Source: Marsupella aquatica (taxonomy: Eukaryota > Plantae > Marchantiophyta). From it: a DNA stretch of 64,000 nucleotides. The translations under genes and the position numbers were made by a program. How positions within the stretch are numbered: position 1 is the first letter of the stretch; each line of letters starts with the position of its first letter. The notes beneath the pieces were generated by a model that made no database searches, had not been told where the DNA came from, and saw nothing but the letters and a program-made list of their open reading frames with translations. The DNA is taken from NCBI GenBank assembly GCA_973895155.1, contig OZ316897.1, forward strand, positions 22,109,455 through 22,173,454. Direction: 5' to 3'. This document shows positions 1 through 64,000 of this stretch, one piece after another.

Positions 1-1859
<1,859 letters not shown>

Positions 1860-4800
1860 GGGAAAGCTCTAAATTTCTGGCTCTGTTCTTCGCTGTGTAT
1901 AATAAAATTTCAATGGGTTGGTGAGTTTGGCTCTTAAATAAACGTAAGGGATGTCATCCCCGCTGAAGTGAGCGCGCTGATTAAAGAGTAGAACTTACAC
2001 CAACCAATTCTTTAATCGCGCGTATGGAGAAAAAAAAAAGACCAAAGACAGCCACACCAATCAGCCTAATGCCTCGATTTTGGAAATGATTTATAGAAGG
2101 GGTTGCGGATTTCCCCGGGAGAACGTGATCAGTTCCAGCAAGAGGATGCGCTAGAAATTTGGACAGCGTAAAAGGCACCCAAGTATGTAGGACATAGCCT
2201 GCAAGAACGTCACTGCACCCACATAGCTACATTCCCGTTCTTAGATATTGAAGCAAACTAAGGAGCAACCAAATGACTGACAAAGAAACAAAACCAGGAT
2301 AATTACAAAAGGGATCGGGAAACAGAAAGGTCATTTCTCTGCATAGAGGACCAAAGACGCGAAGAAAGTAAACAACCTACACTACCAATCAACGAGAAAT
2401 TTCCAATCAGGAGGGCTAATTCTGGTGACAGTCCAGTCAGGCGCAGAAATGAGGCATTGCATCAAACCGAGCCACAATCGTACAACAGAGCAGGGAATTG
2501 AGGAGCTTGAACACTACCAACGCCGTATGGTTGTCCACATAGCCCACTCCATCGTCAACTGTAGTAATGATTACATAGTACCAGTCTCTTACCTCGGAGG
2601 CGGAGCGAGCTGTGAAGTCGAGAATGAAGAGCACTATGGCTGCCCTCATCCCCCAGGCACTGAAAAACTGTGTGTCCAAGATTCAGCCGCCTGAGTCAGG
2701 CATATCCCAGTGCAATTGTTCGATGATTTATCTCGGCCGCTCTCACCTCTACTAAAATATAGAACATTGCGCACGAGAAACTCGGGAGAGACGATCCCAG
2801 TGGCAAGAGACCCACTAGAGGCTAGATATCAACGGAAAGTCCAGGAGCCCGGAAAGTCCAAGAGCCCGGAAGCCCGGGCTCCCAGGAACGCAAAAGAATG
2901 GCAGATCAGAGCAAACAAAAGCCAAGAGCCAAGAGCCAAAAGCGAAAAGCGCAAACCGAGAAACCAAAAGCACTACTGAAAAGCTGAATCTTATTATATT
3001 ACCATGTACGTAGATTCCAAGGGAACGAATCTTCTGTCGTTGGCTCTACTAAGACTATGATGCGTAGATTGCCTAGCCATTATTGGGTTTGCTGTGTAAT
3101 CGCACGAAAACTGAATAGGAGACAGTGTTGACAAATGGACCGGGCAAAAGAGATGACAGTTTATGAGCGCATATGCTTGTCTCAAGACTGTCAGCAAAAA
3201 CTGCAGAAGTGGACACCTTGCCCAGTAGGAGTAAATTCTACATTGGCACTACAGGTTTTCCGGGAAAATACTTGTGGCACTTGCAGGGCATTTGTGCATT
3301 GCTGACAAATTGAAAGGCCCGGTGTCCCCAAAGCACTATGATATGTAACAATTACATTCTTCTCTGGTCGGAGCAACAGGACTGTACTCGATGGACTAGA
3401 ATCAATTTGGAGCGGACCGATTTGTTTGCAATTGGCTTCTGGTCTCTTGCTACTGTCAGTCTACTCATGAGCATCAATAGTTTGGGCTACACTCGAGTTT
3501 GCTCTGCTCTACATTCAGGACTGTGGTCGTAAGTATGATGGTCGGGAAGAACACAATTTCCTCGAAAAATTAACTGAGCTCCCAGCCAGAAGGATCAATC
3601 AGTAATTCAGAACTAAACCCTGTGCAGATGGAAAAACAGGCCAATTTACAAAACAGGGCCCAACAGAGTACAAAGGAGAAAACCAAAAAGATGTAAAACA
3701 TCAAACTCAAACGAAGAGGGCAAATCTGGTGTTTAGCTAACAATGGTCCTTTGTGATGCATTGTCTTTGCATTTTTTTTGCATATATAAAGCAAGAGTAA
3801 CAAGGGCATTTATTTCACTAATAAATTGCTAACAGGAGCTAGAGTTGGGGTCTAGGCTTCTAGACTGAAGCGTCCAGACAGTAACCCTAGGGACCCACCA
3901 AATTCATGCCCATGGAAAGAACTATGTGATGCTATGTATGTCAAAAAGATGAGCATGCATGATGATTTTTGTCATCACTTCTATTCACTTTCAAAGAATG
4001 GGCATTCGGGCTCATACTTTCAAGGACAAAAGAGACTTTTTTTAAGGTTATTTTCAGTAAAAATGGAGGAGTAAAAGTGGAGGAAAAGCTTCATAATGCC
4101 CTATGGAAATCTGAACTGTGCATTCTGCTCCATAAAAGCAGGGAAATTTTTTAAGACAAAAAATAGCAAAGGGCATTAAGCACCCTATTTGTGAATAGGA
4201 TAATGTCCTGGTTAGAGGGCATTGTGGGATATAATGCCCGTAACTAGGACAAAAATGTACCTAAAAACTTGAGTGACTTTTTGATAACAAACAAGAAAAA
4301 GTGAATTCCTGAAATAGAAAATTCAAATTAAAGGGTCATCCAAGAAGTGGTTGCTATGGAATTGGCCAAAAATATACATTCTTTATCTATATTATATTCT
4401 ATTCATAGATATTTTGTTAATATCACCATATAAGATTTGGTTATCATCTTGAGATCTTGACTAAATTTAATTTATTTTTTTGTACGGTAAAACTATATTT
4501 AATTTTTACTTTTACTATATTTATGGTGTTTTGTATAATCCCCTCCTCAAAAAAAAGGGGTGCATTATGGAGAAAAGTCACTAAAGTCTTTACGGTCTTG
4601 CAGCGCTCAATAGATTTATGGTGTTTGGCCAAAGTCCACTTTACAAAATGGGAGGAGGTCATTGGTGTGAAAGTTTGGTGATCAAAGGTGGACTGAAGTG
4701 GGTCCCTAGCTTTTTGTTTGCTATGTTTGTGTGACGTGTCTGCTTTTTAGACCACCTCTCCAAGTGGTCCAAGAATCTGATGGAGAAGACATCCTACTTT

Positions 4801-5190
4801 TTAGGTGACTCATTTCTGATTGTTGATCTTATAACATTAGTTGTAGCTGCTTCTCCGCAGTTGATGGTCCTGTGGATTGCTATAAATAATGGGAAACTGG
4901 TAATATAAGTCTTGGCCTGTCCATGATACTGTAATGGAAACTGCAAGTGAGCAGGGACGAGTGGCCTATATATGTCATTAGAGTGCACAGTTGTAACTCA
5001 AACGACTCACTATATAGAAAGGCTTGTTTAACCTAGCCCAAATCTCTGGAAATGACTGGGCTGGGTGCTAAGCATTCTGTGTGACGGAAGCCATACCATT
5101 GAACCCTAATTGATCTGAAGACATAAAATCATAATGTCTTCACCAAAAGACAACAAAAGACTCCATTAGTAAACTGTACAAAATTGTGTA
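1860..5190. repeat. Upstream region of GH1 copy A, paralogous to ~19359-23713 (segmental tandem duplication, offset ~17.5 kb)
   Basis: Colinear blocks readable by eye, e.g. 1860-3800 vs 19360-21260, 4600-4840 vs 21450-21693, 4850-5190 vs 23267-23713. Confidence 0.85.
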
Positions 5191-6587
5191 TGGGTGGTCT
5201 TGATCACAAATGGAGTGACTTGGTAAACTATAGAGCCAAATTGCACAATGACGTGGTAAACTGAGGCCCAAAATTGGGTAATTCCTCCATTTAGAAGAAC
5301 ATCATGTATGATTCATTAAGAGGGGTCCTAGTAGGTAACAAAACTTTCATAGGGGTCCATCATGTAAAAAGGTTCTGCAAGGGGTCCCAAGAAGCATATA
5401 CCTCATTGGCAGCTGGTTAGCTCTTAAATCCATCTCTGGTGTCCCTCAAATCCCCAAGATGGAGGGAGGCTTAGTTAATAAGTCCTTTGCTCGGTTATGT
5501 ACTTCTTTGCACTATAAAGGGGTCCCTGTCACTAAGCTCCCCGTTCCTTTTGCATGTGTGAACAGCATACTTGTCCTGTTCATTTAGGTGAACAGAAGAC
5601 CCATCAAGGGACCCTCGTCCAGATATCAGGTGCCCCGGACTCAAACGTTTTTTCATGAATTCTTAAAGAATATCAACAATTTTAGATAGGTTGTTTGTGG
5701 AATAGAAATCTGGGGGAGAGTTTTATTGTGTGCTATAAATTGCTATGACGATCTCATTCAATCATCATAGAGAATACTCTTTGTCTCCTGATTGTACATC
5801 TGGTAAATTGTATTGCTACACTTATAGCTTGGAAGATACACTTCACAGAATGTATTCTTTTTGAGACTATGTTCATGACCAAGAGGTCAGTCACTGACAC
5901 AACTAAATGTAAATAATTGGGTTGATTTGCTATGGCATTTTTGTTTTCTTGAAGTGTAGATATAAATGATGAATCACTTGTTGTGTAAAATGGCACTCAA
6001 ATATCAAAGTTACTAGCATTGCACAAAAGATGTTGAGGTGAGAAAAGATGTCAAGGTGGAAAAGATATTGAGGTTAGAAAATGTAGTAGATAAGAGAAAA
6101 AATGTAGATGATAAAAAAGATGTCAAGATGAAGAACCAATCCTGACCTCATCTTGACATCTTTTGTATGAGTTTGTAAAGGGACTATCCCACCTTTTGGC
6201 AGGATAGTGTATTACAGTTGTAGATATGAACTATTTTTTGATGGGGTCAAGAGTAAAGTCAATAGCAGATCTGTCCATTTCGTTTAATTAAGTGAACAGT
6301 CTGACCCTCATGCAAATAATATATCTCGTGCCCTAGAACACTGTTGGGTTGCTTATTAAAGAATAGGAACTAATTTTTTGGATGGGGTTAATTCCTTGGA
6401 ACTTAAAATAATTGAGGTGATGTACATTCTGAGCCATAAACTCTTTATTCTGATGAAGTAATGAGACGATCACGTTGATACTCCAAACTGAATACCCAAT
6501 ACCTCTTTTATGTTGTACCGTCCAGTTACTATGCTTTTAGGCATCCCTGCCCAGATAATTTAATAAGTAGAACCAATAACACTTAGT

Positions 6588-6701
6588 TGTTAGACTCTAC
6601 CTGGTGACCGGACGACCGGATCAGCCAATCACCGGACCGACACCACTATCTGTACCAACCACCACAGGCTATACATGATTCATTCCATTCATACTCTCAC
6701 A
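6588..6701 (+). repeat. 5' LTR of copia element
   Basis: tgttagactc...ctcaca; direct repeat of 13007-13120 with 4 mismatches seen. Confidence 0.95.
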
Positions 6702-6715
6702 CGTTATCAGCACGA
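6702..6715 (+). promoter_or_regulatory. Primer-binding site of copia element (half-tRNA type)
   Basis: CGTTATCAGCACGA directly follows the LTR and lacks the TGG start of a 3'-CCA PBS; typical of Bianca elements. Confidence 0.7.
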
Positions 6716-8020
6716 GGACTCAGCCAGCGGAGCAAGATAGAAAGGAGAAGACCAGGGAAGATTGAAATTTTTTTATGGGGGATCGCGAGGACGACTTTAA
6801 AATCTAAGGAGCACAAAGACATTGGATCCAAGATCAGAGAGTCGAGGGCAGAAAAACACAGAATTCATAAGGACTTGAAGAGAATTCCGAATAGAGAATC
6901 GAGAAGAAAACCAGAGAGTCAAGCAGAAACTGAAAAGTTCATAAGGATCGAAGAAACACATCGATAAGGATTGATGGAAAGGAAAATTAAAAAGGGCACT
7001 CGACAGTAGGGCTGCTAGCAGCGAGAGGCCATCGGAAATTCATCGTCAGAAGCAGAGCCTGGTTTGAGCAAACGTCGGAAGAAGACTGCGGACAAATTGA
7101 CAGTTTATGGGGAGGATGAATTGAAATGGAATAAGCAGAAAGCTGGTGGCACACCGCTCTGCCCCTACGCCTGCGATTGTTGCTTTTGAGAACACAGCAG
7201 CAAAACAAGGAGGCAAAGACTCTTTCGAAAGGATAAAGAAATCGAAGGAGATAGGGAGCGAGGGAGCCCGATGTTGAAGCAGAAAATGCCCCCTTTCTGA
7301 TCGAAGGATTGCAATTTCACGATCCCAAGATAAAACAGCCTGGATTCGAGAAGAACAGCAGCGAAGGCAAACGAAGAAACAAAAGTTGAGACACAAATCG
7401 GCCATAAGACCTTCTTAGAAAATCAAAGCGGATAGGGGCGATGAATGCCCGATGTTGAACGATAGCTCGCGCACTGATTAGCTTGGACCAAAGAAGGAAG
7501 AAAGAAGTGCCCAAGAACGCCATCGAAGGAGGACGAGAGGGAAAATTGAGGAAGGGCGAGAAGAACCAAGCAATCGGCCATAGCCAAGACATTGAAGGAA
7601 ATCGTGAAGGCAAACCAGATCGAGAGGGGCACCATAGCCCCACGAGATAAATTACCTAACCGCCAATCCATCCCTAAGCGCAACTCATTTCCAATGGAAC
7701 TCAAAATAACAAAGGAAGAAGAGCACTAAAACACATAACTGCAACCCTAAGTGCACAACCGGATAACTGCACCAAAATACAAAGGAATCCTAAAATACAA
7801 AGAAGAGAATGCAGTTATACATTTACAAAGAAAACCAACTTACTAAGTGCAAAACCTAAATTTCGCAAAAACCCAATCATTCTTGCTTTACTCGCCCACG
7901 ACTTAGATTGCTCTCCTCAACCCTTTCTCCACCATTGCATGCAGCAAATGTGCATTGTCTTTTGACTACATATATATTATATCAACACCCACACCACCGC
8001 TGCACACCAGGACCTTAGAG

Positions 8021-11000
8021 ATGGCCAACCTTGAGAAACTCACCTTCCCCGCCCTAGAAATAGATGGCGGCAACTACCTAGAATGGTCCATGAACCTAAA
8101 AGAAAACCTAACCTCGCTAACCTTACTCCCAGCTATAGGGATGGCTCAACCTATACTAGCTGGCGAAACCCAACCAGACCCGTTAACTAAAGCCAACGAA
8201 TCTAAGGCTCTCGTATTCCTTAGACGCCATATCCATAGATTCCTACAAAGATAATACATGCACCTCTCAACCCCCCGTGAACTTTGGATAGCGCTCCAAA
8301 CCCGATTCGACCACCAAAAACTGGTCGAACTGCCTAAAGCCAGGCAAGACTGGCTAAACCTACGAGTCCAGGACTTTACCTCTATTTCAGCCTACAATAG
8401 CGAACTCTTTAGAATAACCTCAACCCTCGCACTATGTGGCGAGCCGGTCACAGACAAGGATCTGCTAGAGAAGACCTTGTCGACATTTCATTCATCGAAT
8501 GTGTGGCTATCAACACAGTATCGAAACATGAAGTTTGGGAAATACTCCGAGCTCATAGCCCACCTCCTAGTCACCGAAAGAAACCAAGAACTTCTTTTAG
8601 TAAACTCTAGAAAACGACCTGCGGGCACACTGCCCTCAGGACAACAGAATGAAACCCATAACATAGAAAATGTTGAACCCTCCACATCGAGGCAAGGCAT
8701 TAAGCGCACTAAGAATGGCAACCGAAGAAACACCCATAATAGGGGGAGTTTCTATAACCAACGTCCACAATATAACTCCCAACGGACCTTTAGAGGACGT
8801 GGAGGATGTGGTGAACGAGAAGGACGTGGAGGACGCGGAGGACGAGGAGGACGTGGTGGACGTGGTGGACGCGGCGGTGGTAGAACATATAACAACAACC
8901 GTAGAAATGATTGGTCACAATCCCGACAACAACGGGAACGACCGAAATGCCATGAATGTGGCATGACAAACCACCTAGCGAGAAACTGTAGAATCCCGCA
9001 ACACCTTAGAGATCTATACCAACGGTCCATCCAGGATGGACAAACCTCTAGGCCACCACCCCGTGAAACCCACGGGGCGTTTATGGAGTCTAGTGACCCA
9101 TTCCAAGACTTTTCAGACCTACCTGCCCAACCCGAGGCATACTTAGTGGCAAGTAGCTCCACTACACCAGATTTAAATAGTCCAAGCACATCTATTATCG
9201 ACAGTGCGACCACGCATACTATCCTCGGGGATAGGCATCTTTTCCACAAGATTACACCCTCACATAGATCCCTGACCACTATAAATGGCCCTAGCCAAAT
9301 AGAAGAAGGCTTCGGCCCAGCTTCCATTAGACTACCGCAGGGTACAGCGATTCACATAGAATCTGCCATGCCCCGAACGCAACCCGTAATCTCCTCAGTT
9401 TTAGAGATATACGAGCAAATGGACTACATGTCCAGACGGGCGACACAAGAGACCAGGAAGTGATACACTTGGTTGAAAATACCCCTACGGGGAAAATCAT
9501 TAAAGAAACACTTTTCTCATATCCTTGCGGGTTTTATGTAACTCATATTGAATGCCTGCATAACAATGCCAACACAAGCGAATTGCATGCGCTTTGGCAT
9601 GCACGCCTCGGCCACCCCGGCCAATCAATGCTAACCAAAATCATTAAGAATTCAAGAGGCATTCCAATCAATACACGCCACTTTCCAGCGAGCACCCCAT
9701 GCACTGCATGCTCACGCGGCAAATTAATAACAAGGCCCACGACATCAAAATTGCCAACTAAAATACCCCAATTCTTGGAAATCATCCATGCAGATGTTTG
9801 TGGGCCAATTAACCCTCCAAGCGGATCTTTCCGCTACTTTATGGTATTAATCGACGCATCAACTAAATGGTCAAATGTAACACTACTTTCAACGAGGAAC
9901 ATGGTTATGCCTCGCATTTTGGCGCAAATCTTGCGCGTGAAAGCACAATTCCCAGATCACCCCATTAAGACACTCAGGGTGGACAATGCAGGGGAATTCA
10001 CATCCAAAACATTTGACGACTTTTGCACATCACTTGGCATAGACGTACAATATCCTGTACCTCACGTGCATTTTTAGAACGGATTAGCTGAAGCGGTCAT
10101 TAAACGCCTTCAGTTAATCGCACGCCCACTACTAATGCAGTCGAAACTCCCAGTCTCAGCATGGGGACACGCCATATTACACGCTAATGCATTAATTCAA
10201 TACTGCCCATCGGCTTTTAATACCTATAGCCCATACCAAATTGCTAATGGTATAAAACCTGACTTATCCCACCTTCGTTCATTTGGATGTCAAGTAATGG
10301 TCCCATTACTCCACCTAAACGAACCAAGATGGGACCCCAACGACAGTTGGGGATATACATCGGATTTGACTCTCCGTCCATAATCCGATATATGGAGCCT
10401 ACAACTGGCGACGTCTTTAAATCTAGATTCCTAGATTGCCATCTTGATGAACACGTTTATCCATCATTAATAACCCCTAAACACCCACAACCACCTTTGG
10501 AGTGGGAAAGACATTCGCCATTTTGGCAAGACCTTCGAACCAATCAAGAGGAGAAAGAAGTTCAAAGAACTTTACAACTCCACAAGATTGTGGAAGAACT
10601 TCCCGACGCTTTCGTCGATACATCACAAGTTAGCCGCTCACATATTCCAGCTGCGAGAGCATCTGCTCGCATCGAATTATCAAGTGAGACAGCAAGAACA
10701 CCCCAACCTCGTGCCAAACGTGGCAGACCTTTGGGATCAAAGGATAAACAACCAAGAAGGCGTGGTTCATCTATACCACCTTCACCTGATGTCGATCATA
10801 CCGAATCCACAACTCATGAAGAGATTTCTATCCACTACGCACACACCGGTACGATGTGGGATAGAAATACTACTTCAATAGATGATGCTTTTGCATTAAT
10901 GGTGGCAACACATATCACTGATGATACACCCGAACCAATATCTATCTTAGAATGCCAAAACATACCAGACTGGCTTGAATGGCAAAAAACTATAAACGGA

Positions 11001-12692
11001 GAATTAGATTCCCTACTAAGCAGACACACTTTTGGCCCAGTTGAGCCAACACCCCAAGACGTACATCTCATTGGCTACAAGTGGACATTCATCCGCAAAA
11101 GAAATGATAAAGGCCAAGTTGTACGCTATAAAGCACGTCTGGTAGGGAAAGGATTTACCCAACAACTGGGAATTCATTACGATAAAACTTACTCACCGGT
11201 TATGGATAGCACAACATTCCGATACCTTATCGGATTTGCCATTTTCCATAAACTACAAATGTGACAACTGGATGTTGCGACCGCATATCTATATGGAACT
11301 TTAGACACTTGTCTGTACATGCGATCACCTCCCGAGTTGGAGCAACGTCGCCGAGCTTTAGCTCAAGGCGCTAAATCGCATATTCCATATTTACATAAGA
11401 TTATAAAACAATTATCTCAAGTTACACCTCATGTGTCATCTACACATGTAACTTATAATAATGACACCGCTGTGTCAACCGTACAGAATACTCGCCACGG
11501 ACTAGCTATCCACGTGTTGAAGGCATTATATGGCCTGAAACAAAGTGGCAGAGTATGGTATCAAAGATTTACTGATAAAATGATTACCATGGGTTTTACC
11601 CATGATGCCATTATACCATGTTTATTTATTAAACATGTGGATGACGAATATGTCATCGTTTCTATTTATGTTGATGACTTAAATATATTTGGGACACCCC
11701 AAATTACAGAAGATACTATTACTCGTCTTAAATCAACATTTGAGATGAAAGACCTTGGACATACAAACTTTTGCTTAGGATTACAACTGGAGATCTTACT
11801 TACTAGCATGATGCTCCATCAAACCACACAAACCAAAAAGATCATAAAACAGTTCAATATGAACCTAGCACACCCATTGACGTCACCAATGGTTGTACGT
11901 TCATTAGAAAACAATACTGATGTTTTTCGCAAACGCGAAGAACATGAACCACTATTAGGACCAGAAACTCCGTATCTTTTTGCGATAGGAGCATTAATGT
12001 ATCTAGCAAATCAGACACGACCAGACATTGCATTTGCAGTTAACTTACTAGCTAGACATAGTGCAACTCACACAGCCAAACACTGGAATGGAGTTAAGCA
12101 CGTATTTAGATATCTACGTGGAACCACCGATACCGGGTTATTTTACCCATTCGGTGCAAACCACGAGCTCATAGGATATGCGGATGCCGGATATCTCTCC
12201 GACACTAATACCGCAAAATCCCAAACTTGATACGTCTTTACCATAGGGGGTACCGCTTTTTCTTGGAAAAGCGTGAAACAGACTCTAACAACAACCTCAT
12301 CGAATCACTCAGAAATCTTAGCTCTACATGAGGCTAGTCGTGAAGCCGTTTGGTTACGATCCTTTATAAACCACATCAACACCAAATGCGGCCTACCACC
12401 ACTAACGAAGCCTACTAACATTTTTGAGGATAACGCAACATGTATACAGCAGATCACAAAAGGATTCATCAAAGGCGATCGCGTGAAGCATATAGCTCCA
12501 AAGTTTTTCTACACCCACGAGCTACACGGAAAATTGATCAACATTTTACAGATTTCAAGTGCAGACAACTGTGCGGATCTCTTCACCAAATCACTATCGC
12601 CATCACTTCACCACCGACACTGCCAGGCGATTGGACTACGGAGCGTACGACACATGATGACCGTGGAGGCTGCTACTCCACATGACGATTGA
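8021..12692 (+). pseudogene. gag-pol: Copia gag-pol polyprotein, disrupted
   Basis: MANLEKLTFPALEIDGGNYLEW (Bianca-like Gag start), CHECGMTNHLARNC zinc knuckle, IIDSATTH protease, WHARLGH/CTAC and IHADVCGP...RVDNAGEF integrase, KARLVGKG...IYVDDL RT, GYADAGY...ADLFTK RNase H. Stops at ~8252, ~10075, ~11262, ~12228; frameshifts near ~9365 and ~10310. Confidence 0.93.
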
Positions 12693-13006
12693 TGCTGCTG
12701 ATGACATGATGCTGACAACCCACTATTGAGACAAATATTAAAGCTAGATTTACTATAACATCTAACTTTACTTAATATTGACATTTATTACGACGAGGAC
12801 TGTTAGGCTGCACTCTTTTTCCTTCAGCACTCATATTTTTCTCTGCTACACTGGTAGAGTTTTTACTAAGCTAGAGTTGATAAAGGTTTTTTAACGAGGC
12901 AGTCTACCGAGTCGCTTGTACTTATATCATGTATTTTCTATGAACATGATATAATAGGTATAGTCTATGTTGTCTACATAGTTGTCACTATATATCCAAA
13001 GGGGAG

Positions 13007-13120
13007 TGTTAGACTCTATCTGGTGACCGGACGACCGGATCAGCCAATCACCGGACCGACACCACTATATGTACCAAGCACCACAGGCTATACATGATTC
13101 ATTCCATTCATACTCTCATA
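13007..13120 (+). repeat. 3' LTR of copia element
   Basis: Direct repeat of 6588-6701, preceded by a polypurine tract and followed by TSD TTAGT. Confidence 0.95.
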
Positions 13121-15147
13121 TTAGTGATCTAACAGAGCAATCCAGTTTATTGTTGACTGTATGGAAAATAGTCCAACCTGTGGGCACATGCCAGATAATC
13201 CAAGACACTATTTACCTCGGATCTGATTTGCATTTGCCAGGAAAAGCATTTTAGCGTGGAACATAGGTTGACCAACCGTGTTCTCCTTACAACCATTACC
13301 AAGTGTCCTATTTTTCCATCTGGTAAAGTATTAGTACTCTTTTAGCTTGGAACATAGGTTTGACCAAAAGTATTCACCTTGAAACCATTATTTACCCAGT
13401 GCCTGTTGTTTTACATCTGGTACACTACATACTATATATTTTCATCATAATATATATTTTACAAGCAACCTGGCCAAATATATATTGGGGAATTCTGTGC
13501 CTTATAAAAGTAAAAGAAGTGGCAGAAAATTTTAGTTATTAGCCAGAAAGAAGAGTTTTTTGCACTGCAATGCACCCCCAATTCACCCCTCTTGCCTCAG
13601 CTGCCTGCCTCAGCTGCCCTGCGCCTGCCCATTATCAAAATTTAAATGAAGTATTTCTTGTTTACACCCAGGTTTACACAGCTAAATTGATTTGACAAGG
13701 TGGTGCTTGTCAAAGCTGCGTAGTGTGTTGGTTTGGCAATAGTCAAGAGTCAAGAGTCAAGTATTAAGTTTGCAATATATTGGTTGCATGCCTGGTGTTA
13801 AGGAGGGTTATTAAAGCTTGACCTTGAGCAAGGGCTTGAGGCGAGTCAACGTGTTTTGATTATTCTTGGGAATGTGTTCATTGAGATCAAGCCAAGCTAG
13901 ATTGAAACCATTGACAAACAGTAGAAATCATTTGGCCTCATTGGTAGCAAATATGAAGCATTGAAAAGAAGAAAATAGAGTGGACAAAGTGTGACTTGAT
14001 ATATGGTAGCTTCAAGGAAAAGCATCATTTTTTGGCTACGGAAACCAATCTACCTACGAGTAAACCCTGGAGTGTATGATAGTTGGGGAAAGATAGCAAC
14101 TAAATTTGCAAGATGACCCCCCAATAGTGGGCCCGATAGGACTCGGTTGACAATTATTATAGAATGGAAATAGCAAGGATTTAAGGAAATTGCTTGACAA
14201 CTGTGAGACAAGTTGTTGACTGTGCTATGGGTTGCTTTCTAGAAGTATGAACTATTGCAATCACATAGGCAATCGACATAGTGCATGGTTCATGGGAGCC
14301 TGAGCAGCCTGAGCTGGGGCCGCCGATATGGGGACCAAAGTGTGGTGAACATTGATCCATGGCTGACTACTGAGTTGTAGTCTAAGCACCTAGAAGACTT
14401 GCTGAAAGAAAAATGGTTCACCTTTGACATCTATGAGCTATAATTCTAGTCGCAATTTGAGAGACTCAGATGGTGAAGATCATGCCTGGGCATAATGCTT
14501 GTGACATGGAAGTCAAGCGCACACGGGTGGTAGAGATGATTTGCTGTGAAAACCTGAAGTGAAAATCAGCAAAAGGACCTGGCTATGGGATGGGATTGTC
14601 AACAATCACCCATCAATCAAGGCATCAATGCAGACAAGTGAACATCTTTACCCTGAGAGAGTTCTATCTTTTTGTTTGAGTACTGGAGGCCGTGCGGAGC
14701 AGCAGTTCATGCTCGGACTGTAGTCACGGCAGAGGGCTGTCATGACAAAGTTGTCTCATGGATCAGTCTTGGCCCTTGACTCAACGTTTGGAATGGAATT
14801 AAACCACACCTGCCCCTATAAAGGGCTACCAGAAATGGATAACAGATGCATACTTTCTAGCATGCCTTCCAAGTTAAACACCACAGAAGTTCCATGTCCA
14901 GGCATGTGTTCTATAAACATTATTGGATTGTCCCGCTTTTGTTCCGAATTTCATAGTTCATGATCTTGTACTTTGTCTTTGTTTGGGCATTCTGGGAGCA
15001 TTGCATAACGCCCTGGTCCAGCTAGATGTGGATCACCTCATTATGAAGACTCCCCTCTACTTTTCTCTCTTCTTCTTTTGCCCAAAGGCGAGATTTGTCC
15101 ATGCCTTCTGCTGTGCTCTGACGACGTTTCTGTTGTACTAACACACA

Positions 15148-19358
<4,211 letters not shown>

Positions 19359-21693
19359 GGGACAGCTCTGAATTTCTGGCTATAACCCTGTTCTTCGCTG
19401 TGTGTAAGAAAATTTCAATGGGTTGGTAAGTTCGGCTCTTAAAAAAACTTAAGGGATGTCATCCCCGCGAAAGTGAGCACGCTGACTACAGAGTAGAACT
19501 TTCACCGACCAATGCTTTGATCACGCGTACGGAGAATGAAAACAGGCCAAAGACAGCCACACAAATCAGCCTAATGCCTCGATTTTGGGAATGATTTATA
19601 GAAGGAGTTGCAGATTTCCCCGGGAGAATGTGATCACTTCCAGCAAGAGGATGCGCTAGAAATTTGGACAGCAGTGAGAACAATTGCGTAAAAGGCACCC
19701 AAGTGTGCAGGACATAGCCTGCAAGAACCTCACTGCACCCACATAGCTACATTCCCATTCTTAAATATTGAAGCAAATTAAGGCGCAACTAAATGAGTGA
19801 CAAGAAAACAAAACCAAGATAATTACAAAAGGGATCGGGAAACAGAAAGGTCATTACCCTGCATAGAGGACAAAAGACGCGAAAAAGGTAAAACAACCTA
19901 CACATTCCCAATCAACGAGAAAAGGAAAATTTTGTTCAGGAGGATTCTGCTGACAGTCCTGCCAGAAATGAAGCATTGCTGCAAACCGAGCCACAATCGT
20001 ACAACAGAGCAGGGAATTAAGGAACTTGAACACTACCAACGCCGTACGCTTGTCCACATAGCCCACTCCAACGTCAATTGGAGGAAGGCAGTAACGAGCT
20101 GTGACATAGAAGTGTACAAATCTCTTACCTCGGAGGCGGAGCGAGCTGTGAAGTCGAGACTGACGAGCACTATGGCTGCCCTCATCCCCCAGGCACTGTA
20201 TAACTATGTGTCCAACATTCAGCCACCTCAGTCAGGCATATTGCATTGCAAGTGTTCGATGATTTATCTCGTCCGCTCTCACCTCTACTAAAATCTAGAA
20301 CATTGCACACGAGTAAAACGGGGACACAAGATCCCAGAGGCAAGCGACCCACGAGAGGCTAGATAACAAGGAAAAGCCCATAAGCCCGGAAGCCCGGGGC
20401 CCCAAGAGCGCAAAAGAATGGCAGAGCAAAGCAAACAGACCACGAGCCAAAAGCGAAAAGGTTAAAGCACTACTGAAATGATGAATCTTGTACTAAGACC
20501 ACGTACTTAGATTCCGAGGGTACCAATCTTCTGGAGTGGGCTCTACTAAGACTATGATGCGTTGATTGCCTAAACATGATTGGGTTTCCTGTGTAATCTG
20601 GAGAAAAATGAATGGTCGACAGCGTATGAGCGCATATGTTTGAGTCAAGACTTTCAGCAAAAAATGCAAAAATGGACTCCTTGCCCAGTAGGAGTAAATT
20701 CTACAATGGCACTAGAGGTTTTCTGAGAAAATATATGTGGCTTTTGCACGGCATTTGTGCGTTGCTAAGAACGTGAATGTCCTGGTGTCCCAAAGCACTA
20801 TGGTATCTGACGATTACATATTTCTCTGGTCCGAGCAACAGGACTAACTCGATGGACTAGAATCAATTTGGAGCGGAGCGATTTGTTGCAATTGGCTTCT
20901 GGTCTCTAGCTACTGTCAGTCTACTTATGAGCATCAATAGTCTGGACTACACTCGAGTTTGCTCTGCCCTACACTCGAGTTTGCTCTGCCCTACACTCAG
21001 GACTGGTCATAAGTAAGATGGTCGGGAAGAACTCAATTTCCTCGTAAAATCAACTGAGCTCCCAGCCAGAAGAATCAATGAGGGACCTAAACCCTAAGTA
21101 GAGGGAAAACAGACCGATTCACAAAACAGGGCCAAACAAAATACAAAAGAGTAAACCAAAAAACGAGGTCGTAGGACAAACACCAAACTCAAAGGGCAAA
21201 TAGTGTGATTAGCTAACAATGGTTCTCCAAACAAGAGTGGTGTATTTTCTTTGCATTTTTTTTTGTATACTTCAAGACCGAAGAGACCTTTTGTTAGAGC
21301 TATTTGCAGTAAAAGTGGACGAGTAAAAGTGGAGTAAAAGTGGAGTAATGCTCTATCAAAATCTGGACTGTGCATTCTGCTCCATAAAAGCAGGGAGAAT
21401 TGCAAAGGGCATTAAGTGTCCTGTTTGTCCTCCTTGCATGTTTCAATACATACAATAGATTTATGGTGTTAGGCCAAAGCTCAATTTACAAAATGGGAAG
21501 TCATTTGGTGTGAAAGTTTAGGGATCCTAGTTGGACTGAAGTGGGTCCCTAGCTTTCTGTTTGCTTATGTTTGTGTGACGTGTCCTCTCTGTCTGTTTTG
21601 TAGACCACCTCTCCAAGTGGTCCAAGAATCTGATGGAGACTACATCCTACTAATGAGCTGACTCATTTCTGATTGTTGATATTATGACATTAA

Positions 21694-23266
21694 CTAGCTC
21701 AATACCTGTGCGTTGCACAAAAGAAGTCGTGTAGGCCAAGATGTCATTGAGAAAAAATGATGTAGTGTCAGCCAAGAGGTCGTGGAGAAAAAAGATGTAG
21801 TGTTGCCTAGGAGGTCGCGGAGAGAAAAGATGTCGTGTTGCCCAAGAGGTTGTGGAGAGAAAAGATATCGTGTTGCCCAAGAGGTCGTTGAGAGAAACGA
21901 TGCCATGTCGCGCAAGAGGTCGTTGAGAGTAAAGATGTCGTGTCGCCCAAGAGGTCATTGAGAGAAAAGTAGTTGTGTTGGTCAAGATGTCGTTGAGAAA
22001 AAAAGATGTTGTATTGGCCAAGAGGTCGTTGAAAGAAAAAATGTAGTGTCAACCAAGAGGTCGTGGAGAAAAAAGATGTCTTGTCACCCAAGATGTCGTT
22101 GAGAAAAAATTGTCATGTTGGCGAATCTGATGTTGTTGAGAAAAAAATGTTGTGTTGGCCAAGACATCGTTCACGGAAAATACCCGTGCGTTGCACAAAA
22201 GATGTTGTTAAGAAATAAGATGTCGTGTTGCCCAAGATGTTGTTAAGTGAAAGATGTCACAAAGTAAAAAGATGACTTAAAAAAAGTAGTTTTGCCAAAC
22301 ATGCCATTGTGTGAAAGATGTTATTAAGAAAAATGTGTCATTTTGCCAAAGATATCGTGAAGTAAAAGATGTTAAAAGAAAAATGGTGTTGTTTCACCCA
22401 AGCTATCGTTCTGTGAAAGATGTTATGAAATAAAAAATCAAGGAAACTAAGAAGGAGTGAGTCTTTTTCTTTGTTTTGTTTTTTTACCCAAAATGCCCAT
22501 GCATTTGAATGGTGACCACTATAAATTGGAGCAACGTTATATTATCGGTTTCAGGTTTAGTGTTTTAGGGTTTAGCAAAGATGACCATTCTCTCGATATC
22601 CTTTCAATCCCCGTGCGTTGCATAATAGATGTAGTTTGGTTAAAGATGTTGTTGAGAAATAGATCGTACGTGGTGCAAAAGATAATCGTTGAATAAAAAT
22701 AATAATTGTTAAAATACATTATTATACAAAAACTTTTGTTGAGTGAAAGATATCATTGTGCAAAATAGAAATTGGGGTCCATGCAAGATAACTAAAAATT
22801 AACTAACTTCCAAAGAATTAAATCTCCTTTTTAAGAGCAAAAGCCAAAATAATATAATGTCAACCTACTCTCTTCCCCTTAGTGCTCGCTCCCTACCAAA
22901 ACCATCATCTCAAGTAAATCTTTTCACTTTCATGCCCCATGCCAAATGTACTCTAAATTAATAGACCATAAAATAATATACTTACACTTTAATGCTCCAT
23001 GCCAAAAAGTATTATATGCAAGCTACAAAATAACTACAGTAACATATGCAAGTACTCTATGACATATTATATCTACCTTGTACTATAACTTAGATACCTA
23101 TCTTGTACTATAACTTACAGCCAATTTTAGGTTCCCATCTCACTCAATCCAAGAGCCATAAATAATTCTAGAAAATATCTGATGGCTTAGTTTTGTTCCC
23201 TCCTTTTTCATTTTTGTAACGGGATGAAGGACTAAAACTGGCGGGATTAGTTATTATATTAGTAGA
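21694..23266 (-). mobile_element. Non-autonomous Helitron
   Basis: On the minus strand it starts A|TCTACTAATATAATAAC (23266) and ends GTGCAACGCAC hairpin-AGGTATTGAG-CTAG|T (21694). Inserted between A and T with no TSD. The paralogous region at ~4835-4850 is an empty site. Confidence 0.85.
21720..22430. repeat. Degenerate ~35-bp minisatellite inside the Helitron (consensus like CCAAGAGGTCGTTGAGAGAAAAGATGTCGTGTTG)
   Basis: Many consecutive imperfect copies, decaying rightwards. Confidence 0.85.
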
Positions 23267-23943
23267 TTTTAGTTGCTTGTCGACAGTTGATTGTCCTGTG
23301 GATTGCTATACTGGGAAACTGGTAATACAAGTCTTGTAGACATCCATGATACTGTAATGGAGAGTGCAAGTGAGCAGACGGACAAGTGGCCTACAGTAGA
23401 TGTCATTAGAGTGCACAGTTGTAACTCAAACGACTCACTATATAGAAAGGCTAAACCCAGCTTCCTCGACGCTGGGAGGGAAAAAAGGGTTGTTTAACCT
23501 AGCCCAAATCTTTGGAAATGGCCATGTTTGCTCTGTGAACCAGACTTTGAGCATTCAAAATTTCCAAAAAGTAGTGACAAAACAATGATTGCCCCTCAAA
23601 CTGACGAGATGGAACCATCAACGCTACCGAATCTTAATTGATGTAAAGACATAAACCATAATGTCTTCACCAAATGACAGCAAAGACTGCAGTAGTTTGT
23701 AGGAAATTGTGTACAGGTGACCCCGACCAGCGTATTTTTTAAGTGCAAAAATTTGCCAAATTTCACCTCCAGGTGGAGGCTTCGCCATATTTGGCAAACA
23801 TTCGCCAGCAAATTCCGATAAGATTATTCACTTGGACAAACGATATATTCACACATTACCAAAGAAGAAGCATGAGAATACTCAACCAGATAAAATTATC
23901 GGGGATAAGTATTCAAACCGTTCAAACGATATATTCACACACA

Positions 23944-24651
23944 TTACCAAAGAAGAAGCATGAGAATAGTCAACCCGATAAAATTATCGAGAGTAACACA
24001 CGGGTTTAGAAACTTACTCTTTTCTGCTTCGAGTGTTGCCTTATCACGAAGTGCTTTGAATTCAGTACACGGGGCGCAGGTGGAGAAACGACTCCTTTTG
24101 GGGATGCGCACGCGAGGAAACTCCTTGTTCCAAATGCAAACAAACCACGAATATGTCACGACTTGTTCTTGGCGCATTAAAGTTTCAGACTTGAAGGCGT
24201 CAAAAACTTCTGTTTTTGTCCAATTGTGAGGTAAATGAAAGATATCCTTATTGGGGAGACTCTCTACATTTGTGGTAAAAAAATCATCCAGCCACTGAAC
24301 AAGACCAAGATGTGCGGTCGATTTTTCTCTACAAAATGTATCGATTTGTATCCGAGAAACCATGTTCTTCGATATTTTTTGGAGACGATTATTTCCTAGA
24401 AAAAATAATTTCTTAAAACCACTCCGACAAAAGGATCTACCGCTAACTGAGTAACCACTTGCACCGGCATGCCTACCCTTCACACATCCTCTTAGAAGTA
24501 CGTTCTTCTCTTGGTAGGATAGCCCATAGTAATATGTGCGTTGTTTCATCACATCCTGTACACCCAAATTCCTCAGACAAAAATTATCACAACAGCGATA
24601 CTTATAAATTTCTTTCATTTTGTTTCTATTCAATTTATCATTTATCACATT
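23944..24651 (-). pseudogene. Inverted duplicate of a transposase-like exon (Cys-rich; Sola/DUF7869-type N-terminal region, tentative)
   Basis: CCDNFC, FCRSGFKKLFFLGNNRL, IWNKEFPRVRIPKRSRFSTCAPCTEFK. No catalytic domain visible. Confidence 0.5.
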
Positions 24652-25515
24652 AAACACGATTTCCGACCGAACAAGAACTATTTTCGCAAACGAGAAGTGT
24701 GTTTTCATTTTCCGCCGAATCTCACGAAATCGGTGGTTTTTTTATCAAAAACAGGTTTTTGGGGAAATAATGTAATCTGTATCGGAGTTTGGATTGAATC
24801 AAGAAATTCAGAAATGGTCCGAACCACTGAAATTAATGGTCACAAACATTCAATTTATCAAGGAAAAATTAGGTCCAAAAAATATTCGCCAGAACCTCAT
24901 ATTCACGCTCTCCAAGATATATGAAACGTCTTATCTAGAAATCCATATCCACTTTTCAAACAAAATCTGATACCTGTATTGGACTTCGGATTTCAACCAT
25001 GAAAGTTCTGACCGAATCTCAATTTCCCTAGTTTTTGGTTATTTACCGTAACTATTTTACATCACAGTCGATACGAAATTACCGCACAGTTTGTCAAACT
25101 TACCTTGCAGTTACCTCCGCAATTGACCATAGTAACCACTGTATACATGCATAGTCAACATGCCGTTGTCTCAACAACAATGCGAAGTCCGATAAAATTA
25201 TCGCGGCAACTCCGAACGGCAAAAATACTTGCCGACAATACTAAGATCCTTCGGTTCATCGGTTAAATTTCAAAATTGCAATTATCCATATTAAGAAAAC
25301 ACTTTTTGCAATACCAACATCAGATGAATTTATCGCTGCAATTTCAAAATTGCAACTTTCCATATGAAGGAAACACTTTTTGCAATATCAACATGAGATA
25401 GATTTATCGCTTAAATTTCAAAACTACATAATTTCTCCACAATGCACGTGTAAGAATCAAATTGGAAATCCAAGAAATATACCCTTCTCTCTGCTATTTT
25501 GTCATTTAGCGAGAT

Positions 25516-25566
25516 GGCCAATCAAAAGTGGCCACGTGGGCCAACCCCTCAACAGACACTATAAAA
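25516..25566 (+). promoter_or_regulatory. Candidate Pol II promoter (CCAAT, G-box CCACGTGG, CTATAAAA) for the 25670 reading frame
   Basis: ggccaatc ~25516, gccacgtggg 25531 and ctataaaa 25559-25566, ~105 nt upstream of the ATG at 25670. Confidence 0.4.
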
Positions 25567-25669
25567 GGGTCACCGCCGATAAGTTTTTGGTGTCATTATC
25601 CAAAGTAGAGTTTCGCTTGGAGCAACATTTTGTCGGTTGAGCCATTCGTTTTCCCTGATTGAGGGAGGA

Positions 25670-27442
25670 ATGCAAAGCCCCATAGTGTCTCGGATAGCCA
25701 TGTCTCAATCAGACACAGATTCACCTTCAAGTTCAGTTGAATCCTCTCCTAATGTTGTCGCTCGCTGTTTGCCAAGTCGCATACTTAAAGCTCTACCTCT
25801 CTCATAGCAGATAGTGCCCGAATTTTCTGACGCTGATTCGGATTCTGATGCAAGTTCTGGTCCTGAGCCCAGTTCTTACTATGTATCGCCTAGTAAACCT
25901 GAGAAGCGTCGTCTCTTGAGCGTTCCATCGCCAAGGAATGAGAAAATTACAATCCCAGGTTTAGGTCCGAGACGTCGCTTCAAGCCATCCATCCCGGGTT
26001 ATGGAGAGGGTATTCGGCGACCGATACGCGTATCGCACTCAACATTCAAGTCGCCATATTCAACACACGTTCAACGACGGATCTTTCAGTCTCCGGGTGA
26101 GAATCAAGAGGTAGAAATACAAAGACCGATACGGCGATCGGTCTTTGCATTGCCTGGACTAGACGTGCAATCAACCGAGGGAATTGGATTGCGAAGTCCA
26201 AACTCGGCCCTTTCCCGAATGGTTTGTGGGAATCGTGGTCAACAAGTGCTCAATTTTCCTGCAGCTCGCGGAGTTATTGGGACTGCACGTGTGAATAGTT
26301 CACCGTTCAGAGTTCTAGATTCTCCAAGTTCTCCAGGGCGGACTGTGATTGGTTCTAGGATCCAAGTGTCGAGGAGAGGTCTTAGTGGTGTTCGGATTAT
26401 GTATAGAGAGCCACGGAGTCCAATTGTGTTTTCAGATGAGTTGAGTGGATCAAAGGACGAAGATGAGGAAGGAGATAGAGAATCCGATATCATAGCACAA
26501 GTTGTGTCTGAATGTTTAGAAGGAACTGTAGAAGGGAATAGTTTTAGTCACCTTTTCAGTGCTCCTCTAAATGCGTCGAGGAGATCCGTGGAGGATGGTA
26601 GCTCAGCAGAGAGTGATGCATCTATTCGCGAGGTACCTGAAGGAGGAAAATGCCAATGTTCTCATCGGATTTCAGTCTATAGAGAAGTCAAATGAGCCTA
26701 GTAAAAAAGATAGAGACCGAATTACTAGGAAGACAATGTGATAAATGATAAATTGAATAGAAATAAAATGAAAGAAATTTATAAGTATCGCTGTTGTGAT
26801 AATTTTTGTCTGAGGAATTTGGGTGTACAAGATGTGATGAAACAACACACATATTACTATGGGCTATCCTACCAAGAGAAGAACGTACTTCTAAGAGGAT
26901 GTGTGAAGGGTGGGCATGCCGGTGCAAGTGGTTACTCAATTAGCGGTAGATCCTTTTGTCGGAGTGGTTTTAAGAAATTATTTTTCCTAGGAAATAATCG
27001 TCTCCAAAAAATCTTGAAGAACATGTTTTCTCGGATACAGATCGATACATTTTGTAGAGAAAAATCGACCGCACATCTTGGTCTTGTTCAGTGGCTGGAT
27101 GATTTTTTTACCACAAATGTAGAGAGTCTCCCCAACAAGGATATCTTTCATTTACCTCACAATTGGACAAAAACAGAAGTTTTTGACGCCTTCCAGTCTG
27201 AAACTTTAATGCGCCAAGAACAAGGCGTGACATATTTGTGGTTTGTTTGCATTTGGAACAAGGAGTTTCCTCGCGTGCGCATCCCCAAAAGGAGTCGTTT
27301 CTCCACCTGCGCCCCGTGTACAGAATTCAAAGCACTTCGTGATAAGGCAACACTCAAAGCAGAAAAGAGTAAGTTTCTAAACCCGTGTGTTACTCCCGAT
27401 AATTTTATCGGGTTGAGTATTCCCATGCTTCTTCTTTGGTAA
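25670..27442 (+). pseudogene. Transposon gene remnant: Ser/Arg-rich disordered N-terminus followed by the Cys-rich transposase-like exon
   Basis: ATG 25670 is in frame with ORF 25814-26695 through one TAG (25805). ORF 26738-27442 follows after a break; a likely splice donor lies near AEK|gtaagt (~27369). Confidence 0.5.
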
Positions 27443-27889
27443 TGTGTGTGAATATATCGTTTGAACAGAATGACTAACTAGCTAGAGCGTTGAATGCAAA
27501 GTCCGATAATATTATCGACAACTCCATTCCCCCAGCTAGAACATGGTGACAAATAAGGGAGTGGAATAGCTAGAGCGTGGAATGCAAAGTCCGATAAGTC
27601 CCCAACTAGAACACCGTGACAAACAATGGAGTAGAATGCAATGTCCGATAAATTTATCGGGTTCAAACGTAATTGCGATAAATTTATCACACTCCATTCT
27701 CCGAATATTGAGAAGTGGGACTAACATAATCTAACATAACCTAAACTAACCTAACCTAACTATCATACAACCAGATAACAATTTCCTAATCCAGTAACAT
27801 GTCATTGAGATCATCCTCATAAGGCATTCTGGGAGGTTCTTCGGCTTCTTCTTCATTCTCGACCTCCTTCCACTAGTAGAAAACAATGT

Positions 27890-28600
27890 ATTTTATGACC
27901 GAAACAATGACTATTAATCAGGTCTTTTTAACAAAACAATACGCAATTGTTCTCGTCTTTCCAGACGCGTCACAACGGACATTTTGGTCACGGTCCTTTT
28001 GGACAAATGACGCTAAAAACATGTGGTCATTTCATACTATCCTAAATGACCGTTTTTATGATATGGTCATAAATGTTGAACGGTCCAAAATGACGACACA
28101 AATCACCATCGACGGTCAATTGCCGTTGACCGTCGATGGTCCCCGTACCCAATCACACAACGACATGTGGCAATAAAAAACAAATAACATTGGTCATTTT
28201 GGACTTGTCCAAAATGACGTACATTATATAACAAATCAAATAGTGACACGTGGTTCAAAGAGGATTCACCATTTGGCAATATATTTGGGTCATTTTGGAT
28301 GTGTCCAAAATGACTACAGTATAAACAAGTCATATTGAGACACGTGGTTCAATTGGGAGAAGACACGTAAAGATACACATTAGTCATTAATGACATGTCT
28401 TGAATGACATAAAGTGAGTCATAGTGGACTTGTTTATAATGACCATGAGAAAGGTCATTGTATATGTCATTCTTTGAATCATTTAGTCTATGTCTTTAAT
28501 GACCAGAGTTGAGTCATATTGGTCACAAAGATAGTTGTGAATAATGACCATTACATCAGTCATTCTAGCCAGTCATTTAGTCATTCAAGCCAGTCATTCA
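27890..28600. repeat. CACTA subterminal repeats (AATGAC / GTCATT in direct and inverted orientation)
   Basis: e.g. ggtcattttggacttgtccaaaatgacg ~28192, ggtcattttggatgtgtccaaaatgac ~28288, gtcatagtggacttgtttataatgac 28418-28443. Confidence 0.8.
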
Positions 28601-28952
28601 GACGAAGTATTCAATGATTTGGAGAAATTCAAATTTAAGTGATCATGATAGATAAAACTTGATGTCAATCAAAAATCATACATTACAAAGCCATTCAATA
28701 GATTTGCTGAATGAAAACTTAAAGAAACATTCGATATATATCACAAATCCAATTGATATTCATACAAGATACCTTCATAAGTCTCACGGTAAATATTGAA
28801 CTCAATGCAAATTTATGAAACAAAATTACATTGACATCAATAATATTAGATTGTCAATTGTTACAACCTGACATACCAATCACTCTGCATGTTTATAGAA
28901 AAACAGAGTTGTCATTCTATCATGTCTATTGTTTCTTGATAGAGTGCTATTT

Positions 28953-31900
28953 CTATTGCTTCTTAAGCAATCTAGAGTTCCATAGGGCATTCATCCCTTT
29001 CACATCAGATAATTTAGACTGGTTCTCCCCTGAATTGGCAAATGGCAATGCCACATCTACAAACACTTCAATCACACGCACTCGCAAGAAAGGGCTTTCA
29101 AAATCTGCACAATGAAACTTATCTTCTCCTGGCAGCCCTGTCACCTCACCTTCTGCCACTATCATGGAATTGTCCACAACGCTCTTCATCTTCACCAAAT
29201 CTCCTCTTGCAAACTGTGAACAACACATTTTGTTAAAAATGCAATAAACAGAAATTGAAAGATAGAAGAACACTCAAATCAAACACACATTTACCTTTGC
29301 AACAGGGTTAGGAGACTGCATTGGTTTCTTCTGTGCAGGTGATGCATTTGCTGAGGATCCTTTCTTCCTTTTCTTCTTTCCCTTTCTAGTTGATGGAGTG
29401 TCATCCTGTTCACTTGGAATGGGAGTTTCTTTTGGCAACTCAGATGATTCTGGGGTTACATCTGGTGTCAACTGAGTCGACTTATCCTCTGGCAACTGAA
29501 AGGCATCTGAAATGGCTTCTTTGGGCAACTTAGATGGCAAAAGGTTCACTTCCAATTCAGTTTGCTTTAGAGTACTGTTAGCTGTGTCAGTTGGTCTTCC
29601 CTGCGACACAGGAGGCTCCCCTAAAGATGCTGTCATAAAACACACACAAAAGAAATGCATAAACAAACATGTATACACCAGCAACATATAATCACACTAA
29701 AAACATGCAAGAACATTATAAACATGCAATGACATATACACATCACAATAATTACATTGAATGGACAGTGTATACATGATAGAGAATTTTACCTTCATTA
29801 TCGCCTGAAAAAGTAAGAGATCGCTTTCTACTACCTTGTTTGGTAGTTGTAGTCAACTTACTGTGACTAGGCACAACTGTTGGAACTTGTGCATTACTGG
29901 GGTGATGTGCCATCCACGTAGTCATCATGTTTGTCAACTCCCTCACAGTGCCTTTCAACTCAGCGACATCCAATTTCACAACCCCAATGGCAGTGATCTC
30001 TTCTTTTGAATGTGGGGTCTGTAAATGAACCACAAACCAACACAACAGTCTCACTGTCAAACTTACAAACGACACAACACTAGCTCTGTCAAATGGAGAA
30101 TGATGTACAAATCAAATTGGTATGACAATACTCACAGCTGATCCATGTCTGTTTCCTTGCCCCAGTAAGCTAGCACTTTTACCCTCCCCACTTGCCAATG
30201 ATGGGCTCACCTTTGCTCCCACAAAACTACCAGTCTGACCTTCTGCACTTGCCAATGATGGGCTCATTGTCACCTTTGGCAATGAACCCTGACTACCATG
30301 GTTTTCTTTCAGGTCAGATATACCTGGGCTTGATCCTCTCTTCTACTTCTGTTCAAATACACAATGAATGAGAAATCACAGAGTTTGTTTTCATCAAGAT
30401 TCACAAACAAGACAGAATTGATAATGAAAATGATAGACAATTTACCATTCTCTTTGCTGCTGCAGCATGCCCTCCCCTTCCAAAGTGAGAGGTATCTTGC
30501 ACTCGTGCTCTTTTATCAGTCATCTGTTTACTCAAAGATATCAATGCTGGACTGGTAAAATGAGATACCAAAGCTGCCCATTTCTTTGGATCAACACCAA
30601 ATGGCCCAGGTTTGGTTGGATCCTCATTGCAAACTTTCTTCCAATAAACATGCATTTTATGGCGCTCTCTCTTCAATATGCCACGACAATGACTCTGGAA
30701 TTTGGTGTTAATAAATTCCCCACTCACATACTCCCACTCAGCTGCCATGTTATTCCACACTGTGGTTGTATGAACTTGTGGATGATCAGTCCATTTTGGC
30801 TTTGATACATCAAAGACTCTGAGTACGTTGCCACGAAGTTCCTCCAGCCAGTATTGTTTGTTGCCATCAGAATCATCAATATCATTGTCATAAATCTGCA
30901 TTTCACAGACAATGTCAGATCATAACTCTAGAATTTATGCAGAGTCCAGGTTTTATACACACAACAACAGAGAGGATCAGATTTGTCTAAATCTACATTC
31001 AAAACAAGTACAATACTCACCTTAATGTGTTTGGGCACCTCTCCGCAATCCCTTCGTTGTTTGGCAGTATTATCAAACTGCTTCTTAGCATGCCTTCGTT
31101 CCCTGCGCATCTCAGAGGCCCCTCCTGCAATGCACACACATGCATTCAATCAAAAAATATGTACATGATTGAAAAGTTGAGCAAATGTACTTGCATATGC
31201 ATGACGAGCAGATTGTGTATTACCTGAAGATCCTCTGGAATGTAGTACATCAGATTGACCTGATCTGCCTTCAGATGCTGATGGAACCACTAAACAAACA
31301 CACAACACCAAAGCACTTCAATTAATTTCATTTCCAAGTAGAATATCAACTTCCAAACACACCTGAAAAGTAGAACAGTACAATCCACTCACTTTCATAT
31401 AAGAGTCCAGTGTCTGGGTCTTTCCAACATCTCACTAGCCCTCCTCCACCAGGCCCAGTCTTCTTAGGACCACGATTTTGTTTCTGTACCTACATCATGG
31501 ACAACGTAAGCATATCAACATATAATTTGAAAAAGGGACAAGGATCCCTTCCTATTAGGATGATGAAGTTCAAGCATTACCTGTTGTGCACTCTCTGGTT
31601 CTGACCCTCCAATGTCAGAATCCTCAGTGTCATACTCAGAAGGAGAACCATATCCATCATCACCAAACTCTGCCATGTTCACCTTGGTAACTTCTGATAG
31701 TCTAGAGCTCCTCCTCTTTGGCAATGTTTCAGTTGAAGTACCTTTCACCAAAGCAGGCTTTCCTCTCTCTTGTTGTACATGTGTGGTTGGGCCTCTAAGG
31801 AACAAAGCAATCATCAACATACACCAATGCAGATCAAACATACATGCAAAATGAATCTACAACACCGTAACACTAGTACTTATGTACAGGATCCATACTA

Positions 31901-32123
31901 GTATGAGACCAATCTGGAATATGAAAACAGAACATGAACCTGACAACTCCATCTACTGAATCATTTGCAATAGACATATCAACACACACATCAGCTTGCA
32001 GTCTGGCCCCAGTCCTAGATCACGCATAATTCTGACATTATGCTCTATGTTCCGATTTCGGGCCTCCTCATAAGGATTCACAGAATGTGACAACCCTTGC
32101 AATCTTCCTTTCACAGGCTGCAT
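28953..32123 (-). CDS. CACTA ORF2 / TnpA-like multi-exon gene (exon structure and intactness not resolved)
   Basis: Starts MQPVKGR...NPYEEARNRNIEHNVRIMRDLGL, a typical ORF2 N-terminal motif. Exon 30401-30901 (PFGVDPKKWAALVSHF...SHFGRGG) is Transposase_24-like. The terminal exon VAEGEV...FLRVRV..VFVDVALPF...WNSRLL is typical of the ORF2 C-terminal domain. Confidence 0.7.
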
Positions 32124-32221
32124 TCACCAACTGCACAAATGGGTAAACCATTAGTCTGATTTCATAAATAGTCCATACATGTAGTCCATCTATGGACTTC
32201 ACACACCTAGCTAAAACCTAT

Positions 32222-35200
32222 TCACTGCTTAGGCCTGCCCTTTCTTGCAGATCCCTCTGCATCTCTGCCTCGTTTGGGACCAGTACTTGGTCCTAGATTT
32301 TCTCTGGACCTACAGGCCTTAGCCAATTCGATGTGTAATTTGGCATTGTTTTCCATTGTAGCATGGAAATCAACGTCTGTGTAATCACCTAACACCCTTG
32401 TGGACCTGGATTCTTTGTGGAGGATTGTTCTCCATGCTATCCCCTTCTCATTGGGGTGGAAGAAAACCTGCTCCACTTGCTTTGGGAAAACGTAATCCAT
32501 TTTCTTGGATACACCCAGTTCTCTATGGAAATTCACCTGCCAAAGACCAGACTCGGAATACCTCATACTGGCAGAGGATTTAGGAGTCCATGATGGATCT
32601 GCCCATTTCCCTTTGAAAAGAATCACCTCTTTCCTCAAGCTGCCGTAATTCAGTACTAAGATATCTGTCAAGGCCCCTACATACTGTACAGATTCTTCTA
32701 TGGTTGCACCAGACCTGTCCACTCGCTTCTCAGTGAATGTAGAAGCCATCCCAGAATCAAAAGTGCTGAAAGCACCAGAATCACAATCACTCAAACACCC
32801 CAAGGATGGAATAGTCCTCCAATGGTGCCCATAGGCTCTGCATGCCCTATACAGTCGTGCCTTCAAACTAGGTGGTGTGGAGTATGCAGATAGTAATGAC
32901 CGCTCAGACTCTTTTTCAAAATTATGGGTATTGACTAATGTTTGAAACCATTCCCTAAAAGGTGACAATTCTTGGCAATCAGCGGGAAATTCCACTGGTT
33001 TTCTTCGATTGGCAGGCTTCCTCATCCATTCCTTCCGGAAATCCACTCTTCGTTTGGTAACAGTCTCATTGGTAGCATCATATATCCTGCATGGCAACAA
33101 CAACACTGAAGACATTAGTGCATGATCCACCATGAATATACAAACACAATGGGGCAACATAATTTAGGGTTTATGTACCTGTATCATGGAGCCACTGTCT
33201 CTTCATTCTCCAATATATAATGATGCATGGCCATCATTTCAGACCAATCCAAAGTTATCGCCTTTGTAGCCCCTTCCAAAACAATGCCTGCAACGCCAAC
33301 ATCCTCCTCCAACTCCCAGGTTCGTTTTCCCTCTCCCTTTGCATCAATCATGTATTCAGAAAGGAATCCCAAAGACTCATCTAATACATAGCCTTCAGCC
33401 ATAGAAGCTTCTGGACGTGCCTTGTTTCGTACATAACCCTTCAATACCTTCAGGTTCCTCTCTATTGGGTACATCCATCTGCCTGTAACTGGGCCACACA
33501 AGTCTAATTCCTCCACTAGGTGAATCATTAAATGGGTCATGACATCAAAGAAGCTTGGTGGAAAATGGATTTCCAAAATGCAGAGAGTGAATGCAACATC
33601 CATCAACAAATTCTCATACATTGAAGGGTCCCACACCTTCGTACAGATCTGGCGATAGATATTGCTCACCCCAGCTATGGCCAAGCGAACCCCTTCATCA
33701 AGTAATCCCATTGTTGCCAGAGGGAGAATCTGTTGCATGAGTTGGTGGAAATCATGTGATTTCAACCCAGAGAGTTTCTTGGATTTTGTAACACACTTTG
33801 CCAAAGAACTTGAAAAACCAATGGGCCCTTTCAAGGTCAATAAAACCTCCAAGAACCTTGTTCTTTCCTTCTTGCTCAGGCAATATGGGGCTGGGGGCAT
33901 CAACAATTTGTCATCCTTACGCTTGGGAGCTGGATTGGGTACAAGCCATAGGTGTTGGCGCACCTGTAAGAGCTTCATGTCTTCTCTCACAGAAGGAGTG
34001 TCCTTGGTCCCAATGATAGTGTGCACAATGTTGTGTGCAAGATTCTTCTCACAGTGCATGGGATCTAGACAATGGTTAAAGAGTAGTTTCTGCAGTGGAC
34101 ACACAATTCAGAAATTAGGGCATTGAATACAACTTTTGGCATCACTGGGCAGTAGTTTGTGCAGTGGACACAATTCAGAAATTACTGCATTGAATACAAC
34201 AATTACAAAATCTGGGGTACAGGAAGTATATGAAGAGAATATATTTCAAAGTCATATGAAGAGATTGCAGAAATTCATTGTAGTAGTATGGAGTCTTACA
34301 TTCCAATAGGGTAACTTGTACAGACCAGTAGCCCTCTTCACTCCATGCACCTTTATGGGGCATTTCTCATCCTCAACCTTGGTTCCTCCCTTCTTCAAAT
34401 ATTCTGTTGTCTCGTCTCCCCACTTCTTTCTATCAGAACTTGTCATTCTACACGGTGTAGGTCGACTCTCAATTGCACCATCAAAGTATTGTGCACTGTC
34501 TGGTCTACGAAAAAGATGCCTTGCTGCTAACCATCGACGGTGGCCACTGTACTCTAATTTCTGCAAGTGCTTAGAACCACGTGCCACACATTCTGGCCCA
34601 CAAATGACACATCCTTTGTATCCAGAGTGTTGTTGTCCAGATATTAAACCATATGCAGGGTAATCATTGATTGTCCACAATAGCACAGCCCTAAGGTTGA
34701 AGTGTTGAGGCAATCCTGGGCGTGGCAATTTGTCAAAGCAGGGCACTCCTTTCTTCCACAACAGCTCCAGCTCCTCATAGAATGGGCCCAATATTATGTC
34801 CAGTTGTTCCTCTGTTACTGAATCAGGTCCTGGAATCAGCATAGCTAGCATGACAAAGAACTTCTTGGTGGTAAGCCAAGGAGGTAAATTGTAATTCAAC
34901 AACAGTATTGGCCAGGTAGACCAAGCTGTGGAATTATTCCCAAAGGGATTCACCCCATCAAGTGCCAACCCAAATCGCACATTCCTTGGTTCAGCTGCAA
35001 ATTTCCGATCAATATTTGTATCCACATGCTTCCAAGCCTTTGAATCTGCTGCGTGCCGAACCATGTTGTCTGTGCTTCTATTCTCATGATGCCAAGTCAT
35101 GAGTTTAGATGTACCAGCAGTGGCATACAATCTCTTCAACCTGGGAATTATAGGGAAATACTGCACCACCTTCCTTGCCTGTAATGAATTCCCCACTCTC

Positions 35201-36159
35201 TTCATCTTGGGCTGCTGACACACTGAACAGTTTTCTAACTTGGCATTCTCACCCCTAAAGAGCATGCAACCTTTCTCACAGACAGGGATTCTCTCATAAT
35301 CCAAGCCAAGCTTTCTCAATAGCTGCTTTGCAGCATATAAGTTCTTGGGCAGATTATGCTCTGCAGGCATACCATGCTCCCCCATCAAAGACAACAATGC
35401 ATTCACTCCTTTGTTTGAGAATCCATGGCCATGACAGATGTTCAGCAGAAGCAACATGAATGACACAACATCTATTTTGCTGCCTGGGAACAAAGGTTGC
35501 ATTGCTGCATCTAAAGATAACTATGCAGGATCAGTCTCCATAGGAGTTTCAGAGGTTTCAAGGGGGTTTACAGGATGGGCACCTCCTTCACTCTCATCAT
35601 CCCCAAGTATAAAATCCAAGTCAAAACGGTCCTGATCATCTAGTTCATGCTCAGGGGATTCTTCATTGGTTCTCAGCAACGTTTCTTCTAGTAGAGCCCT
35701 GATATGTTCTTCGACATCTATAGTAGGATGTTCTTGAACATCCACAGTTGGATACTCTGGAACATCTACAAATAAATGTTCTTCAACATCTACAGTTGGC
35801 TGTTGTGCATAGGATGCCTGCTGAAGGTTTGCTACCCTCAATGCCTCAGGGCCATGTTGTGACATGTAGTCAGCACCCCACTCTTCATCAGAAGAGTCCT
35901 GTCCCTCTCCCACCCACACTCGACATGCAGGGTACCGACCATGTTTAATAAGGTGTAGTCTAGCAGTATTCTGATTAGTCCTATAATTCCCTTTGCAGTT
36001 CACACAAGGGCAGTACATCTTATGGTCCCCACTCTTGTGGCAGGCCTTCTGTTCTCGAACCCACAAAGCATCATCACGATGTTGTACTCTAGCTGGATGG
36101 AAGAGCGGCAACTTTGGAGTTCTACCCACACCTAACGTATTCTGTGGCAATTGTGCCAT
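32222..36159 (-). pseudogene. tnpD: CACTA transposase (TnpD/Tnp2: transposase-associated domain, Transposase_21, DUF4218, DUF4216), with nonsense mutations
   Basis: MYCPCVNC; HAADSKAWKH...EPRNVRFGLALDGVNPF...NYNLPPW...TINDYPAYG; DPMHCEKN, LKSHDFH, FFDVMTHL..HL, GPVTGRWMYPIER, RPEASMAEGY; YVGALTDILVLNYG..LFKGKW..QVFF. In-frame TAG at 35521-35523 and TGA at 33184-33186. Introns near 34090-34300 and 33090-33178. Confidence 0.92.
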
Positions 36160-37174
36160 GCTAGCTTGATTGAAATTGTATTCAAACTATGATTTTCAAA
36201 CTGAATCGGTGTGACATGCATGTCGTATAGTGCTAAGTATCAAAAGTGACTCTTCTCACCTAAAACCAGGGTTTCGATCCCTTTAAGAACAGATTTCAGA
36301 ATGAATTGTATAACTTTTATCACTCCGAGTGATTTAGAGTCTTGAGCTCTATGTTGACTTCACTTCTCAATAAAAAAAATCGAATAAACAAACAACAAAG
36401 TAACTGAACTTCTGATTTATGAATTAGAGAAGAAATGAGTAAGGATTTAGAGACTACAAGCTGCTACTGCCACTCCTTCAGAAAGGATTTGGGCTCAGTA
36501 TAGACATGAAATCTATCTCATAATTCATCCATCTCACTCTTCAAAACACAAAGGTTAATGATAATGGAATTCTCAATCTGATGAAGCAGAAGCTTTCTGA
36601 TTGCAAATGAATGATATGATTTAAAATGCCGTCAACATGGTTTGACATCAGCGATACACAATTCAGTCAAACTCTAAACCATATTCCAGAATCAAAGCAA
36701 CAGTACTAACTACTCTGAGAATCAGAATTTACTTCTCATTTATCATTAACTATTCTTGAATTGGCTAGCGAATCCCGACTCTGCAAGCAAGCCTAGCAGT
36801 GAATTCAATACGAGTTTCAGAAATCTGCAACTGAATTCAATCACCACAGGAATCTCTTGAATTCAATCTTAACTTCAATCAATATAGCTTTACTTCCATA
36901 CAAAACACTCACAGCATGCCTTGTTACAATGGAAGGAGGAGAAAACTATTCAGAAGACTCAATTCTGAATACAGTATTAACTCTATTTCTCTCTACTTCA
37001 AATGAGCATTCTACTCTGTCTTATAAGTGCTGGAATCCTAAAATGGAGGAGGTAAGAACAGTCGTGCCTTTCCAAGCTTAAAACTAAACAAGGGAGAAGC
37101 ACAGCATAAGTACTTCAACAAGGGTGGTAGAATACTACTTTACTAGTAATCTACTTCAAAAACTAAGTGTTGAG

Positions 37175-37480
37175 CGGACGCTGCTAGAAGCGTCGGGAGA
37201 ATCTGGACGCTGCTAGAAGCGTCTTAAGTAAAACCAACGGACGCTGCTCACACTGCTCACAGCGTCAATACTAGGGTGGACGCTGCTCACAGCGTCGTGT
37301 GTTGAAGCTGACGCTTTCCACAGCGTCGGTCGAAATCCTCATAGAGTCTTGGTGGCGGTCGGGCGAAATCCTCATAGAGTCTTGGTGGCGGTCGGGCGCT
37401 GCCAAAAGCGTCATGAGGAGGTTGGACGCTTCCGCAGCGTCTTGAGTAAAAGAAAAGGGCGCTGGTCACAGCGTCGGGCA
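37175..37480. repeat. Cluster of short palindromic repeats GACGCT-N6-AGCGTC plus a 33-bp direct repeat
   Basis: gacgctgctagaagcgtc x2, gacgctgctcacagcgtc, gacgctttccacagcgtc, gacgcttccgcagcgtc, and cgaaatcctcatagagtcttggtggcggtcggg x2. Confidence 0.8.
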
Positions 37481-38188
37481 AAGTACACTAGGAATCGTCA
37501 GGAAAGCCGGAGATGTCAAATATTTCTATAAGTGTCCAGAACAAGTAAATGTTGGCCGGAAGGTGTCTAAAGTGTAAGTAAATCTTGTGATATGCTAAAA
37601 ATAAACAAGTTTCCAGAAAAAATTGCAGGGACACCCATACCACAATGCATACAAAATTGGGCCTACCGTCACAGTTGTACAACCGATGCCAACCACAGTC
37701 CAATTGCTCAAACCCACAGAGCCCAGTTTCTCAAATCCATTGTAGTGGGGCACCTTCTCCTTCTTGCATACAAATAGAGCATCACATACAGTGTCATCAG
37801 AATGATACTATGAACGTAAATCTCTATGCCTTCATCATTTCCAGTATTTGTTTGCCTATTAGGAATGTGAGCAGACAGGTCTGGAATAAGTAATGTTTGT
37901 GACACCAGTGACAAATTTACAAGTGAAGTTTAGACATCAACAATGACCCGAGTCACACTCAAAGCACATGCATGAAAATCGGAATCCTACCCTGGAAAAG
38001 ATAGTAAAGTTGATTTCTCAAAATTAATTGCCTCAATCCGCAATGCACTGTCGTAGAGTGTGTATACATGAGGAGTTCATCAAACTGCATATAAATAGTC
38101 CACATGTTTTAGCACTCTGAAAATTGTTGAAGTCCACGTGAAACCATCAAAAAACTCTATCTCAAGTTTGTGTTCCATCCAGCCTCAA

Positions 38189-38860
38189 TCAAATCCAAGA
38201 TATGTGACTCCTAGCAGGAGTGCCTAGTGTAGGGTCAATGTCATGGTCAGGACAGTAAAACATCCCCTTCTTGGGCTGCCCATGCGCTGAGTGATCCCAA
38301 ATTGTTCGATCATGGGCAAATCCCCTCTGCTGGATAAATAGCAGGCAGTCCTTGTGCCATGCCTTAGGACACCTCATGCACTGAACCAAAAAGCCATTAG
38401 CCCCATCATTGGGCCCCTGTCCACAAGTAAGACAAATATGGAGTCCACATGATGCTGTGCCAGGAACCAAACACTGCTGACAGTAAAACCGGGCACAGAG
38501 AGGGTCTGGACATTTTCTTACCTCTTCACCCATTTTTCCAGACACATGGCACTTAAAGCAAGAATGTTCCTCATTCTTGCAATCAACACAAAGCCATTCT
38601 CCAACATGGCCATCAGCCAGGGATATAGTTGGACATAGCCATTGCTGACCCAAAGGACAGGAAACATTCTTATGGAAATGTCGGTGGCAAGGCCCATCAC
38701 AAACAATGAGATCCCCTCCCTCATCACAAATCGCACATACATGTGGACTATTCTGGTTAATCTCAATGTCTGAGTATAAGGACAATTGAGGTGCTTGAGA
38801 GGATTCACCTCTGCAACGATTCATGGCCTTCTGCTTATTGCGAGCCATGGTCCTGCACAC
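38189..38860 (-). CDS. Tandem PHD-finger-like zinc-finger protein (EDM2/NSD-type), probable CACTA passenger
   Basis: CAICDEGGDLIVCDGPCHRHFH...WLCVDC...HSCFKC...CPDPLCARFYC..C...CGLHICLTC...LVQCMRCPKAWHKDCL...MFYCPDHDID..LGTP.R.HI. This matches the triple-PHD cassette pattern of plant EDM2/NSD proteins. Confidence 0.75.
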   Translation of the reverse strand: MCRTMARNKQKAMNRCRGESSQAPQLSLYSDIEINQNSPHVCAICDEGGDLIVCDGPCHRHFHKNVSCPLGQQWLCPTISLADGHVGEWLCVDCKNEEHSCFKCHVSGKMGEEVRKCPDPLCARFYCQQCLVPGTASCGLHICLTCGQGPNDGANGFLVQCMRCPKAWHKDCLLFIQQRGFAHDRTIWDHSAHGQPKKGMFYCPDHDIDPTLGTPARSHISWI

Positions 38861-41204
38861 TCAGACCCTACATCAGATTGTGAAACAAGAAGGAATAATA
38901 GGGTGCAGCATGACACACAAGAATGAGGGTGTAGCATAAAATATGACATGTAACCACAAGGGTGCAGCACAAACCAATGCTTTATGGATGGCAAAGCATT
39001 TAGGACTGAGCAGTGCAAATAACCTTGGCTTATGATTGGAAGCAATCACAAATATTGCAACCTGTATGCCTTCGCTTCCTGTACAGTAGTGCTCACTCAC
39101 CCTGCCTTTTTAAAATCTATAAGGGCAACACAGAACAAATAGCAATTGAGTTTCAGCAAAGCATTCATTTGGCTCTCAAGTTTTAAAATGGACAGAGCAA
39201 ACACAACAATGTGCACAACAAAGCATAGAGAGCAACAAAACTCCAGCGAACTGGGACTCAGGCAAGAGATACAAATTTTAGCAGTGAAATCAAATCAAGA
39301 TTCGGACCAGTAAGTTCATTATGCAGTGCTCAATCACCCTGCCCTTTTTTAAATCTGTAAAAATCAAGTTTTATTGCGTGCCTTCTACATCTTAAGCTGC
39401 TGCACACATCTGTTACAGAACCATAAGTTGCTTTACTCTCAACAAGCTGCTGGTCCACCCACTTTTTCAAAAGCTGCACCGTACTCTATCTTCGTGCAGT
39501 CGTGGCATTACCGGGCTGCTGTCAGAGACCCTTACGAAGAATTTAAAATTGACCAAGCTGATTTTAGTTTAGTTTTGTCCAGTTTGCAGACCAAAGGAAA
39601 TCATGTGTGAACGTCAGACAGTTAGTTGTAAATTACCATAGTTGAAGAGCAAGGCTTGTACAAAAGCCACTGAGGAATTCTCTGAGGTGGCACAACAGTT
39701 GGCAAACCACACACGAAACTCTGAAACTTTTTGGCGACAGAATTCTACAGAGTCGCTGCTGGAATCCAGTGAGGATTCACCATACATGCCTGCACTTCTC
39801 TTCAGTAAAAAAAAAGTTGCTGAAAGTGCCAACGGCAGGGAGACGAAAAGTGAAGAAATGAGAAGTCTTTGGCACATTGATAACTAGTATGGTCCTCGGA
39901 CTTCAGATGCAAGAAAGGAAATGGAAGAGACAAAAAAATCTGTGAAAGAAAGTAGAGCGCAACAAAGATCCAACATACGCAGATTTGGATTGTGGGAACA
40001 GATGTTTGACGCAGATTTTCCAGCAAGGGTTAGCAAGTAGTCTAGTACTTACTAGTACTTACATTGTTCGATCGCAGCTCACTCATTCAGAGGAAAACAA
40101 ATCCTCAAATTAATGCTCTACATTGCCTTTTTCGTCATGCATGGATAGAGCCAATGTCTGTTGAGAATCTTTTACAATTGTTATGAAGCAAAGTACTTGC
40201 TAGACGGCCTGGTCGCTCATACAGAGCAAAACAATGCTCAAATTAATGCTCTAGATTGGCTTGGCACTCCCCATGCATGGATTGTATGCTGTTGGCAGTG
40301 CGCTAGCTGGCCCCTTGGTATGAATGAACTTACCCCACAACAGAGCACATAGTTACTCCGCTCGCACATCAATATCACCATTCTTATTTTGTCAAAGATA
40401 AGGAAATTATCTTAGGGCTTGAATTTTTAAGTAGAAGAGGAAGTGCACTTTAGGGTGTCCAAAAATTCTCCGATGTGTTTGTCAGTAAAGTCCATAGTAC
40501 CACAATTGCCACAACTTAAGGTTGCCGTTGAGCGAACATTACTAGTTGGATGGATTGTGAAAATGGTGATGGCCCCACCTTCATGGCTGCCGATTGCTAC
40601 GTTCAGGCATGGATGAAACCGAGAGGAGCAACAGTAGTCATGTTTCACACCAACGAACGGCTGAATTGAGATCTGAGGAAACGATCTTGGTGCTGAGGGG
40701 CAGAGAATAACAAACAGAAAATGCACTCGTAGGGATCCGCAACAAATGAATTGTGCAATCAAAATGGAATATCAATCAAACGTATATGAAATGCTCAGTC
40801 TACGCTTAGCCGGCACTTTCATCCAGAGAGTGTGCTTTTCACCATTCAAATCAAATTCCGCAAACTATAACAGACAAGCACAGTTGGCAATTGACAGACC
40901 AAGCATAGTGCCCAGAAATAGACTACAAATCAGCAATAGAACTCACTCTGCATTCCTCCCAACAGCCCTAGATTATTGTGAGTACAATGGAATGGGATTT
41001 TTATTGGTGTTCAACAGAAGAAATCTGTCTCTAGATGTGGACGCTCTACAGGCTCTAGAAGAGAAAATTCAGTGTCACAGAATGAAACGCGGTGGCATTA
41101 GCATGCAGTAGAACAAATCTCTTCGTGGGAAATGAGAAGCTTGACTCCCAATTAAAGTCCCAAAAAGACAAGAAGCTCACTCTACGAATGGAGATGGAGG
41201 GGAA

Positions 41205-41475
41205 CTCGTCCTCCGCTCGCAGCTCGTCCTCTGCTCGCAGCTCAGCCCGAGCTCGTCCTCTGCTCGCAGCTCAGCCTCCGCTCGTCCTCCGCTCGCAGCT
41301 CAGCCTCCGCTCGTCCTCCGCTTGCAGCCCGAGCTTGTCCTTCGCTCTCCGCTCGTCCTCGGCTTGCAACTCGTCCTCTGCTCGCAGCTCAGCCCTCCGC
41401 TCATCCTCCGCTGGCAGCCCGAGCTCGTCCTCCGCTCTCCGCTCGTCCTCCGCTTGCAGCACGTCCTCCGCTCCT
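41205..41475. repeat. GC-rich minisatellite (CTCGTCCTCCGCTCGCAG-like units)
   Basis: Multiple imperfect copies that generate low-complexity ORFs in several frames. Confidence 0.85.
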
Positions 41476-42323
41476 CACCCGCAACTTGGAGGAAATGTAA
41501 AGAAGCTATTGCAATGCCAATCAATCAAAGCTCCTGGAAACATGTAGCGCCCAAGTCCTACCGAGGTGCTCCGCCGAACGTGCACAACACACTCAAAAAC
41601 AATGGCAGCCTGAATGGCTTCGGGTCGGAGCTCCTCCTCTAAAGCATGCAAATGGTCAATAGTTTAGGGTCCAGGTCCAAGGCTTCACTCAAACAATGCC
41701 TCGCCCAATGCTTGCCCGACGTTACGCAGCGCAGTGATAAAGTCCCAAGAGCACTTAAACTTTGTGCAACCCTAAAGGTGAGAGCACTCCGCTCGGAAAC
41801 TGATATGTGCACACCAAGAAACCACGACATTCAACGTAGCAGATCGATGGTCCCTAATTTCAAGATTGACCCTAGAGTTAGTCATTTATGAGAGAAGTCC
41901 ATAATGACGGTATGTTCTTGTAAACACTGATATGTCCTAATTTCAAGATTGACCCTAGAGTTAGTTGTGACGCCGCCGGTACGGCGGTTAATGAGTGATT
42001 CAGTCTAACTGCGCTCGGCACGCGCGTTAGGTGGGTCTTAGGCCGCTATTATTAGCATAACGACAGTATTTAGGTAATCATTAGGGGTAGGACATCATTA
42101 GGCAATAAGGGGGACTTCAGGTTCGGGCTGGCGGCGGGTCGCTATTCGCACACCCGGGTTATGAGCATGGAGGGGCCCCTCCCTCGGGTCCGTATAACGA
42201 ACTTAAGGAAGCGGCCACTAACGCACGCTGACTCAGACCGGCGGAGTGGCCGGTACACCACAAGCGTGAGCGGTTCAACCTATGGGCGTCGAGGAGACGT
42301 CGGGGATCGACAAGCCCTCAAAG

Positions 42324-42330
42324 TATAAAA
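42324..42330 (+). promoter_or_regulatory. TATA box in the 5' LTR (copy at ~52423 in the 3' LTR)
   Basis: TATAAAAGGGG followed by a CT-rich leader (ctctctcgttctctct) and the ATG at 42432. Confidence 0.65.
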
Positions 42331-42431
42331 GGGGAGCCAACCCTTTGTAGTGCACCAGTCCATCAGTCCGCGCGCCAGCTTCGACCCCAGCTCTCTCGTT
42401 CTCTCTAGGTCGCCACTACTATCTCCTCTGA

Positions 42432-45074
42432 ATGTCGCACACGATCCTCTCCAGCTCGGCCATTCGATTCTGGACGCAGTTCCTATCTACCGGAAGGCAC
42501 TTGGCCGATTCATTGAAACACGCCAACCCGCGCCGATACGAGATCGAACGCGAATACGAGAGAGCCATCCGCCTAGCAGGACGACACCACTACGTCCTTA
42601 ACTTTGACTACCCGTCTCAGAGCGAGCTTTACCGACCAGCTGAGGTATCTGGGTACTTCTTTGACGGAGACAAATATATCGGGTTCTGGGAAGCATTGCT
42701 TCGGCTTCCGGACGAGGTCTTCAATATCCCGGGTACAATCGACCTGCAGCGACATCACTTCGACCACATCCCTGCCCAGGTTCGGGCAGTCATTAACGGC
42801 GAGTCCAGTACCAACCGTTCGACAAGGGCGTCCGCACTCGCTTCGGAGAACTTCTACCAGCACCTACAGAGCTTCATGGGAACTCGGCCATCAACCAACA
42901 TGACCAACTCAGCCGGACCCGTACCCGTACCCGTACCCGTGCCCATGCAACCTCAGCTTCAGCTTCAGCCTCAGCCGCAGCCTAGCCAAACCCCACCACC
43001 TATCACCCAGCCAGCACAGGTACGCTCCGTCATCAACGCTGTAGATCTTAGCGATGACGACGAGGCTACCCCACCCTTGACCAGGCGGCCCAGAGGAACA
43101 AGCGCTCGGGGGGCCGACACTATACCGTCCCCACCCCCTGCTCTGACCCCAGGAGCGGCCCCAGCAGACAACATGGTGACCGTGGCCGCCCCGGGCCCGT
43201 TACCAACCGCAGTGGCACTCCCCAGGCCCGATCGGGAGGATGGGGAAGTATCACCTTCCCCGAGTCAGTCACGGGGAAAGAAAAGAAAGGAATCCGCCAG
43301 TGCATCCGGGTTACCGTTGGCCACGGTAGCCGTAGCCAAGGTAACGATGCATCGCATGGGGGAAAACGTTCACAGCAACATCCTCCATCCCAAGCATGCG
43401 GTGTACCTGAAGACTCAGGGATTTGAGCACCTCACCTCTCTCCCCTGGAACACTTGCAGGTACTACGGGGAGGACATGACAAAATTCGTCAAGAATTATG
43501 ACGACGTACGTCAACAGACTCGGCTGCGGGGAAGGAATATGTCCCTCACAGAAGAATGGCTCAAGATGATCTTCGGGTTACCCGAAGGTGACCATCGAGT
43601 CAAATCACGGGCTCCCGGGGGCAAGGGGGCCAAGTACCAATCTTCAAGTTTTCCCTCAGAGGGATCAGTAGACAATGGGTTCGTGATGAGGACCTGCCTC
43701 ATGCCCGAGATAGCTGAGCGGCTGGAGTTCCAGAGGTACGCTCTCCACATGATGGAACCCCGGGGGGAGATCTCCGCCGCCCAGGTCATCCAGGTCGAGA
43801 ACTATCGACCTAGGAGGTGGGCGTCGTACTTCGCTAAGAAATTCCATGAAGAGATGGAGCGGCGAAGGAAGACGCTGTACATTGGCGGGAAGGCGTATTT
43901 CGCTAGCCACATCGAAATCATTCTTGAGTGGTATGCCCGGTTTGATCGACGAACCCTTCCCCGCATCAACGTTACAAAGCTGGTTCCAGCTAGGTGGGTT
44001 TTTCCGGCATTGGAGAGACGGCCCCAACCCGAGGCCCGAAGTCCAGTGGACACGCCAGCTTCACCCACCCCACCTCCACAAATAGCCGTAATCATAACCG
44101 AGGAGGCGCCGGAGGGGTCGGACGTCGCAACCGTTGATGCGACCCAACTAGCCGGGCTAAGTACAGAAGTTGGTACGGTAGAGGTCTTACCCGAACCCGG
44201 GTCTCCCAAGGACCCGCCGGTGGCAATTCCGGAGAACCGGACATCGCTGCAGGAGGATACTCCGGCCCCTTCCAACGTTATGTCCCCAGGGCTGGACGTC
44301 ACTGCCCCGGCCCCTGCGCGTGTTGATGTCTGCCCGTGCCCAAATCCGGACAGGCACAACTTGGACCACCCGGAACTCTTCGTACAGGGTACGTTTTTGA
44401 ACGGGCTTCTGGGAGATTTCTCTCATCAAATTGCCCGGGATACCGGGGAGTTCATGGCTCGGAAGGTAGCCTGTTTCTTCAATCAGGAGTTGGTTGCCGC
44501 CGTAAAGGCAGGGCGGGCCCAGTCGGAGGCCCTTCAGAGGATAGAGCGGTACCGGGTGGAGTCCGTGTACCTAAAGAACGAAGTGGCGGCTCAAGAGGCT
44601 GAGCTTCTGCAACTACGACCCAAGGTAGCAGCCGCCGATGAGTTGTTAGCAAAGGCGTACGCTCTTACCGCCCTAGCCGAACAGGCCAAAGCTGGGAACG
44701 AGGCCGAGATTACACGGCTCCGGAACCAGATTGACAGTTTGAAGAAACAAGCTGTCACCTGGCAGAAAGACCTGGAGGAGGCCGAGGAGCGAGCCCAGCG
44801 GGACGCGACGGAGATAGCCACGCTGCAGGCCGAGATGGCGCGGCTCCAAACCGAGGCCGAGAAGCAGGACCAGCTGGCGAGTAAACTGGCGAGCGACGCC
44901 CAGCAGCTGGAGGAGGCATGTCAGGAGGCAGCAGAGGAGACGGACGCGGCGAGGCGAGAGAACGAATCTCTGCTGGACCAGGTCCAGCTCCTCAAAGCGG
45001 ACAATGATAGGCTTCGAAGGCAGCGGGATGGCCGTTCCCATTCGGGCGGCTCTGGCAAGCGTGCCAGGCATTAG
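42432..45074 (+). CDS. LTR-encoded 880-aa protein of unknown function (N-terminal globular region, Pro-rich linker, plant-transposon-accessory-like central domain, C-terminal coiled coil, basic NLS-like motifs)
   Basis: Uninterrupted 2643-nt ORF wholly inside the 5' LTR. Central LKTQGFEHL..LPW...FVKNY....RLRGRNMSLTEEWLKMIFGLP; heptad-rich Glu/Ala/Gln region ~aa 690-865; RGKKRKE and GKRARH motifs. Confidence 0.85.
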   Translation: MSHTILSSSAIRFWTQFLSTGRHLADSLKHANPRRYEIEREYERAIRLAGRHHYVLNFDYPSQSELYRPAEVSGYFFDGDKYIGFWEALLRLPDEVFNIPGTIDLQRHHFDHIPAQVRAVINGESSTNRSTRASALASENFYQHLQSFMGTRPSTNMTNSAGPVPVPVPVPMQPQLQLQPQPQPSQTPPPITQPAQVRSVINAVDLSDDDEATPPLTRRPRGTSARGADTIPSPPPALTPGAAPADNMVTVAAPGPLPTAVALPRPDREDGEVSPSPSQSRGKKRKESASASGLPLATVAVAKVTMHRMGENVHSNILHPKHAVYLKTQGFEHLTSLPWNTCRYYGEDMTKFVKNYDDVRQQTRLRGRNMSLTEEWLKMIFGLPEGDHRVKSRAPGGKGAKYQSSSFPSEGSVDNGFVMRTCLMPEIAERLEFQRYALHMMEPRGEISAAQVIQVENYRPRRWASYFAKKFHEEMERRRKTLYIGGKAYFASHIEIILEWYARFDRRTLPRINVTKLVPARWVFPALERRPQPEARSPVDTPASPTPPPQIAVIITEEAPEGSDVATVDATQLAGLSTEVGTVEVLPEPGSPKDPPVAIPENRTSLQEDTPAPSNVMSPGLDVTAPAPARVDVCPCPNPDRHNLDHPELFVQGTFLNGLLGDFSHQIARDTGEFMARKVACFFNQELVAAVKAGRAQSEALQRIERYRVESVYLKNEVAAQEAELLQLRPKVAAADELLAKAYALTALAEQAKAGNEAEITRLRNQIDSLKKQAVTWQKDLEEAEERAQRDATEIATLQAEMARLQTEAEKQDQLASKLASDAQQLEEACQEAAEETDAARRENESLLDQVQLLKADNDRLRRQRDGRSHSGGSGKRARH

Positions 45075-45986
45075 CGGCGGAGTAGGAATAGATTAGGATT
45101 AGGATTGGCTTAGTCAGGCTCTTGGGACAGGCACCTGCCTTAGGTACGGCAGCGCTGCCCTGCTGTCCAGCCTGCGTAGATTAGGATCTTCTAATAAGAC
45201 ACAGCCGTTTTCCGGCCTGACTGTCAGCTTAGTTAGGACCTTGGTCAGCGAATCTTCGGCGGGAGGACACCCCGTTCCTCGGCTCTTAGTATTTAGTGCA
45301 CCCCTCGGTAGAGGCAGGGGGGGTTTTTTAGTTTCAGAGTCGGACATCTGCGGGACATGCGGGGAGTCCCGACCTCTGGGAATGACAGAGTACCAAGGGG
45401 AGGGGGTAGGACTAAGCTTGCCGGGCGAGTGCGGAGCCGGGCTCCGTTGTAGTGTGCACCCTTGGCCTTGAACCTGTGCATTCCAGGGCTGTCGTGTCAA
45501 CTAAGTGTACGCATATGTTCCCTTTGTAGTAAAAATCCTTTCCCATCATTTTTCCTTCGTGTAAATCGAGATTGTATGCATGTGTGCGCATATGTGTGTG
45601 GGTTTCTCGTATATGGGTGGCAGCGCCGGGCCGAACGCACTACCCGAGACGTGCACAGGGTGCAGCCTGCGGGTAAGTGGTTGCGAGCACGGGTTGAGGA
45701 CCTGTATCATCGAATCCGGATCGAAGGCGGACAGCACGAAGGCTTAGAAGCCCTTAAGCCGGGGTCGATCCTGCTATCGACTAAGGTACGTTTCGGCGGC
45801 GGAACACAAACCATACCTAGGAGGTGTCCGTATTTAGCAGTATGCGCACTTAGCGCTAGTTTATGAGAATAAGGTGCATTACGTGCTTCCCTTCCTGCCC
45901 GAACCCTCAGATTTACGAGGGATGTGCCCGTCTAAGCTGAAGTCTGAGTTAAAGCCGAAGCCTACGACGTGACATAGCCTTTGTTT

Positions 45987-46004
45987 TGGCGCTAGATGGA
46001 GGGG
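45987..46004 (+). promoter_or_regulatory. Primer-binding site, tRNA-Asn-like
   Basis: TGGCGCTAGATGGAGGGG is complementary, with one mismatch, to the plant tRNA-Asn 3' end (…CCCCTCCTTCTAGCGCCA, recalled from memory). It lies 12 nt after the LTR end. Confidence 0.7.
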
Positions 46005-46097
46005 GCACTCTACATATCGTAGAGGGGAGACATGTGCGTATTCACCTAGGCAGGATACATCAGGACGTAGTACTAACCATTGCATTTATATGAGTAA

Positions 46098-49000
46098 ATG
46101 CCCGTCACTCGTTCTCAAGCAGCTTACTTGAGGAGATTGACCAGCGAACGAGAAAGTGCAACCACAACAAGCTCCGACTCGTCGGGCTCGGAGGACTCGC
46201 AATCGTCCCGACGTATGAACATACCCCCGGGATCTTCGGGGTCCGGTTCGACCGGCCCTGCTGCGGTTCCACCACCACCACCACCACCACCACCACCTAT
46301 GGCAGCCGCTCCACCGGTGGCCCGCGCTGCTCAGGCGCCTCCACAAATATCGCAACGATCGCGATTTCATTATCGACCTTTCAAAGGGCGTCATGGGGAT
46401 GATCCGGATGAATGGTTGGATGAGTTTGAAGCCACTGCTAAAGCTAATGGGGAAGACGCCATTAAGCTAACCATCCTCCCGGGAGTAATGCGGGGAGAAG
46501 CTCGTCCATGGTACAACTCGTTACCACCCGGGACTACCTGGGCACAATTCCAAGCTGCATTGCTGCAGGAGTTTCGTGCCATTGGATCAGAACAACGTTC
46601 TCTATTAAAGATTGGCCAGCTTCGCATGGGAAAAAAAGAGTCCCTGCGGAAGTTCATTCAGAAGTTTCAGAAACTTGCGGCCAAGATCCGGCCCAGGCCA
46701 GGAGACGCGCTCCAGCTTACATGGTTCCTTCATGGTTTGCCCACGAATATGCAATTCTGGGTACGCCAGAATAATCCAATTTCAATGCAGGCGGCCATAG
46801 CGTGCGCCGAAACTTACCGGGAGTCCACCTATAACTCCCGGCGGAGCCAGCGAGCACGCCGCAGGAAGGGTAAGTACGAAACCTTCAGTGACAGTGACTC
46901 CGAATCGGACGACGAGAGGAAGAAGAAACGGAAGAAGAAGAAGAAACATCGTTTGACCTCGTCCAGCTCCGAGACGGAATCCAGTTCGGATTCAGCTTCA
47001 AGCATCGGATCCTCTACCTCCAGTTCATCAGGAAGTGACTTGGAGAGCGAAAGCCGGAGCAAAAAGAAGAAGAGACGAGTGAAGAAGGAGGGGAAGATTA
47101 AACCCCGGGCGCAAAGAACGATACCAGATCCAAAGGCTGCCGAAGCAGACAAGCTGAACGAAATCACGGATCGACTCAAAGCACTGTCAGTACATCTTTC
47201 GGAGAAGCCGGTGGAGAAGAAGAAGCCATCTGAGATTCGAGCCCATGCGTGGTGTTCAAAGTGCTTCCAATCCGGCCATGTGGTGCAGGAATGCCCAAGG
47301 TGGAAGAACCGAGTTCACCAAGTAGAGCTGGATGATGTTGACAACCCGGGCCCCGAATCGGAGTCCACGGAGTATTTCTTTGAGGACCCTCCTGATTCCG
47401 TGTACCAGATTTCAACGGTTGGTCCGCGTAATTTAGCGGGTAGAACTGCGTACCCCTACCCAAGTAATGGCCGGAGTTTCCAGGTTATCAGTAACCCGAG
47501 CATCCCTCCTAAGCCAGGGATGTGGCGGTCCCCGGTTTGTTACAACTGTGAAAAGCCAGGACACTTTGCGAGGGAATGCACCGAACCAAGACGTCAGGGA
47601 GATGGCCGAGGCACCCCACTATGTCAAGTTTGCAAAACAGAGGCTCATTCCACGGCCAACTGTCCGTTGGTAATCGCTGCTCGAACAAGTGCGGCTAGAC
47701 CGGCCCAGGCTGGACCAGTCACGAGCGATGCAGTCGTCCAAATGATTGCTGTAGAATGGCAAGATGACAACACCGAGTGGGTGAATCTGGTGGACGTGGC
47801 GGAACACCCTAATCCATTGGATGAGGCCGAGTGCTACCGAGTGTCGACAAGGGCCGAACGGAAGGAAGAAAAGACGGAGGAGAAACGGAGGAAAAAGCAA
47901 GATACTACTCCAGTGCAGCCAGCGATAAATATACCCCCGGAAAAGGACGATGACTACCGACGGGACGACCCGAAGCTATTTTTCCCCCGCATCGAAGAAT
48001 TGGTAAAGAAACAGCTGGAGGCTTACGAAGCTCGGGAATACCAGAAGGCAATCGATAAGGACATCAAAGCAGCCGAGACAGCCCGGCGTCAGGAGCAAGA
48101 AAAGCAAGATAAACAAGAGGAAGCCAAGCAGCAGCCAACGAAAGAAACAAAGGAGGACTATGATATTAAGGAGGACGTGAAGAGTTGCCCGGTTACAACG
48201 ACGGTGGGGCAACTGCTGCAGAACAACCCACAGTACAGACGACAACTGAGGGAGTTGCTCATGGGTCGCCGAAGGAGAAGACTACCCCGAGTTGGGAGTG
48301 CGGACTGCAACATGATATGCGAGGACCTTCGAGCGCCGGACATCTCGATCGAAATTAATAACTGTACCATCAAGATGGTCCTTGTAGACGGAGGAGCGGG
48401 AGTCAACATCATGACTGAAGAAACGTCAGTCAAGTTAGGATACCTCACGTATCAACCCACGGCCCGAGCTATCAGATTAGCAAACGGGGCAAGGGTCCTC
48501 CCATTAGGCACGCTCACACGAGTGCTCACTCTGGTGGGAGGGGTAGAGTTCTATCTCAACTTCTTAGTCATGAGGCCGGTTCGTCCCTCCTCTTATCCGG
48601 TTCTTCTGGGCAGGCCGTGGCTGTACGGTGGCCGTGTAGTCACGGATTGGGGAAAGAAGGAGCTACGGTTCGGGGAACCCACCGTACGGGTATCCTGGGC
48701 AATGGACGATTATCAGGGAGAAACCCCACAAGGACCCGAGGAATATGATTCGGAGACCTCGGAGGAAGAGGAACTCAATATGATCGAACTCATCTCGTCC
48801 CTATCCGAGGAAGATGTCTTCGGAGTTGAAGCAACCCGAGAAACACATCTCCTAAATTACCCGAGGGCTGCCATTGAGTCCACCCCAAGTACATCTACTG
48901 TCGGGGATGAGGAAACGCACGAACAACTCGTCGAGACGGAGGACACGGCTCCAGCTAAGCAGGGAGCCGTGGCTACTCCTTCCATTTCAGAGCCTTGTAA

Positions 49001-52000
49001 CCATGAACCAGCCCAACAACCGCCTGAGGCCGAAAACTTGAGACCGAGACATAAAAAGCGAGTCTCATGGGATCCGTCCATTCCGCAATTGGAGGAAGTA
49101 AACCCCATCCCGAGACCAATCCCGGTCCCACCCATGTACGGAGGGGTTCGGTTAGCTGAGCTTGACGCGAGCCTGGACCCGAGTCTGCGAAACCAGGTTG
49201 AAGTCATCAGGAAGGAGCACTACCGGAAGTACACTATTGGGATGGACAAATCTTTTAACCTGGGCCACGCTTTGACGGGGAAGGCTGAAAAAGCCATCCA
49301 AGCTTTGCTCAAGGAATATGAAGATGTGTTTGCATGGAGTCATCATGATTTAACAGGCGTCTCCCCCGAGTTGGGAGAACACACAATCGATCTGAACCTA
49401 GGAGCCCATGCGGTACGACAGCGACAACGTCGCATGAATCCGAGGTACTCCATCTTAGTGAAGGAGGAAATTGATCGTCTCCTCGCCGCCGATATCATTT
49501 ACCCGGTAATGGCCAGCGACTGGGTCTCTCCCATTGTCATTGTACCAAAGAAGGGAGGTACGGATGGAAAACCTAAGATTCGTATCTGTCAGGACTACCG
49601 TAAGCTGAATGACGCAACCCGAAAAGACCATTACCCATTACCATTCACGGATATGGTTCTAGATATGGTGGCCCGAAATGAAATCTATACATTTCTTGAC
49701 GGGTATTCAGGTTATAACCAAATCTGGATTCGTCTCGCGGATCAGCTCAAAACAACGTTCACTACGGAGTGGGGAACGTTCGCATTTCGGAGGATGCCTT
49801 TTGGTCTGTGTAACGCCCCGGCTATGTTTCAGCGCCTTATGATGAATATCTTCCACGATTTCCTACGGGAATTTTTGGAGATATTTATCGATGACTTTGC
49901 CATCTTCGGAACCGTTGCCATGCACCCCGAACACCTACGACGAACGTTGCAACGATGCCGAGATGTTAACCTCAAACTACATCCCGCCAAATGCTTCTTC
50001 GGGGTAGAGGAGGGGGTGTTACTCGGGCATCGTGTGTCCAAACGGGGCATTGAGGTGGACCAAGAGAAAGTTGCGGCCTGGATGGCGGTGGTGTTCCCCT
50101 TGGATCAAAAAGCAGTACGATCCTTCTTGGGCTGCGTAGGGTATTACCGCCGGTTCATTAAAGACTTTGCTAAAATTGCGTTGCCCTTAACTGAGATGAT
50201 GAAGAAGGACGCAGCGGTCGAGGAAACACCCCGGAGACGGATTGCTTTTGAGGAACTCCGTAAACGACTCACCACCGCGCCTATCATGGTCACCCCAGAT
50301 TGGAATAAGGAGTTCCACGTGTATGTCGATGTGTCAGGGTTCTGTATCGGATCCGTACTTAGTCAGCTAGATGAGGATGGACGTGATCACCCCATCTATT
50401 TCGCTAGCCGTCAACTATTTGCAGCCGAAAAGAATTATTCCCCCACTGATCGAGAAGCTTTGGAAATAATCTACTCGTGTAAAAAGTTCCGACACTATCT
50501 GCTAGGCTACAAGGTCATTTTCCACACGGATCATGATAGCCTGAAGTACATGGTCAACAAAGCGGATGTGACAGGACGGATAGCCCGGTGGGTGCTACTT
50601 CTCCAGGAATTTAATTACGAAGTTCGGGTTCGGCCAGGAAGGGTACACCTCAATGCCGATTTCTTTTCACGACTGGACGGCGTACCAGTCGATCAGCCAA
50701 TTGATGATATTTTTCCGGATGAGGAGTTGTTCCACGTAGGGGAAGGGACACCAACGTGGTATGGCTCAATAATCACCTTCCTTTTAACGGGCCGCATCCC
50801 TGACGGCATCAATCAGGAGGCCGCCGCTGTGTTTTTACGGAAAGCCGGGCCTTATGTCATGATACAGGGTCACCTACATAAGGAAGGTATTAACGGAAAG
50901 TTACGACGCTGCTTAGAGTATAAGGAGACACTTATCGTGATACGGGCCCTGCATGAAGAAGAAGCTGGAGGCCATTTCGCGGCAGTTACGACAGCCCAAA
51001 AGATTCTGGACTCGGGGTATTGGTGGCCTACGTTGCATCGGGATGTACAGCGCTTCATTAAGGGCTGTGACTTGTGTCAGCGAGCGGGGGCCCCGAGGCG
51101 GGCTCATCATCACCCGCTCACATCTGTGCTTCCATTGGCACCATTCAAAAAATGGGGAATTGATTATATCGGACCGTTCACTCCCGTTACCCGAAGGCGA
51201 AGGTGCAGGTACATCCTATTAGCTATTGATTACTCCACCAAATGGGTCGAAGCGCGGGCTACGGTAAAGGACGACGCCGCAACCAGTGCCAGATTCTTAT
51301 ACGAACAGATTTTCACCCGATTCGGACCGCCCTTAGAATTGGTAAGCGACCGTGGAACCCACTTCCTCAATGACACCGTAGCCCAGCTTACGGAGCGTTA
51401 CCTAGTCAAGCACCGCAAGACTACCCCATATCATCCTAAAGCCAACGGGATGGCGGAGAGAGCAAATGGTATCATTGGGAAGATCCTCAACAAAACTGTA
51501 GCTGCGCACAAAATGGATTGGGATGATAAGTTGTACGCGGCGGTGTACTCGTATAATCTAGCTTACAAAACTACTACGAGTCATAGCCCGTACTTTCTGG
51601 TGTTCGGCCAACATTCGTTGGTGCCCGTCGAATTTGAAGTGCACACTCCACGGGTCAGCATTCGGGATCGCTTACCTGAATCTGAAAGTCTGTCAGACCG
51701 AGCTTATCAGATTGAAGCCTTGGAAGAAGCACGGCTACTGGCAGCTCGACACACCGTGAAGAAACAGGCAACTTCGAAGAAGCAGCACGACAAAGGACTA
51801 CGGAGGGTCGACGTCGTGGCAGGCGATCTAGTCCTTCTGTACGATAGTAGGTACATGCAGTTTCCAGGGAAGCTGCATACCCGGTGGTTGGGGCCCTTCC
51901 TTGTCAATCAGATCTACCGAAACGGATCTTTGGAGCTTGCGACGTATGCCGGCGATTTACTCCCCACACGAATCAGCTACGATCGTGTAAAAAAGTACCA

Positions 52001-52097
52001 CCATCAAGATGACGACGCCGATAGCGATGTTCGCGAGGACGCTTCACAATTAAGCAGGGAGCTATGTGACGCCGCCGGTACGGCGGTTAATGAGTGA
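46098..52097 (+). CDS. gag-pol: Ty3/gypsy Gag-Pol polyprotein (single ORF, 1999 aa)
   Basis: Gag DPDEWLDEFE; three CCHC knuckles; protease LVDGGAG; RT CQDYRKLN, FLDGYSGYNQI, MPFGLCNAP, FIDD; RNase H YVDVSG...TDHDSL; integrase GGHF/CDLC, WGIDYIGP, SDRGTHF, NGMAE; WLGPF motif; no chromodomain. The stop lies 33 nt inside the 3' LTR. Confidence 0.97.
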   Translation: MPVTRSQAAYLRRLTSERESATTTSSDSSGSEDSQSSRRMNIPPGSSGSGSTGPAAVPPPPPPPPPPMAAAPPVARAAQAPPQISQRSRFHYRPFKGRHGDDPDEWLDEFEATAKANGEDAIKLTILPGVMRGEARPWYNSLPPGTTWAQFQAALLQEFRAIGSEQRSLLKIGQLRMGKKESLRKFIQKFQKLAAKIRPRPGDALQLTWFLHGLPTNMQFWVRQNNPISMQAAIACAETYRESTYNSRRSQRARRRKGKYETFSDSDSESDDERKKKRKKKKKHRLTSSSSETESSSDSASSIGSSTSSSSGSDLESESRSKKKKRRVKKEGKIKPRAQRTIPDPKAAEADKLNEITDRLKALSVHLSEKPVEKKKPSEIRAHAWCSKCFQSGHVVQECPRWKNRVHQVELDDVDNPGPESESTEYFFEDPPDSVYQISTVGPRNLAGRTAYPYPSNGRSFQVISNPSIPPKPGMWRSPVCYNCEKPGHFARECTEPRRQGDGRGTPLCQVCKTEAHSTANCPLVIAARTSAARPAQAGPVTSDAVVQMIAVEWQDDNTEWVNLVDVAEHPNPLDEAECYRVSTRAERKEEKTEEKRRKKQDTTPVQPAINIPPEKDDDYRRDDPKLFFPRIEELVKKQLEAYEAREYQKAIDKDIKAAETARRQEQEKQDKQEEAKQQPTKETKEDYDIKEDVKSCPVTTTVGQLLQNNPQYRRQLRELLMGRRRRRLPRVGSADCNMICEDLRAPDISIEINNCTIKMVLVDGGAGVNIMTEETSVKLGYLTYQPTARAIRLANGARVLPLGTLTRVLTLVGGVEFYLNFLVMRPVRPSSYPVLLGRPWLYGGRVVTDWGKKELRFGEPTVRVSWAMDDYQGETPQGPEEYDSETSEEEELNMIELISSLSEEDVFGVEATRETHLLNYPRAAIESTPSTSTVGDEETHEQLVETEDTAPAKQGAVATPSISEPCNHEPAQQPPEAENLRPRHKKRVSWDPSIPQLEEVNPIPRPIPVPPMYGGVRLAELDASLDPSLRNQVEVIRKEHYRKYTIGMDKSFNLGHALTGKAEKAIQALLKEYEDVFAWSHHDLTGVSPELGEHTIDLNLGAHAVRQRQRRMNPRYSILVKEEIDRLLAADIIYPVMASDWVSPIVIVPKKGGTDGKPKIRICQDYRKLNDATRKDHYPLPFTDMVLDMVARNEIYTFLDGYSGYNQIWIRLADQLKTTFTTEWGTFAFRRMPFGLCNAPAMFQRLMMNIFHDFLREFLEIFIDDFAIFGTVAMHPEHLRRTLQRCRDVNLKLHPAKCFFGVEEGVLLGHRVSKRGIEVDQEKVAAWMAVVFPLDQKAVRSFLGCVGYYRRFIKDFAKIALPLTEMMKKDAAVEETPRRRIAFEELRKRLTTAPIMVTPDWNKEFHVYVDVSGFCIGSVLSQLDEDGRDHPIYFASRQLFAAEKNYSPTDREALEIIYSCKKFRHYLLGYKVIFHTDHDSLKYMVNKADVTGRIARWVLLLQEFNYEVRVRPGRVHLNADFFSRLDGVPVDQPIDDIFPDEELFHVGEGTPTWYGSIITFLLTGRIPDGINQEAAAVFLRKAGPYVMIQGHLHKEGINGKLRRCLEYKETLIVIRALHEEEAGGHFAAVTTAQKILDSGYWWPTLHRDVQRFIKGCDLCQRAGAPRRAHHHPLTSVLPLAPFKKWGIDYIGPFTPVTRRRRCRYILLAIDYSTKWVEARATVKDDAATSARFLYEQIFTRFGPPLELVSDRGTHFLNDTVAQLTERYLVKHRKTTPYHPKANGMAERANGIIGKILNKTVAAHKMDWDDKLYAAVYSYNLAYKTTTSHSPYFLVFGQHSLVPVEFEVHTPRVSIRDRLPESESLSDRAYQIEALEEARLLAARHTVKKQATSKKQHDKGLRRVDVVAGDLVLLYDSRYMQFPGKLHTRWLGPFLVNQIYRNGSLELATYAGDLLPTRISYDRVKKYHHQDDDADSDVREDASQLSRELCDAAGTAVNE

Positions 52098-55000
52098 TTC
52101 AGTCTAACTGCGCTCGGCACGCGCGTTAGGTGGGTCTTAGGCCGCTATTATTAGCATAACGACAGTATTTAGGTAATCATTAGGGGTAGGACATCATTAG
52201 GCAATAAGGGGGACTTCAGGTTCGGGCTGGCGGCGGGTCGCTATTCGCACACCCGGGTTATGAGCATGGAGGGGCCCCTCCCTCGGGTCCGTATAACGAA
52301 CTTAAGGAAGCGGCCACTAACGCACGCTGACTCAGACCGGCGGAGTGGCCGGTACACCACAAGCGTGAGCGGTTCAACCTATGGGCGTCGAGGAGACGTC
52401 GGGGATCGACAAGCCCTCAAAGTATAAAAGGGGAGCCAACCCTTTGTAGTGCACCAGTCCATCAGTCCGCACGCCAGCTTCGACCCCAGCTCTCTCGTTC
52501 TCTCTAGGTCGCCACTACTATCTCCTCTGAATGTCGCACACGATCCTCTCCAGCTCGGCCATTCGATTCTGGACGCAGTTCCTATCTACCGGAAGGCACT
52601 TGGCCGATTCATTGAAACACGCCAACCCGTGCCGATACGAGATTGAACGCGAATACGAGAGAGCCATCCGCCTAGCAGGACGACACCACTACGTCCTTAA
52701 CTTTGACTACCCGTCTCAGAGCGAGCTTTACCGACCAGCTGAGGTATCTGGGTACTTCTTTGACGGAGACAAATATATCGGGTTCTGGGAAGCATTGCTT
52801 CGGCTTCCGGACGAGGTCTTCAATATCCCGGGTACAATCGACCTGCAGCGACATCACTTCGACCACATCCCTGCCCAGGTTCGGGCAGTCATTAACGGCG
52901 AGTCCAGTACCAACCGTTCGACAAGGGCGTCTGCACTCGCTTCGGAGAACTTCTACCAGCACCTACAGAGCTTCATGGGAACTCGGCCATCAACCAACAT
53001 GACCAACTCAGCCGTACCCGTACCCGTACCCGTGCCCATGCAACCTCAGCTTCAGCTTCAGCCTCAGCCGCAGCCTAGCCAAACCCCACCACCTATCACC
53101 CAGCCAGCACAGGTACGCTCCGTCATCAACGCTGTAGATCTTAGCGATGACGACGAGGCTACCCCACCCTTGACCAGGCGGCCCAGAGGAACAAGCGCTC
53201 GGGGGGCCGACACTATACCGTCCCCACCCCCTGCTCTGACCCCAGGAGCGGCCCCAGCAGACAACATGGTGACCGTGGCCGCCCCGGGCCCGTTACCAAC
53301 CGCAGTGGCACTCCCCAGGCCCGATCGGGAGGATGGGGAAGTATCACCTTCCCCGAGTCAGTCACGGGGAAAGAAGAGAAAGGAATCCGCCAGTGCATCC
53401 GGGTTACCGTTGGCCACGGTAGCCGTAGCCAAGGTAACGATGCATCGCATGGGGGAAAACGTTCACAGCAACATCCTCCATCCCAAGCATGCGGTGTACC
53501 TGAAGACTCAGGGATTTGAGCACCTCGCCTCTCTCCCCTGGAACACTTGCAGGTACTACAGGGAGGACATGACAGAATTCGTCAAGAATTATGACGACGT
53601 ACGTCAACAGACTCGGCTGCGGGGAAGGAATATGTCCCTCACAGAAGAATGGCTCAAGATGATCTTCGGGTTACCCGAAGGTGACCATCGAGTCAAATCA
53701 CGGGCTCCCGGGGGCAAGGGGGCCAAGTACCAGTCTTCAAGTTTTCCCTCAGAGGGATCAGTAGACAATGGGTTCGTGATGAGGACCTGCCTCATGCCCG
53801 AGATAGCTGAGCGGCTGAAGTTCCAGAGGTACGCTCTCCACATGATGGAACCCCGGGGGGAGATCTCCGCCGCCCAGGTCATCCAGGTCGAGAACTATCG
53901 ACCTAGGAGGTGGGCGTCGTACTTCGCTAAGAAATTCCATGAAGAGATGGAGCGGCGAAGGAAGACGCTGTACATTGGCGGGAAGGCGTATTTCGCTAGC
54001 CACATCGAAATCATTCTTGAGTGGTATGCCCGGTTTGATCGACGAACCCTTCCCCGCATCAACGTTACAAAGCTGGTTCCAGCTAGGTGGGTTTTTCCGG
54101 CATTGGAGAGACGGCCCCAACCCGAGGCCCGAAGTCCAGTGGACACGCCAGCTTCACCCACCCCACCTCCACAAATAGCCGTAATCATAACCGAGGAGGC
54201 GCCGGAGGGGTCGGACGTCGCAACCGTTGATGCGACCCAACTAGCCGGGCTAAGTACAGAAGTTGGTACGGTAGAGGTCTTACCCGAACCCGGGTCTCCC
54301 AAGGACCCGCCGGTGGCAATTCCGGAGAACCGGACATCGCTGCAGGAGGATACTCCGGCCCCTTCCAACGTTATGTCCCCAGGGCTGGACGTCACTGCCC
54401 CGGCCCCTGCGCGTGTTGATGTCTGCCCGTGCCCAAATCCGGACAGGCACAACTTGGACCACCCGGAACTCTTCGTACAGGGTACGTTTTTGAACGGGCT
54501 TCTGGGAGATTTCTCTCATCAAATTGCCCGGGATACCGGGGAGTTCATGGCTCGGAAGGTAGCCTGTTTCTTCAATCAGGAGTTGGTTGCCGCCGTAAAG
54601 GCAGGGCGGGCCCAGTCGGAGGCCCTTCAGAGGATAGAGCGGTACCGGGTGGAGTCCGTGTACCTAAAGAACGAAGTGGCGGCTCAAGAGGCTGAGCTTC
54701 TGCAACTACGACCCAAGGTAGCAGCCGCCGATGAGTTGTTAGCAAAGGCGTACGCTCTTACCGCCCTAGCCGAACAGGCCAAAGCTGGGAACGAGGCCGA
54801 GATTACACGGCTCCGGAACCAGATTGACAGTTTGAAGAAACAAGCTGTCACCTGGCAGAAAGACCTGGAGGAGGCCGAGGAGCGAGCCCAGCGGGACGCG
54901 ACGGAGATAGCCACGCTGCAGGCCGAGATGGCGCGGCTCCAAACCGAGGCCGAGAAGCAGGACCAGCTGGCGAGTAAACTGGCGAGCGACGCCCAGCAGC

Positions 55001-56067
55001 TGGAGGAGGCATGTCAGGAGGCAGCAGAGGAGACGGACACGGCGAGGCGAGAGAACGAATCTCTGCTGGACCAGGTCCAGCTCCTCAAAGCGGACAATGA
55101 TAGGCTTCGAAGGCAGCGGGATGGCCGTTCCCATTCGGGCGGCTCTGGCAAGCGTGCCAGGCATTAGCGGCGGAGTAGGAATAGATTAGGATTAGGATTG
55201 GCTTAGTCAGGCTCTTGGGACAGGCACCTGCCTTAGGTACGGCAGCGCTGCCCTGCTGTCCAGCCTGCGTAGATTAGGATCTTCTAATAAGACACAGCCG
55301 TTTTCCGGCCTGACTGTCAGCTTAGTTAGGACCTTGGTCAGCGAATCTTCGGCGGGAGGACACCCCGTTCCTCGGCTCTTAGTATTTAGTGCACCCCTCG
55401 GTAGAGGCAGGGGGGGTTTTTTAGTTTCAGAGTCGGACATCCGCGGGACATGCGGGGAGTCCCGACCTCTGGGAATGACAGAGTACCAAGGGGAGGGGGT
55501 AGGACTAAGCTTGCCGGGCGAGTGCGGAGCCGGGCTCCGTTGTAGTGTGCACCCTTGGCCTTCAACCTGTGCATTCCAGGGCTGTCGTGTCAACTAAGTG
55601 TACGCATATGTTCCCTTTGTAGTAAAAATCCTTTCCCATCATTTTTCCTTCGTGTAAATCGAGATTGTATGCATGTGTGCGCATATGTGTGTGGGTTTCT
55701 CGTATATGGGTGGCAGCGCCGGGCCGAACGCACTACCCGAGACGTGCACAGGGTGCAGCCTGCGGGTAAGTGGTTGCGAGCACGGGTTGAGGACCTGTAT
55801 CATCGAATCCGGATCGAAGGCGGACAGCACGAAGGCTTAGAAGCCCTTAAGCCGGGGTCGATCCTGCTATCGACTAAGGTACGTTCCGGCGGCGGAACAC
55901 AAACCATACCTAGGAGGTGTCCGTATTTAGCAGTATGCGCACTTAGCGCTAGTTTACGAGAATAAGGTGCATTATGTGCTTCCCTTCCTGCCCAAACCCT
56001 CAGATTTACGAGGGATGTGCCCGTCTAAGCTGAAGTCTGAGTTAAAGCCGAAGCCTACGACGTGACA
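52065..56067 (+). repeat. 3' LTR (4003 bp)
   Basis: Direct repeat of the 5' LTR with a 6-bp deletion and a small number of substitutions. Confidence 0.96.
52531..55167 (+). CDS. Second copy of the LTR-encoded protein (878 aa)
   Basis: Intact ORF in the 3' LTR; differs from 42432-45074 by a GP deletion and about six residue changes. Confidence 0.85.
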   Translation: MSHTILSSSAIRFWTQFLSTGRHLADSLKHANPCRYEIEREYERAIRLAGRHHYVLNFDYPSQSELYRPAEVSGYFFDGDKYIGFWEALLRLPDEVFNIPGTIDLQRHHFDHIPAQVRAVINGESSTNRSTRASALASENFYQHLQSFMGTRPSTNMTNSAVPVPVPVPMQPQLQLQPQPQPSQTPPPITQPAQVRSVINAVDLSDDDEATPPLTRRPRGTSARGADTIPSPPPALTPGAAPADNMVTVAAPGPLPTAVALPRPDREDGEVSPSPSQSRGKKRKESASASGLPLATVAVAKVTMHRMGENVHSNILHPKHAVYLKTQGFEHLASLPWNTCRYYREDMTEFVKNYDDVRQQTRLRGRNMSLTEEWLKMIFGLPEGDHRVKSRAPGGKGAKYQSSSFPSEGSVDNGFVMRTCLMPEIAERLKFQRYALHMMEPRGEISAAQVIQVENYRPRRWASYFAKKFHEEMERRRKTLYIGGKAYFASHIEIILEWYARFDRRTLPRINVTKLVPARWVFPALERRPQPEARSPVDTPASPTPPPQIAVIITEEAPEGSDVATVDATQLAGLSTEVGTVEVLPEPGSPKDPPVAIPENRTSLQEDTPAPSNVMSPGLDVTAPAPARVDVCPCPNPDRHNLDHPELFVQGTFLNGLLGDFSHQIARDTGEFMARKVACFFNQELVAAVKAGRAQSEALQRIERYRVESVYLKNEVAAQEAELLQLRPKVAAADELLAKAYALTALAEQAKAGNEAEITRLRNQIDSLKKQAVTWQKDLEEAEERAQRDATEIATLQAEMARLQTEAEKQDQLASKLASDAQQLEEACQEAAEETDTARRENESLLDQVQLLKADNDRLRRQRDGRSHSGGSGKRARH

Positions 56068-56308
56068 TTAGTCATTTATGAGAGAAGTCCATAATGACGG
56101 TATGTTCTTGTAAACACTGATATGTCCTAATTTCAAGATTGACCCTAGAGTTAGTCATTTATGAGAGAAGTCCATAATGATGGTATGTTCTTGTAAACAC
56201 TGATATGTCCTAATTTCAAGATTGACCCTAGAGTTAGTCATTTATGAGAGAAGTCCATAATGACGGTATGTTCTTGTAAACACTGATATGTCCTAATTTC
56301 AAGATTGA

Positions 56309-59300
56309 TGTGGGATGGCTCAGTGTCAGCTAGTGTAGAGAAACATGACATTCTTTCGTTTAGAAGAGGAAATAGTTAGGGAAAAAGTTTTAGTGCTATC
56401 AGAGTAGCTAGGTTTAGGGCACTTAAGTAAGAAGGGAAGCTTAGTAGAGGTAAGAGGGAATTTAGTTATGCAAAGTTATCTAGGGGTAAGCAAGTTACTA
56501 TAGGAGGGGCAGGAAACTAGTCCGTCCTTAGTTATAATAGGCGACTAAGTCGGGACCGAAAAATGACCCGACACCGGACATCTTATTTTTTGGCTGATAT
56601 TTCTCCCATGGGTGCTGGGAGGTCCCTAGGGAACCCTGAAAAAGTATGAAGTCAAGTGGGGTCTTAACCTAGGAGTTATAAGTATTTTGGCAAAAATCAA
56701 AGTTACCAAATAGCGGGTCCCGGGAAAAATAGCTGATGGGTAAATGTAGGGGTTCCAAGTTTGGAAGTGGGTTAAGTATGGTCCCCTCTATCCCTAGAAA
56801 CTTGTGGGACAACTTTGTCACACTTGGTTACTTTTTGGGAGCATCTCAAAGTTGAGAAGAATTTTGGAAGACATAAAGACTTGACCCTCTTTGCCTAATT
56901 TTAGAAAAGTTGTTATAGGGTTTTGTTTATATCTTAGTAAACCCGGACATAGTCCTATGTCCATAGAATCAGTGGAGCTACTCAGAAGTCCTTTTGGACT
57001 TATGTGTGAGTTTTGGAGGGGGGTCCAAAATCGCCCCAAAATGCTGTTTTTCCAAAAAAAAAATGTATTTTTTTCTAAGTGTAAACCGCGTGGGCGACGA
57101 TCACGCGGCGAGCACGAGGCAAGGAGGAGCGAGCACGAGGCAAGGAGGAGCAAGCACGAGGCTGGTGAGGACGTCAAGCACCGGGAGGCTGTCCAAAGGT
57201 GCTGCATGATTACTTGAGGAATCAATTGAGCACAAGGGCGGCTGAATTGAAGGAAGGGCGGCTGAATTGAAATGGCTGCTGCTGATTGAAGAAGCAAGGG
57301 CTGTTGCTGATTGAAGAAGCTATGGCTGCTGAGAAGGAAAAGAGCTATGGCTGCAAATTAGGATCGCTGCTGGCTTTGAATTGGGAAGGCTGCTTGCTGC
57401 TATGACAGCTGCACACTAGATTAGAGGTGCTCCTACTAATCAGGCACGAGATGCTCATGAGAATTGGCTGGCTGCTGCCTTGATGCTGCTGAATTGAATG
57501 ATGCTGCTGCTAGCTGCGAAATTGCAAAGGTGGGCAGCTACGAAATTGAGAAGAGAGACCTGCTTGACTGAGAAGGAATCAAGCTATGGTTGCTGCTGCT
57601 GTGCTTCAAATCTGCTGTTGTTGTGCTGTAAATGCGCTGATGTGACTGTGCTGCTAGCTGCGAAATTGACTGTGCTGCTAGCTGCGAAATTGACTGTGTT
57701 GCTAGCGGCAAAATTGAAGAGGTGGGCTAGCTGCGAAATTGACTAGGCTGGCTGTGAGCTATGGTGGCTGTGAAATTGAGGGGCTGGCGGCTGATCAGCT
57801 GGACTGCTGCACAAGAAAGAATCCAATAGAGAATGCTGTGGTTTTAGATTGAATTCACGAGAGAGAAATGGCTGCAAACATTGCTGTCCTTACAATTTCT
57901 TCATAAGAAACATGAGTATAATGAGAGTGCTCTCCCCTCATGACACGTGGAATCCCCATAAGGGGCATGTAAGGTAAGTGTAATCGGGCCGCCGCTTACA
58001 CCCGCTTTACACCAAAAACAGGCCTTGGGAGAATGGGCATAACTTTGGCTAGAGGTATCCGTTGGGGCCCAAATTTTTTTGTGCTGAGTTAGGGGAAGAT
58101 AAGGCACCCCCTGGTGAAGGTGGAACCCCAGAAAAGTAATCACTCAAATATATTTTTAACCGAGGCCACGAGGGAGTCCCGACAACTTGCAAACCAAAGT
58201 CGGCATAGGGGAATGAATACCAGATTTAGGGGCTGACCTTTCTTGCACCCATACCACTTGAGTTAGGCTCTAGAGAAGGGTACTTACCTTTGGCCAAAGG
58301 TGTAAGGCCATCAAGTTAAGAAAAGTAAATATAGGGGGTAGTTTACTTAGGGTAGTAAAGGGGTTACAAGTAAAATAAGGCCAACTTTGACTAGGCACAA
58401 CTTGAGACTCACTCACTCTTTTTGCGAGCTTTCAAGTGGGTTGGTAAGCTGGTGAGGAGGACCATAAGTGGGAGTAGGTTTGGAAGTCAAAGCATACCAC
58501 TCATGTGTGGCATATTCCAGGGCTTGGAAGGAGGCAAAATAGCAAGTAGTAGGGTGGGCTATGAACTATAGAGTTGGACTTTGTGTGTTAGGAGGACTTG
58601 GGGGAGGTATAGTTGGACCCCAGGTCAAGCTTGGTGTGATGTGGAAGGAGATAGTATATAAGGAGGAAGTTTTCATTTGTTAGGGACCGGGAGTCTCATC
58701 TCTTAAGTGAAATCTCTACCTTGCCAAGGTAGGGCTAAGCTTGAGAAAGGAGAGGTGGTCCATGCTTAGTGTGGAGAATGTGTAGTGAACTTTTGTTGTA
58801 AAGGTGATGCAATAAAAGGAGACTTACCAATCTTCATTGTGACCATTAAGTGTGAGTGCATTTGAAGTATATGAGAGCAAGAGAAGAGTCCATGCTATGG
58901 TATAATCTTGGTCTAAGCTTGAAGGGGATGTGCTAGTACAAAACCAAGGCCAAGGAGGCAAGGTTAAGGTATAGCATTACTTTGAGACTTAGAGAGGATT
59001 ATAGCTTGAGGGTGGAAAGTACTTTGCTTGGTGTGTGGTGTTAACAAGAAGTAAGAACAAGAGGAAGAGTCCTTAGATAGAGGAGCCTTCTCTAGGGCTC
59101 AAAGGGGATGTGTGGACCCAAACCAAGGCCAGGGGGGCAAGGTTGAGGGGTAACACTACTTTGAGGGTCTTGAGGAGACTTAAGCTTGAAGAGGAAAGTA
59201 CTTTGGGTTCTTGGGTGTTTGTGTGAGAATCTACTCTAAGGTGACAGCTTGGAGCGGAGATCCCCCTTGCTGATCCTTGGAGTAGAGGAGAGGGGAAGGG

Positions 59301-59509
59301 GTGAGTACAAAAGTAGTCAAGGGGACTACCTCTCTAGAAGTGGAGAGTTGAAACTACTTATGTATGGAGTGATTGGACATTGTAAGCACACTTCAGAAGT
59401 TTTGTCAATCCTTTGTGACCCTGGTATGACATGGAGCAGGTATTAGGTAGTCTTTTGGGGAGAAAAGCCGCTTAAGCTCCTTGGCAAGTGTTTGACATAG
59501 AGTCCCACC
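56309..59509 (+). repeat. Putative 5' LTR (~3.2 kb) of the second Ty3 element
   Basis: TGTGGGA…TCCCAC inverted termini, candidate TATATAA at 58655, internal ~110-bp direct repeat (~58920-59025 vs ~59100-59205) and GCTGCT-rich tracts. The second LTR is not in the window. Confidence 0.65.
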
Positions 59510-59517
59510 CTTGTTTT

Positions 59518-59535
59518 TGGCGCCGCTGCCGGGGA
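59518..59535 (+). promoter_or_regulatory. Primer-binding site, tRNA-Asp-like
   Basis: TGGCGCCGCTGCCGGGGA, close to the Athila-type tRNA-Asp PBS TGGCGCCGTTGCCGGGGA. Confidence 0.8.
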
Positions 59536-59641
59536 CAACTCTTTACAGTTTTTGTTGGAGTGGAGCCACAAGACTTGGAGGTGTGTTTGCAGGTTTGCTG
59601 TTCAAGAGAAGAAGGGAGATAAGAAGGTGATTGTGAGTGGC

Positions 59642-62600
59642 ATGCCCACTACAAGGAGTCAAGCACTAAAAGAAGCCTCTCTTAGTTTCAACTTTGGTGA
59701 CCAGTTGGAGCAACCAGATTGGGTGGACATTCATTTGCAAGCTGAAGCGGAACCTGGTGTAGGGTGGAGTGATACATCTTCTTCCACTACCAACACAAGT
59801 GAAGATCAAGAAGCAGCCATGGTGGTGACTCAAAGAGCAAGATTTCAGTACAAGACATTCCATGGCAAGCCCAAGGAGGATCCTGATGCTTGGTTGGAGG
59901 ACTTCATTGGGACAGCCCAAGCCAATGGAGAGTTTGATATTAAGTTGACCACTTTGGCGGGGGTCTTGAGAGGAGAAGCAAGACCTTGGTTCAATAGCCT
60001 ATCAAATGCCATCAAGAATGATTGGGATGCCTTCAAGCTAGCATTCTTGCAGGAGTTTAGGAAGGTGGGAGAAGAATCGGAAGCTCTGATCAAGATGGGA
60101 CAGATCAGAATGGGATCCAAGGAGTCAGTAAGGAGGTTTCTGCAAAGGTTTCAAAGGTTAGCTACCAAGCTTGACCCCAGACCAGTAGACTCCATGTTGT
60201 TGGCTTGGTTTGTGGCAAGCCTACCCAAGAAGATGGGTGTCTCAGTAAGGCAATCTCACCCTAATACGTTGGATGAGGCCATTGAGGCGGCTCAGTCTTA
60301 TAGGAGTGCTGAGATCTCTAGTTCCAAGAGTAGGAGAAAGAAGAAGCGATTTGCTTATAGTGATTCTTCTTCTAGCTCAAGTGAATCAAGTAGTTCAGTT
60401 GAGGATACTTCTGAGTCGGAATCTGAGGAGAGTAGTTCCAGTTCTGATTCAGAATCTGATTCTGAGGAGGACTCCGAGAAGAAGAAGAAGAAGAAGAAGA
60501 AGAAGGCAAAGAGAAAAAGCGACCAGAAGAGGAGAGCCAGCAAGAAGAAGCCAGGTGGTAAGCACCACAAATCTGCAACCTTCAACTTGGTGGAAGGTTC
60601 TACACCAGCAACCAAGGAGAAGAAGGTGATGGATAACAAGATGAGTGAGATCACCAACCAACTCAAGGCCCTATCAGTTCACTTTGCTGGTGTGCAACCT
60701 GATAGGAGAAAAGTGCCGGTGAATAGAGCCCATGTATGGTGTGTCAAGTGCAAGAGTTTTGGCCATACACCTCAAGAGTGTCAAGGTTGGAGGAATCAAG
60801 TTCAGTATGTCAATGAAGAGTCCAACGATGTTTATCAAGCAAGTGAAGTGGTGGACTACTTCTATGAAGAAGCCCCGGAGATGGTGTACCAGATTTCAGG
60901 AGGCCCAAGAACTTTGCAAGGAAGACCAGCTCCACCCATGGCACCTCAACTGATGCCTGGTCTTCAACCAAGGATGGTGGATCAAATGGGACCTCAAGGA
61001 CCTGGGGGAGTGGCAAGAACTACCGTGGTGATCTGCTGGAACTGTCAAAAACCAGGGCACTATTCCAACAGTTGCCCCGAACCAAGGAGGCAGGGACAAG
61101 GAGCTCCCTATCCTCTTTGTGCTGTGTGCAAAAGGGAGGGTCATACCACAGCCAACTGTCCTATTGGATCTGCTGCCAAGATGATGATAGGAAGGATAGA
61201 AGCACCACCACCAGCGGTTGCCAAGGCTCCCGGTGAAGCCACAGTGAACTTCTTGAGTATGGAGTGGCAAGAGGAGGCCAAAGATGGAGTGACACAAGTT
61301 GCTGGTGGGGAGAACCAGCCAGATCTACCAGGAATGGAGACACCTGAGGAGGAAGCTGTGTGTTACAAGGTGTCTACCAGGTCCACAAGAAAGAAGGAAA
61401 GAGTGGAAGAGAGGAAGAAGAGGAAGGAGAGAAAGGAGCACTCAACGGAGTCACCAATCGAAGTTGAAGTTGGAGCAGAAGTTCAAGTCCCACCAGCTGA
61501 AGATAGTGACTACAAGAGAGACCATCCGAAGCTCTTCTATCCCAAGGTGAATGAGGAAGTCAAGAGGCAACTAGAGGAGATGGAGGCTAAGGAGCATCAA
61601 GAGGCCATCAACAAAGACCTGAAGGTTGCTAAAGCTTTGAAGGAAAAAGCTGAGGTGGAAGAGAAGAAAGAGACCAGCAAGGTACCCTCTTATGACATCA
61701 AGAAGGATGTGAAAGATTGTTTGGTTACTGCTACAGTGGGGCAGCTGATCAAAGACAACCCTTTGTATAGGAGGCAACTGAAGGAGATGTTGGTAGGAAG
61801 GAGAAGAAGGAAGCTTCCAAAGGTTGGTACCCCAGCTGATGTGATGATGGTTTGTGAAGACCTTGGAGCACCTGAGATTGATGTTCAAGTAAATGGGTGT
61901 GTACTCTCGTATGTACCAGTTGATGGAGGCTCAGGTGTGAATATCATGATTGAGGCTACTGCCCAACAACTAGGTTTCAAGAAACTTCAGCCAACAGCAA
62001 GGACAATGAGGCTAGCAAATGGAGCAAGAGTGCTACCGGTGGGGACTCTTACTCAAGTACCTACTCTCATTGGGGGGCAGGAGTTCTTGTTGAATTACTT
62101 GGTGATGAGACCAGCAAGGCCATCTACTTACCCAATCTTGATTGGGAGGCCTTGGCTATATGGAGCCAAAGTAGTGTCTGATTGGGGCAAGAAGGAGTTT
62201 AGGTTTGGCAAACCAGCCACTTCAGTTTCATGGGGTCATGACAAGCATCAAGGAGAGACTACTGATGAGTTGGATGAATATGATTCTGAACTTTCCGATG
62301 AGTTGAGTACCAAATCTGAATCTGATGAGGATGAGGTATACATGTTGAACATGGTGAGCCAATGGACTGAAGAAGAAGTGTTTGGAGAGGAGCAAGAGCA
62401 GGAGGCTCTTACCAGCCATTCACCTCTGCCCAGTCTCAGTGAAGTGACCAGTCTCGAGGAGGTGAAGCAGGCTGAGACCTCAGCCAAGGAGAGCAACCAA
62501 GAAGACACTATCACAATGGCTCAGGAGGTTGATCAGACCAGCAAGGGTGCTGCCCAAGTTGAGATCAAGACAAGGAGTAATGACCAGAGTTTAAAGGCTA

Positions 62601-64000
62601 AGCACTTAGCCTTGTTAAAGCTCAAGATAAAGGAGCTAGAGGACCAATTGAAGGCTGCAAACTCAGAGGAGGATGAGACTCAGGAAGACCAGCATTCAAG
62701 CAAGGAGAAGGAGGAGTTAAGTGCTGAAAATGCACCCGTCTATGGAGGCATGAGGTTGGCACAACTTGAGGGCACTTTTGACTCCACAATGAGGAACAAG
62801 ATGGAGGTGATTCGAGCTGAGCAGTACAGAACCATCTCTGTCCAGCAAGACAAGACCTTCAACTTGGGAAATGCCCTGGGATCAGGTGAAGAGAAAACTA
62901 TCCAAGATTTGCTAGGTGAATATGTGGATGTGTTTGCTTGGAGTCACTTGGATCTTACTGGTGTAAACCCTGAACTTGGTGAGCATAGAATCGACTTGAT
63001 GCTAGGAGCTTCACCTGTGAGACAAAGGCAATATCGGATGAATCCCAAGTACTCCTTGATGGTGAAGGAAGAGATAGACAAATTGCTGGAAGCAGGTTTC
63101 ATCTATCCTGTGTTGAATAGTGAGTGGGTTTCTCCAATTGTCATAGTACCAAAGAAACCAGGCTTGGATGGTAAGCCTAAGATCCGAGTTTGCCAAGACT
63201 TTAGGAAACTCAATGAGGCCACTAAGAAGGACCACTATCCCATTCCATTTACTGATATGGTACTTGATTTAGTAGCTGGTTGGGAAGTGTATAGCTTCCT
63301 AGATGGGTACTCAGGTTACAACCAGATTTGGATAAGGAAGGAGGACCAGTTGAAGACAGCCTTTACTACTGAGTGGGGGATTTATGCCTTTCGGAGGATG
63401 CCTTTTGGTCTTTGTAATGCCCCTGGTATGTTCCAAAGGTTGATGATGAATATCTTTCATGACTACTTGAGAAAGTTCTTGGAAGTATTCATAGATGACT
63501 TTGCTGTTTTTGGAAGGGGGAAGGACCATGTTGAACATTTGAGGATGACCTTCCAAAGATGTAGGGAAGTTGGTTTGAAGCTTCACCCAGGGAAGTGCTT
63601 CTTTGGTGTGGAAGAAGGGATACTACTTGGCCACAAGGTATCCAAGAAGGGCATAGAAGTGGACCAAGAGAAGGTTGCTGTTTGGATGGCTGTCAAGTTT
63701 CCAACTTCAGTGACAGAGTTGAGGGGATTCTTGGGATGTTTAAACTACTATAGAAGGTTCATTAAGGACTTTGCTAAAGTAGCTTTACCCCTAACCAGCA
63801 TGCTTAAGAAGGGGGCTGAGGTTGAACCCTCAGTTGAGAGGCTAGCAAGTTTTCAGGAGTTGAAGAACAGGTTGGTTGAAGCCCCTATCTTGATAGCACC
63901 AGATTGGAGTAGAGAATTTCATGTGTATGTGGATGTGTCTGGCTTTTGTATTGGTGTGGTGCTTAGTCAACTTGATGACCAGAATAGGGATCACCCTATC
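59642..64000 (+). CDS. gag-pol: Ty3/gypsy Gag-Pol polyprotein (5' part, open to window end)
   Basis: Starts MPTTRSQA; EDPDAWLEDF; three CCHC knuckles; PVDGGSG protease; CQDFRKLN, FLDGYSGYNQI, FIDDF RT; YVDVSGFCIG RNase H. Start and end are in the same frame, and the ORF track shows no terminated ORF in this frame. Confidence 0.93.
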   Translation, partial: MPTTRSQALKEASLSFNFGDQLEQPDWVDIHLQAEAEPGVGWSDTSSSTTNTSEDQEAAMVVTQRARFQYKTFHGKPKEDPDAWLEDFIGTAQANGEFDIKLTTLAGVLRGEARPWFNSLSNAIKNDWDAFKLAFLQEFRKVGEESEALIKMGQIRMGSKESVRRFLQRFQRLATKLDPRPVDSMLLAWFVASLPKKMGVSVRQSHPNTLDEAIEAAQSYRSAEISSSKSRRKKKRFAYSDSSSSSSESSSSVEDTSESESEESSSSSDSESDSEEDSEKKKKKKKKKAKRKSDQKRRASKKKPGGKHHKSATFNLVEGSTPATKEKKVMDNKMSEITNQLKALSVHFAGVQPDRRKVPVNRAHVWCVKCKSFGHTPQECQGWRNQVQYVNEESNDVYQASEVVDYFYEEAPEMVYQISGGPRTLQGRPAPPMAPQLMPGLQPRMVDQMGPQGPGGVARTTVVICWNCQKPGHYSNSCPEPRRQGQGAPYPLCAVCKREGHTTANCPIGSAAKMMIGRIEAPPPAVAKAPGEATVNFLSMEWQEEAKDGVTQVAGGENQPDLPGMETPEEEAVCYKVSTRSTRKKERVEERKKRKERKEHSTESPIEVEVGAEVQVPPAEDSDYKRDHPKLFYPKVNEEVKRQLEEMEAKEHQEAINKDLKVAKALKEKAEVEEKKETSKVPSYDIKKDVKDCLVTATVGQLIKDNPLYRRQLKEMLVGRRRRKLPKVGTPADVMMVCEDLGAPEIDVQVNGCVLSYVPVDGGSGVNIMIEATAQQLGFKKLQPTARTMRLANGARVLPVGTLTQVPTLIGGQEFLLNYLVMRPARPSTYPILIGRPWLYGAKVVSDWGKKEFRFGKPATSVSWGHDKHQGETTDELDEYDSELSDELSTKSESDEDEVYMLNMVSQWTEEEVFGEEQEQEALTSHSPLPSLSEVTSLEEVKQAETSAKESNQEDTITMAQEVDQTSKGAAQVEIKTRSNDQSLKAKHLALLKLKIKELEDQLKAANSEEDETQEDQHSSKEKEELSAENAPVYGGMRLAQLEGTFDSTMRNKMEVIRAEQYRTISVQQDKTFNLGNALGSGEEKTIQDLLGEYVDVFAWSHLDLTGVNPELGEHRIDLMLGASPVRQRQYRMNPKYSLMVKEEIDKLLEAGFIYPVLNSEWVSPIVIVPKKPGLDGKPKIRVCQDFRKLNEATKKDHYPIPFTDMVLDLVAGWEVYSFLDGYSGYNQIWIRKEDQLKTAFTTEWGIYAFRRMPFGLCNAPGMFQRLMMNIFHDYLRKFLEVFIDDFAVFGRGKDHVEHLRMTFQRCREVGLKLHPGKCFFGVEEGILLGHKVSKKGIEVDQEKVAVWMAVKFPTSVTELRGFLGCLNYYRRFIKDFAKVALPLTSMLKKGAEVEPSVERLASFQELKNRLVEAPILIAPDWSREFHVYVDVSGFCIGVVLSQLDDQNRDHPI

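Follow-up and report, generated by a model that had tools for sequence, protein, structure and literature searches.

A gene inside the long terminal repeat of a liverwort Ty3/gypsy retrotransposon encodes a likely nuclear protein with a predicted VANC21-like core

What function might be served by a long open reading frame (ORF) that lies entirely within the long terminal repeat (LTR) of a plant retrotransposon? Such an ORF, encoding 880 aa and directly preceded by an in-frame stop, is found at 42432..45074 of a 64,000-nucleotide stretch of Marsupella aquatica DNA, hereafter the window (contig OZ316897.1; features lie on the + strand unless stated otherwise), and the other five frames over the same interval contain 23-37 stops. 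A sequence-only reading of the locus had proposed a nuclear accessory factor rather than an envelope. LTR-borne accessory genes are familiar from retroviruses and include sag of MMTV, the LTR-overlapping nef of HIV, and bel of foamy viruses; the present gene is likewise duplicated with its LTR and potentially expressed from either end, but the proteins are unrelated, and in this plant retrotransposon coding sequence takes up 2.6 kb of the 4-kb LTR. In the literature searched, we met no plant element whose LTR contains a long ORF in its entirety; Additional file 4 of PMC6317226 may list related extra ORFs.

The ORF is carried by a complete, non-chromovirus Ty3/gypsy element with the order Gag-PR-RT-RH-IN and with recognisable LTRs, target-site duplication (TSD), PBS and PPT. 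The 5' LTR (41966..45974; 4,009 bp), which was delimited by LTR-LTR comparison and contains the whole ORF, and the 3' LTR (52065..56067; 4,003 bp) both run from TG to CA, and the element is bordered by the 5-bp TSD TTAGT, of which the left copy (41961..41965) lies inside an 83-bp tandem repeat and the right copy (56068..56072) is a perfect match. Since the LTRs are 99.4% identical, differing by 17 substitutions (~0.4%) and one in-frame 6-bp indel, the insertion is young, and a second intact copy of the ORF, of 878 aa, is present in the 3' LTR (52531..55167). A PBS (45987..46004), which we take to be of the tRNA-Asn type, starts 12 nt past the 5' LTR. A single gag-pol ORF of 1,999 aa (46098..52097), shown by the ORF list and a domain scan to encode Gag, zinc knuckles, PR, RT, RH and IN, occupies nearly the whole internal region and stops 33 nt within the 3' LTR, ahead of which a short purine-rich tract forms the candidate PPT (52052..52061). 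The domain scan of gag-pol matched neither a chromodomain nor a second RNase H (aRH). Candidate REXdb clades are Athila, Phygy, Selgy and the aRH-less Tat Z. An internal region consisting almost entirely of polyprotein resembles that of Phygy/Selgy (PMC6317226), but the element has a 5-bp TSD; liverworts do contain Tat clades without aRH (PMC10508981). No shorter LTR is hidden inside the 4-kb repeat: the non-coding sequences on either side of the ORF have no more than 10-11-bp matches in common, and the repeat is therefore a single LTR rather than a tandem artefact. In one contig from the sequencing runs described below, ORF position 44983 is fused to the beginning of the LTR at 41969, a junction that suggests a nested self-insertion in another copy.

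Comparison among copies indicates that the ORF is a gene kept under purifying selection. Five sequencing runs (three studies, three organisms; library type not recorded) contain 45-67% of LTR words, and the four runs compared with the LTR each yielded between 347 and 12,222 contigs, as would suit a very abundant family. The 10 indel rows listed represent 9 places, all outside the ORF, which makes up 64% of the LTR stretch compared (p 1e-4, or 8e-4 with neighbouring places merged), and none of those listed falls in the central domain. Among the best-supported 40 of 59 central-domain variants, 29 are at third positions and 28 synonymous, where 23-30% would be expected (p<=2e-7; crude omega 0.13-0.18); like all selection figures given here, these are site counts rather than tree-based estimates. 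Across the LTR as a whole, 40 of 394 variant rows include 26 within the ORF, 15 of them synonymous and none creating a new stop. Within the present copy, the ORFs of the 5' and 3' LTRs differ by 4 synonymous and 6 non-synonymous changes, a ratio as expected for drift after insertion.

Inspection of the 880-aa product recovered every motif named in the sequence-only reading, and modified its account of several regions. The N-terminal ~150 aa are aromatic-rich as described (13% F/W/Y in aa 1-150), but are predicted to contain a folded helical domain (aa ~8-121; 42453..42794; AF2 pLDDT 82), which alignment reveals in six relatives. A low-complexity linker free of aromatic residues follows (aa 151-290; 42882..43301); previously termed P/Q-rich, it has a Pro content of 21%, whereas Gln, which includes a short tract, makes up just 7%. 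The motif RGKKRKE (aa 281; 43272..43292), a candidate nuclear localisation signal (NLS), precedes a central domain that had been expected to fold at ~aa 300-510 and is predicted to do so at aa ~298-518 (43323..43985), bearing LxxxGFxxL at aa 326, FVxNY at aa 352 and RGRxxxLTxxxLxxxFGLP at aa 366. Beyond it lie a second linker of Pro/acidic composition, missing from the earlier description (aa 526-630; 44007..44321), a CPCPxxxxHxxxH motif (aa 634-646; 44331..44369), a long predicted coiled coil (aa ~700-865; 44529..45026), supported by alignment and by a heptad a/d hydrophobicity of 0.62-0.88 from aa 691 to ~865, and a basic tail ending in GKRARH (45027..45071), the last two much as anticipated.

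When the two globular domains were compared with known structures, the sole clear match was that of the predicted core with the DNA-binding region of VANC21, a nuclear DNA-binding protein (PDB 9LNJ/9LNK; 10% identity). The core carries a net charge of +8 over aa 304-504, and its Atlas leads are clusters of DUF1985, PF20167, PF10536 and PF03078, with a value of 0.81 for a cluster in which 20% of members contain the plant mobile domain (PMD). On these structural predictions, it is very probable that the core belongs to the VANC/PMD superfamily.

A phmmer search with aa 290-535 against 1.84 billion representatives returned 42 proteins at E<=0.001, 16 of these at E<=1e-10; P0033 was rejected as a repeat-protein false match. 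Nine of the 20 relatives looked up carry names, all being an 'unnamed protein product' of the liverwort Calypogeia fissa, and P0041 is a tenth. The named relatives are 20-33% identical to the core, and the liverwort relatives are many, divergent and frequently truncated. The 906-aa P0044 aligns over its full length (30% identity; pairwise E 5e-97) and retains both a basic motif ahead of the core, with RKRK at the place of RGKKRKE, and the basic tail with its RDGRS...GKRAR pattern; the coiled coil is common to several long relatives. The CPCP motif, correctly read at aa 634, is not conserved: CxC is absent in 7/7 long relatives in the alignment, so the CPCP/His motif is private to the family of the present copy; it is probably not functional. 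Conserved in the core alignment are a hydrophobic scaffold, a number of basic positions, and H322, C422 and H493 (each ~90%), with no acidic triad being invariant; the core is net positive in 17/20 relatives. H322, C422 and H493 (window 43395-43910) represent three potential metal ligands. The Pfam threshold for PMD, DUF1985, Transposase_32 or ATHILA is reached by 0/44 alignment members, and the 880-aa query itself has no Transposase_32 or ATHILA match. A single member of the 44, P0021, touches positions 3-58 of PF20167 (E 0.059; 13.7 bits, the cut-off being 45), in the segment for which the sequence-only reading had suggested a likeness to Transposase_32, PMD or Athila ORF1. That likeness stands at the level of the superfamily, through the VANC21 fold, the Atlas leads and VANC-PMD homology, and falls at the level of the family, where no Pfam threshold is reached. 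The predictions point to a new, divergent accessory family of VANC/PMD fold that is invisible to Pfam and unusually placed inside an LTR.

Characterized systems provide partial parallels. With VANC21/VANC (DUF1985, PF09331) the likeness is that of the predicted core fold; VANC21 recognises tandemly arrayed YAGTATTAY and causes hypomethylation of its own family (PMC5735166), VANC and MAIN are structural homologues, with an origin of VANC from MAIN being put forward, and both VANC21 and the Athila domain have been modelled as coiled-coil multimers (PMC13547354). The two nonetheless differ in that the low identity is accompanied by no PF09331 match at the gathering threshold and no DUF287 match, VANC is carried by Mutator-like VANDAL DNA transposons rather than by the LTR of a Ty3/gypsy element and is described as dicot-specific (PMC13547354) whereas the present named relatives are from a liverwort, and the present protein has an extra N-terminal helical domain and no tandem motif arrays were found. 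Membership of a common superfamily with PMD (PF10536) is indicated indirectly, through VANC21, by published VANC-PMD structural homology and by the Atlas lead of 0.81. PMD-C is similar to DUF1985, and MAIL proteins counteract Polycomb at DNA motifs (bioRxiv 2024.09.27.615353); angiosperm Gypsy elements encode PMD-A, and PMD ancestry (Gypsy versus host) has been called 'fully open' (PMC5418596). The PMD-A of Ogre is an extra ORF of Gypsy elements, like the present ORF, but no PMD HMM match is obtained in 44/44 members (25 families shown), the core spans ~220 aa, PMD is described from angiosperms, and Ogre carries an aRH. Athila ORF1 (PF03078) and Transposase_32 (PF20167) are likewise sense extra ORFs of non-chromovirus Ty3/gypsy elements without aRH; their Atlas leads are at 0.81, and they have in common with the present protein a coiled coil and an NLS-like motif, which in sunflower Athila 14 is RGGKRKL (PMC11728184). 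However, P0021 provides the only and subthreshold profile match, and Athila extra ORFs are located in the internal region (PMC6317226, PMC7264820) rather than in the LTR.

How might such a protein be produced, and to what end? TATAAAA (42324..42330), the LTR's sole canonical TATA-like box on the + strand, is a candidate promoter; the ORF begins 108 nt further on, at the first ATG encountered, and a T/TG-rich block with a TGTA cluster 400-500 nt past the ORF stop (45450..45600) is a candidate polyadenylation region. Most simply, a monocistronic, LTR-only mRNA would start from the TATA box, with any 5', 3' or solo LTR as its source. The protein would be imported into the nucleus through RGKKRKE and the basic tail, bind the family's own DNA through its basic VANC-like core, form multimers via the coiled coil, in line with the models of VANC21 and the Athila domain, and recruit host chromatin factors; once bound, it would counter repressive chromatin and keep family copies open for transcription against host silencing. 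Expression of gag-pol would proceed by splicing or from a second start. A TACTAAC heptamer 21 nt ahead of the gag ATG (window 46071-46077), presumably a branch-point-like sequence, may mark a splice route. A nuclear factor acting on nucleic acid or chromatin is the likely identity of the protein, and a chromatin or anti-silencing role is what we infer; self-directed anti-silencing or trans-activation is about evenly poised, as is the account taken whole, namely an LTR-encoded, purifying-selected nuclear anti-silencer of VANC21 fold acting on its own element.

Evidence from CpG content on anti-silencing is mixed. The CpG o/e of gag-pol is 0.93 in the present element as compared to 0.13 in a related gypsy neighbour, which, lacking an LTR ORF, represents a natural control lineage; CpG is also kept in a copia element of the window (o/e 0.86), and 11/16 LTR-LTR transitions are at CG (p 4e-4), a signature of methylated DNA. 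The neighbour (56309-64000, +), whose frame from the gag ATG at 59642 is open to the window end, is 68% identical in nucleotides over 1.1 kb of pol; it lies in the same 83-bp repeat, with a ~3.2-kb LTR without a long ORF and a different PBS at 59518. The copia-type element (8258-12230, +), recognised by eye, is spread over several ORFs. A search for VANDAL-type tandem motif arrays found none, and there was no clear k-mer excess. TTAGG forms two one-strand clusters of five copies each, one on either side of the ORF (42027-42102 and 45093-45237), and GTATTTA occurs three times in the non-coding LTR and not at all in coding parts; both are post hoc candidate binding motifs, not significant genome-style.

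Several other functions can be weighed against self-directed anti-silencing. A nuclear targeting or import factor, binding host chromatin or the pre-integration complex to steer integration and replace the missing chromodomain, would accord with the basic NLS-like motifs, the DNA-binding-type fold, the coiled coil, the unmatched chromodomain and the insertion in an 83-bp tandem repeat, and such roles have been proposed for additional ORFs (PMC7264820). We regard it as unlikely: the sister element inserted in the same repeat without an LTR ORF, and characterized proteins of this fold influence chromatin state rather than integration (bioRxiv 2024.09.27.615353; PMC5735166). Binding to family DNA could instead dampen the family, the protein being a repressor or condenser that limits its own element much as host MAIN/MAIL1 serve in transposon silencing, or the protein could act on host genes. 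Rather improbable in our view, this possibility draws on the requirement for MAIN and MAIL1 in TE silencing and heterochromatin condensation (PMC5418596) and on the mutation of the present copy at CpG as in methylated DNA, but silencing by MAIL1 has been reinterpreted as indirect, via anti-Polycomb action on MORC1 (bioRxiv 2024.09.27.615353), and the family is young and very abundant, its gene maintained by selection on replicating copies. Distinctly improbable, too, is a factor working on RNA, whether by suppressing RNA silencing or by regulating splicing, export or packaging so that gag-pol can be translated despite the 2.6-kb ORF ahead of it. Transcription starting near 42355 would make the ORF the first cistron, leaving gag-pol in need of a separate route, the core is basic, and other additional ORFs have been suggested to act in RNA silencing (PMC11728184); against this, the sole clear structural match is a DNA-bound protein, and profile scans matched no RNA-binding families.

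Recent capture of a host gene, or neutral cargo, is very improbable even though retrotransposons do capture host genes (PMC7264820) and MAIN-like host genes have the common fold (PMC13547354), given purifying selection among TE copies, the failure to match host protein families by sequence, and the TE-gene-like character of the numerous, divergent, often truncated liverwort relatives. An envelope or membrane-fusion protein is scarcely credible. Envelope-like traits are the position of the 3' LTR copy downstream of pol in the sense direction, the length of the coiled coil and the presence of six N-x-S/T sequons, but the 880-aa protein has no transmembrane-grade segment (best Kyte-Doolittle 19-mer 1.13), as the sequence-only reading had noted, hydropathy exceeds 1.6 in just 2/34 relatives and in both outside the conserved domains, and four cysteines lie outside the CPCP motif. 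Hydropathy likewise reveals no signal-peptide-like hydrophobic core, aa 8-26 being a helix of the predicted folded domain. Because the core is predicted to fold like VANC21, the product is likely a nuclear helper and not an envelope; the earlier preference for a nuclear factor is supported by this match to a nuclear fold, by the basic motifs kept in P0044 and by the hydropathy.

Solo-LTR formation, normally disarming, would spare a gene inside the LTR together with its candidate promoter. Anti-silencing by transposon proteins has been demonstrated for VANC of Arabidopsis DNA transposons, and the function of extra ORFs in retrotransposons is described as open (PMC7264820, PMC6317226). The predicted fold and the liverwort relatives would push the superfamily beyond angiosperms, and the family would tie VANC, PMD, Transposase_32 and Athila ORF1 together. 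More doubtful, and offered tentatively, is the idea that a non-seed-plant retrotransposon lineage moved a VANC/PMD-fold anti-silencing gene into its LTR, representing an early retrotransposon branch of the superfamily behind angiosperm PMD-A, host MAIN/MAIL and VANC; two gene copies would then travel with each full element, and any solo LTR would amount to a complete, self-promoted gene that could de-repress the family in trans. As the ORF is intact and intron-free, the proposed anti-silencing is directly testable, and a new sequence-specific anti-silencer could be an epigenome-editing tool.

The remainder of the window is rich in other repeats. CACTA/En-Spm-like transposase pieces are recognisable by eye at 32222-36159 (-), with CpG strongly depleted (o/e 0.23), and near them lies a 219-aa Cys/His-rich ORF (38189-38848, -) that by eye is like stacked PHD fingers. 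A 3.8-kb direct duplication (86%) spans 1-3779 and 17502-21263, a 35-bp tandem array occupies 21700-22250, and a 732-bp inverted duplication (97%; 23920-24651 and 26735-27466) contains ORFs of 254 and 224 aa.
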